Shown here: positions 1-35,002 of the stretch, piece after piece
How positions within the stretch are numbered: the first letter of the stretch is position 1
Layout of the letters: the number at the start of each line of letters is the position of its first letter
DNA from: a virus
Length of the DNA stretch: 35,002 nucleotides
Direction: 5' to 3' (one strand)
Virus record (IMG/VR): IMGVR_UViG_3300033412_000041
Translations under genes and position numbers: made by a program
The notes under the pieces: model-generated
What the model saw: only the letters and a program-made list of their open reading frames with translations
Told to the model about the DNA's origin: nothing
Database searches by the model: none

Positions 1-95
1 AGCCATATCTCTAGCAAGTTCAACTCTTCCCCTTGGACCAGAATAAGAGGTTAAATCATCAGGATTAAGGTTATTTATTGTTTTAGACATATTTT
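1..95. repeat. Terminal overlap: 1-95 is identical to 34908-35002 (circular closure, unique genome 34,907 nt)
   Basis: Read directly. Both copies run agccatatctctagcaagttcaactcttcc...ttttagacatatttt. The repeat sits inside an uninterrupted minus-strand reading frame. Confidence 0.9.
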
Positions 96-792
96 TAGCA
101 AAAAGAGCTCTTTCTCTTGTTTTTGAATCAGTTATATCTTTTATCATTTTTCCTCTATACTGATCTTTAAGAGTTTTTTTCATATCTTCATCTATAGGAA
201 TTCCATTTCCATTTTGATCTACCGTACCTGGCATAAACCCTTTGTCAATATCATCCATTTCCATGAACATTTTACCAATTGGAGTAGCAGATCTTTTATT
301 TTGAGATCCCATCAAAGATCTTTGATATTCCATAGTTTGTTTTACTTTTTGTTGTTCTAAATCGTATGCATTCTTTGCGGACATGTATTGAGGGCTATTT
401 TCACCATATTGTTGTTTTATCATATCAATTGCTATTGATTTACCAGCTTCACCTGGTAATTGTCTTCCAGCAAATGGTAGTTTATTTAATATATTTAGAT
501 TATTTGTTTGTGCATTTTTCCACGCTGTTTCAGCTTCAGTTTTAGGTTTATATTGTTCTAACTCTAGACCTCTTAATTGATTCATTAACTGCTGTTGTTT
601 AAATTCCTCAGGGAACATTTGAGATTTTTGTTCACCTTGTTGTACTTTAAGTTGATTAAGTTTAGGAGCAAATTCATTATCTATTTGTGCACCATGTACC
701 TGTTCATTAAGCAATTGATTTTGACTCAATTTATTCAACTGATTCACTATTTGTGAACCTAGAGATTGGTATTCAGGTAATGGTAAAGACAT
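1..792 (-). CDS. Internal virion (ejection) protein, N-terminal 264 codons; the gene wraps the junction and continues as 34524..34907 (about 391 aa in total)
   Basis: ATG at 792-790 with AGGA 7 nt upstream. My translation MSLPLPEYQSLGSQIVNQLNKL... is open to base 1 and in frame with track ORF 34524..34997 (792-90 is divisible by 3). It is missing from the track because it has no stop within the window. Q/K-rich; occupies the T7 gp15-like position. Confidence 0.75.
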   Translation of the reverse strand, partial: MSLPLPEYQSLGSQIVNQLNKLSQNQLLNEQVHGAQIDNEFAPKLNQLKVQQGEQKSQMFPEEFKQQQLMNQLRGLELEQYKPKTEAETAWKNAQTNNLNILNKLPFAGRQLPGEAGKSIAIDMIKQQYGENSPQYMSAKNAYDLEQQKVKQTMEYQRSLMGSQNKRSATPIGKMFMEMDDIDKGFMPGTVDQNGNGIPIDEDMKKTLKDQYRGKMIKDITDSKTRERALFAKNMSKTINNLNPDDLTSYSGPRGRVELARDMA

Positions 793-800
793 AAATTATC

Positions 801-1484
801 CTATAATAAAGCTAAAAATGGTAATAATTGAGACATATTTATTCCACCACCTGAATTTCCTCCAGATGATCCACCTGATGATCCTCCACCAAATGGTATA
901 TTAGATCCTATACCTAATAATCCTGATAATATATTACTTAATTGAGATTGATTTGCCATACCAGCACCATATGCCGCACCTCCCATTTGATTACCTAAAT
1001 TATTATAAATGTTAGATAAATTATTTGCAGCACCTTGACCACGATTAATGTTCGTATTCAATCCTTGTCCATATTGATTATTAATTCCTAAAACATTTTG
1101 AAGCCATTGATCCATATCTTTAGATGATATATCTTGTGCATTTTGTTGTGATTGTAACATTAATGGAGTAGAACCTGATAATCCTGTAGCTGATCCAATA
1201 TTTTGAGCAGCTCTCATTCCTTGTTGTTGTTGATACTGAGCATATGGAGATTCTGAATATCCACCCATCAAATTATTGATGAATTGAGAAGGATCTGACA
1301 TTCCAGATAACCATTGTTCGTATTGTGGAATTGAATTTTTACCTGATTGATAAAAAGGATCCTGATATCCAGAAGATTTATCAGCATACTTTTTATATTG
1401 TTTCATAGCATCTTTATAGGAATCACCTCCGTTTCCGAATAATCCTCCAGCTATGCTTCCGAGACTACTAAATAAATCAGCCAT
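801..1484 (-). CDS. Gly/Asn/Gln-rich internal virion protein candidate (gp14-like position)
   Basis: 227-aa ORF. Low-complexity N/Q/G composition with a GGGSSGGSSGGNSGGG tail followed by a hydrophobic C-terminus. Lies between nozzle and ejection proteins. Confidence 0.55.
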   Translation of the reverse strand: MADLFSSLGSIAGGLFGNGGDSYKDAMKQYKKYADKSSGYQDPFYQSGKNSIPQYEQWLSGMSDPSQFINNLMGGYSESPYAQYQQQQGMRAAQNIGSATGLSGSTPLMLQSQQNAQDISSKDMDQWLQNVLGINNQYGQGLNTNINRGQGAANNLSNIYNNLGNQMGGAAYGAGMANQSQLSNILSGLLGIGSNIPFGGGSSGGSSGGNSGGGINMSQLLPFLALL

Positions 1485-1493
1485 ATAAACCTC

Positions 1494-1772
1494 TTATGTA
1501 AAAGTTATTGTTCTCCAACTGGAAGAACTAGATTGGTAGAACTGAGGTGCATCTACCGTAGTATTATATATTAATTGACCATTAACAGGCAATTGTATTT
1601 GATTTACTTGAGTTGTTGTTAAATTAGGCAATTTAAATCCATATTGTCCGATATAACTAATTAATGTATCCATCATTGTAGATAATGAACCAACCCAAAT
1701 ATCACTCAATAAGTCTTGTTTATTCTTTATAATAGGGTCATATAAAGGAAATAAATCAAAATCAACAGACAT
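1494..1772 (-). CDS. Small virion-associated protein (gp13-like position), function unknown
   Basis: 92-aa ORF packed 2 nt after the nozzle gene stop. Called on synteny only. Confidence 0.45.
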   Translation of the reverse strand: MSVDFDLFPLYDPIIKNKQDLLSDIWVGSLSTMMDTLISYIGQYGFKLPNLTTTQVNQIQLPVNGQLIYNTTVDAPQFYQSSSSSWRTITFT

Positions 1773-1774
1773 AT

Positions 1775-3799
1775 TTACTCCGGCATCACTTCAAATGACC
1801 ATGCGGCACCTAAAACCAAAAATGGAACTTGGTTAAAGAATTCAATTTTTGGAACAAATCCTTGTCCCCTTGGCACTGTCCCTAATTTACGCCAAACCGT
1901 TCGTGAACTACGTTCACCTGATTTACCCATCGTACCAGTTAATCTATTACCGAAAGATTGTCCACCATCTTTAGAGTAAGATAAATAAACTATAGGAGTT
2001 ATATTTCTGTTAACTTGTATATTAATTAAATTAGTAGGAGTTCCATTAGTTGTTAAATTTATATACGTATTTGAGATTGCATTAGCTCTAGTTGTTGCTA
2101 ATCTTATAGTATTATTAGAAACTACTATAACATAATATGTAGTAAAAGAAGCCAAAGGTTGTGGTAAAATTCCAGCAGAAGTTGAAACTGTAATAGGATA
2201 ACCTGTATATATTCCTGGTATTGAAGAAGATATATTTACTGTAATTAAGTCTGTTGCAGCGTCTGCTGTAAAAGATCTAGAGAATTCTTCTGTAGTATCT
2301 TGACCTTGCAAAATATCTAATTGAAATCTATCTATTCTTAATCTTCTGTAATCTGGAGAACAATATGGCCTCCCTATAATAATTCTAGGAATAACTTCAC
2401 CAGCATTTCTAGTTTCATTTGGATCAACCTCATAAAGTATATGAGTTAAATAATTCCCATAATAATTTTTACCATTAAAAAACGAATGTGTTTGAGCTAA
2501 ATGCCTTGATCCGTCTAATATTTGTTCCTCATGCCATCTTTTACCTTCTTCTGAAGAAGGATCGCTCATTGTTACATTATAAACATATGTATGATCAGCG
2601 GATGTAAAGTTTAATCTATAAAATATTATTCCATTTTCTTTTACTAATATCCCATCGGCATCAGTTATTTGATTTAATGCTGCATATTTAGCTAATTGAA
2701 AATCTAAGGCTCTATTACTTATTGGAACAGCCTGAGTTCCAAATACAGCCATGACAGCGCCTTGACCATCTTTATCTTTAGATAGAAAACACATCATATC
2801 AAAACTTGCTTTAACACTTGCAATTGATATTGTTCCATATTCAATCAATAATGAATTATTTCTACGAAAAGGTAAATTTGTTCCTATTCCATTATTTTCC
2901 CAAACTTCTGTAAAATTTTCTGCAAACAAAAATAATCTTCTATGCAAAGTTTTACATGCTTGAATAGTACCTGGATGAGAAGTAATAGAAGCTTGTTGTA
3001 ATTGTCCAAAATTTGATATTGACTGAGTTCCTGTTCCTGTTGTAGTGATAGATATTGGAGACCCACCTTTTGTAGAAGATAGCTGAATAGTATTTGCTCC
3101 GCTATTAACTGCAACAACATAATAAGTAGTTAATGCTGTTAATGGAGAAGGAAGTGCACCTCCAGTGTTAAACACTTCTACTGGAGTTCCTATTTGATAA
3201 TTTTGATAAAATCCTGCATTAGTTAATGTCAAATCAAATGTTGGTGGTGAAACAACCGTAAAATTAGTATTACTTACTCCCCAAATTAAACCTTGATTAA
3301 AACTAGATAATTGGAATGTATTTGTACCACCATTTGCTACTACAAAAAAACCGTCTAAATATGTAACATCAATAGGAGAAGCTGGAAATGATATATCCGT
3401 TATCTGTTCTATAGTATTTGTATCAGTATCATATATCCAACCATCTACTCCATCTACAAATATTACCTGAAATGTATTAGCATCTATTCCTACATATCCA
3501 GAATTTGTATTAATAGTCTGTAATCTACTTGCAACTAATGATGAATTTATTAAATATATTCCATCACCAATAACTGCATACATGTTGTTTTTAAATACAA
3601 ATTGTGCTCTAAAAGCGCCAGATCCAATAGATGGAAAATTTATTTCGGTATTAATTAAACCAGATGACTGAATAAGAACTTTTGGCTTCTTATCTCTTTG
3701 GTCTATATATTCAAAACAATTTATTATTCTTTCAGCATCTATGCTAGGATATCGCTGAGCATTAAATGATCCTACAATATCATAGTCAGATAATGACAT
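1775..3799 (-). CDS. Tail tubular protein B / nozzle (gp12-like) with two inserted copies of an approx. 60-aa fibre-type module
   Basis: 674 aa. The N-terminal pattern (...RIINCFEY...GLI...AFRAQFVFKNNMYAVIGDGIYLI...) and the C-terminal ...LSYSKDGGQSFGNRL...GERSSRTVWRKLG... resemble podovirus nozzle/stabilisation proteins from memory. Follows the adaptor gene. Confidence 0.6.
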   Translation of the reverse strand: MSLSDYDIVGSFNAQRYPSIDAERIINCFEYIDQRDKKPKVLIQSSGLINTEINFPSIGSGAFRAQFVFKNNMYAVIGDGIYLINSSLVASRLQTINTNSGYVGIDANTFQVIFVDGVDGWIYDTDTNTIEQITDISFPASPIDVTYLDGFFVVANGGTNTFQLSSFNQGLIWGVSNTNFTVVSPPTFDLTLTNAGFYQNYQIGTPVEVFNTGGALPSPLTALTTYYVVAVNSGANTIQLSSTKGGSPISITTTGTGTQSISNFGQLQQASITSHPGTIQACKTLHRRLFLFAENFTEVWENNGIGTNLPFRRNNSLLIEYGTISIASVKASFDMMCFLSKDKDGQGAVMAVFGTQAVPISNRALDFQLAKYAALNQITDADGILVKENGIIFYRLNFTSADHTYVYNVTMSDPSSEEGKRWHEEQILDGSRHLAQTHSFFNGKNYYGNYLTHILYEVDPNETRNAGEVIPRIIIGRPYCSPDYRRLRIDRFQLDILQGQDTTEEFSRSFTADAATDLITVNISSSIPGIYTGYPITVSTSAGILPQPLASFTTYYVIVVSNNTIRLATTRANAISNTYINLTTNGTPTNLINIQVNRNITPIVYLSYSKDGGQSFGNRLTGTMGKSGERSSRTVWRKLGTVPRGQGFVPKIEFFNQVPFLVLGAAWSFEVMPE

Positions 3800-3802
3800 T
3801 TT

Positions 3803-4543
3803 TTAGTACGCCAATATAGTCTGCCACCAAAAATATGGTGATGGAACTGTTAATATTGCGGAAGGACGTATAGTTAAATCTACTTCATTACCGCTCTTTA
3901 AGTTTTGTATATAATCTTGATATTTTTGTTCAGCAGTATCATTCCAATTACCTGATGGATAATATGATCTAAATTCACGAGCTAAAGCATATTTCAAAAA
4001 ACCATAATAATAAGGAGGTAAAGAAGTTAAATCTTCATTAGCAGATAATGAATTAATCATTGATTTAACTTGTATAGAACATTTATAAGGTTGATCAGGA
4101 GCGGGATAAACTGTAATAAAACTTTCTGTTGCTTGTTTATTTAAAAATATTAGTCCTGGTCTTGCTTGTAATTTTTGTAATCTAACTACATTATAATATT
4201 CTGCTTTGCTAACGACGTATAAAGGATATGTTATCGGTTGATTTGGATCGCTTTCAACGCTATAAGTCGCAAAAGTAAGGTCAACAACTCTATCTGCATT
4301 AATATCAGCAGGGATGAGGTCTGATATAGAATAGGTTTGTTGACCTACTACAAAATTAAAATCTAATGTAGTTAAATAAGAAATATATATGCTATCTGCA
4401 GAAAAACCATCAATAATCTCATTAATTATCTCTAATCCAGTAGATAACATCATGGCGTCAGGAGATTCACCAACGCCTAATTCACCTAATAGATATAAAG
4501 AAGAAACAATAAGATCATTTGTAGTTCTCGTAACCTGCGACAT
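3803..4543 (-). CDS. Head-tail adaptor / tail tubular protein A (gp11-like)
   Basis: 246 aa. N-terminal LIVSSLYLLGELGVGESPDAMMLSTGLEIINEIIDGF is typical of podovirus adaptors from memory. Lies between capsid and nozzle. Confidence 0.55.
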   Translation of the reverse strand: MSQVTRTTNDLIVSSLYLLGELGVGESPDAMMLSTGLEIINEIIDGFSADSIYISYLTTLDFNFVVGQQTYSISDLIPADINADRVVDLTFATYSVESDPNQPITYPLYVVSKAEYYNVVRLQKLQARPGLIFLNKQATESFITVYPAPDQPYKCSIQVKSMINSLSANEDLTSLPPYYYGFLKYALAREFRSYYPSGNWNDTAEQKYQDYIQNLKSGNEVDLTIRPSAILTVPSPYFWWQTILAY

Positions 4544-4551
4544 ATTTAATC

Positions 4552-4821
4552 CTATTTAACAGGAAATGCTTTCTCATCAATTCCTGCAGTTAATTTACGA
4601 CCAAATTCTTGCGCATGTTCTCCATCACTAACCATGCATGAATCAAATCGCATATATTTTTCATCTAAATTAACGGATGTTTTCATACCCATTGTTGCGG
4701 CCATAGCTTGGTGTTTCTTAACAAATGCATCATTTGCATTATGTTCAGATTGATACATTTTGTTCAATTTTCCTGACCGGCCTGCCTCTTTTCCTGGAAT
4801 CCCGTCGTATCTGTTCTTCAT
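4552..4821 (-). CDS. Small hypothetical protein in the head module
   Basis: 89-aa ORF with GAGGAAAG 4-5 nt upstream of the ATG at 4821. Overlaps the upstream ORF by 77 nt; an alternative ATG at 4758 would cut the overlap to 14 nt. Confidence 0.45.
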   Translation of the reverse strand: MKNRYDGIPGKEAGRSGKLNKMYQSEHNANDAFVKKHQAMAATMGMKTSVNLDEKYMRFDSCMVSDGEHAQEFGRKLTAGIDEKAFPVK

Positions 4822-4948
4822 AGTCTTTCCTCACATTTTTTGCTTCATTAGGGGTTTCAAACCATTCTCCTGATGCCAATAATTTGGCGTATTCCTCATC
4901 ATCTACTACCCTCATCGGATAGGTAGGATGGTAAATACAATTAATCAT
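4745..4948 (-). CDS. Small hypothetical protein downstream of the capsid gene
   Basis: 67-aa ORF. The N-terminal half (HPTYPMRVVDDEEYAKLLASGEWFETPNEA) looks like a conserved small phage protein; the tail is basic. Confidence 0.45.
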   Translation of the reverse strand: MINCIYHPTYPMRVVDDEEYAKLLASGEWFETPNEAKNVRKDYEEQIRRDSRKRGRPVRKIEQNVSI

Positions 4949-4960
4949 GAGAAAGTTCCT

Positions 4961-6172
4961 TTAAGATAAAAGTTTAACAGCATATTGTGGATGCCATTTA
5001 AATCCACAAAGCAAGTCAATACGCATATAGTTTTGATATGAGTTAATGTCACCACTTTGCGTAACAGCAAGAGATAAACCAGTTTCAGGATCAACAGATA
5101 CCGAAACATAAGGAACTTGCAACTTATAAAGAGGCGGACAAACAATATCTAAACCGCGTGATGGATATGCTACGTTAACATTGTAACTAGGAATCATCGT
5201 TACTACTGCATTATTAGGAATTGCATTTGTAACATTTTGTAAAGGAGAAGAAGTAGAACTAATAATACTTGGGCTAACAGTAATAGTTATGTTACCACCA
5301 CTATCAGAATTAGCAGCTGCCGTAACAACAAACTGCATATCTTGGCCTGTTCCAGCACGAGTTAACGGATTTGTGCTTTGAACACCAGCAATACTAATTA
5401 AGTCCCCAGGTAAAAAATAATTTGTTATAGATGCTGTTGCACCATCAAGTATAATTGTATTACCATTACCAACTGCGCCATTAACCAATAAAGCGTCGGC
5501 AGAATGTAACGTAGGACCAGCACCTGCAACGTGACGAACAATATTTTGAGATTGGAACACGTCAAAATATGATAAGTGACCAATTGCCGATTGACGTACA
5601 ATTTCTTCATTGAAAACTGGCGTAAATTGATTCAACAACGCGCCTTTTAATGAAGAACCATCACGAATTGTCATTGCCATGTATGCATCAGAAGAAATGT
5701 TTACACCTTGCTCTAATAGTTTTGCGCCTGCCAAATCAACAGTTGTATAACTATTAATTGGAGTACCTGCAGTACCGCTATAGAAGTATAAATCTTGCTC
5801 TGCTGCAGAGCAGATATCTCGTTCCATTGTAGAAATGATATCTTGAATTGCAGGCTGAATGAATAAACGTGAAAAATCTTCAATTTTTAAAGTAAGATCA
5901 GACACTGTATATGTAATTAACGCATGATATTGATGAGCAACTGTAATATTTTCTACAGTTTCAATAATATCTTGCGGTGTTGCGGTAGAACCATCGCCAA
6001 TAACAAAGTTGTTTTGACGACGAACTTGTAATGTATCGCCAATCTTATATCCAGATGAGGTAAAATCATCTTGATACATTCTACTTGCGGTCATCACAAA
6101 TGGTGCGTTATTAGCAAACATCGCCAAAGCCGTATTTGATACGAGTTGCGTGGTAATAAATTGATTAGGCAT
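4961..6172 (-). CDS. Major capsid protein
   Basis: The track ORF begins at a TTG (6187). An ATG at 6172 has GGAG 10 nt upstream. About 403 aa, directly after the scaffold gene. N-terminal MPNQFITTQLVSNTALAMF...YKIGDTLQVRR resembles P22-type coat proteins from memory. Confidence 0.7.
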   Translation of the reverse strand: MPNQFITTQLVSNTALAMFANNAPFVMTASRMYQDDFTSSGYKIGDTLQVRRQNNFVIGDGSTATPQDIIETVENITVAHQYHALITYTVSDLTLKIEDFSRLFIQPAIQDIISTMERDICSAAEQDLYFYSGTAGTPINSYTTVDLAGAKLLEQGVNISSDAYMAMTIRDGSSLKGALLNQFTPVFNEEIVRQSAIGHLSYFDVFQSQNIVRHVAGAGPTLHSADALLVNGAVGNGNTIILDGATASITNYFLPGDLISIAGVQSTNPLTRAGTGQDMQFVVTAAANSDSGGNITITVSPSIISSTSSPLQNVTNAIPNNAVVTMIPSYNVNVAYPSRGLDIVCPPLYKLQVPYVSVSVDPETGLSLAVTQSGDINSYQNYMRIDLLCGFKWHPQYAVKLLS

Positions 6173-6201
6173 TGAAATAAACTCCAATAATTGTTAAAAA
6201 A

Positions 6202-7005
6202 TTATCTACCCCATTTCTTTCCGTTATCTCTCATTTTTTTTCTGAGATCACCAACGGAAGTATTTTCATTAATATTTGTATTGCTTAGAGGGCTATTTTT
6301 TATAGAGCTTAATGTTTTACCAGATGATTGAGTTGATTTATTTCCACCATTTGATAAAGCAATAGCCAACTTCAATACTTCTCTTGATTGTTCAACTGGA
6401 GTTTTTTTAGATAATTCACGAAGTTTATCTTTATCTTTACCCAATCGATAAAGAACTTCTGCTGAGTTGATTCCAGGAATTCCATGCAAAATAACGGACA
6501 TATCACGCATCACTCCCGTGTAAGGAGAATCATCAGAATTAACGACTTCATCAAAATCTTCATATTTATCTGATTCGTTATCTAAATGATCTTGCCAAGC
6601 TTTATATTGCTTGCTTAAATGCTGCATTTGTTCAGCTTCTTTTGCTTTTTGTTCCTGCTCTTTCTGCAATTGTAATGCTCTAGCAACAGCAGCATATACA
6701 GGATCTTCATGTTGACTATTAGATGAATTTCCTTGAAATTGCTGTTCAGGATATTTAGGTTCTTGATAAGATCCTACACGAGATTGAACATCATTTAACT
6801 GTTGTTGCAACCTCTTAATCTCTTTCTTGTGACGCTTCTCCTGCATACCCAATTTTTTCTTTGCGTATTCAGGAAGTTCACTAGGTTCATTGCTTTCATT
6901 AGATTCTGTATTTTCTACCGGATCATCTGAAATACCTAAACTGTCATCAACTTGATCACTTAAAACAGATTTTTCTTCACCTGACATTTCTTGAGATTGA
7001 ATCAT
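6202..7005 (-). CDS. Scaffolding protein
   Basis: 267 aa, highly charged and Q/E/K-rich with predicted coiled regions. Sits between portal and capsid. Confidence 0.6.
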   Translation of the reverse strand: MIQSQEMSGEEKSVLSDQVDDSLGISDDPVENTESNESNEPSELPEYAKKKLGMQEKRHKKEIKRLQQQLNDVQSRVGSYQEPKYPEQQFQGNSSNSQHEDPVYAAVARALQLQKEQEQKAKEAEQMQHLSKQYKAWQDHLDNESDKYEDFDEVVNSDDSPYTGVMRDMSVILHGIPGINSAEVLYRLGKDKDKLRELSKKTPVEQSREVLKLAIALSNGGNKSTQSSGKTLSSIKNSPLSNTNINENTSVGDLRKKMRDNGKKWGR

Positions 7006-7021
7006 TATCTACACTCCACAT

Positions 7022-7092
7022 GGCAATTATTTTTTTGCCCCGAAGGTACGGCCCTTCGTAAGCCAATTAAGCAGATTTGGCCTAAATTCTGC
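7022..7092 (-). promoter_or_regulatory. Structured leader: three consecutive hairpins in the portal-scaffold intergenic region
   Basis: Stems read directly: GGCAA/TTGCC (7022-7039), CGAAGG/CCTTCG (7041-7058, GC-rich in an AT-rich genome) and GCAGATTT/AAAT(T)CTGC (7071-7092). No U-run follows on the sense strand. Confidence 0.45.
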
Positions 7093-7101
7093 TAATTAAC
7101 T

Positions 7102-7109
7102 ATTATACA
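7102..7109 (-). promoter_or_regulatory. Candidate -10 element (minus strand CTGTATAAT) upstream of the scaffold and capsid genes
   Basis: Perfect TATAAT (plus-strand ATTATA, 7102-7107) preceded by TG. No convincing -35 at 16-18 nt spacing. Confidence 0.3.
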
Positions 7110-7163
7110 GGAATGTAAATAAAAGTACATCGGCACATATAGCGATAAATATTTAATCAAATA

Positions 7164-9305
7164 TCACTTTGAATGCATGTCTGAAATTATTTTAGCCATC
7201 TTAGCTGAATAATCCATTTCAGCTTTTTGGTTATCCAATCCATGAGTCAAAGCAGATTTATGTAAGTTTAATTTATGATCATAAACATTTAACTCATTAT
7301 CCATTTTGTTTTTCTGTGCTTTTAGCATTAAATCAGCTTTTTTAAGTTCTAACTCTTGCATCTTAATTTTTAATTCTTCTTGCTTTTCTTGAATTTCAGC
7401 TTGTTTAAATTCCATTTCCATTTTCATCGCTTGCTCTTGCGGTGAAGGCGGTTGAAGAGGTAATTGTTTTCCTTCTTCTTTAGCCAAAATTTGAGGAGGG
7501 ACCATAGTTTTAAACCTTTCCGCAACCTGATCTCTGAATTGTATATCCAAATTCTGAGCCCATAAATCGGCCACCAAAGGAAAAGTTTGAGGATTAGCTG
7601 CAATAGTTTGTTGGAAAAACTCCAAAGCCATTTCTTTTTGTACTGCAAAACTAGGTCCGGAACTAATTTCAATATCATAATCACCGCCTTCAACCTTGTT
7701 TTCAATAGATCCATCAGAGTTTTGTTTGTTCAAAATAATATTTTTTGTTTTTCCATCTTTTTTTGTAACGATCATGTGACGTTCATCTTCACCAACAATA
7801 TGAGGAAGCAAATCTAATACTACACGACCACTTTGAGCTATAGCCTGTGATAAGTTATCGAATTGAATATAACAAGCCATAGAACCTTCTATTTTACGCT
7901 CACGACGTGCTTTACCAGATATGTCACGACCTTGAAGATCTTGTGCTTCATTGAAACCTAATATTTCACGCAAATCTTGTGCGGCGCTTTGTGATTCAGC
8001 TAAAAGCTCTTGAGATAACTGCCAAGCTGGTTGTTTAATTGGCATCTGTCCTGTCTTTGGATCTGGTTTAGCCATGAGAATTCCTATTTGCACATCAGGA
8101 TTTCTCCACATTTGTTCTTGTCCAACTATATTATCAGGAGTTCCAAGCCATTGTTCTTTTCGTCTATTTTTAATCTCTGTTGCTCGTTCTGAAAGCAAAA
8201 AGTTGATATATTTTTGAACGTCTCTTCCTTCATGAATAAAACTTTTAGTATATTGTCGTCCTTCTATTAATTCTGAATTACCATCAACAAATATGATAGG
8301 AAGATATTTAGAAGGCCATTCCGCAAATTCTAATATTCTATCTTTAATTAAATGATAACGCATTATTTTATAATCTTTTGTTCTTCTTTCTCCAACAACT
8401 ACAGGAATTAATTCTTTAATAATTTCTCTTACAGAGCTACTACTTTCTGCTATTTCTGACTTAAATTTAACCTCTGTTTTTTGTATTTCTTTCCATTCAT
8501 CTTCCGTGACAGATCTTCCATCAGATAACTTTAAAAGTTTTATATTAAACCAATTTTTAATAAAGTAATCACATAAAACTATATTTTCTCTTGTTTCCCA
8601 TTGAAAATCCAAAAATAATCTTGGGTCTGCATAAGATACGGGATTTATAATGTTAGGATATTCAGCTGAAAACTGATCCTTGCCGAATACATACTGATAA
8701 GCACAATAATCCCCATCTCCTTTATGTGGCTTTACAGCGGAAGGATCCCATGATGCTTTAGTAGCATCAGTAATCGTTTTATATTTTATAACCTTATTAA
8801 AGCTTCTTGGTGACTCATAATCAATATCTACTTGGAAAGCACCCCATCCCAAGAATAAAGCTGACCTAAAGGCTTGTTGATAGATTAAATCGTTTTGTGA
8901 TTCATAAGAAATTGACCTAACCAAATCTTCTCTTAAATTAATCTCTTCTTGAGAAGCTTTACCATTAATTGACCGAACCATTAAATCTGGGTTATTTTTA
9001 CGCTGTTCTCCGCATATTTTATTTACATTATCTAACATTTTGTTAGATTGCATACATACTTTAAATGTTCGTGTAAATTCTGTCCTTTCAATAGAACTCC
9101 ATTGATCACGAGTGGCAAACTTCATATCATCTTTGCCAGTGGTAATGTTTTCTGTGAAGTAATTATTCCAAATGTTTAGATTATTTTTTGCTTGAAACAA
9201 TACATCCTGCTCGTCTATTCCAGCTTCATTAAGTTCTTCAATGCGCTGTTCTTCTAAAGCATTTATTTCATCATCTGTTAAACCAACAGGCTGTATTGAA
9301 TCCAT
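7164..9305 (-). CDS. Portal protein
   Basis: 713 aa, the largest head-module ORF. Lies downstream of the terminase and upstream of the scaffold, with a long charged coiled C-terminal tail. Confidence 0.75.
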   Translation of the reverse strand: MDSIQPVGLTDDEINALEEQRIEELNEAGIDEQDVLFQAKNNLNIWNNYFTENITTGKDDMKFATRDQWSSIERTEFTRTFKVCMQSNKMLDNVNKICGEQRKNNPDLMVRSINGKASQEEINLREDLVRSISYESQNDLIYQQAFRSALFLGWGAFQVDIDYESPRSFNKVIKYKTITDATKASWDPSAVKPHKGDGDYCAYQYVFGKDQFSAEYPNIINPVSYADPRLFLDFQWETRENIVLCDYFIKNWFNIKLLKLSDGRSVTEDEWKEIQKTEVKFKSEIAESSSSVREIIKELIPVVVGERRTKDYKIMRYHLIKDRILEFAEWPSKYLPIIFVDGNSELIEGRQYTKSFIHEGRDVQKYINFLLSERATEIKNRRKEQWLGTPDNIVGQEQMWRNPDVQIGILMAKPDPKTGQMPIKQPAWQLSQELLAESQSAAQDLREILGFNEAQDLQGRDISGKARRERKIEGSMACYIQFDNLSQAIAQSGRVVLDLLPHIVGEDERHMIVTKKDGKTKNIILNKQNSDGSIENKVEGGDYDIEISSGPSFAVQKEMALEFFQQTIAANPQTFPLVADLWAQNLDIQFRDQVAERFKTMVPPQILAKEEGKQLPLQPPSPQEQAMKMEMEFKQAEIQEKQEELKIKMQELELKKADLMLKAQKNKMDNELNVYDHKLNLHKSALTHGLDNQKAEMDYSAKMAKIISDMHSK

Positions 9306-9315
9306 ACTTTAATCC

Positions 9316-9537
9316 TTAGCGTTTAAATAAATTAGTTTTTTCTTCTTTAACATTGTAAACTAATTCGCATAATTTGTTAATCATAGAACAAAATTCCGAT
9401 TCTGCGATAGATTTATTCACAAGTTTATTGTATGGTGTCCTGGTACTAGCAATTGTTCCGTCTTTCTTCATTGTCAATTGGAACATTTTTAAACCTGTTC
9501 TTGTATCAATAAATGTACTTGATAAAATTTCAATCAT
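9316..9537 (-). CDS. Hypothetical small protein
   Basis: 73-aa ORF overlapping the upstream ORF by 4 nt (coupled). Confidence 0.4.
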   Translation of the reverse strand: MIEILSSTFIDTRTGLKMFQLTMKKDGTIASTRTPYNKLVNKSIAESEFCSMINKLCELVYNVKEEKTNLFKR

Positions 9538-9767
9538 AATAAACTATCCTTATTTTCTATAAATTTTTCATTTAATAATTTCATCTCATTACCGCTCATT
9601 TCTTTATCACATATCTTGCATACTGGCATGTTTATAATTCTATCTTTTATTCCATCACAAGATGAATATATAAATCCTTTATCTGATATGAATCCTAATC
9701 TTTTTCCTTCTATATATGAGTGGCCATATAATTTGCATATTAATTTACATAGTATATTTTTAATCAT
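9534..9767 (-). CDS. Cys-rich (zinc-binding?) small protein
   Basis: 77 aa with CKLICK...CDG...CKICD cysteine pairs. Confidence 0.4.
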   Translation of the reverse strand: MIKNILCKLICKLYGHSYIEGKRLGFISDKGFIYSSCDGIKDRIINMPVCKICDKEMSGNEMKLLNEKFIENKDSLL

Positions 9768-9776
9768 ATTTATTAC

Positions 9777-9953
9777 TCATTTATTCATTTTCTTTAAAGT
9801 TTCAGCTAATCTAGCGCGTTTTCCTAATTTACCACCTGATTTAGCAGCTTTAGCCAATTTCTTTTCTGGTATTTTCTTACCTTCAGGTACACCTAATTCT
9901 TTATGCAATGCACCTGGTTTCTTTATTGCTTTCTGTATCCATTTCTCTGCCAT
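9777..9953 (-). CDS. Small basic protein (58 aa), not in the ORF track
   Basis: My translation is MAEKWIQKAIKKPGALHKELGVPEGKKIPEKKLAKAAKSGGKLGKRARLAETLKKMNK. The ATG lies 2 nt after the terL stop, the stop is TGA at 9779-9777, and the ORF fills an otherwise empty gap. Confidence 0.5.
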   Translation of the reverse strand: MAEKWIQKAIKKPGALHKELGVPEGKKIPEKKLAKAAKSGGKLGKRARLAETLKKMNK

Positions 9954-9955
9954 AT

Positions 9956-11548
9956 TTAAAACCTCATTACTGGATTATACATATTAATTGATTTAACTTT
10001 TTGCTTATCTGCTAGGCTATCAGCAGCATATTCTAAGCACCTGTATTGTAAAGCATCGTGTGGATGAGAAGACATATTCTTGTCCGGCTTGTCTTTATAT
10101 CTTTCTTCTCCGGCTACAGCTACTCTTTTATACACATAATCTTTTGCGAATCCTCTTCTAATAATTGGAGCATTTTTCCTTGATAATAATAAACAAGGTT
10201 TGCCGTCAACCATGCGATTAAGAAAATAACGAACAGAGCTAATACGCGGATCAATGTCATTTGTTGATGCTCCGATAGTTGTAATTCCAATGTTATTTAA
10301 TTCTCCAATAGCACTAAATTCAGCCATAATTTCATCCCGTTTAACACCTGATGGATCCATTACAGATGAACCAATCTTTGGATTATACGGGAAATCTTTC
10401 TTCAATGATGGTAATACTATAGATTCAGCAAATGTTCTAATCCCCATATTCTCGGCTGTGTATTCTTTCAATATAAGAAGCTGTCCACGATCTGTAAGCT
10501 GAGTAACAACACATGCTGGAGTTAACCCACCATCCCAAGATAAATCTATTGGATCACCTTGTATTGATTCTATAACGTCTTTAGAATGCAAATCGTCGTT
10601 ATACTCTGGATAAACCTTCTTACCAAGACCAACAATTCCATATTGTCCTAAACAATATACTTTTATGAACTCTTCTGATTGACCTGTCGCTAGCTTTGAA
10701 TAGTAATCATATACTAGCTTATTTCTATCATTCTGATCAGGATGAGCTAGATTAATTGCATTATCTGCTTCTTTATTATCTTCCCATATTCCATCAACTT
10801 TAATTAATCCAGTAGGTTGTTTAAATATTCTGTAACCCTCAACAGGTTTAGCATCAAAATCCCTGTATATCCAATGGTCCTCATCAGGAGGGTTTGTATC
10901 TGCAAAAATACCAGACCAATAGTAATCGGAACAAAAAGCACGAGAAGGATAACGATGATTAAGACGTCCTTTAAGATGCGAAAGGACTCCTTGAGGAACT
11001 TCTGAAAGCTCATTTATGTATGCTCCTGTTGCTTCTAAAGATTTAAGCTTTCTTATGTCATCTTCTCTATCTAAAGCTATAAATAATAGCTCCATTTCAA
11101 CTATTCCACGTCCATCATTGAATGTATGCATATAATTTAATATTGGCTTCTGGCGCTTATAAATGTCTCCCATCTCTCCGAACCATGCCAGCCAGCTTTG
11201 TAAAGTGGTTGAATAAAGCTCTGGAGAAGTATTTCTTATGATAATCCACCTTGATTTACGCCTACCATTGCTCCAAACAGGCATATCACAAGCCTTTCTA
11301 ACCATCTTATGTAGACACATTGTAGTCTTTCCAGACCCATATGGTCCCATAACTAACTGAACAAATGAATCATCTTTCTCGAATTCTCGTCCAGTAGTTG
11401 ATGGGTAATATAATCTGTTTTGTTGAACGCCGAATTCATTCGTTGCATATATTTGGGTATGATCTTCTAAGAAGATAGCATGCTGAAATGTCTTAACGTG
11501 CCTAGATTGCTCTAGATCACGAACTCTTTGTTGCAGCTCTCTTCTCAT
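9956..11548 (-). CDS. terL: Terminase large subunit
   Basis: 530 aa. Walker A GPYGSGKTT near residue 70, Walker B-like LLFIALDRED, and a C-terminal nuclease-sized domain. Confidence 0.85.
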   Translation of the reverse strand: MRRELQQRVRDLEQSRHVKTFQHAIFLEDHTQIYATNEFGVQQNRLYYPSTTGREFEKDDSFVQLVMGPYGSGKTTMCLHKMVRKACDMPVWSNGRRKSRWIIIRNTSPELYSTTLQSWLAWFGEMGDIYKRQKPILNYMHTFNDGRGIVEMELLFIALDREDDIRKLKSLEATGAYINELSEVPQGVLSHLKGRLNHRYPSRAFCSDYYWSGIFADTNPPDEDHWIYRDFDAKPVEGYRIFKQPTGLIKVDGIWEDNKEADNAINLAHPDQNDRNKLVYDYYSKLATGQSEEFIKVYCLGQYGIVGLGKKVYPEYNDDLHSKDVIESIQGDPIDLSWDGGLTPACVVTQLTDRGQLLILKEYTAENMGIRTFAESIVLPSLKKDFPYNPKIGSSVMDPSGVKRDEIMAEFSAIGELNNIGITTIGASTNDIDPRISSVRYFLNRMVDGKPCLLLSRKNAPIIRRGFAKDYVYKRVAVAGEERYKDKPDKNMSSHPHDALQYRCLEYAADSLADKQKVKSINMYNPVMRF

Positions 11549-11714
11549 TGATTTTTACCGCATTAATTAATGACAAAGGTATTATCTTTTCGCAAGTAGT
11601 AAACCTTGATTCACAAACCAAGCACTCTCTTCTTCTAATAATTGAATTTTTCTTAGGAACATTTAACTTGTATTTAACTTTAAATCTATTTGATTTACAG
11701 TTTGGACATATCAT
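11517..11714 (-). CDS. NrdR-like zinc-ribbon protein lacking the ATP-cone
   Basis: 65 aa: MICPNCKSNRFKV...IRRRECLVCESRFTTCE. From memory this matches the NrdR N-terminus (MHCPFC...RRRRQCLVCNERFTTFE). The protein ends about 15 aa after the ribbon. Confidence 0.6.
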   Translation of the reverse strand: MICPNCKSNRFKVKYKLNVPKKNSIIRRRECLVCESRFTTCEKIIPLSLINAVKINEKRAATKSS

Positions 11715-11812
11715 GTGATTCTACACCCATTGTCTTTCTTTAAGTTTTTGCTCACTTTCTTTATTAAGCTTCTTTCTAGTTCTCTTCCCGGAACTTTTGA
11801 TATTCTCTTCAT
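11711..11812 (-). CDS. Possible 33-aa basic peptide
   Basis: My translation is MKRISKVPGRELERSLIKKVSKNLKKDNGCRIT. Its stop overlaps the next start as ATGA. No clear SD. Confidence 0.25.
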   Translation of the reverse strand: MKRISKVPGRELERSLIKKVSKNLKKDNGCRIT

Positions 11813-11831
11813 TGAATATTTTGTTTTTTCT

Positions 11832-12248
11832 TCACTTTTTCTCTTCTTCTGGTTTCTCAACATTTAAATCACCTTTTTGGATTTCTAATAATTCCACTCT
11901 TTCATTTAGCTCAATTTCCGCAGCCTTAGCGCTAAAATATCTCCAAAATGATCTTTCTAATTCCCACTCTTTTCCTCTATGCCCTTTCTCGGATTCTCTT
12001 ATCATTGATATGTTAATTGCTATACGATTACCTTCTATTTCGCGTAAAGAGCGTACCAACTTTGCATAATCTGACTCAACTTGGTTAAGAATGTCTCTAC
12101 GACCATTCCTTCTCCAATCACGAAAAGTAGATTCATGTATTCCATGCATCTCTGCAGCTATCACATAAGGAATACCCTTCTTTATTTCATTAAGAATAGC
12201 TTCTACTCTTTCTGGTTTAAACTTCGTTATCGGTCTTCCGCCTGCCAT
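11832..12248 (-). CDS. Small terminase subunit / HTH DNA-binding protein
   Basis: 138 aa. N-terminal GGRPITKF...IPYVIAAEMHGIHESTFRDWRR is a typical HTH. It is the first gene of the late operon, upstream of terL. Confidence 0.55.
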   Translation of the reverse strand: MAGGRPITKFKPERVEAILNEIKKGIPYVIAAEMHGIHESTFRDWRRNGRRDILNQVESDYAKLVRSLREIEGNRIAINISMIRESEKGHRGKEWELERSFWRYFSAKAAEIELNERVELLEIQKGDLNVEKPEEEKK

Positions 12249-12272
12249 ATATAATCACCTAAATTTTATACA

Positions 12273-12301
12273 ATTATACATAAAATATTTCTTTTTGTAA
12301 A
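12273..12301 (-). promoter_or_regulatory. Sigma70-like promoter for the minus-strand packaging/structural operon
   Basis: The minus strand reads TTTACA-N17-TATAAT (-35 at 12301-12296, -10 at 12278-12273), about 25 nt upstream of the ATG at 12248 with AGGTG as SD. Confidence 0.6.
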
Positions 12302-12314
12302 GTAATAAATAATG

Positions 12315-12343
12315 TTGACATGCATTTCAAAAAGAAATAAACT
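12315..12343 (+). promoter_or_regulatory. Sigma70-like promoter for plus-strand accessory operon A
   Basis: TTGACA (12315-12320)-N17-TAAACT (12338-12343). Lies back to back with the minus-strand promoter and is followed by GGAG and the ATG at 12377. Confidence 0.6.
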
Positions 12344-12376
12344 ATCTTTGTAAACTAACTTAACGGAGATTATATC

Positions 12377-12541
12377 ATGAAAGGAATAAGACATATCATT
12401 TTAATGCTAAGCATATTACTAATAATATCTTTTTTATCTAACATGTTATTAGCAGCAGTAGCCATCAAAACTTCATATGATGCTGCTATGCAAGCAGAAC
12501 GTATTACTCACCAAATAGAACTAATGTTTGTTAAGAGTTGA
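12377..12541 (+). CDS. Small membrane protein (54 aa), not in the track
   Basis: My translation is MKGIRHIILMLSILLIISFLSNMLLAAVAIK..., with one hydrophobic helix. GGAG lies 9 nt upstream. Confidence 0.5.
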   Translation: MKGIRHIILMLSILLIISFLSNMLLAAVAIKTSYDAAMQAERITHQIELMFVKS

Positions 12542-12548
12542 TGTATTT

Positions 12549-12704
12549 ATGAAAGAAAATTACCCTGATAAATGTTCTTGGTGTGGAAAATTCATTTCTG
12601 AGAAAGATTATGAAAATGGAGCTTATATTAAATATACTCCAGATACAGAATATTCTTTTGAGGATTATGAAGTTTGTTGTATTAAATGTAACTTAAGTGA
12701 TTGA
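12549..12704 (+). CDS. Small zinc-ribbon-like protein (51 aa), not in the track
   Basis: My translation is MKENYPDKCSWCGKFISEKDYENGAYIKYTPDTEYSFEDYEVCCIKCNLSD, containing CxxC ... CxxC. Confidence 0.45.
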   Translation: MKENYPDKCSWCGKFISEKDYENGAYIKYTPDTEYSFEDYEVCCIKCNLSD

Positions 12705-12753
12705 TTATTAATAAACAAAGATGCTCAACATTTATTAATTAAGGAGATTTAAA

Positions 12754-12921
12754 ATGAAAATAGAACTAATACACGGAAAGTTAAAAGATAACAACGTAAT
12801 TAACGTAATAGTAGAAGGAGTATCAACATTTGTTGATGCTTCACAATTCAAATCAAAAGAAATAAAGAAGTTTATGTATGAACTAGAAACAGCATTAAAT
12901 TCATGTATGGAGATTAAATAA
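12754..12921 (+). CDS. Hypothetical 55-aa protein, not in the track
   Basis: AAGGAG lies upstream. The protein ends ...CMEIK, and its stop overlaps the next ATG (TAATG). Confidence 0.45.
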   Translation: MKIELIHGKLKDNNVINVIVEGVSTFVDASQFKSKEIKKFMYELETALNSCMEIK

Positions 12922-13112
12922 TGTGGATATTTAAAGATAAACAGCTAGAAGAATTTAAACAATTCATAGAGTTAATTAAAGAAAATTAAAATCTTGAAAT
13001 AAAAGCACATGAACTTTATAAGGCTTTAAAAAAATCAGGGAATGAATTATACAAATTTACAGGAAAATACGAGCACACTTTACCTGAATATTGGATAAAG
13101 GAGATTAAATAA
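12921..13112 (+). pseudogene. 63-codon frame interrupted by an in-frame TAA (12987-12989)
   Basis: Reads MWIFKDKQLEEFKQFIELIKEN*NLEIKAHELYKALKKSGNELYKFTGKYEHTLPEYWIKEIK. The downstream 40 codons have no in-frame start but end in the same GGAGATTAAATAATG junction as neighbouring genes. Confidence 0.4.
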
Positions 13113-13288
13113 TGGAATTCGAAGAAGCATTCTCAAATTTAAGAAAAGGAAAGAAAATAGCAAGAAAATCATGGGGTAAAGACAAGTGGTTATTTTATGA
13201 TCCATTACATTTAATGGATATTTATGCAAGAAATTTTCTTTATGGTCCTCAAGACATGTTTGCCGATGACTGGGAGGTAATAGAATAA
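13112..13288 (+). CDS. DUF2829 (Tad2-like) small protein, 58 aa, not in the track
   Basis: My translation is MEFEEAFSNLRKGKKIARKSWGKDKWLFYDPLHLMDIYARNFLYGPQDMFADDWEVIE. The N-terminal xFxEAxxxLKxGKKxxRxxW and C-terminal DxxAxDWEV motifs match DUF2829 as I recall it. Confidence 0.55.
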   Translation: MEFEEAFSNLRKGKKIARKSWGKDKWLFYDPLHLMDIYARNFLYGPQDMFADDWEVIE

Positions 13289-13698
13289 TGAACATAGAAG
13301 ATCAAGTAACATCATTAGAACTCTCAAAACGACTATATGAATTAGAAGTTAAACAAGATGGTTTTTTTTCATGGTATTATCAAAAACATGATGAAGAAAA
13401 TAATTTTTATTATGGAAAAGATGGTTATTTTGAAATATATTATGGAGTACAATTTCCATCTAAAGGATATTTATATTATTCAGCATTCACCGCATCAGAG
13501 CTATTAGAATTATTACCAAGAGAAATAGATGATGATATTGGATTTTTACAAGAATTAATATTAATAAAAAGAAATCAATATTATTGCGTAGAATATTACA
13601 CATATAATGAAATTGATCAAATAGATAAAAACCCATCTAATGCTTTAGCAAAAATGCTAATCCACCTTATCGAAAACAACTTATGGGAGATTAAATAA
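13288..13698 (+). CDS. Conserved phage hypothetical protein
   Basis: 136 aa. The pattern ...TSLELSKRLYELEV...FTASELLELLP...NALAKMLIHLIENN resembles a widespread phage family of unknown function. Confidence 0.45.
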   Translation: MNIEDQVTSLELSKRLYELEVKQDGFFSWYYQKHDEENNFYYGKDGYFEIYYGVQFPSKGYLYYSAFTASELLELLPREIDDDIGFLQELILIKRNQYYCVEYYTYNEIDQIDKNPSNALAKMLIHLIENNLWEIK

Positions 13699-14000
13699 TG
13701 GAATATAAATGCGAAGAATGTAAAGACACAAAAAAAATAATGGTAGAAGGAGTAAAACTAGGAAGACAATTTTATAGTAAGAAACTAAAAAAAGTTATTA
13801 CTCCATATGAAACTGATAGTAAATGGCAATTAACTGAATGTTATTGTGTAGTAGAAGAAATAATGACTAAAAAACCAAAGAATTATCATGAAGACTGCGA
13901 CTTTCATATAGTTGACGATAATGATAATTGTTCAGGATGTGAATACAAAAGATATATTGAAAATATAATAAATGAAATAACTTTATTGGAAATTAAATAA
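13698..14000 (+). CDS. Cys-rich hypothetical protein
   Basis: 100 aa with CEEC ... CYC ... CSGC. Coupled starts and stops (TAATG). Confidence 0.45.
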   Translation: MEYKCEECKDTKKIMVEGVKLGRQFYSKKLKKVITPYETDSKWQLTECYCVVEEIMTKKPKNYHEDCDFHIVDDNDNCSGCEYKRYIENIINEITLLEIK

Positions 14001-14185
14001 TGAAAACAGAAATAGAATGGTTTAAATATAAAGAAAAAAAACCAAAAGAAGATGGATGGTGCTTGGTAATTAAATACAATAGAGCTATGGATTTTTTGTA
14101 TTATAAAAAAGATAAGTCAGAATATGATCATTTTTCTCATATTGTTTATTTATGGTCAAAAGTTGAATATCCTAAAATTTATTAA
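14000..14185 (+). CDS. Small hypothetical protein (DUF551-like?)
   Basis: 61 aa. WFKYKEKKPKEDGWCLV is reminiscent of DUF551. Last gene of operon A. Confidence 0.35.
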   Translation: MKTEIEWFKYKEKKPKEDGWCLVIKYNRAMDFLYYKKDKSEYDHFSHIVYLWSKVEYPKIY

Positions 14186-14188
14186 TAT

Positions 14189-14650
14189 CTATTTTTTTAA
14201 TCTTCCAAAAATGAAACCGGGAATTTGATCTTGGTTTCCGAAATAAAACTTATAAATCTGTCTTATATCCCAAACCAAAAATATCATCATAAGAACCAAA
14301 ATATCTTTGATAACATCATCATCAACAACATATTTTATTAATATAATATCAATAAATACGGCAAACATAGCAGTCAATGCTAATAAAGGCCTTACAAACC
14401 TCAAATAACCAGTCTCACGCGATGATTCTTCCCTAGCATTCTGTACATCAGCAACTTGAGCTTCTAGCTCCTTGAGCTTTATAATTGCGTTAGGATCACT
14501 TTCTATCTTTTTTTGTATATCTTGTGGTTTAGAGATATCTATTCCACCCAACGCATGTGATATAAGATTACCAACCAATCCTCCTGCCGGACCTCCCAAA
14601 GCGGTTCCTAAAATAGGTGCTACATTGCTTATAATAGATACAATGCTCAT
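14189..14650 (-). CDS. Holin-like membrane protein (resembles the GTA-type 3TM holin family)
   Basis: 153 aa. Gly-rich N-terminus (LGTALGGPAGGLVGNLISHALGG), a central charged helix and C-terminal TM segments. Sits directly downstream of the lysozyme gene. Confidence 0.5.
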   Translation of the reverse strand: MSIVSIISNVAPILGTALGGPAGGLVGNLISHALGGIDISKPQDIQKKIESDPNAIIKLKELEAQVADVQNAREESSRETGYLRFVRPLLALTAMFAVFIDIILIKYVVDDDVIKDILVLMMIFLVWDIRQIYKFYFGNQDQIPGFIFGRLKK

Positions 14651-14651
14651 A

Positions 14652-15068
14652 TTAAAATTCTCCCGAGTTCATAATATTAACCAATCTATTCGCCCTATTA
14701 GTAAATTCAACATACCATTTGCTATTTTTCATTTCCTTAGATGCTAAAATATAATCATTATTTTCTAATGCAATTAGCATTTTTTTAAACTTTAATATTC
14801 CTGCAATACCCATTTGATATGCCATATTCAATAAAACATACTGCCTAGAAGTATCTAAAGTAGAAAAGAATGGAATATAAGATGAAAGATCTCTACTTAA
14901 TTTTTCTATATTTAATGATAACCAATGATCAGCAACTTCTTTAGGAATTAATGTTGTGTCTAAATTAAAACCATATCCAATTGTATTAAAACCTTTCGTA
15001 TCCTTATATAGTTTAGGACAAAATCCTTCATCATTTGCTATTAGTGAATTAATTTTAAACGAATTCAT
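14652..15068 (-). CDS. Endolysin, T4-type (GH24) lysozyme
   Basis: 138 aa. Catalytic signature NDEGFCPKLYKDTKGFNTIGYG (E-x8-D-x5-T). Confidence 0.8.
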   Translation of the reverse strand: MNSFKINSLIANDEGFCPKLYKDTKGFNTIGYGFNLDTTLIPKEVADHWLSLNIEKLSRDLSSYIPFFSTLDTSRQYVLLNMAYQMGIAGILKFKKMLIALENNDYILASKEMKNSKWYVEFTNRANRLVNIMNSGEF

Positions 15069-15096
15069 ATAATATCCTAACTTTTATTGTTAAGAT

Positions 15097-15105
15097 ATTA
15101 TATCA
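15097..15105 (-). promoter_or_regulatory. Extended -10 promoter (minus strand TGATATAAT) upstream of the lysis cassette
   Basis: Read in the 76-nt gap upstream of the lysozyme gene, followed by AGGATATTAT-ATG. Confidence 0.45.
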
Positions 15106-15144
15106 CATTTTGAATATCATAAAAAATTGAAACAATAACTATAT

Positions 15145-15360
15145 TTAAAATTTTGAAAAATATATAGATTTTCCTCTTGCTGTTTTTCTCATATTTTTCA
15201 TGTGATTCATTATAATTAAACCATCTTTATCATAATTTTTTTTACATAAATTTATACAAAAATCTATGTCAGAATCATTAATATTATTATTATCTATAAC
15301 AATATGCAAATTATTTCCTTGGTAATTTTTTATTAATTTCCCTAGTTCCATTGAGTTCAT
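15145..15360 (-). CDS. Hypothetical protein
   Basis: 71-aa ORF abutting the upstream gene (its start at 15360 follows that gene's stop, 15361-15363, directly). Confidence 0.4.
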   Translation of the reverse strand: MNSMELGKLIKNYQGNNLHIVIDNNNINDSDIDFCINLCKKNYDKDGLIIMNHMKNMRKTARGKSIYFSKF

Positions 15361-15678
15361 CTAGAAGTCTCCTTTCTCAACGATTTTAATCTTAACTGGA
15401 TATAAATCTTCCACAATTTTAACTTTAATCTTGAAAGTTTCCGTGGCCATACCCTTGACGTCCACAAAATCAACCGTACAATCTGAATTAAAAACTTGAA
15501 AATCAACAACATACTTAACACCGCCCGGTAAATGAAAAGGAACTTGCCTCAAGAAGAACAAAACTTCACCACTTTTCTGTAATAACTCTAAATATTTAAA
15601 ATATTTCCACTCCAATGTGCTCGGAAAACGATGTCCATCATCGTTAACTGCCTTAGCTTTAAATTTATGACTAATCAT
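15361..15678 (-). CDS. DUF1064-family protein (putative nuclease / junction resolvase-like)
   Basis: The track start (15711) is a TTG. An ATG at 15678 has GGGAG upstream. The motifs KFKAKAV..DGHRFPSTLEWKYFKYLELLQKSGEV..QVPFHL...DFVDVKG match DUF1064 from memory. Confidence 0.55.
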   Translation of the reverse strand: MISHKFKAKAVNDDGHRFPSTLEWKYFKYLELLQKSGEVLFFLRQVPFHLPGGVKYVVDFQVFNSDCTVDFVDVKGMATETFKIKVKIVEDLYPVKIKIVEKGDF

Positions 15679-15868
15679 TAAATAAATACTCCCATGTTTT
15701 TTCCATGACAAATATAAGTTGTAACAAAACTAAAGGAAATATTAATATAAAAACACAAATACCAATAATTGTATTTATTGAAATAATCTTCATTAATATT
15801 GAGCAAATAAGACTACTAAATAAATACTCTATAGATGCAATTATAAACATAAGATATATTTTCATCAT
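15671..15868 (-). CDS. Small membrane protein
   Basis: 65 aa, almost entirely hydrophobic with two predicted TM helices. Confidence 0.4.
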   Translation of the reverse strand: MMKIYLMFIIASIEYLFSSLICSILMKIISINTIIGICVFILIFPLVLLQLIFVMEKTWEYLFND

Positions 15869-16056
15869 AAAACACCTTCTTTGTTTTCTTCACTATAATC
15901 AGGAATTTCAATCAAAGTATCACAAGGTTTACTACACTTCTTACAAATATAATACGCAGATCCACTATCTGCGTATTGAACAAAAACTTTACTTTTACAA
16001 CATCTGCTTACTATTGGATCTCCGTACAACTTTTTCAATAAATTTAAACTACTCAC
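15865..16056 (-). CDS. Small zinc-ribbon protein
   Basis: 63 aa with CC...C..C pairs (RCCKSK...YICKKCSKPC). Confidence 0.4.
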   Translation of the reverse strand: MSSLNLLKKLYGDPIVSRCCKSKVFVQYADSGSAYYICKKCSKPCDTLIEIPDYSEENKEGVL

Positions 16057-16372
16057 CTACCACCTCCCAATCGTCTTCTATTAAATCCGATGAAAAAATA
16101 GGTAATTTAAGATTATAATTTTCATCTTTAATTAATTGATAATGTTTATGTAAATTATATTCCTTATTCCATACTTTTCTTCTAATATTTTTACCATTCT
16201 TAAAATCTTCAAAAACTTGATCAAATGTTTTTCCTGGTTCTTCTATTACTTCCCCATTTTTTTCTATTTGAACAAAATCATCTGCAAAATTATTTGGACC
16301 TTTTTCTTGTATATTAAACAAACTTTTAACTAATTCTAAATTAGCCGCTTCCATTGCTTCTTCAAATTTCAT
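16049..16372 (-). CDS. DUF2829 (Tad2-like) protein with a degenerate N-terminal duplicate
   Basis: 107 aa. The C-terminal half TFDQVFEDFKNGKNIRRKVWNKEY...SSDLIEDDWEVV fits DUF2829. The N-terminal 48 aa start MKFEEAMEAA and end FADDFVQIE, echoing the same domain ends. Confidence 0.5.
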   Translation of the reverse strand: MKFEEAMEAANLELVKSLFNIQEKGPNNFADDFVQIEKNGEVIEEPGKTFDQVFEDFKNGKNIRRKVWNKEYNLHKHYQLIKDENYNLKLPIFSSDLIEDDWEVVGE

Positions 16373-16716
16373 TTAATTTTCTCCTTTAATTTTTCAATAC
16401 TATTAGCAATTATTTCTATATGTTCATAAATCCTACTAATATCTCGTTTAATTAAATAAAATTCACTAAACTTTTTGCAATTATCAATATCATCTTTATT
16501 GAAACAAAAATATTTTTTACAATTATTTTTATGAAAATTTTTTGTTGATTTAATATCTAATTCACGAAAACACCAATATTTAGCTGCAGATAAATCAAAT
16601 CCATCAAAACTTTCACATAATAAATTAGAATTGCTATATTTATCATTCATATATTTACCATTATCTAATTTATACCATCCATTTTTTAACAAAAATTCAT
16701 CTTCTATATCTCTCAT
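16369..16716 (-). CDS. Hypothetical protein
   Basis: 115-aa ORF coupled at both ends. Confidence 0.4.
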   Translation of the reverse strand: MRDIEDEFLLKNGWYKLDNGKYMNDKYSNSNLLCESFDGFDLSAAKYWCFRELDIKSTKNFHKNNCKKYFCFNKDDIDNCKKFSEFYLIKRDISRIYEHIEIIANSIEKLKEKIK

Positions 16717-17396
16717 TTTACTCTCTCCGCAATTAACATTTCTTTAATTTCAGGTACTTCAAATGTAAAAATCTTTTCTAAAACTTCTACTCCTTTCAAT
16801 TTAGGATAATAACTACGAGCAATCTTCTTCAATTCTGTAAATTTGTCTGCAATCTGATACCAATTATCATACTCATAAATTTCTTTGAGCATTTTGCAAA
16901 CTTTTGCTCCTTCATCGATCAATCGATTTAAAGACACATTTGGATGCCGTGTAGGAGTTTTCTCTTGAGTCAGTACCATCACATCACTTTTGTATTTAAA
17001 CCTCTTAGAACCGTTTATAGACACGCACAACTCCATAAATTCACCCGCCGTAGGAGGCCATGAAGGATATCTTTCTGGCAATCTATCCAGAGCTTTTTTT
17101 ATAATATCGTTTGAAATGTCTTTCAAAGCATTGTCCCATATACGCAAAGCAGCCAAATATATTTCATCATCATTCAGTGAAATCGTGAATCTGTTAGAAT
17201 AAAAAGTCTGTAGAAGAACAAAGATCCGTTGTATTCTCGGATATTTCTCTTTCCCCTCTAACAGAACGGTCGTACTCCGGGAGACCGGCTGTGTTTCGTT
17301 CCCAGAAACGTTGTGCTGAAGATTTAACTTCTGATTGTTGATTTCCATAACTTCTCTCCTTAGTTGATTTAACTTCAAAAACACCTTGCCATCCAT
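16713..17396 (-). CDS. Lambda P-like replication protein (helicase-loader candidate); start uncertain
   Basis: 227 aa. RIWDNALKDISNDIIKKALDRLPERYPSWPPTAGEFMELC resembles the WPPSxxEF motif of P-type proteins from memory. The first 155-203 nt overlap the upstream gene out of frame. Confidence 0.4.
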   Translation of the reverse strand: MDGKVFLKLNQLRREVMEINNQKLNLQHNVSGNETQPVSRSTTVLLEGKEKYPRIQRIFVLLQTFYSNRFTISLNDDEIYLAALRIWDNALKDISNDIIKKALDRLPERYPSWPPTAGEFMELCVSINGSKRFKYKSDVMVLTQEKTPTRHPNVSLNRLIDEGAKVCKMLKEIYEYDNWYQIADKFTELKKIARSYYPKLKGVEVLEKIFTFEVPEIKEMLIAERVK

Positions 17397-18033
17397 TTGC
17401 CATGCTTTGGTTCAACACATCTTCTACGTTTTGACCTTCTGATCTCATCTTCTCCAAACGATTGATCATTTTCTTTTGCATAAGCTCTGTCATCGGCTTT
17501 TTCATTTCTTTTCTGAATTGTTTAAAATCTTCCCATAAATTTTTATCTAACCATTTAGGTAAATCGACAACAACAGCAACCTGATTTTTAGGTTGCGCCT
17601 TAATCTTATCTTTTATCTTTTGTTTATTATCTGGTTTATTATCTGGTATAGGTTGGGCGATTCCGCCCAATGGAGTGGGCGATTCCATACTTTCAATTGG
17701 GCATTTTCGCCCAAGAGTTAATCCAAACAAATTATGTCCATAGTCAGTCAAAGAGAACCATGTTGTTCTATCATAATTTATTTGATTAAAATTACCTTTC
17801 ATTAATAAATTAAGATCATATGATTTTTTTATTATTCTTTTTATTTGGTCTCTGCTCCAATATGGGAAAAGATCAGTTAATGCGCTTTGGGTGTTATATG
17901 TCCAATACCTATTTTCGTTAAAATTAATATCATTGGATTGATTGTGTTTAACCCAAAAAGATATATTTTTCATGAAAATCGAAACTTCTAGGCCATATTT
18001 TTTTGCTATATCAATATCAAATATATGTTGCAT
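17194..18033 (-). CDS. Replication initiator (O-like: N-terminal winged-HTH, C-terminal DnaD/DnaT-like segment)
   Basis: 279 aa. The N-terminus reads ...ISFWVKHNQ...RYWTYNTQSALTDLFPYWSRDQIKRIIKKSYDLNLL...DRTTWFSL and the C-terminus LPKWLDKNLWEDFKQFRKEMKKPMT...NGWQGVF. Iterons are embedded in the linker. Confidence 0.55.
   Translation of the reverse strand: MQHIFDIDIAKKYGLEVSIFMKNISFWVKHNQSNDINFNENRYWTYNTQSALTDLFPYWSRDQIKRIIKKSYDLNLLMKGNFNQINYDRTTWFSLTDYGHNLFGLTLGRKCPIESMESPTPLGGIAQPIPDNKPDNKQKIKDKIKAQPKNQVAVVVDLPKWLDKNLWEDFKQFRKEMKKPMTELMQKKMINRLEKMRSEGQNVEDVLNQSMANGWQGVFEVKSTKERSYGNQQSEVKSSAQRFWERNTAGLPEYDRSVRGEREISENTTDLCSSTDFLF
17623..17714. other. Candidate replication origin: tandem 12-mers plus three 22-bp-phased GC-rich iterons inside the initiator gene
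   Basis: TTTATTATCTGG x2 (17623-17646). TTGGGCGATTCCGCCCAA (17653-17670, dyad), GTGGGCGATTCC (17675-17686) and TTGGGCATTTTCGCCCAA (17697-17714, dyad). The iterons start exactly 22 bp apart. Confidence 0.5.
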
Positions 18034-18034
18034 A

Positions 18035-18220
18035 TTACTTCTCCATGTTCTTTCGCCATTCCAATGCCGCTTCCTTGCTAATCAAAACCTTTCTTTCTAA
18101 TTTAATTAATTTAGGTGCTTTTCCAGCTGCTATCAATCTATAAAATGTAACTTTACACATATTATGCATCTTACAAAATTCAGTTATTGTATAAGTATCT
18201 TTATTTTCATTTGTTATCAT
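18035..18220 (-). CDS. AlpA/excisionase-type (MerR-like) HTH protein, first gene of the replication operon
   Basis: YTITEFCKMHNMCKVTFYRLIAAGKAPKLIKLERKVLISKEAALEWR. I prefer the ATG at 18220 (AGGAAA upstream) because the promoter at 18252-18280 lies inside the longer track ORF. Confidence 0.55.
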   Translation of the reverse strand: MITNENKDTYTITEFCKMHNMCKVTFYRLIAAGKAPKLIKLERKVLISKEAALEWRKNMEK

Positions 18221-18251
18221 ATAATTTCCTATTGACATTCTATTTAATTGC

Positions 18252-18280
18252 AGTATACTAGTGTTTGTAAGATAAGTCAA
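18252..18280 (-). promoter_or_regulatory. Sigma70-like promoter for the minus-strand replication/early operon
   Basis: The minus strand reads TTGACT (18280-18275)-N17-TATACT (18257-18252). Confidence 0.6.
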
Positions 18281-18443
18281 ACATAATCAACCCCAAATGT
18301 TGGTAGGGAACATGGATACCAATAGGTCCCCAATAATGGATGTGCAGGTAATTATTGTTTGACAATTTATAACTAGGCACCCTTTCGTAAATTGATAAGG
18401 CTACCTCTGAATACATATTTAAATGAAATGATAAAAGTTTTAT

Positions 18444-18525
18444 GGAAAGATGGGTGAGCAGTTGAAACCGACAGGCTGTAAATCTGTTCTCAAAAGGCAC
18501 GCCAGTTCGAATCTAGCTCTTTCCA
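18444..18525 (+). tRNA. tRNA-Tyr(GTA)-like, class II (long variable arm), no encoded CCA
   Basis: Hand-folded cloverleaf:
- acceptor GGAAAGA/TCTTTCC
- 3-bp D stem GGT/ACC
- anticodon arm ACAGG-CTGTAAA-TCTGT
- 13-nt variable region
- T arm GCCAG-TTCGAAT-CTAGC with one C-A mismatch. Confidence 0.6.
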
Positions 18526-18537
18526 AATATGTTTTAC

Positions 18538-18684
18538 GGCATCATCGGCGTGGACAGTGACACTCTACATTGCATAGTGTAATCCTAGTTCGATTCTAGG
18601 CATTTGCAGGATAATAAAGGTATGCACCTGAATTATTAGCGATTGGTTAATGGAAACTATCCGGTGCAATTCCGGAATGATGCC
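18538..18684 (+). ncRNA. Unclassified 147-nt tRNA-like structured RNA candidate
   Basis: An 8-bp closing stem GGCATCAT/ATGATGCC encloses four elements:
- ACACT/AGTGT with an 11-nt loop
- a canonical T arm CCTAG-TTCGATT-CTAGG (18584-18600)
- a 6+4-bp hairpin (18612-18638)
- a second T-like arm TCCGG-TGCAATT-CCGGA (18660-18676) that abuts the closing stem
No ORF is present. Confidence 0.35.
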
Positions 18685-18822
18685 AATGTTAATTGTTTTT
18701 TAAGGAAATGTTAAATGTTTATGGCCGACGATACACTGATAAAAGTAGGATAAAAAGTTATGATTACTCATAACCGCTTTGCCGAGCGCAGTGGAAAATA
18801 GGCCACCAATTAAGGAGAAAAT

Positions 18823-19659
18823 ATGTTAAGACAAGTTATTATAGGAACTTCTTCGGTATTTGTTTGCATTTCATTAATTTCATGCACAAAAGTACCAGCA
18901 GGACATAAAGGAGTAATTGTAAATCTTTATGGATCAGACAAAGGTGTTTCAGAAGAAACAGTGGGAGTTGGTCGTTATTATCTTGGTTGGAACAAAGAAC
19001 TTTACCTTTTCCCAGTATTCTTGCAAAACTATACTTGGGCTGGTGAAGAACAAATTACCATGCAGACATCTGAAGGATTATCAATTTCAGCAGATGTTGG
19101 TGTTACGTATAATATTCATCCAGAAAATGTTTCAAAAGTATTTCAGAAATACAGATTAGGTATTGATGAAATTACTCATACTTTCCTCCACAATATGGTT
19201 AGAGATGCTATGAATCAAGTATCTTCTACTATGACGGTTGAACAGTTATATGGAGATAAAAAGGAACAATTTATTGTAAAAGTAAATGATATTGTAAAAA
19301 AAGAATGTCTAGAAGTTGGAATTGATATGGACAAAATATACCTTATTGGTTCATTTAAATTGCCTGATAATGTTGTTGAATCTATCAATGCAAAAATTCA
19401 AGCTAGTCAAAATGCTATGAAAGTAGAAAATGAAGTTGCTACAGCTAAAGCAGAAGCACTTAAAACGGTAGTAGTAGCAGAAGCTGAAGCGCAACGAATT
19501 TTAATAGATGCTAAAGCTAGAGCAGAATCAAATCGTTTATTATCTGAAAGTTTAACAACATCATTCATTCAGTATCAAACATTGCTTAAATGGGATGGAA
19601 AATTGCCACAAATTACTGGATCATCAACTATTCCAATGATTAACTTAAAGAGCAATTAA
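18823..19659 (+). CDS. SPFH/Band-7 (prohibitin-family) lipoprotein
   Basis: 278 aa. Signal peptide with lipobox LISC. The SPFH pattern is KVPAGHKGVIV...GLSISADVGVTYNI..., followed by an Ala/Glu-rich coiled coil and ...LKWDGKLPQ near the C-terminus. AAGGAG SD. Confidence 0.7.
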   Translation: MLRQVIIGTSSVFVCISLISCTKVPAGHKGVIVNLYGSDKGVSEETVGVGRYYLGWNKELYLFPVFLQNYTWAGEEQITMQTSEGLSISADVGVTYNIHPENVSKVFQKYRLGIDEITHTFLHNMVRDAMNQVSSTMTVEQLYGDKKEQFIVKVNDIVKKECLEVGIDMDKIYLIGSFKLPDNVVESINAKIQASQNAMKVENEVATAKAEALKTVVVAEAEAQRILIDAKARAESNRLLSESLTTSFIQYQTLLKWDGKLPQITGSSTIPMINLKSN

Positions 19660-19660
19660 C

Positions 19661-19849
19661 ATGAAAAAACTAATAATTATATGCATCATATCATTTATAA
19701 TCTTATATGATTTAGGTGTAATAATACCATGGATAATTTCTACAGCGTCAATTCCAATAATGTTAATAATGGCATTTTTATGTTTGCATGTAATTATTTT
19801 TTTATATTTATTATTTAAATCATTTAATTTTTTAAGGATATACCTATGA
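19661..19849 (+). CDS. Small polytopic membrane protein coupled to the SPFH gene
   Basis: 62 aa, almost fully hydrophobic. The ATG lies 1 nt after the SPFH stop. Confidence 0.5.
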   Translation: MKKLIIICIISFIILYDLGVIIPWIISTASIPIMLIMAFLCLHVIIFLYLLFKSFNFLRIYL

Positions 19850-20013
19850 AAATACAATTTGAAGCAGAATCAATCGGAAATTGGGCAGTTCGTTATAAAG
19901 TATATGGTGGTTGAATAGTAAATGATTTTAGTGGTTCAACAAATGATAATTTGAATAATACATTTAAAACATCTGTATTTGTTCCAGACCCAGAACACAA
20001 ATGGGAAGTTTAG
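19846..20013 (+). pseudogene. 55-codon frame with an in-frame TGA (19912-19914) where Trp is expected
   Basis: The ATG is coupled to the upstream stop as ATGA. Reads MKIQFEAESIGNWAVRYKVYGG*IVNDFSGSTNDNLNNTFKTSVFVPDPEHKWEV. The downstream part has no in-frame start. Confidence 0.4.
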
Positions 20014-20058
20014 TTTTTTTATGATACAGTACTACTTTTAATCAAAGGAAGTATTAAT

Positions 20059-20301
20059 ATGTCAATTAAAGAATTTCAAATTAGCTTTGCAGGACAAGGA
20101 ATCAACCCTCGATTTGGTCATCTATTGACTGATGACACATTAGCAGAAGTAGTAGTCTCGGGATATCTTAACCCATACATGAAAAGCCAAGGATTTAGTA
20201 TTTTACCTACAGATTTCATATTCGTAGTCGCATCTGATGGCCATCAAATTTATAAACCTGTTTTTAATGGTGAAATCGTCACTTTAACTGTACTACCTTA
20301 A
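20059..20301 (+). CDS. Hypothetical protein
   Basis: 80-aa ORF with AAAGGAAG upstream. Confidence 0.45.
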   Translation: MSIKEFQISFAGQGINPRFGHLLTDDTLAEVVVSGYLNPYMKSQGFSILPTDFIFVVASDGHQIYKPVFNGEIVTLTVLP

Positions 20302-20311
20302 GGAGATTAAA

Positions 20312-20422
20312 ATGAAACATTTAGAAAAAGCTAAGAAAATGATGAAAGAATCTAAGAAACATAAAGAGATGAGTAAAAAAGTTAAAGAAAAAGCAAAAAA
20401 AGTTGAAAAAAAGATAAAATAA
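20312..20422 (+). CDS. 36-aa lysine-rich peptide, not in the track
   Basis: AAGGAGATTAAA-ATG. My translation is MKHLEKAKKMMKESKKHKEMSKKVKEKAKKVEKKIK. Confidence 0.35.
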   Translation: MKHLEKAKKMMKESKKHKEMSKKVKEKAKKVEKKIK

Positions 20423-20472
20423 GTGTTAATATATATTTCTCCTTAATTTTCCCAAATCGTCCATTTGGTTTA

Positions 20473-20496
20473 AGCCCCTGGTCTGGGGCTTTTTTT
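20473..20496 (+). terminator. Rho-independent terminator ending plus-strand operon B
   Basis: AGCCCC-TGGTCT-GGGGCT followed by a 7-T run. Overlaps the stop of the convergent repressor-like gene. Confidence 0.75.
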
Positions 20497-20707
20497 ATTC
20501 ATCAGGCCTAAGATATTCTAAAGATATTTTAAGTCCTTTTATTCTAGCAATTGATATCAATTTATAGCATTTACTTAAAGATAGTCTTCTTCTTCCAGCT
20601 TCGCAATTAGACCAACCAGATTGGGACATCGAAAGAAGATTAGATATTTCAAATTGATCTAATCCTAATTGAATTCTTATATTTTTTAATTTTTCTTCTG
20701 GAGACAT
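20495..20707 (-). CDS. XRE-family (Cro/CI-type) HTH regulator
   Basis: LKNIRIQLGLDQFEISNLLSMSQSGWSNCEAGRRRLSL. I prefer the ATG at 20707 (GAGG 8 nt upstream) over the track start at 20719. Confidence 0.65.
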   Translation of the reverse strand: MSPEEKLKNIRIQLGLDQFEISNLLSMSQSGWSNCEAGRRRLSLSKCYKLISIARIKGLKISLEYLRPDE

Positions 20708-20735
20708 TTTGAACCTCATATTACTTATTGAATAA

Positions 20736-20751
20736 TAATATTATAATATTA
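20736..20751. promoter_or_regulatory. Perfect 16-bp palindrome TAATATTATAATATTA in the divergent regulatory region (candidate operator overlapping -10 elements)
   Basis: Read directly. It contains TATAAT on both strands and lies between the XRE gene and plus-strand operon C. On the minus strand, TTTACT sits 18 nt upstream of TATAAT. Confidence 0.35.
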
Positions 20752-20837
20752 AAATAAAAAATAGTAAAATAATACTTGCATTGATGTATTTCTTTATGAA
20801 ATAATATCCTTGTGTTAAATAAATTAAGGAAGATGTA

Positions 20838-21011
20838 ATGAGTGATTATAAAACAAGAGATATAGTTTCTCACATATTAGATAAAATGGGATTTAGATTA
20901 TTGGCTAAAGACGCAATGGAAGGTCGTAATTTAGATTCTTTGATATCTTATATAAAATACAAATATACTGGTAATTCTGAAGTACAAGAATTTATCGAAT
21001 ATTTTTTATAA
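20838..21011 (+). CDS. Hypothetical 57-aa protein, not in the track
   Basis: AAGGAAG upstream. My translation is MSDYKTRDIVSHILDKMGFRLLAKDAMEGRNLDSLISYIKYKYTGNSEVQEFIEYFL. Confidence 0.45.
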   Translation: MSDYKTRDIVSHILDKMGFRLLAKDAMEGRNLDSLISYIKYKYTGNSEVQEFIEYFL

Positions 21012-21025
21012 AGGAGATTGTTATT

Positions 21026-21376
21026 ATGAACAAAAAGGAAGTTCGAAAAGTTGCTTATGATTTGGTTGTGGATGGTAAAAAATGTATCACATCTTTGACT
21101 GATGAAGATAAAGAAATCATGACTTCTTTAATAATTGAAGGACATAACAAGGCAAATGCATTCGAATTTATTACTGAAGCAGATTCACATTTAGAATTGC
21201 CTTACATGTTAGCTAATTATATGCGTAAAAGGGATTCTGAGAGCGCTCAGGCAATTCTTGATTATATGGTAGATAATGCTATAAATTATGCTGGAAACGA
21301 CATTGTAGACTTTTTAATTGAACAAGAAGAAGAGTATAACTTCAACAAAAAATATGACGGAGGTTTCAATGAATAA
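21026..21376 (+). CDS. Hypothetical protein
   Basis: 116-aa acidic ORF with AAGGAG upstream. Confidence 0.45.
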   Translation: MNKKEVRKVAYDLVVDGKKCITSLTDEDKEIMTSLIIEGHNKANAFEFITEADSHLELPYMLANYMRKRDSESAQAILDYMVDNAINYAGNDIVDFLIEQEEEYNFNKKYDGGFNE

Positions 21377-21506
21377 CGATCATATTTCTTCAATGTCTAG
21401 AGTTTGTGATGATGAATTTGGTAAAGTTATGTACATATTTAACCATTACTTTTTTAGAAACAAACGGATTTGTAAGTTAAGACAAATATTAAGGAGATTT
21501 AAATGA
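21369..21506 (+). CDS. Hypothetical 45-aa protein (shortened from track ORF 21318..21506)
   Basis: The ATG at 21369 overlaps the preceding stop region. The stop overlaps the next ATG as ATGA. Confidence 0.35.
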   Translation: MNNDHISSMSRVCDDEFGKVMYIFNHYFFRNKRICKLRQILRRFK

Positions 21507-22171
21507 GTAATACAATACTGATTATCGGTGAGAGTGGAAGCGGAAAAAGCTCTTCAATAAGAAATCTAAACCATGAAGAGACAATAATAATAAATGTCTT
21601 GGACAAACCCCTGCCATTCAGGGGTTTCAAGAAAAAATATAATAGGAATTCTGATGAAAATAAATCAGCAAATTATTTTGCAACTGATGACTATAGAAAA
21701 ATAAGAGAGTGTATATCTAGGGTAAATTCAAAAAAAGAAATTAAAAACCTAATAATAGATGATTTTCAATACATAATGGCAAATATGTTTATGAAAAGAT
21801 CATCTGAGAGAGGTTACGATAAGTTCACAGAAATAGGACATAATGCTTGGCAAATAATAAGAGATTTGACTGAGTGTAGAGAAGATTTAAATTGCTACGT
21901 AATATCACATTCAGATGTTGATCAGTCTGGAAAAGCAAAATGCAAAACTATAGGAAAGATGCTAGATGATAAAATATGCTTGGAAGGAATGTTTACTATA
22001 GTATTTCATGCATTAACTAGCGATAACAAATATAGATTTTTGACACAAAATGATGGTATTCATATAGCAAAATCACCAATGGGAATGTTCGATAAAAAAT
22101 ATATAGACAATGATTTAAATGAAATAAATAAAGTTATTTTTGATTATTTTAATGAAGATATTAACCAATAA
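21503..22171 (+). CDS. P-loop ATPase, Sak4/AAA_24-like single-strand annealing recombinase candidate
   Basis: 222 aa. Walker A IIGESGSGKSS at the extreme N-terminus and Walker B LIIDDF. The size and layout are typical of core-only RecA-like phage ATPases. Confidence 0.5.
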   Translation: MSNTILIIGESGSGKSSSIRNLNHEETIIINVLDKPLPFRGFKKKYNRNSDENKSANYFATDDYRKIRECISRVNSKKEIKNLIIDDFQYIMANMFMKRSSERGYDKFTEIGHNAWQIIRDLTECREDLNCYVISHSDVDQSGKAKCKTIGKMLDDKICLEGMFTIVFHALTSDNKYRFLTQNDGIHIAKSPMGMFDKKYIDNDLNEINKVIFDYFNEDINQ

Positions 22172-22182
22172 GGATATTAAAT

Positions 22183-23019
22183 ATGCTAATGACAAGTTTT
22201 CATAATGATAATAAAATTAAGGAAAAATATCTTAATCGTGTAATTAAACACCGTGAAATGGATAACATTATACAAGGAACAGGATGGAAAAATGGTAAGG
22301 GATGTGCTGTTGGATGCACATTAGAAAATTATGATCACTCTCTATACCCAATAGAATTGGGATTACCAATATGGTTGGCTAAATTAGAGGATGTAATATT
22401 TGAAAATCTTCCTAATGAAGAAGCAATTTTATGGCCTGAATTGTTTTTGAGTTCTATTCCAGTTGGAGTATGTGTAGAAAAAGTAAAACATCAATTATCA
22501 ATTATTAGAATTAATAACATGTTAGAAATACAAAATAAATTACTTAAATATTATAAAAATTCAAATTTAGAAAAAATATTTATTGATGTTATTTCATCTA
22601 TTGAGTTAATTAAAAAATGTCATGAATCAGAATTAAATAAAAATTATTGCGATTGGTCATCAGCAGAGTCATCAGCATGGTCAGCAGTAGAGTCAGCAAT
22701 GTCAGCAGCAGAGTCAGCAGTAGAGTCAGCATGGTCAGCAAGGTCAGCAAGGTCAGCAATGTCAGCAGTAGAGTCAGCAATGTCAGCAGTAGAGTCAGCA
22801 AGGTCAGCAGCATGGTCAGCAAGGTCAGCAGTAGAGTCAGCAAGGTCAGAAGCATGGTCAGCAGCATGGTCAGCAGCAAGGTCAGCAGTAGAGTCAGCAA
22901 GGTCAGCAGCATGGTCAGCAGCATGGTCAGCAGCATGGTCAGCAGTAGAGTCAGAAAGGTCATATTCATGGAAAAAAGAAGCAAATAATTTAATTGAACT
23001 ACTTAAACAATGTAAATAG
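22183..23019 (+). CDS. Two-part protein: conserved Cys-containing N-terminal domain plus a C-terminal (x-S-A) repeat helix
   Basis: 278 aa. The N-terminus reads ...DNIIQGTGWKNGKGCAVGCTLENYDHSLYPIELGLPIWLAKLEDVIFENLP... and residues 158-259 are SAW/SAVE/SAM/SAR/SAAW units. Function unknown. Confidence 0.6.
   Translation: MLMTSFHNDNKIKEKYLNRVIKHREMDNIIQGTGWKNGKGCAVGCTLENYDHSLYPIELGLPIWLAKLEDVIFENLPNEEAILWPELFLSSIPVGVCVEKVKHQLSIIRINNMLEIQNKLLKYYKNSNLEKIFIDVISSIELIKKCHESELNKNYCDWSSAESSAWSAVESAMSAAESAVESAWSARSARSAMSAVESAMSAVESARSAAWSARSAVESARSEAWSAAWSAARSAVESARSAAWSAAWSAAWSAVESERSYSWKKEANNLIELLKQCK
22657..22962 (+). repeat. Coding micro-repeat array: 26 TCAGCA (+2 TCAGAA) cores in 9- and 12-nt units
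   Basis: Counted by eye. The units are TGG/AGG/ATG/GAG + TCAGCA with an optional GCA or GTA. Every Ser is TCA, every Ala GCA, Arg AGG and Glu GAG. The region is open in several frames on both strands. Confidence 0.85.
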
Positions 23020-23028
23020 GAGAAACTT

Positions 23029-23133
23029 ATGGAACAAAATGAAGAAATTATGTTAACTGATTATCAAGAAAAAATTAAAGAAATCATACAGAAAATTGAT
23101 CTAGCAATGGAAGCAATGGAGACAATTCAATGA
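23029..23133 (+). CDS. 34-aa acidic peptide, not in the track
   Basis: AGGAGAAACTT-ATG. My translation is MEQNEEIMLTDYQEKIKEIIQKIDLAMEAMETIQ. The stop overlaps the next start as ATGA. Confidence 0.35.
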   Translation: MEQNEEIMLTDYQEKIKEIIQKIDLAMEAMETIQ

Positions 23134-23555
23134 AAATTACACCTAGAACTGAAGAAGAAATTAAGAGAAGGAATTTAATCGATCCTGGAGTATATGAATT
23201 TATCGTACATGAAGCAAAAGAAAAAGTATCTAAAACAAGCGGAAATCCTATGATTGAAGTTGTTTTGAAAGTAACAGATATTTACGGAAAAGTTCATACA
23301 TTGTACGATTATTTGATGGATACAGAATATTCTGATTATAAAATTAGGCATCTTTCAGAATGCTCAGGTTGTTTGGATAAATATGAAAATGGAGAAGTTT
23401 TTGCTTCAGATTTTTTAGGTAAAAAAGGTAAAGTTAAGGTAACAATAAGGAAAGATAAAAAAGGAGAAAGAGAAGATAAAAATTCTGTTCAAGATTATAT
23501 AGCTAATAAATTAATAAATATTGATAATTTTGAAGATGATTCTTTACCATTTTAA
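23130..23555 (+). CDS. Phage single-stranded DNA-binding protein (DUF669-like) with an SSB-type acidic tail
   Basis: 141 aa. The C-terminus ...NIDNFEDDSLPF mimics the bacterial SSB tip DDDIPF. The N-terminus NLIDPGVYEFIVHEAKEKVSKTSGNPMIEV fits DUF669 from memory. Confidence 0.5.
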   Translation: MKITPRTEEEIKRRNLIDPGVYEFIVHEAKEKVSKTSGNPMIEVVLKVTDIYGKVHTLYDYLMDTEYSDYKIRHLSECSGCLDKYENGEVFASDFLGKKGKVKVTIRKDKKGEREDKNSVQDYIANKLINIDNFEDDSLPF

Positions 23556-23572
23556 ATAATTGTTTAATTTAG

Positions 23573-23620
23573 TATCCTACATGTGATAAAATAGAACAGT
23601 TTTTAATCATGTGTAGGATA
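23573..23620 (+). promoter_or_regulatory. 15-bp RNA hairpin whose 3' arm contains the SD of the next gene
   Basis: TATCCTACATGTGAT (23573-23587) pairs with ATCATGTGTAGGATA (23606-23620). Two positions are G-U wobbles in the plus-sense RNA only. AGGA at 23615-23618 lies 6 nt before the ATG at 23625. Confidence 0.5.
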
Positions 23621-23624
23621 TTAT

Positions 23625-23900
23625 ATGAAAACATTTTATAAGATATTTTTGTTCTCAATGTTTTTAATAATTCCTTTTTATTGTTTTGCTGAAACTGAAG
23701 ACGATGGATATTTTATTGATGATAATTCAAAAGAATATTTTGAAACTTCTGTTGGTGAAAACAATGATGAAAACATTTCATCAAAGGAAAAAAGTTTAGA
23801 ATCTAGGACAGAAAAAAAGCAATATAGTTATGATGTAGAAATATCTCCTTATGTAAGCGTTAGATATACATCTACAAGTACTATAAAAGAAGATTATTAA
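23625..23900 (+). CDS. Secreted acidic protein (signal peptide)
   Basis: 91 aa. MKTFYKIFLFSMFLIIPFYCFA followed by ETEDDG... Confidence 0.5.
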   Translation: MKTFYKIFLFSMFLIIPFYCFAETEDDGYFIDDNSKEYFETSVGENNDENISSKEKSLESRTEKKQYSYDVEISPYVSVRYTSTSTIKEDY

Positions 23901-23904
23901 TTAT

Positions 23905-23932
23905 ATATTCCCGTTAATAGCGGGAATATTTT
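23905..23932 (+). terminator. Candidate intrinsic terminator or attenuator
   Basis: 9-bp stem ATATTCCCG/CGGGAATAT with a 7-nt loop, followed by a short TTT run. Confidence 0.4.
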
Positions 23933-23944
23933 AAACGGAATTAT

Positions 23945-24154
23945 ATGAAGTGTATTATATTTTTATTAATGTTTTTACCAATTATTTCTCATTCTATGGA
24001 AATAACATGCTTTAGTATGCAGAAAAAAATATATCATGGATATAGTGAAAATGTTTATTATAATGATAATTTCTTAATATTCTTTGATAAAAAACAAGAT
24101 AAAAGTATATACATAAGAGCAGAATGTGTTTTAATTAATTCAAAAACTTTGTGA
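23945..24154 (+). CDS. Small secreted or membrane protein
   Basis: 69 aa with the hydrophobic N-terminus [17 protein letters not shown]. Confidence 0.4.
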
Positions 24155-24161
24155 GGTTTAT

Positions 24162-24302
24162 ATGCCATTAAAACCAGGAAAAAGTAAAAAGACAATAAGC
24201 AAAAATATATCACGATTAGTTAAGGAAAACTACCCACAAAAACAAGCAGTAGCTATTGCATTCAGCAAAGCACGTAAATCAAAGAAAAAGAAATCTAGTT
24301 AA
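24162..24302 (+). CDS. 46-aa basic protein, not in the track
   Basis: GAGG lies 5 nt upstream. My translation is [46 protein letters not shown], which resembles a widespread small family (...PxKQAVAIAxSKA...). Its stop overlaps the convergent fibre stop in TTAA. Confidence 0.45.
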
Positions 24303-25450
24303 CCATTAAAGTACGACACTATTAATAATAATCCATTACCGCCATTACCTCCGGCTCTATTAGTAGCGTTTCCAGCCATAGCACCAGCACCACCACCACC
24401 TGCTAAACCACCTACGTTTCCATTAATACCAGCAGCAGTAGATTGACTTCTAGCACCACCACCACCAGCTCCTGCACTTCCTCCATTACCGCTGTAAGCA
24501 GCTGTACCGCTCAAAGTTACACCAACACCACCACCTTGACCTGGAAAATTAAGTGATCCTCCACTCGCTGTTCCACCATTTCCTCCAACCACTAAAGCTA
24601 TCGCTGTACCAGAAGTTTGTGCAGTACCACCTACTCCTCCTCCAGCTGTCATCACATCAAAAGTAGTATCACCACCATTTGATCCGTTATTTGCTCCTGC
24701 GGCACCACCAGCTCCCAGTGCTCCTACGGAATAAGTATAAGATCCTGCAGGATATACTCTGAATGAATATCCTCCGCCACCACCTCCGCTAGCTCCTCCA
24801 GCATTTGATGCTGCTCCAGCAACACCTCCACCACCACCGCCTCCTCCCCATATGTGCACCTCAATATGAGTACATCCAGCAGCAGTACTGAATGTTCCAG
24901 AGCTTCCAGCAGTAAAAATTGTAGTAGTTGTAATAGGGATATTTGCCAGAACAGCTGTTGGTATTGTAGATCCAATAGTTGGAACACCGGTGCCACCTGT
25001 AACGAGAATACCATTATTTGCAGTTGTTATTTCACCAATAGTGTTTGTAGCAGTACTATATAGTATTTGGGAAGCAGTAGTTGAAGATTTACCTGTACCA
25101 CCATTAGCAACAGGAAGAACACCTGTAACCTTTGTAGTAAGATCAATACTTCCAGCCAACATCGTATTGGTAATTTTACCCGCACCAATAGCAGTTACAC
25201 CAGTGGAATTTATTGTTACATCTCCACTCATGGCGTTGGTTACCCACTGTGTACCAGAACCAATAAGAAGATTACCTGCAGTAGCAGTCGTTGATCCCAA
25301 TGTGACATTGTTAATCTTAGCAACAGTTGGGTTAGGATAAGAACTAGATAAATCTCCTCCAGCTGATCCACCTGATCCGCTAGTGTTACCAGTACCTCCT
25401 AATGAGATAGGAAGAGGTATTGAGCTAGATAATCCAATTATGTTAGTCAT
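24299..25450 (-). CDS. Tail fibre with a C-terminal glycine-rich domain
   Basis: I prefer the ATG at 25450 (MTNIIGLSS...), after the upstream stop, over the track start at 25489. [12 protein letters not shown] fibre motifs are followed by [11 protein letters not shown]...GGGGGGYSF...GGDTTF and further Gly runs. Confidence 0.6.
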
Positions 25451-25461
25451 AAAATATACCT

Positions 25462-25929
25462 TTAGGATATTTGAGCAATATATAGCCAAGAAACATAAGG
25501 GCTATTACCTCCGCTTATGCCGACCAAATTAGAAGATGCATTATTTACAGTAGCTGTTATGGAAATTGATTGTGAAGAAGCTAAGTTATAAATTATAGAT
25601 CCAGAACATGTGAATATATTGTTTGAACTTTTTGATGAATTTAAACCACATTCGAACAACCTGTATGAATTTAGATTAGCAGATATTGCACATTGATTAC
25701 CATTAGCTCCGGATGTCAAATTGTTTAAATCCAAGGAACAAGCTATAAAATAATTACCTGGTCTAAAAGTAGTATAAATACCGTTTATAGTGCTATATCC
25801 AGTACCAAAAGCGACAGTATCAAATATAACTGTATAAGTAGCTGCATTTCCTGTTACATTAGTTACACCTGTGTTAAGGTAAGCTAACATTCTAGGTCTT
25901 TGTGGGTTATTTAATATATTATTTCCCAT
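25462..25929 (-). CDS. C1q/TNF-like jelly-roll head protein, paralogue 3
   Basis: 155 aa: ...MLAYLNTGVTNVTGNAATYTVIFDTVAFGTGYSTINGIYTTFRPGNYFIAC... Aligns with the two upstream paralogues. Confidence 0.55.
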   Translation of the reverse strand: MGNNILNNPQRPRMLAYLNTGVTNVTGNAATYTVIFDTVAFGTGYSTINGIYTTFRPGNYFIACSLDLNNLTSGANGNQCAISANLNSYRLFECGLNSSKSSNNIFTCSGSIIYNLASSQSISITATVNNASSNLVGISGGNSPYVSWLYIAQIS

Positions 25930-25930
25930 A

Positions 25931-26374
25931 TTAAAATAGCCTTATAATGGAAAGAAATGAGTTACTAGCTACCCCTACAATTTTCCCCATGTTAGACACT
26001 TGCACATCAACGTGAGCTGTATCATTAACTGCCATATGGGCAATTATAGATCCTGGAAACTTACACTGTAATCCAGTATTTTTCCAATTTCCTGTGCTAA
26101 ACGTAGCGAAAATATAACTGCTAGATGTTGTTACCAAAGTAAATATAGTATTAGATACTGCAGAATTTAAATTACTAAGATTAGGCTTCAAAATAAATAA
26201 ATACATTCCTGCAATGGTAGCAGTGAATACTCCAGTTCCAGTGTTAAAGTTTCCACCTTGTACTACAGGATTGAAGAGAGCTGTAACTGTTGTTCCATCA
26301 CCAGTAGCATTAGGCTGGTTAACTGTCGAGTAACAAACTACAAAAGGATTCGATGATGAGTTTATTAAATTCAT
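25931..26374 (-). CDS. C1q/TNF-like jelly-roll head protein, paralogue 2
   Basis: 147 aa: ...PFVVCYSTVNQPNATGDGTTVTALFNPVVQGGNFNTGTGVFTATIAGMYLFIL...NDTAHVDVQVSN...SFLSIIRLF. Confidence 0.6.
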   Translation of the reverse strand: MNLINSSSNPFVVCYSTVNQPNATGDGTTVTALFNPVVQGGNFNTGTGVFTATIAGMYLFILKPNLSNLNSAVSNTIFTLVTTSSSYIFATFSTGNWKNTGLQCKFPGSIIAHMAVNDTAHVDVQVSNMGKIVGVASNSFLSIIRLF

Positions 26375-26820
26375 AGTAACCTCACAGCAGAGAATGTACT
26401 TAAAGTATCAAAATTTATTGTTTTAGTTGAATTTGAAACCTGTACTGTTACAGATGCTGTATCACCAGAGACCATAGGAACTGGTACACAACCAGGAGGA
26501 GTCATCATGTTAGTAGCAGAATTTCTACCAGTTGCAGGACTGAATTCATTAAATTTGAAAGTACCAAAAGTTGTTACTAGATTACATTTTCCTAATGTAT
26601 GAGCTGCACCTACATTGGTTAAAAACACCATTACCAAAAATAAATAATCTCCATCCATAGGAGCAGTAAAAACTCCTGTAGATGTATTGTAACCAGATCC
26701 TGAAGATAATGTATCCCATATAGCAGTATATGTAGTTCCATCTCCAGTGACGTTAGCAGCCTGTGAAGATAGAGTCGCTATAAAAAATGGCGTTGCTTGC
26801 TGGTTAATTATATTAGCCAT
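26371..26820 (-). CDS. C1q/TNF-like jelly-roll head protein, paralogue 1
   Basis: I prefer the ATG at 26820, overlapping the upstream stop as TAATG (149 aa): ...PFFIATLSSQAANVTGDGTTYTAIWDTLSSGSGYNTSTGVFTAPMDGDYLFLV...SGDTASVTVQVSN...STFSAVRLL. Confidence 0.6.
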   Translation of the reverse strand: MANIINQQATPFFIATLSSQAANVTGDGTTYTAIWDTLSSGSGYNTSTGVFTAPMDGDYLFLVMVFLTNVGAAHTLGKCNLVTTFGTFKFNEFSPATGRNSATNMMTPPGCVPVPMVSGDTASVTVQVSNSTKTINFDTLSTFSAVRLL

Positions 26821-29800
26821 TAAGTCACCACTAAATTTAGTCCACCTGCAGGATAAACTACCCAAAGTCCAGAAGCATCATCAGTAAAAGTAGCGCAATC
26901 GGTTGCAGAACCTGATGTTGATATTATATTACCTCCAGCTGCACTTAGTGAGCTCATGAACTGTATTTTATCTGTACCAGTAGTATTAACTCTCCAACCA
27001 CTTGTACTTGCTGGTGGATACGAGACTAATACAATTGACTTACCACTACCTGTTGCTGCAGGAAGTGTATATACGCACTGTCCTCCAGAATAATTATTCG
27101 CATATCTAGTATTTACTAACATTGATTGTGTAGATGCAGTAACAACAACATGTGATGTTATGCTGTAAGTAGGTACGCTAGTAAAATTACCGCTTCCGTC
27201 AGTAGCGACTATGGAGCTTGCCGAAACCCCGTTCACTTGTAGGTTTCCGGCAGAAGTGACCGTGAGAGCAGTAGTAAAAGTTATGTTACTACCCTGAGTT
27301 ACTCCGATTGCTGCATCTATCGTAAGATTATTCGAACTCTTATTTATTCGAAAATTACTTCCTGAGCTATAAGAAGACTTTGTATCAGTACCATCAAAAT
27401 AACAGTCAAAATTTAAGTATTCTGTTCCATGTGAAGGAGCAACTAAATTTATTAATGGGAAGCCATCTACATGGTCATATAAATTCAAAGAGCTATCTGT
27501 GGTTGAATTTTGTCCTACAATATTTAATCTTGCTGATTGAGTTAAAGAAGGTGCAGCTACGGAATTCAACATAAGCTGAGCCATGTCGAAACTTCCACCT
27601 CTTGCAGTAGTCAAACTTCCTGTAACCCTTGCAACTAATGTATTATCCGTAATACTAGGAATATCAACAGCTCCTGCAGCTGCCATTGATAAACCAACTG
27701 CTGGAACTATAGGAGTTCCTGCTGAACCGCTAGTTGCACTTTTAAATGTAATTCCACCTGAACCAACTTCTACAGTAAATGCATTCCCGGTTCCATTGAA
27801 TTTATATGTTGATGATCCACCATCCCAATCTAAATTATAAGATAAAAATGCATTACCACCAGATGTGACACCAATGTTTCTTCCTGATCCACCAAGAGAT
27901 ATATAATCTCCATCAGATAAAACAGGATCAAGAACAAAAGGTGCAACTGTAGATAATAAAGGACCACCACCATTGTTTAAAGTTAATCCACCTAGAGTAT
28001 AAAAACCTGTAGCTGATTCTAAGTTTTTGCCAGAATCTGATCCTATTAGTGTACTACCAGAACTTAATCCACTTAATTGAAGAGCAGACATATTCATTTT
28101 GTTTGTTGATGGATTAAATGACCATCCGGTAGATAATCTTACTTGCTGATATCCATTGGTAGTACTAGCTACAAATATTGGGAAAAATGAAGCATTCGTA
28201 TTAGTCTGCAAAGTATTAATGCTGTTTGCCTGTCCAGCCTGTAATCCAGCGTCAAATAGTCTACCGCCAGTTGTGTCAAATACTGCAATGTTTCCAATTG
28301 TAACTGGAGTACCTGTAACATTCTGATATGTAGAACCACCATTTTGACTTAAGTATAAATTATTTACACCTTGAGGAAGTACATCTGTAGAAGTAAATCC
28401 TCCAAATTGAGTGGTATCTAAAAGTGAAATTTCAAAAGTTGATACAGTAACTGGATTTGCAGTTGCACTTTCATTAGATATCCATACCTGTAAAGAATCT
28501 GTTGGTCCTGTCATTTCTAAATTAGCAACAAATGGTATAGATTGTGGTCCTGGTGCTCCTGTTGGATCTACTGTTATTGTTGCAATAGCATTCGTTAATA
28601 CAGTAGAGCTTCCGCTATCTATTAATAAATATACTGAATAAGTTTGTGTCAAAACACTTGATGTTCTAACAGTTAAAACACCATTAATTAATATTCTTCT
28701 TGGCGCTGTAGTTAAAAATTGAGCTACTGGTGTTCCGCCAGAAAGTGAAACATTAAAGTTATTTTGAAAAACAACATTAACTCCATCACTCAAAATAGGA
28801 GTTGGTGTAGATGGACCTGAAAATGTTGTTGGTGTTATATTTGCTGGTCTAAAATAAAATGCTTGTCCTGAAGTAACAGCAGAAGGTCCACTAGTAGCTG
28901 ATATTGTTATATCTCCACCTAACTCCGAAATATTTATATTTGCTCCAGCAACAAGTTCAGCTCTTCCGCTTATTCCATTTATACTTTCAACATAACTAAA
29001 AAATGACCAATTACCATCATCAGATGAATTTCCATTAGATATAAAATGAGTGTTGGCCGGAGAATCTAATGTTACTAAAAAACTTCCTCCAGAAGTAAAT
29101 ACATCTATATTCTTAAAACCTGGAAGAATTATTATAAATGGTCCTTGTGATAATAAAAATGATCCATCATCTCCAAAAAATGCTGATGGAAGATAAATAG
29201 AATTTCCATTTGTATTACATGCTATAGTAATATAATTAGGACATGGATTACTTAAATGATATTGATTACCAACAAAATCTGAATCTGTAAGTAATATAGA
29301 TTCTCCTGACCCAAATCCTAAATTAGAAAAAGAATCTTGATTATTTGATACATCGGAAAGATTATTAGCTATCCTTAAAAAAGGACCAGAACCACCACCT
29401 CCTCCAGTAGTAACATTAACAAATGATGCTCCTGAAGAATCTATTCCTCCTATTGAAGAAGGTAAAGGTTCTATTAATACATACATATTACCTGCAAATG
29501 TATTTCCAGAATCTACTGAAAAATATTGACCAGATTTTAATTGTTCGATAGATTGAAAATCATTAGATCTTTCTAATTGCCATAAGCTAATAGAACTTCC
29601 TTTGGATTTTACAATATATATTCCATTTTCATTTGAATTAGTTTGTTCAGGTAATAATATTCTGTCATTTAATTCAACATTAACAGAATCTATAGAAAGA
29701 GAACCAACATTAATTGCCGTTAATGTTGATCCTATTCCATTATTTAATTTACCGTTATAGTAAATACCAGATAAATTTCCATTAAAAACTAATCTAACAG

Positions 29801-29840
29801 ATGTTAATTGTTGATATATATTAAATGACGATCCTGTCAT
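26820..29840 (-). CDS. Large tail fibre/spike (1006 aa) with an N-terminal anchor paralogous to 29856..30602
   Basis: The N-terminal approx. 170 aa align with the neighbouring 248-aa protein, including the NNLSDV...NLG fibre motif. The rest is Ser/Thr/Gly/Asn-rich and beta-like. Confidence 0.65.
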   Translation of the reverse strand: MTGSSFNIYQQLTSVRLVFNGNLSGIYYNGKLNNGIGSTLTAINVGSLSIDSVNVELNDRILLPEQTNSNENGIYIVKSKGSSISLWQLERSNDFQSIEQLKSGQYFSVDSGNTFAGNMYVLIEPLPSSIGGIDSSGASFVNVTTGGGGGSGPFLRIANNLSDVSNNQDSFSNLGFGSGESILLTDSDFVGNQYHLSNPCPNYITIACNTNGNSIYLPSAFFGDDGSFLLSQGPFIIILPGFKNIDVFTSGGSFLVTLDSPANTHFISNGNSSDDGNWSFFSYVESINGISGRAELVAGANINISELGGDITISATSGPSAVTSGQAFYFRPANITPTTFSGPSTPTPILSDGVNVVFQNNFNVSLSGGTPVAQFLTTAPRRILINGVLTVRTSSVLTQTYSVYLLIDSGSSTVLTNAIATITVDPTGAPGPQSIPFVANLEMTGPTDSLQVWISNESATANPVTVSTFEISLLDTTQFGGFTSTDVLPQGVNNLYLSQNGGSTYQNVTGTPVTIGNIAVFDTTGGRLFDAGLQAGQANSINTLQTNTNASFFPIFVASTTNGYQQVRLSTGWSFNPSTNKMNMSALQLSGLSSGSTLIGSDSGKNLESATGFYTLGGLTLNNGGGPLLSTVAPFVLDPVLSDGDYISLGGSGRNIGVTSGGNAFLSYNLDWDGGSSTYKFNGTGNAFTVEVGSGGITFKSATSGSAGTPIVPAVGLSMAAAGAVDIPSITDNTLVARVTGSLTTARGGSFDMAQLMLNSVAAPSLTQSARLNIVGQNSTTDSSLNLYDHVDGFPLINLVAPSHGTEYLNFDCYFDGTDTKSSYSSGSNFRINKSSNNLTIDAAIGVTQGSNITFTTALTVTSAGNLQVNGVSASSIVATDGSGNFTSVPTYSITSHVVVTASTQSMLVNTRYANNYSGGQCVYTLPAATGSGKSIVLVSYPPASTSGWRVNTTGTDKIQFMSSLSAAGGNIISTSGSATDCATFTDDASGLWVVYPAGGLNLVVT

Positions 29841-29855
29841 AAAAAAACTCCATGA

Positions 29856-30602
29856 CTATTGAGTAGTAGCAAATACAAGATAATTAAATACAGAAACGCC
29901 GGGATCTCCACTGCATAAAGCTACAATAACTCCAGTTCCAGTATCTGCTTTTTGTACTGTTACTGCATTAGCTGATGTTTCTATAGAAACAAAACCTATA
30001 TTTGATGCAACAACACCTGGAGCCGTAATATTAACCGTAGCACTTCCACCAGGATTAGAAAATTGACCAACTTTAATACTGGCAGCTGATTGTGCTCCTA
30101 AATTTGTCCTTGCTGTAGATACACTTGCAACATCCGATAAATTGTTAGCTGCTAACAAAAATGTTCCGCCAGATGGATCTGATGAAGGACTGAAAGTAAG
30201 AGAATCAACACCTAAGTGAGCTGGTAATGGTTCTACAAGAACATACATAGCGCCTGCTTTAGTTGTACCAGCACCAACACTTAAATATTGACCAACTTTT
30301 AGTTGTTCGATATTTTGTTGATCTTCTGATCTAGTTAGTATCCAAATTGAAGAAGAACTACCAGCGCTAGTCGCAACATATACACCATTTTGATTAGCAC
30401 TTGATTGTCCTGCTAACAAAATTCTGTCACCTTGATTTACTGCTACGCTATCAATGGTCAATGCAGATACGCTATTAGCAATTAAAGTGGCTCCCACTCC
30501 ATTATTTAAAATACCATTGTTGTAAGTACCCGACAAATTAGTTGTTGATACTAATCTAACTGAGGTTAATTGTTGTAAATAACTATATTGAGAAAAACTC
30601 AT
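29856..30602 (-). CDS. Short tail fibre (248 aa) sharing the N-terminal anchor domain
   Basis: QQLTSVRLVSTTNLSGTYNNGILNNGVGATL...DRILLAGQSSANQNGVYV...MYVLVEPLP...ANNLSDVASVSTARTNLG. Confidence 0.6.
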   Translation of the reverse strand: MSFSQYSYLQQLTSVRLVSTTNLSGTYNNGILNNGVGATLIANSVSALTIDSVAVNQGDRILLAGQSSANQNGVYVATSAGSSSSIWILTRSEDQQNIEQLKVGQYLSVGAGTTKAGAMYVLVEPLPAHLGVDSLTFSPSSDPSGGTFLLAANNLSDVASVSTARTNLGAQSAASIKVGQFSNPGGSATVNITAPGVVASNIGFVSIETSANAVTVQKADTGTGVIVALCSGDPGVSVFNYLVFATTQ

Positions 30603-30631
30603 TTAAAACTCCTTTTTAAAATGTTGATCAT

Positions 30632-30934
30632 TTAATTACCCCATACCAAACCAGATGCGGTTGTTCCAGAAGAATTTACAGAAATTGAATAAATATTGTG
30701 CCATATTCCAGCAGACACATTTGTCAATACCTGTGTAGTTCCATCCCATTTAACATAAGAGATATTTCCTGTTGTTCCTACATATAACCAATTAGCAAAT
30801 TCAGTTCTTCCACTGGTTCCATAAGGCGTTCCAGGAGTAATATCACCCGTCCTTGCTGGACCTGTAGCCAATCTAAAAGGACCTGTGTATAAATTTGGAT
30901 CTAACGGAGGTAATTGTACTGTTTGAACTGCCAT
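30632..30934 (-). CDS. Small beta-rich tail accessory protein (resembles the RcGTA rcc01079 spike-base family)
   Basis: 100 aa: ...ANWLYVGTTGNISYVKWDGTTQVLTNVSAGIWHNIYSISVNSSGTTASGLVW. The similarity is from memory only. Confidence 0.35.
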   Translation of the reverse strand: MAVQTVQLPPLDPNLYTGPFRLATGPARTGDITPGTPYGTSGRTEFANWLYVGTTGNISYVKWDGTTQVLTNVSAGIWHNIYSISVNSSGTTASGLVWGN

Positions 30935-30946
30935 TATTATTTCCTC

Positions 30947-32803
30947 TTAAAGTTTAATAATTCTATTACAAAAACTTGATGGTTGTACATTATTGTGAGG
31001 TATATTCCCACCTTGTGATTCTACAGAAACAGGAACACTATTACCTGTGTTAAGAGTTAAATATGTTCTTGTAGTTCCACCACCTCCGGAAGCAGCATTT
31101 CCAATATTCGTTGGTAGATTAGATCCAGGATGATTATGAGAAGGCATTTCTGATATTGTATCTTGATGTACAAACTCTCCTTGAGCATGTCCTAACAAAT
31201 AAACAGGAGGATTTGTTATAGTTCCATTACCATCTACTGTTAAATCAATAGCATTTCCAGATATAGCTCCATCAGATGAAAATGATAATTTCATTGTTGT
31301 AGAAGATAAAACAATAGCAAAATATGTTATACCATTCGATAATGGAATTGGTGGTGTACCTCCAGAAAGTTCTATAGGATAACCAGTTCTCAATCCCGTA
31401 GTTGATGCTACAGTTAGAATATCGGTTGTTGCTACAGCAGTATAACTTTGAGAATATGGAGAATATCCAGATGCACCTTTGTTTACATTTGTTTTACCAA
31501 CAGAAAGTGGTAATTGTAATTGATTATTAGCATTCCAATCTGATAATGGTGTACCGCCTTTAGAAACTAATACACCAGAACTATCATAAATAGGGCAATC
31601 CGTTGCAGAAGTTCCTTCCCATAATAATTTGTAAAGTAACCAAGTATCTGGGTTAGCTCTTGTTGTAGAATTAGATGAAGAGTTACCTATAGTTCCATCA
31701 TTCAATGGAATCCAACCAGATTGAATTGGACTATTAGAGAATGAATTAAATGATTCTCTTATGTTACCTGTTCTAGGATTTTCTAATTTTGCTTCTATTT
31801 CATCCACTGATTCATATGAAGTTGTTGGAAATATACTACCAGAATACAAAGAAGGCTTAGCTAAGTCTATATTGCATTGAGCACTTAAAGGAAATAATAT
31901 TTCTATATATGTTCCATCATCATTAGAATTGCTTGGATTCTTACCTACAATAGAAGGTATTGAAAAATTTATTGTATAAATTACAAATGATGATGTTAAT
32001 GTAATAGGAGTAGGAGTTAAATTAGTCACTCGATCAATACTTGGCGTTCCGCCAGTACCGAAATATTGTCTTAATTGAACATTTATTGTATCAGACCCAC
32101 TACCATTTGTTCTTCCATAAACATAAAAAGTAAATATTTGATTTGCTACAGAATTAACATATTGTGAAATAGGTATTCTTATTCCTTTATAAACTTCTCC
32201 TGAAGGACTATTTAAACAAGTATAGTTAAGATAATAAGGAGTAGCAAAATCGGGGGATAAAGGATTAGTGCCAAAAGTAAATTGTGAAAACGATAATGTG
32301 TCTTGCGCATTTGAAGCACCACTTTGAATAAATTTTATATCAGGATAATAAAGACCAACATGTGCGGAAGGGCATATAAATGTCTGATCTGCAATTGGTT
32401 GATCTGTTGTTGAACCTATATTGTATATAAATGAATTATTTACAAATATATTTTCAATATTTTGAACAGTATTTACACTTCCTCCACCGGATCCACCAGA
32501 TATTGGATATTGATTTATTTGACGAACTAAATTTCCATTATTATCGAATATTTGTAAAAAATATAAATCATCAGGATTATCGGAGTCTAATCTAAAATAA
32601 AATGGTCCTCCAGTACCCGTTTCATCAAAAGGAGCTCCATCTGTTGGCCATTGATTAATTCCTGCTGGATCTTGGAATATTGGTTTAAATTGTGTTGGAT
32701 TTAAGCTGCTAGTAGAAGTCATCTTACCACCAGCTAATGGTTTACCTGTTAAATCTGAAAAATACCAAAAAGGTATTGGTTGTAAGGTATATGATATTGT
32801 CAT
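30947..32803 (-). CDS. Tail fibre with a C-terminal phage tail-collar domain
   Basis: 618 aa. N-terminus FWYFSDLTGKPLAGGKM...FQDPAG. One copy of the approx. 60-aa GYPI...PIPL...TYFAIV...KLS module. C-terminus GEFVHQDTISEMPSHNHPG...GGNIPHNNVQPS (collar signature). Confidence 0.65.
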   Translation of the reverse strand: MTISYTLQPIPFWYFSDLTGKPLAGGKMTSTSSLNPTQFKPIFQDPAGINQWPTDGAPFDETGTGGPFYFRLDSDNPDDLYFLQIFDNNGNLVRQINQYPISGGSGGGSVNTVQNIENIFVNNSFIYNIGSTTDQPIADQTFICPSAHVGLYYPDIKFIQSGASNAQDTLSFSQFTFGTNPLSPDFATPYYLNYTCLNSPSGEVYKGIRIPISQYVNSVANQIFTFYVYGRTNGSGSDTINVQLRQYFGTGGTPSIDRVTNLTPTPITLTSSFVIYTINFSIPSIVGKNPSNSNDDGTYIEILFPLSAQCNIDLAKPSLYSGSIFPTTSYESVDEIEAKLENPRTGNIRESFNSFSNSPIQSGWIPLNDGTIGNSSSNSTTRANPDTWLLYKLLWEGTSATDCPIYDSSGVLVSKGGTPLSDWNANNQLQLPLSVGKTNVNKGASGYSPYSQSYTAVATTDILTVASTTGLRTGYPIELSGGTPPIPLSNGITYFAIVLSSTTMKLSFSSDGAISGNAIDLTVDGNGTITNPPVYLLGHAQGEFVHQDTISEMPSHNHPGSNLPTNIGNAASGGGGTTRTYLTLNTGNSVPVSVESQGGNIPHNNVQPSSFCNRIIKL

Positions 32804-34524
32804 TCAGATTCACCTTTACTAATTTCGTTAAATCCACCTGGAATTATTTTGCCCATTATATCAGATAATGTGGATTCTAGTCGATTTTTATCTCCAGATT
32901 CTTGTGAATCACGTAATTTTTTAACCCATTTATCACTTCTAATAAATTTAACTGATTCTAAATTTTTCTTTTTACCGGTTAATTGATTCCATATTTCTAA
33001 TACTTTTTGTAATGATCCACGAGCTTGATTAATTCCTTTTTCTGATTGATATGAAGATGTTGATGGCTTTTCAACATTAATTAAACTATGCCAAGCGTCT
33101 TTCATGTCTGTAAGCATGGATTGTGCTTCTGGAACATTTTTTAATGAACTATACAATTCATTAAATTTATTTTCATTACTTATTATCTTTTTGTAAAAGT
33201 TTTTTCCATTAATTTCTGATGTTCCTAATTTTTTCTCTATATTAGATCTTATTATACTTTTCTGAGCTGCAGCACGAGCCTTAGCATAATCAGGAACCGC
33301 TTTATCCATTATAGTAGTTAATTTAGATCTAGCATCTGTATATTCTGCTGCTTTAGATTTTTCACCAGATCTTATTAATTTATTTTCTTTGTCAGATATC
33401 TCTTTTCTTACTTTATCTAAATAAGAATAATTATTTTCTGTTTTTCCTTCCAACTTTCTTTGCCAAGCACTATCTTTAGATACTTCATTAAAAGCATCAG
33501 AAATAATAGGATCTGATTTTAATTCATTAACTAATTCAGGTTTCATATTCCATCTATAAGCTTGATGATAAAGATTTTTTATTTCATTTTTAGAAGCAAT
33601 AGATTTATCATGTATTGTTGACAATAACTTATTAATTGCATTTTTTTCTGATTTTGTTCTTTCAATACCCATATTAACATTTTCTTTTGCAGCCTCACTA
33701 GTTCTAGTATATCTTCCTTCTTGTCCAGCTATAAAAGGATTTCTAGTTGCTTCTGAAGGACGCAAATTCGTCCCTAATCTTTCTCCAGCTTCAACTGATG
33801 GCGCAACATCTTGGTAACTTAATCCTTTAATAGTTTCTTCACCTGGTTGACCAACAATACCTAATTTATTAGCAATCTTATGAGCACCATATCCTAATCC
33901 AGCTCCTAATGCTGATCCACCAGCACCTAAAGCAGCACCTAAACCTTGCTGTTCTGGGCTCATTACAGCTCCAAGAAGAGCATTTGATCCTATTGACTTA
34001 CCTGTATTAGATGTTAATCCTTTTAATGCTTTCTGAACTGCTAATGGAGATTTACCAATAATATCTCCTGCTTTCTTCAAAGCATTTGCCATATGTGGTA
34101 TATTTGCAATATGAGATGGAATGTTTGCTATTCCTGGGATCTTTCCTAAAATACCTGGACCAAAAAATGATCCTATTTCACCTATAGTAGATCCTATTCC
34201 TTTAGGAGCAAAGTCAAAACCTTTCTTTTCTTCTATATTAACTCCAGGAATTAAATTAGCACCTTTAGCACCTAAATTATACAAACCAGGAACTATATTA
34301 GCAGTTCCTTGGAGTAATCCACCACCTGCTCCAGGTAAAAAAGATTTTTCAATTGGGTCATTTATGTATTTTTGAGCGAAATCTGCTGATTTAGTTAATA
34401 ATGATTTTTTTCCTTGTTTAGGTGTTTCCATTTGTTTTTTAGGTAATTCTATTCCTTCAGCTTCAAATATATCTACAGGCTGATAATCTTTTATTCCTTC
34501 TTTTTCAAAGATATCTATTGGCAT
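32800..34524 (-). CDS. Large internal virion/ejection protein (gp16-like position)
   Basis: 574 aa. N-terminal duplicated peptide IDIFEKEGI / VDIFEAEGI, then Gly-rich hydrophobic segments and a long charged helical C-terminal part. Confidence 0.5.
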   Translation of the reverse strand: MPIDIFEKEGIKDYQPVDIFEAEGIELPKKQMETPKQGKKSLLTKSADFAQKYINDPIEKSFLPGAGGGLLQGTANIVPGLYNLGAKGANLIPGVNIEEKKGFDFAPKGIGSTIGEIGSFFGPGILGKIPGIANIPSHIANIPHMANALKKAGDIIGKSPLAVQKALKGLTSNTGKSIGSNALLGAVMSPEQQGLGAALGAGGSALGAGLGYGAHKIANKLGIVGQPGEETIKGLSYQDVAPSVEAGERLGTNLRPSEATRNPFIAGQEGRYTRTSEAAKENVNMGIERTKSEKNAINKLLSTIHDKSIASKNEIKNLYHQAYRWNMKPELVNELKSDPIISDAFNEVSKDSAWQRKLEGKTENNYSYLDKVRKEISDKENKLIRSGEKSKAAEYTDARSKLTTIMDKAVPDYAKARAAAQKSIIRSNIEKKLGTSEINGKNFYKKIISNENKFNELYSSLKNVPEAQSMLTDMKDAWHSLINVEKPSTSSYQSEKGINQARGSLQKVLEIWNQLTGKKKNLESVKFIRSDKWVKKLRDSQESGDKNRLESTLSDIMGKIIPGGFNEISKGESE

Positions 34525-35002
34525 TATTTATTCAACCTTTGCTTAACTTGATCTATTGTTAAACCGTATTTTTGTGCAGTATGAGATATATCTTCATCAG
34601 AATATTTTGATAAAATTGATTTATTATCTTTTTTAGGTTTTTCATATATTGATGGATCTTTTAAAGCATCGAAAAAAGTATCTGCTTCAGTATCTAATAT
34701 ATTTATAAATTTATTATATCTAGATTTAGCAACTTGTGGATTTTCAAACCAACTTGTTGGATTTGTTAATTCTTTCAAACCTTCCTGAACTGAAGGAGTA
34801 ATAGAATCTCCATAAAATTGTCTAACTTGTTTTGATAATGTATTAGATGCTGTTAATGCATCTTTATATGCTTCATATCTAGGAACACTTTCTCCTTTTC
34901 CAGATAAAGCCATATCTCTAGCAAGTTCAACTCTTCCCCTTGGACCAGAATAAGAGGTTAAATCATCAGGATTAAGGTTATTTATTGTTTTAGACATATT
35001 TT
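34524..35002 (-). CDS. C-terminal part of the junction-spanning internal virion protein (same gene as 1..792)
   Basis: The track ORF starts at an internal Met. The frame is open to the window end, and 34908-35002 duplicates 1-95. Confidence 0.75.
   Translation of the reverse strand, partial: NMSKTINNLNPDDLTSYSGPRGRVELARDMALSGKGESVPRYEAYKDALTASNTLSKQVRQFYGDSITPSVQEGLKELTNPTSWFENPQVAKSRYNKFINILDTEADTFFDALKDPSIYEKPKKDNKSILSKYSDEDISHTAQKYGLTIDQVKQRLNK
34908..35002. repeat. Second copy of the 95-nt terminal overlap
   Basis: Identical to 1-95 by direct comparison. Confidence 0.9.

What the first reader, a model, noticed from the sequence alone, without database searches (positions are those of the whole stretch)
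18281..18822. ORF-free RNA island: class II tRNA-Tyr-like gene followed by a nested 147-nt tRNA-like structure upstream of the SPFH gene
This is the longest non-coding stretch in a very compact genome (about 540 nt), and it is visibly more GC-rich than its surroundings.

18444-18525 folds by hand into a tRNA with anticodon loop CTGTAAA (GTA, Tyr). It has a 3-bp D stem and a 13-nt variable region, but also a C-A mismatch in the T stem and a poorly paired variable arm.

Twelve nucleotides later comes a second structure (18538-18684):
- An 8-bp stem, GGCATCAT (18538-18545) with ATGATGCC (18677-18684), closes a multi-helix domain.
- ACACT/AGTGT with an 11-nt loop CTACATTGCAT.
- A perfect canonical T arm CCTAG-TTCGATT-CTAGG.
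- A 6+4-bp hairpin TAATAA-AGGT-ATGC-ACCT-GAA-TTATTA.
- A second T-like arm TCCGG-TGCAATT-CCGGA, stacked directly on the closing stem. This gives an acceptor/T minihelix of 8+5 bp.

I could not complete a standard cloverleaf around the canonical T arm, because no 5' partner exists for CATTTGC. The element is therefore not a normal tRNA. Options:
- a novel tRNA-like ncRNA, such as a decoy for tRNA-targeting defences or nucleases, or a substrate for CCA-adding or aminoacylating enzymes
- a tRNA carrying an insertion
- a remnant tRNA 3' half acting as a recombination site

Further hairpins (GTTATG/CATAAC at 18757-18775, CGCT/AGCG) lie in the SPFH leader.
Basis: seen in the sequence. Interest (0 to 1): 0.7.

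Follow-up and report, generated by a model that had tools for sequence, protein, structure and literature searches.

The report
Phage array of tRNA-like RNAs
The gene-free stretch holds a real tRNA-Tyr followed by two structured RNAs, each from a widespread phage RNA family absent from the Rfam catalogue; one is a tRNA-shaped cloverleaf with a variable insert, probably cut out by the host's tRNA-processing enzymes.

Summary
18444-18525 is a genuine class II tRNA-Tyr(GUA): Rfam 49.4 bits, and ARAGORN agrees.

The 147-nt element 18538-18684 is not a tRNA, tmRNA or any Rfam 15 family. It belongs to a large family, here called "A". Its 17-mer GGYGUGGACAGUGACAC occurs in at least 120 IMG/VR contigs and in 7 bacterial genome bins from 6 phyla.

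Family A anatomy:
- P1: closing stem of 7-12 bp, covarying at every position.
- 2-nt linker.
- P2: 5-bp hairpin with loop GACAGUGA.
- A variable centre of 29 to about 270 nt.
- P4: 5-bp hairpin with T-loop-like UGCAAUU, stacked on P1.

A covariance model built without the window finds exactly 18538-18684 (69 bits).

Family A copies lie inside true tRNA arrays at tRNA-like spacing, or tightly between co-oriented phage genes.

Best reading (inferred, untested): tRNA-Tyr, A and B are co-transcribed and processed by RNase P and other tRNA-maturation enzymes. Rivals: self-cleaving ribozymes, cis-regulators, tRNA decoys or binders. The att-remnant and pseudogene ideas are rejected.

The parts
18232..18280 (.). 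Divergent promoter-like sites. + strand: TTGACA 18232-18237, 16-nt spacer, TATACT 18254-18259; it could drive the RNA array and the SPFH gene. - strand: TTGACT, 17-nt spacer, TATACT (18280-18252), for the HTH gene.
   Evidence: Consensus scan gives 11/12 and 10/12 matches. The block is 91% identical in the relative L090. These are consensus matches only; function is not shown.
18437..18443 (+). Leader GUUUUAU immediately 5' of tRNA-Tyr. It is the first of three similar leaders that precede each RNA unit.
   Evidence: Read from the sequence. Similar leaders lie at 18531-18537 (GUUUUAC) and 18717-18722 (GUUUAU). Family-wide, position -1 is U in 66% of A and 91% of B copies, and position -2 is A in 60% and 84%.
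18444..18525 (+). tRNA-Tyr, anticodon GUA. Class II with a long variable region, discriminator A, and no encoded CCA.
   Evidence: ARAGORN at default settings. Rfam RF00005 scores 49.4 bits against a gathering score of 29, E = 7.8e-08.
18538..18684 (+). Family-A tRNA-like cloverleaf RNA, whole unit.
   Evidence: Model R1, built without the window, scores 69 bits with E = 5.9e-16 over exactly these coordinates. It is the only hit in the window.
18538..18545 (+). A-P1 5' strand, GGCAUCAU (acceptor-like closing stem). It pairs with 18677-18684.
   Evidence: All 10 P1 columns covary across 84 members, with 4-6 pair types per column. The nearest relative L090 has GUCAUCAG/CUGAUGAC, which is two compensatory double changes.
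18548..18565 (+). A-P2 hairpin GCGUG-GACAGUGA-CACUC (D-arm-like, with one C.U mismatch in this copy). It follows the 2-nt linker CG at 18546-18547.
   Evidence: The C-G to U-A covariation at the second pair occurs 9 times. The stem changes to UCGCU/AGCGA, GCUUG/CAAGC and GCGCG/CGCGC while the loop stays GACAGUGA.
18566..18659 (+). A variable centre ('cargo'). It holds the hairpin UACAUU/AGUGUA, the canonical T-arm-like hairpin CCUAG-UUCGAUU-CUAGG (18584-18600), and the hairpin UAAUAA-AGGU-AUGC-ACCU-GAA-UUAUUA (18612-18638).
   Evidence: MFE fold. This region is not alignable among family members, and its length runs from 29 to about 270 nt. It is unrelated in L090.
18660..18676 (+). A-P4 hairpin UCCGG-UGCAAUU-CCGGA (T-arm-like, loop fits the T-loop motif). 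It is stacked directly on the P1 3' strand.
   Evidence: Four of 5 pairs covary and 98.6% of cells are paired. The window's basal U-A replaces the usual G-C. The loop UGCAAUU is nearly invariant.
18677..18684 (+). A-P1 3' strand, AUGAUGCC. It is followed by AAUG, so no CCA is encoded here.
18722..18808 (+). Family-B RNA unit. P1 is U-GGCC (18722-18726) with GGCC-A (18801-18805). J1/2 is GACGAUAC (18727-18734). P2 starts with ACUG (18735-18738) paired to CAGU (18789-18792). The interior is variable and includes GUUAUG/CAUAAC at 18757-18775. J2/1 is GGAAAAUA (18793-18800). The 3' end reads A-CCA (18805-18808).
   Evidence: 43 non-redundant instances share both conserved strands, and 30 IMG/VR contigs match the exact pattern. 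Compensatory P1 changes occur: GCCC/GGGC and GGAC/GUCC. The first P2 pair varies as U.G, U-A, C-G and A-U. Covariation is 0.31 against 0.17 for shuffled and 0.10-0.15 for slid controls. There is a weak Rfam RAGATH-22 hit of 23 bits against a gathering score of 120.
18812..19659 (+). Shine-Dalgarno sequence AAGGAG followed by the SPFH/Band_7 gene (ATG at 18823). Its mRNA starts right after unit B.
   Evidence: Pfam PF01145, E = 6.6e-28. The same B 3' end plus leader GGCCACCAAUUAAGGAGAAA precedes a different gene in L090.

Best explanation
The island is a co-transcribed array of three RNA units upstream of the SPFH gene.
- Unit 1 is a functional tRNA-Tyr(GUA).
- Unit 2 (family A) is a tRNA-shaped cloverleaf. 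An acceptor-like stem P1 stacks on a T-arm-like hairpin P4. A 2-nt linker leads to a D-arm-like hairpin P2. The loops of P2 and P4 probably meet to form an elbow. The anticodon and variable arms are replaced by a free-to-vary insert.
- Unit 3 (family B) is a stem-closed junction RNA ending in GGCC-ACCA.

Proposed mechanism: the host's tRNA-maturation machinery recognises the acceptor/T minihelix and elbow of A, and the stem plus NCCA of B, just as it does the neighbouring tRNA. That machinery is RNase P at the U|G junction after each GUUU(U)AY leader, followed by 3' trimming and, where needed, CCA addition. Processing would cut the polycistronic transcript into discrete stable small RNAs. It would also define the ends of the flanking mRNAs; here the SPFH mRNA would begin just after unit B.

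Shown: the RNAs are real, conserved, strand-specific structures of two families, and family A occupies tRNA slots and intercistronic gaps.

Inferred: transcription, cleavage by RNase P, stability, and whatever the variable insert does.
For: Structure and family membership:
- Model R1, built without the window, hits 18538-18684 at 69 bits.
- Across 84 members, 92% of cells are paired and covariation is 0.60, against 0.16 for shuffled and 0.06-0.11 for slid controls.
- The P2 stem covaries while its loop stays fixed.
- G.U pairs with almost no mismatches in the core columns put the structure on the + (gene-sense) strand.

tRNA-like anatomy:
- 7-12 bp P1 plus 5 bp P4 stacked on it, a 2-nt linker, a 5-bp P2 with an 8-nt loop, and a 7-nt loop UGCAAUU.
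- The smallest members are 80-81-nt four-way cloverleaves followed by ACCA.

It sits in tRNA slots:
- Family A lies inside real tRNA arrays, always on the same strand, 6-10 nt from its neighbours. In L203 the order is Thr-Asn-Pro-[A]-Met-Arg-Met..Tyr. L130 and L131 have it 6-7 nt from tRNA-Gln. L187 and L208 are further cases.
- 12 of 82 instances have a tRNA within 600 nt.

It sits between cistrons:
- Neighbouring genes are co-oriented in 63 of 81 cases upstream and 62 of 79 downstream.
- 19 of 63 copies start within 14 nt after the previous stop codon. 25 of 62 end 9-36 nt before the next start codon.

Leaders and ends:
- All three window units share a GUUU(U)AY|G leader.
- Family-wide, position -1 is U in 66% of A and 91% of B copies.
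- Most B units and about 20% of A units are followed by NCCA.
- U at -1, G at +1 and RCCA are known RNase P substrate preferences (my own knowledge).

Partner and distribution:
- No dedicated partner protein is encoded nearby. The best neighbour cluster occurs in 11 of 86 loci, and all clusters are ordinary phage genes.
- The core is identical in phages and bins of Planctomycetota, Chloroflexota, Acidobacteriota, Bacteroidota, Nitrospirota and Legionella. This points to a universal host partner.

Precedents:
- T4 rnaC and rnaD are stable RNAs of unknown function in the T4 tRNA cluster (PMC9697503).
- Plant mitochondrial t-elements are tRNA-like signals cut by RNase P and RNase Z to make mRNA ends (PMC1920247).
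Against: - There are no expression, end-mapping or cleavage data for any member.
- Simple RNase P or RNase Z recognition needs shape, not sequence. It does not explain why the loops GACAGUGA and UGCAAUU are so strictly conserved, although part of that invariance comes from fetching members with an exact 17-mer.
- Encoded CCA follows only about 20% of A copies, and not the window copy.
- The window copy has a C.U mismatch in P2 and C rather than U at position -1.
- The Rfam tRNA model does not recognise even the minimal member.
- B's P1 is only 4-5 bp, which is short for an RNase P substrate.
- Units of this kind occur in the same kind of phage context where self-cleaving ribozymes are found.
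Confidence: 0.5

Rival explanations
1. Units A and/or B are self-cleaving ribozymes of undescribed classes. They would cut the phage transcript at their own 5' edge, the U|G junction, without host enzymes, as hatchet or HDV-like ribozymes do.
For: - The conserved nucleotides are concentrated in loops and junctions, around helices that are free to vary in sequence and length.
- The units occur in tandem arrays with other stem-closed units in ORF-free stretches of up to 1.5 kb (L223 3913-5410).
- There is no consistent gene association.
- The only Rfam resemblances are to RAGATH-21 and RAGATH-22. From my own knowledge, these motifs were found by searching near ribozyme-associated genes.
- The leader is strongly conserved at positions -2 and -1.
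Against: - No Rfam ribozyme family (hammerhead, twister, twister-sister, pistol, hatchet, HDV-like) matches at E <= 10.
- A's conserved nucleotides lie in two hairpin loops arranged like a tRNA elbow, not around a junction or active-site-like internal loop.
- A occupies slots in tRNA arrays, where RNase P already acts.
- Nothing computational can show catalysis.
Confidence: 0.13
2. A is a trans-acting tRNA mimic or a tRNA-elbow binder. One version is a decoy or sponge for host factors or defences that recognise tRNA shape, such as tRNA nucleases, modification enzymes or RNase P. The other is an RNA whose two T-loop-like pentamers (AGUGA and UGCAA) form an interdigitated double T-loop that docks onto tRNA elbows.
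For: - The loops are strictly conserved across phages of many phyla while the stems vary. This fits recognition by a universal partner.
- There are several copies per genome.
- A is often near phage tRNA genes, and tRNA-Tyr lies near A in L153, L159, L187, L203 and the window.
- The AG bulge AGCGA/AGAGA and the apical loop G..UG..A of T-box Stem I form the platform that stacks on the tRNA elbow (PMC11404447). The A loops resemble these two pentamers.
Against: - The resemblance to the double T-loop rests on two pentamers only. No 3D model or binding data exist.
- The variable centre has no conserved anticodon-like or specifier-like feature.
- Many copies are wedged between cistrons within a few nt of stop and start codons. 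That suits a processing element better than a dedicated sRNA gene.
- No defence or anti-defence gene is consistently adjacent.
Confidence: 0.17
3. A and B are cis-acting 5'-UTR regulators of the gene downstream (here SPFH). They could be a riboswitch, a T-box-like sensor, or a translational enhancer or attenuator.
For: - B ends 3 nt before the SD region of SPFH. The identical B 3' end plus leader precedes another gene in L090.
- 25 of 62 A copies end 9-36 nt upstream of a start codon.
Against: - Downstream genes are unrelated: AAA_24, portal, terminase, Tad2-like, DUF3310, PD-(D/E)XK, SPFH and a Pribosyl_synth-like protein. A ligand-sensing riboswitch would not show this.
- Many copies are followed by another RNA unit or a tRNA rather than a gene.
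- No terminator or anti-SD alternative pairing is conserved.
Confidence: 0.1
4. The element is evolutionary debris. It would be overlapping degenerate tRNA pseudogenes (18522-18609 and 18599-18685), or the 3' half of a host tRNA left as an attP core.
For: - ARAGORN at 60-80% thresholds draws two poor overlapping cloverleaves.
- A perfect TTCGATT T arm followed by CATTTGC sits in the centre.
Against: - Debris would not be conserved in architecture with compensatory changes across more than 100 unrelated phage contigs.
- There is no Rfam tRNA score for either pseudo-tRNA.
- The 24-mer CCTAGTTCGATTCTAGGCATTTGC is absent from IMG/VR.
- No integrase was seen among the window proteins scanned, although not every ORF was scanned.
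Confidence: 0.02

Closest known systems
Phage T4 species 1 and species 2 RNAs (rnaC, rnaD)
   Same: - They are small stable non-tRNA RNAs (139 and 119 nt) encoded in a phage tRNA cluster. They lie on the same strand, 1-6 nt from the neighbouring tRNA-Arg.
- rnaC has a T arm next to its 3' end.
- Their function is still unknown (PMC9697503).
   Different: - There is no sequence or model homology: R1 gives no significant hit on the T4 cluster.
- T4 rnaC has a canonical UUCGAAU T loop and no GACAGUGA hairpin.
- Family A was not found in any of 50,697 GenBank phage records.
Plant mitochondrial t-elements (tRNA-like mRNA processing signals)
   Same: They are non-decoding, non-canonical cloverleaves embedded in mRNA precursors. 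Their ends coincide with mRNA ends, and they are cut by RNase P and RNase Z, sometimes with C/CCA added (PMC1920247). Their intercistronic position is like that of family A.
   Different: - t-elements are degenerate copies of organellar tRNAs with the canonical GGTTCRANYCC arm.
- Family A has its own invariant loops, a large variable insert, and a distribution across phages of many phyla.
- Processing of A is not shown.
Rfam RAGATH-21 (RF03097) and RAGATH-22 (RF03098)
   Same: - The RAGATH-21 consensus has a long closing stem with a short hairpin GGa-UGCAAUU-uCC stacked on its 3' strand. This is the same T-loop module as A-P4 (alignment).
- RAGATH-22 gives the best weak hit over unit B.
- From my own knowledge, both are orphan motifs from phage-like metagenomic contexts.
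   Different: - Scores are far below gathering: 19.3 against 70.3 bits for a homologue in L018, with no RAGATH-21 hit in the window, and 23 against 120.3 bits for RAGATH-22.
- The RAGATH-21 5' half (CUUAAUAGAAA...) has no P2 hairpin.
- The predicted RAGATH-22 pairs are mostly broken in the window alignment.
tRNA-like domains of tmRNA and of bacterial Y RNA (YrlA)
   Same: Both have an acceptor-like stem stacked on a T arm, with the anticodon arm replaced by another domain. From my own knowledge, both are matured by tRNA enzymes.
   Different: - ARAGORN finds no tmRNA at default settings. There is no G3:U70 pair and no tag reading frame.
- There is no Rfam tmRNA or Y-RNA hit at E <= 10.
- Those RNAs keep canonical D-loop and T-loop sequences, and they work with SmpB or Ro. 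Neither protein family turned up among the recurrent neighbour clusters.
Interdigitated double T-loop of T-box Stem I, RNase P and the L1 stalk
   Same: The two conserved pentamers in A, AGUGA and UGCAA, look like the AG-bulge AGNGA and the apical-loop UGNNA that build the tRNA-elbow docking platform (PMC11404447).
   Different: In A the pentamers lie in two separate hairpin loops of a cloverleaf, not in a bulge plus terminal loop of one helix. Whether they interdigitate is untested, so this is a lead only.

Membership tests
tRNA (Rfam RF00005), applied to 18444-18525 | The cloverleaf scores at or above the curated gathering score, with a 7-nt anticodon loop. | tested here: met
   49.4 bits against a gathering score of 29. 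ARAGORN calls tRNA-Tyr(gta) at default settings.
tRNA (Rfam RF00005), applied to 18538-18684 | A covariance-model match, canonical D-loop and T-loop sequences, and a 5-bp anticodon stem with a 7-nt loop. | tested here: not met
   No tRNA hit at E <= 10 on 18527-18700, nor on the minimal 80-nt member in L138. ARAGORN calls only overlapping pseudo-tRNAs, at 60-80% thresholds.
tmRNA | A tRNA-like domain with G3:U70, a resume codon and tag reading frame, and pseudoknots. | tested here: not met
   ARAGORN with -m at default settings finds none. At ps70 it gives only implausible 'permuted' calls spanning 500 nt. P1 has C3:G70.
Family A (model R1, defined here) | P1 closing stem, 2-nt linker, P2 with loop GACAGUGA, variable centre, and P4 with loop UGCAAUU stacked on P1. 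| tested here: met
   69 bits, E = 5.9e-16, with the full model 1-131 matched and the window excluded from the model. One C.U mismatch in P2.
Family B (defined here) | P1 GGCC/GGCC, J1/2 GACGAUAC, variable P2, J2/1 GGAAAAUA, and a 3' NCCA. | tested here: met
   Both conserved strings match exactly at 18723-18734 and 18793-18802. P2 pairs in register (ACUG/CAGU). ACCA lies at 18805-18808. No covariance model was built for B.
RAGATH-21 (RF03097) | A score at or above the 70.3-bit gathering score. | tested here: not met
   No hit in the window at E <= 10. The family-A homologue in L018 scores 19.3 bits over its 3' half only.
RAGATH-22 (RF03098) | A score at or above the 120.3-bit gathering score. 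| tested here: not met
   23 bits, E = 0.043, with many non-canonical pairs.
Known self-cleaving ribozyme classes in Rfam (hammerhead, twister, twister-sister, pistol, hatchet, HDV-like) | A covariance-model match to the catalytic core. | tested here: not met
   None is listed at E <= 10 for the window 18200-18900, L018 2230-2700 or L138 6700-7200. None reaches gathering in 40 related loci.
RNase P substrate (functional class) | Cleavage by RNase P at the 5' end of the acceptor-like stem. | not testable with these tools
   Only indirect evidence is available: the minihelix geometry, the U(-1)/G(+1) junction, NCCA in some copies, and placement in tRNA arrays.
T4 rnaC/rnaD-type stable RNAs | Homology to the T4 RNAs. 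| tested here: not met
   R1 with filters off on the T4 tRNA cluster gives a best hit of 10 bits, on tRNA-Ser. They are analogous in context only.

The most novel reading that the evidence does not exclude
Families A and B are units of a previously unrecognised kind of phage 'RNA operon'. These would be arrays of stem-closed RNAs that borrow tRNA processing signals. In this reading, family A is more than a passive processing signal. It would be a natural tRNA-shaped scaffold whose two invariant loops (AGUGA within GACAGUGA, and UGCAA within UGCAAUU) form an interdigitated double T-loop. That would make a platform that docks onto tRNA elbows or onto RNase P. The variable insert would be the cargo it presents. 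A phage RNA of this kind would capture or redirect host tRNAs or tRNA enzymes in hosts from many phyla.
Probability: 0.12. Interest if true: 0.85.

Novelty: new variant of a known kind. Interest (0 to 1): 0.62.

Why it matters
Non-tRNA stable RNAs in phage tRNA clusters have been known since T4's species 1 and 2 RNAs, and they remain unexplained.

This work adds a sharply defined and much more widespread family:
- It occurs in at least 120 viral contigs and in hosts from at least 6 phyla.
- It often has several copies per genome.
- Its structure is supported by covariation, and two of its loops are invariant.
- It carries an insert that is free to vary.

A companion family (B) and larger multi-unit arrays were found with it.

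If tRNA enzymes process these units, they are a general phage device for punctuating polycistronic transcripts and for expressing small RNAs. They would also be a natural counterpart of the engineered 'tRNA scaffold'.

If the conserved loops bind tRNA or RNase P, the family would be a new way for phages to act on the host translation apparatus.

Either way, the model and coordinates make the question directly testable in vitro.

Tried and rejected
- **Close relatives in GenBank phages:** blastn of 18200-18900 and megablast of 10000-30000 found none. A typical family-A sequence also found nothing.
- **Upstream of SPFH homologues:** I expected the island to be conserved there. It is not. Homology in 80 IMG/VR loci starts at the SPFH start codon.
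- **Relatives of the upstream 279-aa gene:** they have a divergent intergenic gap of only 70-110 nt and no SPFH gene, so the island plus SPFH looks like an insertion.
- **Exact window-specific patterns:** TCCGGTGCAATTCCGGAATGATGCC and CCTAGTTCGATTCTAGGCATTTGC each gave 0 viral contigs.
- **ARAGORN intron, tmRNA and low-threshold modes:** they returned only poor overlapping pseudo-tRNAs and implausible permuted tmRNAs.
- **Rfam at E <= 10 on three family members:** this gave only sub-threshold RAGATH-21/22 hits and obvious chance hits.
- **Literature:** no paper holds the conserved strings, and 'RAGATH-22' appears in no searchable paper. The supplements of Weinberg 2017 and Fremin 2023 are not held. 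I therefore cannot exclude that the motif sits unnamed among the 8,495 IMG/VR candidates of PMC10690425.
- **Dedicated neighbour protein:** none was found.
- **Genome scan with the 18-mer:** 43 hits, of which only 7 are full family members by R1. The rest, including three Pantoea species, look like coding or chance matches.
- **Not used:** the metagenome scan, structure prediction and the representative-protein search. None bore on an RNA question.
Full report
**Setting**

The window is a P22-like phage genome of about 35 kb. It encodes a P22-type portal, a P22-type coat protein, a large terminase, a lysozyme and a Tad2-like protein. Genes to the left of about 18280 run on the minus strand, and genes from 18823 run on the plus strand.

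The stretch 18281-18822 lies between an HTH gene and an SPFH/Band_7 gene. It is preceded by overlapping divergent promoter-like sites at 18232-18280. Its G+C content is 0.37-0.41, against 0.25-0.31 in most of the neighbourhood.

**Observation check**

- ARAGORN finds one tRNA in the whole window: tRNA-Tyr(gta) at 18443-18526. Rfam's tRNA model scores 18444-18525 at 49.4 bits, against a gathering score of 29.
- That fold is only modestly better than shuffles (z = -2.17). By my estimate, an 8-bp perfect complement is expected once or twice by chance in 540 nt. The sequence alone does not decide the matter.

**What known detectors say about 18538-18684**

No Rfam 15 family matches at gathering. 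Nothing meaningful matches at E <= 10. There is no second tRNA, tmRNA, Y RNA, ribozyme or riboswitch.

ARAGORN draws two poor, mutually overlapping cloverleaves (18522-18609 and 18599-18685), but only at 60-80% of its normal threshold. Its tmRNA calls at that level are implausible.

**Relatives**

The region has no blastn relative among 50,697 GenBank phages. Homologues of the SPFH gene in 80 IMG/VR loci share nothing upstream of the start codon.

Relatives of the upstream 279-aa gene have only a 70-110-nt divergent gap and no SPFH gene. The island plus SPFH therefore looks like an accessory insertion.

A sensitive blastn against all fetched loci gave short matches. Reading those places showed the key point: the same architecture recurs with different stem sequences.

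**Family A**

In 86 non-redundant instances the layout is always the same:
- P1, a closing stem of 7-12 bp.
- A 2-nt linker, CG.
- P2, GCGUG-GACAGUGA-CACGC.
- A centre of 29 to about 270 nt with its own hairpins.
- P4, a 5-bp hairpin with the loop UGCAAUU, abutting the P1 3' strand.

Total length is 80-311 nt.

On a fixed-register alignment of 84 instances:
- 92% of cells are standard pairs.
- The covariation score is 0.60, against 0.16 for shuffled partners and 0.06-0.11 for partners slid by 1-3 columns.
- All ten P1 columns and four of five P4 columns show double changes, with up to six pair types.
- P2 shows C-G to U-A nine times.

Caveat: the instance finder required P1 and P4 pairing, so the paired percentage is partly by construction. 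However, 86 of 108 17-mer sites passed a filter that chance would essentially never satisfy.

A covariance model, R1, was built from 51 members without the window:
- It finds exactly 18538-18684 at 69 bits, E = 6e-16, and nothing else in the window.
- It hits about 97 of 100 17-mer loci, several with two or three copies.
- In loci fetched for other reasons, it finds divergent members in which the P2 stem is rewritten (UCGCU/AGCGA, GCUUG/CAAGC, GCGCG/CGCGC) while the loop GACAGUGA stays.

G.U pairs without A.C mismatches place the structure on the strand given, which is the sense strand of the neighbouring genes.

The window copy is a somewhat divergent member:
- A C.U mismatch in P2.
- A U-A basal pair in P4 in place of the usual G-C.
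- No encoded CCA.

Its nearest relative, in L090, has:
- The identical leader AAAUGUUUUAC|G.
- P1 with two compensatory double changes (GGCAUCAU/AUGAUGCC against GUCAUCAG/CUGAUGAC).
- A compensated P4.
- An unrelated, much shorter centre.

The canonical T arm and the AU-rich hairpin belong to the variable insert.

**Family B**

The SPFH leader is not a set of loose hairpins. 18722-18808 reads U-GGCC-GACGAUAC-[variable hairpins]-GGAAAAUA-GGCC-A-CCA.

- The two conserved strings, at the right spacing, occur in 30 IMG/VR contigs.
- 43 non-redundant instances were collected by sequence alone.
- P1 shows rare compensations (GCCC/GGGC, GGAC/GUCC).
- The first pair of P2 varies as U.G, U-A, C-G and A-U.
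- Covariation is 0.31, against 0.17 for shuffled and 0.10-0.15 for slid controls.
- Most copies are followed by NCCA.
- The only Rfam echo is a 23-bit hit to RAGATH-22, whose gathering score is 120.

**Arrays and context**

- A and B co-occur: about 10 of 30 B-selected loci also carry A.
- They combine with other stem-closed units in ORF-free arrays joined by short A/U-rich linkers ending UAU|GG. L223 3913-5410 holds about a dozen units. L018 and L138 show further unit types ending in ACCA.
- In the window, all three units (tRNA-Tyr, A and B) are preceded by GUUU(U)AY. Family-wide, position -1 is U in 66% of A and 91% of B copies.
- A lies inside genuine tRNA arrays on the same strand, 6-10 nt from its neighbours. 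Examples are L203 (Thr-Asn-Pro-[A]-Met-Arg-Met..Tyr), L130, L131, L187 and L208.
- Elsewhere A is wedged between co-oriented genes. Neighbours are co-oriented in 63 of 81 cases upstream and 62 of 79 downstream. 19 of 63 copies start within 14 nt after a stop codon, and 25 of 62 end 9-36 nt before a start codon.
- No neighbouring protein family recurs in more than 11 of 86 loci. The recurrent ones are ordinary phage genes: AAA_24, DUF669, portal, terminase, Tad2-like, DUF3310 and PD-(D/E)XK.
- An 18-mer scan of one genome per prokaryotic species gave 43 hits. Seven are full members by R1: Planctomycetota (two), Chloroflexota, Blastocatellia, Bacteroidota, Nitrospira sp. BLG_1 and a Legionella MAG. 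The rest look like coding or chance matches.

**Comparison with known systems**

- *T4 rnaC and rnaD.* These stable RNAs of 139 and 119 nt sit directly after tRNA-Arg in the T4 tRNA cluster. rnaC has a T arm next to its 3' end. Their function is still unknown (PMC9697503). R1 shows no homology to them.
- *Plant mitochondrial t-elements.* These are non-canonical cloverleaves in mRNA precursors that RNase P and RNase Z cut to make mRNA ends (PMC1920247). This is the closest functional analogue.
- *RAGATH-21.* It shares the module 'closing stem + UGCAAUU hairpin' but not the 5' half, and scores are far below threshold.
- *tmRNA and YrlA.* They share the idea of an acceptor/T minihelix with a replaced anticodon arm, but neither is detected.
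- *Literature.* No paper in the searchable library holds the conserved strings. The IMG/VR catalogue of 8,495 candidate RNAs (PMC10690425) might contain these motifs unnamed, but its supplement could not be read.

**Mechanism**

The shared, position-fixed features are those that tRNA-maturation enzymes read:
- A helix of 12-13 or more stacked base pairs ending in a T-loop hairpin.
- A 2-nt connector to a D-arm-like hairpin.
- A U|G junction after an A/U-rich leader.
- NCCA in many copies.
- Placement in tRNA slots.

I therefore think the most likely mechanism is this. The island is transcribed as one precursor, possibly from the promoter-like site at 18232-18259. RNase P and 3'-processing enzymes then release tRNA-Tyr, A and B. 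This also sets the 5' end of the SPFH mRNA. That step is inferred, not shown; confidence is about 0.5.

This reading does not explain the strict conservation of the two loops across phages of many phyla. Part of that conservation is ascertainment, because members were fetched with the 17-mer. Even so, the unbiased members keep the loops while rewriting the stems.

The loops contain AGUGA and UGCAA. These resemble the two T-loop pentamers (AGNGA, UGNNA) that interdigitate in T-box Stem I to form the tRNA-elbow docking platform (PMC11404447). This is a lead, not a finding. It motivates the novel reading that A binds tRNA or RNase P rather than merely resembling a tRNA.

Self-cleaving ribozymes remain a real rival, especially for B, whose conserved nucleotides line a two-helix junction. 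A gene-specific riboswitch is unlikely, because the downstream genes are unrelated. Pseudogene and att-remnant readings are rejected.

**Verdict**

- The finding is real and more interesting than a stray odd tRNA.
- It is a three-unit RNA array whose second and third units belong to two widespread, structurally supported phage RNA families. Both are absent from Rfam 15 and were not traceable in the literature searched.
- The kind of element is known (tRNA-like stable or processing RNAs in phage tRNA regions; orphan RAGATH-type motifs). These families and their anatomy appear to be new variants of it.
- Function is inferred only.

Noticed in passing
L223 3913-5410: A 1.5-kb ORF-free array of about a dozen different stem-closed RNA units joined by AAAGAAUUAU|GG linkers. 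It includes family A (twice), family B (three times), units with canonical UUCGA T arms, and a unit with a GCAGG-UGAAAUU-CCUGC hairpin stacked on its closing stem.
   Followed up: partly
L018 2270-2420; L138 6760-6900 (minus strand): Further unit types precede or follow A and B. Examples are GGGAUG...CAUCCC-ACCA in L018 and GAAGC...GCUUC-ACCA in L138. Each ends in ACCA plus a (A/G)UUUAY linker. They suggest more undescribed families in the same arrays.
   Followed up: no
window 18281-19849, compared with L088 3727-3837 and L090 1884-1957: Relatives of this phage have only a 70-110-nt divergent gap at this site and no SPFH gene. The RNA island plus SPFH (and perhaps the 62-aa ORF at 19661-19849) looks like an inserted accessory ('moron') module. 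SPFH homologues sit in unrelated contexts in other phages.
   Followed up: partly
L090 1145-1450 (minus strand): The same A-B pair, with identical 5' leader and identical B 3' end plus SD, precedes a different gene in a related phage. That gene encodes a 253-aa protein with a weak, sub-threshold Pribosyl_synth match. The A copy there follows directly after the stop codon of a 50-aa ORF and has no tRNA upstream.
   Followed up: partly
L129 3466-3605 (same contig as L001, IMGVR_UViG_3300037510_000228): The phage whose SPFH protein is 92% identical to the window's also carries a family-A copy, but elsewhere in its genome. Its insert likewise contains T-arm-like hairpins (GAGA-CUUCGAAU-UCUC and UGG-UUCGAUU-CCA).
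   Followed up: no
window 13112-13288: A 58-aa ORF matches the Thoeris anti-defence Tad2-like domain (PF11195, E = 4e-11). Tad2-like genes also recur near family-A copies in other loci.
   Followed up: no
window 18291-18308 (minus strand): A terminator-like hairpin CCCUACCAACAUUUGGGG followed by a U-rich tail lies on the minus strand just upstream of the HTH gene's promoter-like site. It could insulate that gene from antisense read-through. A second weak + strand promoter-like site (TTGATA, 16-nt spacer, CATATT; 18392-18419) lies just before the tRNA.
   Followed up: no
L251, L255, L278 (Pantoea spp.) and other low-scoring genome hits: The 18-mer CGGYGTGGACAGTGACAC also occurs in three Pantoea species and several high-G+C genomes, but without the rest of the family-A structure (R1 17-25 bits). 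These are probably coding or chance matches (the 18-mer could encode GVDSDT). They are a warning against counting 17-mer hits as members.
   Followed up: partly
L153, L159, L187, L203 and window 18444-18525: tRNA-Tyr(GUA) is the tRNA most often seen near family-A copies: 5 loci including the window. The window's tRNA-Tyr resembles those of L159 and L187. From my own knowledge, phage tRNA-Tyr has been linked to escape from a tRNA-Tyr-cleaving retron effector. Whether that is relevant here is unknown.
   Followed up: no

Follow-up and report, generated by a model that had tools for sequence, protein, structure and literature searches.

The window analysed here, a 35,002-nt stretch of viral DNA (IMG/VR record IMGVR_UViG_3300033412_000041), carries at positions 25462-26820 three adjacent genes whose products, P1, P2 and P3, are bare heads of C1q/TNF fold, with neither collagen nor coiled-coil as a stalk. 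The C1q domain family in phages is already known and is very large; what is new is a shaft-less trio that is fixed in number and order across seven divergent loci, each of the three positions having its own orthologues, that is inherited as a single cassette, and that is always found after a fibre whose C-terminal domain (CTD) resembles XD1 of the kind seen in CBA120 TSP4 and T4 gp9/gp10. On balance, P1-P3 are likely to be receptor-binding tip subunits of gC1q/TNF jelly-roll fold, which have lost a shaft or never had one, and which would be carried by the fibre.

The P22-like portal, coat protein and terminase encoded in the window identify its source as a P22-like podovirus. The portal shares no more than 26% identity with its counterpart in any cultured phage, and neither the region nor P1 was matched when cultured-phage records were searched at DNA and protein level. 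All of the features described here lie on the minus strand. The trio lies between two fibre genes where the late operon ends, and its placement in the fibre module by the initial annotation holds good, the module being the receptor-binding module of this podovirus. Directly upstream is the gene for a 1006-aa fibre (26820..29840), which matches no family in Pfam and whose N-terminal domain of ~182 aa (29295..29840), presumed to serve in virion attachment, is shared with a 248-aa protein encoded at 29856..30602 (52% identity over 182 aa, E = 1e-49 by BLASTP) and taken to be a second, short appendage. The last gene of the operon (24299..25450) begins 11 nt past the P3 stop codon and encodes a 383-aa glycine-rich fibre or adhesin, which matches Pfam Gly_rich_2 (PF21722, E = 1.4e-8) and phrog_863 (E = 2e-19). 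A search of NCBIfam with all the proteins of the fibre module returned no match.

The gene for P1 (149 aa, position-1 orthogroup; 26371..26820) extends from an ATG at 26820 to a TGA ending at 26371, the longest open reading frame reaching back to a TTG at 26865. Its start codon and the fibre stop codon TAA (26822-26820) have the last A in common, in the sequence TAATG. The P1 stop codon in turn overlaps the start of the gene for P2 (147 aa, position-2 orthogroup; 25931..26374) in an ATGA at 26374-26371, and one base (25930) lies between the TAA of P2 and the ATG of P3 (155 aa, position-3 orthogroup; 25462..25929). Both the open reading frames and the sequence agree exactly with the three adjacent paralogous genes, and with the coupled junctions between them, that had originally been described. 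No promoter-like or terminator-like sites were found inside the trio above shuffled expectation.

The relationship between the three proteins is well beyond chance: in BLASTP comparisons P1 is 37% identical to P2 (E = 9e-26) and 28% identical to P3 (E = 3e-18), while P2 and P3 are 24% identical (E = 2e-8). The motifs from which gC1q identity had first been proposed (NVTGDGTT, GYNTSTGVFT, GDYLF, SGDTASVTVQV/NDTAHVDVQV and STFSAVRLL/SFLSIIRLF) are all present in the translations. Taken singly, none of the proteins reaches the gathering threshold of 23.7 bits for Pfam PF00386 (C1q): P1 scores 18.9 bits (E = 1.8e-3), P2 falls just short at 23.1 bits (E = 9.5e-5), and P3 alone has no match in Pfam. 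P3 is assigned to the gC1q family through its link to P1, and it is recognised by the family HMM with E = 5e-46. A family profile constructed from 36 relatives was compared with 177,635 PDB sequences, and gC1q chains were the only matches, the best E-values being 5e-10 for EMILIN-1, ~5e-8 for CTRP5 and C1QL3, and 2e-6 for the C1q C chain; 26 of the 36 relatives themselves match PF00386 (best E = 1.4e-14). The AF2 monomer model of P1 is all-beta (pLDDT 92.4, pTM 0.84), and Foldseek aligned it with C1QL3, Caprin-2, C1QL1, C1q and Cbln1 at E~1e-8 (TM 0.64-0.78), with many viral UniProt/BFVD entries named "C1q domain containing protein" (TM 0.85-0.91, 21-29% identity), and also with phage distal heads, namely the CBD of the cyanophage A-1(L) short fibre (8KE9) and the phi812 spike knob. 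AF2 and Foldseek together give P1 a ten-strand beta jelly roll, and the gC1q identity proposed from motifs is thus upheld by profiles and by structural modelling.

The heads are 147-155 aa in length, with only ~10 residues before strand A. All three lack an N-terminal shaft or anchor of their own, the domain starting from about residue 10, and contain no collagen-like G-X-Y repeats. The initial annotation was therefore right that there is no stalk; its further statement that there is no anchor motif has to be qualified, given a short N-terminal peptide, M-x-N-[IL]-[IL], and a neck that are common to P1, P2, P3 and the glycine-rich protein, the N-terminus of which reads MTNIIG. The base motifs are conserved in all three paralogues, and the P3 orthogroup has in addition its own C-terminal insertion, GGxxPYVSW. 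Within the P1 orthogroup, with base and apex loops assigned from the canonical gC1q topology and not from coordinates, conservation is highest in the base loops (1.0 for A'-B', 0.83 for B-C) and lowest in the C-D, D and E-F regions (0.55-0.61).

More than 100 related loci were located in viral contigs. In the longer relatives the C1q-like domain comes last in the chain, after N-terminal parts that resemble fibres. Tandem arrays of two, three, four or seven C1q-like genes, each product having its own short stalk, are common and arise by lineage-specific duplication, and single stalk-less heads also occur alone, for example in L007 (156 aa) and L011 (161 aa). When the locus was compared across phages, as the initial annotation had advised, the trio was found to be conserved, with exactly three heads in identical order in seven independent loci. 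The heads from these loci group by position into three clades that share one topology, and the distance matrices among the three heads are correlated (r=0.77-0.85). In every locus the spacing at the junctions lies between a 4-nt overlap and a 1-nt gap, and the number and order of the genes are maintained despite 35-66% divergence and different virion types. Long fibre genes equivalent to that for the 1006-aa fibre precede the trio in L001, L002, L022, L023 and L024. A metagenome scan for further trios yielded one extra, partial locus (L105), and a genome scan yielded distant relatives only.

Every fibre that precedes a trio ends in the same CTD, which in the window occupies the last ~110 aa of the 1006-aa fibre (26823..27152) and is a candidate docking platform for the heads. 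This domain has at least 1179 relatives, mostly proteins of ~198 aa. The last 110 aa of the fibre were modelled by AF2 as an all-beta domain with pLDDT 84-95, and the top Foldseek matches were to CBA120 TSP4-N (E = 4e-5). The sole match of the CTD sequence in the PDB, a weak one (E = 0.39), is to TSP4 residues 77-126, at the start of XD1; XD2 or XD3 modules were not detected in the fibre. TSP4-N/T4 gp10-type modules are parts of branched receptor-binding complexes (PMC8825819). Among 89 arrays, in which the loci are not phylogenetically independent, C1q proteins with no more than 100 residues before the domain follow a CTD-ending gene in 26 of 41 cases, and stalked C1q proteins do so in seven of 48 (Fisher p=2e-6). 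The CTD and a C1q domain also occur in a single chain in L052 and L029, where the C1q domain is N-terminal to the CTD, the reverse of the order expected if C1q simply caps the CTD. Co-divergence was considered as a sign of contact and dropped, since the divergence of the CTD and that of the heads are uncorrelated (r about 0); any interface would therefore have to be generic.

Docking of the heads had been proposed either on the 1006-aa fibre or on the downstream glycine-rich fibre. For the former there is circumstantial evidence in the cassette, the CTD association and the XD1-like fold; the latter is disfavoured, because the glycine-rich gene does not adjoin the trio in other trio loci. In CBA120, XD1 is regarded as a spacer, and partners are bound by XD2/XD3 (PMC8825819). 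The domains by which CpaA and StcE bind glycans have the XD1 fold as well (PMC8825819), and for this reason the fibre CTD could itself be a distal binding knob.

If P1-P3 are indeed tip subunits, the late fibre operon would yield the trio through termination-reinitiation, with translation coupled to the fibre gene and from each head gene to the next, and such coupling would supply P1-P3 in roughly fixed proportion. The heads would trimerise, as C1q/TNF domains do, and would be carried on the virion by the trimeric 1006-aa fibre. Their conserved base, that is the N/C-terminal side with the NVTGDGT, GYNTxTGVFT and GDTA loops together with the ~10-residue N-terminal neck, may dock on the XD1-like CTD, leaving the variable sides and apex of the heads pointing to the host surface. 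The ~10 residues outside the head domain offer little for an anchor, an observation that counts against the docking proposal.

The composition of such a tip can be envisaged in two ways. It is tempting to suggest, although only tentatively, that P1, P2 and P3 form an obligate 1:1:1 heterotrimer, a viral equivalent of the C1q A/B/C head, in which case the XD1-like CTD of a symmetric, homotrimeric fibre would bear an asymmetric receptor-binding cap. Such a cap would be a heteromeric receptor-binding tip in a tailed phage, swapped between phages as a three-gene cassette. Alternatively, and this is rather unlikely, each of the three might homotrimerise, any one of them capping the fibre through a shared base to give a population of mixed tips with a broader or bet-hedged host range. 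Nearly all phage receptor-binding proteins are homotrimeric, and the lone stalk-less heads and the lineage-specific tandem arrays described above are in keeping with homotrimers. Chains with two C1q-like domains likewise exist, and since such a chain would be unable to close a pseudo-trimer alone, each of its domains would by implication homotrimerise. The retention of the base motifs in all the paralogues is consistent with competition for one docking site. On the other hand, the fixed number and order of the genes in the seven trio loci speak against alternative homotrimers, in contrast to the arrays of stalked relatives, which vary freely in number; nor would alternatives need the fixed ratios that tight coupling would impose. 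One P1-P2-P3 heterotrimer per fibre is slightly favoured over alternative caps that are each homotrimeric. Single chains in which C1q-like domains occur two or three times were also considered as evidence for a heterotrimer and lend it no support, their domains not corresponding one-to-one to the P1, P2 and P3 orthogroups.

Small genes immediately following fibre genes often encode chaperones (PMC9608196), and the association of the trio with one particular fibre CTD would suit assembly chaperones of the upstream fibre, comparable to Tfa, T4 gp38/gp57 or Pam3 gp25 and absent from the mature virion. This is improbable: the proteins have the fold of a distal binding head and not of any known chaperone; no match to Tfa or Caudo_TAP was obtained in Pfam, PHROGs or NCBIfam; the same domain ends long fibre proteins in most relatives; and three deeply diverged paralogous chaperones would be unusual. 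Still less credible is a location elsewhere on the virion, for example on the neck or at three-fold sites of the capsid, where the heads would act as accessory adhesins unconnected with the 1006-aa fibre. In favour of such a location, Pseudomonas phage Pa223 has a capsid spike tipped by a TNF-fold knob (bioRxiv 10.1101/2025.06.11.659172), the fibre and trio cassette of the myovirus-like contig L001 adjoins the terminase gene away from the tail genes, and a PHROG annotated "head decoration" is a weak match for the domain at the N-terminus of the 248-aa protein. Against it, the heads have no attachment domain like the N-terminal anchor and beta-helix of Pa223, and every locus links the trio to a fibre gene and not to capsid genes.

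The initial annotation had regarded a trio of stalk-less C1q heads as foreign to the standard podovirus tail, a claim of novelty that is overstated, because C1q-domain proteins encoded beside tail fibres, in podoviruses among others, have been proposed as receptor-binding since 2014. Such genes are hypervariable, and their products are putative receptor-binding proteins both in pelagiphage-like podoviruses (Mizuno et al. 2014, PMC3909814) and in a cryoconite Mu-like phage (Bellas et al. 2020, PMC7468147). The proteins of these uncultured phages resemble P1-P3 in their domain, in their position beside or downstream of tail-fibre genes and in their presumed role in host recognition. They differ in being 200-1100 aa long, with the C1q domain C-terminal on a stalk of their own, whereas P1-P3 are stalk-less and comprise three deeply diverged paralogues of fixed number and order, for which a separate fibre would provide the shaft. 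With vertebrate C1q A/B/C and other gC1q proteins (C1QL1-3, Caprin-2, cerebellins, collagen VIII/X NC1, adiponectin) the trio shares profile homology and the ten-strand jelly roll, and vertebrate C1qA/C/B are likewise encoded by three clustered paralogous genes. However, the trio is only 15-22% identical to these proteins, has no collagen-like region, possesses a phage-specific invariant TGDGT loop, and is at most a putative heterotrimer.

Trimeric distal TNF/C1q-like knobs are found in A-1(L) gp33 (CBD, 8KE9), the phi812 central spike (9EUL) and the Pa223 capsid spike, and are structural neighbours of the P1 model; an A-1(L) construct of stem and CBD attaches to host cells (PMC10966104). These knobs are homotrimeric and form a covalent part of the fibre or spike chain, whereas P1-P3 are separate proteins. 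In the branched complexes of CBA120 (TSP4 with TSP1-3), G7C (gp66 with gp63.1) and T4 (gp10 with gp11/gp12), one protein carries others encoded by neighbouring genes, and the fibre CTD matches XD1 of CBA120 TSP4 in fold and weakly in sequence. There, though, the modules documented to hold partners are XD2/XD3 and not XD1, they stand at the N-terminus, and what they carry are large tailspikes equipped with docking domains of their own; in the window the module is C-terminal and the putative partners are bare 150-aa heads. The gp38 adhesins of T2 and S16, small separate proteins whose gene directly follows that for the distal fibre and which act as receptor-binding tips, would be analogous in role; they have an N-terminal attachment domain and a polyglycine sandwich in one gene, in contrast to the C1q fold and three genes of the trio, and the glycine-rich fold in the window belongs to the 383-aa protein, not to the heads.

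Phage host range is set by distal fibre tips. In this phage, tip and shaft appear to have been separated, the tip being encoded by a portable cassette of three genes that recombines independently of the fibre; this would make it a natural plug-in format for retargeting. A heterotrimer, if formed, would be an asymmetric receptor-binding head of a kind unusual in phages, and an independent parallel to the vertebrate C1q A/B/C head. The CTD represents a very large family of unannotated domains, is associated statistically with short proteins of C1q-like type, and is a candidate general adaptor in uncultured phages.

Programmed frameshifting that would fuse the fibre to P1 was also considered. In the window P1 lies in the -1 frame relative to the fibre, this frame is open for 18 codons upstream, and a canonical-looking slippery heptamer, A-AAT-TTA, is present at 26838-26832, before P1. 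The frame of P1 relative to the fibre is 0 in L002 and +1 in L024, and frameshifting is therefore rejected; the heptamer simply encodes a conserved Leu-Asn-Leu in an AT-rich genome.

The window holds an entire phage genome of about 35 kb, and other samples contain the same genome assembled with different break points. It encodes a P22-type portal, coat, scaffold, terminase, Hc3-like head-closure protein and ejection protein; no close cultured relative was found, there being no DNA match and a portal whose best identity to a cultured-phage portal is no more than 26%. Once the two contig ends are joined, the late operon can be seen to close with a receptor-binding module encoding, in order, a 618-aa tail protein, a 248-aa protein, a 1006-aa fibre, three small heads (P1, P2 and P3, together the trio) and a 383-aa Gly_rich_2 protein. 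The first 182 residues of the 248-aa protein and the fibre (minus strand, 30057-30602 and 29295-29840 respectively) are shared, with 52% identity (E = 1e-49), and the two look like separate appendages carrying one attachment domain. Its PHROG matches carry differing annotations (head decoration, tail fibre, virion structural). The 383-aa protein (24299-25450, minus strand) bears a Gly_rich_2 domain (PF21722) of the type seen in the adhesins Pam3 gp24 and S16 gp38, and it starts with MTNIIGL, similar to the N-termini of the heads (MANIINQ, MNLINS and MGNNILN); this short peptide may be a docking signal that they have in common.

The initial annotation placed three tightly joined ORFs on the minus strand, and all of its coordinates and junctions were borne out: P1 (26820-26371, 149 aa), P2 (26374-25931, 147 aa) and P3 (25929-25462, 155 aa). 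In the sequence TAATG the stop of the fibre gene and the start of P1 have an A in common, the P1 stop overlaps the P2 start in ATGA, and P2 and P3 are separated by a single base; the 383-aa gene begins 11 nt beyond P3. Promoter-like or terminator-like sites within the block did not exceed shuffled expectation, and the block reads as one translationally coupled operon segment. Pairwise identities of 37% (P1/P2, E = 9e-26), 28% (P1/P3, E = 3e-18) and 24% (P2/P3, E = 2e-8) indicate that the three are true paralogues. A canonical-looking -1 slippery heptamer, A-AAT-TTA (26832-26838, minus strand), lies 10 nt ahead of the fibre stop, and upstream of P1 its reading frame stays open; fusion of fibre and P1 is nevertheless unlikely, because the relative frame of P1 is not the same in L002 and L024, two other loci bearing a trio.

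Assignment of the heads to the C1q family (PF00386), originally made from motifs, is borderline for single sequences and was confirmed at the level of the family. Against a Pfam cut-off of 23.7 bits, P1 scored 18.9 and P2 23.1, and P3 alone gave no match; in PHROGs, P1 and P2 are assigned to phrog_15750, a group of unknown function. Searching with an alignment of the three sequences recovered 36 relatives, many with a precomputed PF00386 match, and 26 of the 36 matched PF00386 when scanned one by one (best E = 1.4e-14). The profile of these relatives, run against all PDB sequences, matched gC1q chains only, led by EMILIN-1 (5e-10), CTRP5 and C1QL3 (about 5e-8) and the C1q C chain (2e-6); the first protein of another kind was the TNF Eiger, at E = 0.05. 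The AlphaFold2 model of P1 built with this alignment is all-beta (pLDDT 92.4, pTM 0.84), and Foldseek placed it in the PDB closest to C1QL3, Caprin-2, C1QL1/2, C1q, Cbln1 and the collagen VIII/X NC1 domains (E about 1e-8, TM 0.64-0.78), with TNF-family ligands ranking after the C1q-type heads. Three phage structures were also matched: 8KE9, which is the distal CBD of the short tail fibre of cyanophage A-1(L); the central spike knob of phi812; and cyanophage A4. Among predicted viral structures the best matches were UniProt entries annotated as C1q domain containing protein (E about 1e-15, TM 0.85-0.91). The profile and fold results therefore vindicate the motif-based call, the predicted fold being that of C1q and no other.

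The novelty of the trio is more modest than was first claimed. C1q-like domains beside tail-fibre genes have been known as putative receptor-binding proteins since 2014, in marine pelagiphage-like podoviruses (PMC3909814), and were described again in cryoconite phages (PMC7468147); such domains are also described in eCIS fibres (PMC12923769), and TNF/C1q-like distal knobs have been solved for A-1(L) gp33 (PMC10966104) and the Pa223 capsid spike (bioRxiv 10.1101/2025.06.11.659172). Neither the domain nor its general role in phages is therefore new. No description was found in the literature of bare C1q heads without a shaft, of a fixed set of three position-specific orthologues that moves as a cassette, or of a link between C1q heads and the XD1-like C-terminal domain of the preceding fibre discussed below.

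Shaft-less trios, with heads of 145-156 aa, form a small clade of seven independent loci: the window, L001 (a 44-kb contig with E217/Pa193-like myovirus genes), L002, L022, L023, L024 and a 9.3-kb JGI contig, with a partial eighth in L105. Neighbour-joining groups the 21 heads by position into three clades of identical internal topology; the arrays of stalked relatives, which have their own shaft before the domain, instead group by locus. The pairwise-identity matrices of the three orthogroups are correlated (r = 0.77-0.85), paralogues within any trio locus are only 20-38% identical, and at every locus adjacent genes overlap by up to 4 nt or lie at most 1 nt apart. The clades, matrices and junctions argue that the triplication is old; the genes are constant in number and order, and all three are inherited together.

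Every trio is preceded by a long fibre gene (713-1028 aa). The fibre bodies differ, and common to all is a final domain of some 110 residues (CTD; window 26823-27152, minus strand) with the consensus "...SGW.I.A.G.DKIQF.SSL.AAGG...ST.GSATD..T......G.WVVYPA.GLNLVVT". This domain belongs to a large unannotated family of at least 1179 relatives (among them P0037-P0156, L101 6001-6597 and L103 5493-6089), mostly proteins of about 198 aa with a conserved N-terminus, MATNNAIN, on contigs of 30-42 kb. In L101, L102 and L103, the three contexts examined, the next gene downstream is C1q-like. A CTD-ending gene directly precedes 26 of 41 C1q-like proteins with at most 100 residues ahead of the domain, against 7 of 48 stalked ones (odds ratio 10, Fisher p = 2e-6, over 89 non-redundant arrays whose loci are phylogenetically non-independent), and the two domains are fused in a single chain in L052 (7800-8906) and L029 (5883-7133). 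AlphaFold2 confidently predicts the last 110 residues of the fibre to be an all-beta module (pLDDT 84-95). Its best structural neighbours are the assembly region at the N-terminus of CBA120 tailspike 4 (TSP4; E = 4e-5), a baseplate protein of Klebsiella phage KP1 and the Pa223 capsid spike; T4 gp10 and CpaA are weaker matches. The sole match of the CTD profile among PDB sequences, TSP4 residues 77-126 at the start of module XD1, has E = 0.39 with clear motif agreement. The predicted fold resembles the XD1 module of TSP4 and T4 gp9/gp10. Branched receptor-binding complexes are built from XD modules (PMC8825819). A first caution over the CTD as partner of the heads is that XD2 and XD3 are the modules documented to bind partners, XD1 being a presumed spacer with a fold common to glycan-binding domains.

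A second caution is that CTD and heads do not co-diverge (r about 0). In L023, for instance, the CTD is the closest to that of the window (73%) but the heads are distant (36-49%); L002 shows the opposite, with the most similar heads (57-66%) and the least similar CTD (38%). The trio is accordingly swapped as a cassette, independently of the fibre. The fibre of L001 (7104-10001) contains four copies of a motif of about 30 aa, [FY][FY]P[LI]FV.S...G[FY]Q......F.[FY]NPSTN.L, which matched no Pfam family; the window fibre has a single copy, FFPIFVASTTNGYQQVRLSTGWSFNPSTNKMN.

In the interpretation with the most support, the trio provides one or more receptor-binding heads, and the shaft of the fibre that carries them is a different polypeptide. 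Docking of the heads on the upstream fibre is plausible on circumstantial evidence; the heads would trimerise, contact the CTD, be present in the virion and bind the receptor. Within the P1 orthogroup the A'-B' loop, B-C loop and D-E turn are most conserved and the C-D, D and E-F regions most variable. Comparison of the three paralogues likewise places the A'-B' loop, with its invariant GDGT, and the B-C loop (GYNTSTGVFT) among the segments conserved best. Judged by canonical gC1q topology, not coordinates, the conserved loops would lie at the base of the head, beside both termini, which fits a generic docking base with a variable binding surface. In function, the nearest analogies are the TSP4-based branched complex and the gp38-type adhesins capping the long fibre of T2/S16; membership of either family is unsupported.

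As to stoichiometry, a P1-P2-P3 heterotrimer is a tentative possibility. It is favoured by the presence of exactly three genes, co-inherited in fixed order, by their expression in fixed ratio and deep position-specific divergence, and by a copy number that, unlike that of the trio, varies in related arrays. That the three instead form alternative homotrimeric caps is only slightly less likely; homotrimers are the rule among phage receptor-binding proteins, single stalk-less heads occur in other loci, and two-domain chains can homotrimerise only domain by domain. What probability remains falls to a role as chaperones, to attachment at another site on the particle, or to some further explanation.

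An exhaustive HMMER search showed the C1q-like family to be very large, with 28,370 representative proteins passing E <= 1e-3 and 1,475 passing the stricter E <= 1e-30, and with lengths of 149 to 1117 aa among the 150 best matches listed. ORFs were called in 105 fetched loci and scanned with the family HMMs: in most members the domain is C-terminal in a longer protein, and tandem arrays of 2, 3, 4 or 7 genes are common, for example seven copies in L089 (7156-11840) and four long copies in L031 (781-8441). Single chains with two or three domains joined by linkers of about 10 residues also occur (L094 2256-3998; P0157, P0158 and P0162). Two contigs with C1q-like head genes are binned in MAGs: L005 (JBIOKB010000003.1, 39 kb) in one labelled Candidatus Babeliales, and L008 (JAGVJV010000006.1, 34,388 bp; identical to L065 and also an IMG/VR viral genome) in one labelled Parachlamydiales. 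This is a possible hint of intracellular or amoeba-associated bacteria as hosts of the phage group (the window has about 32% GC), a binning artefact being equally possible.

Elsewhere in the window, a degenerate tandem repeat (22654-22962, plus strand; periods 9/12/21/33/57) lies inside ORF 22183-23019 and encodes about 100 residues of the type SA[WVMR]SA[VAR]ES within a 278-aa protein that matched no Pfam family; the repeat is open in all three frames of either strand. The phage also encodes an SPFH/Band 7 (flotillin-like) protein (18823-19659, plus strand; Pfam E = 7e-28), with a tRNA-Tyr gene (18443-18526, plus strand) just upstream.
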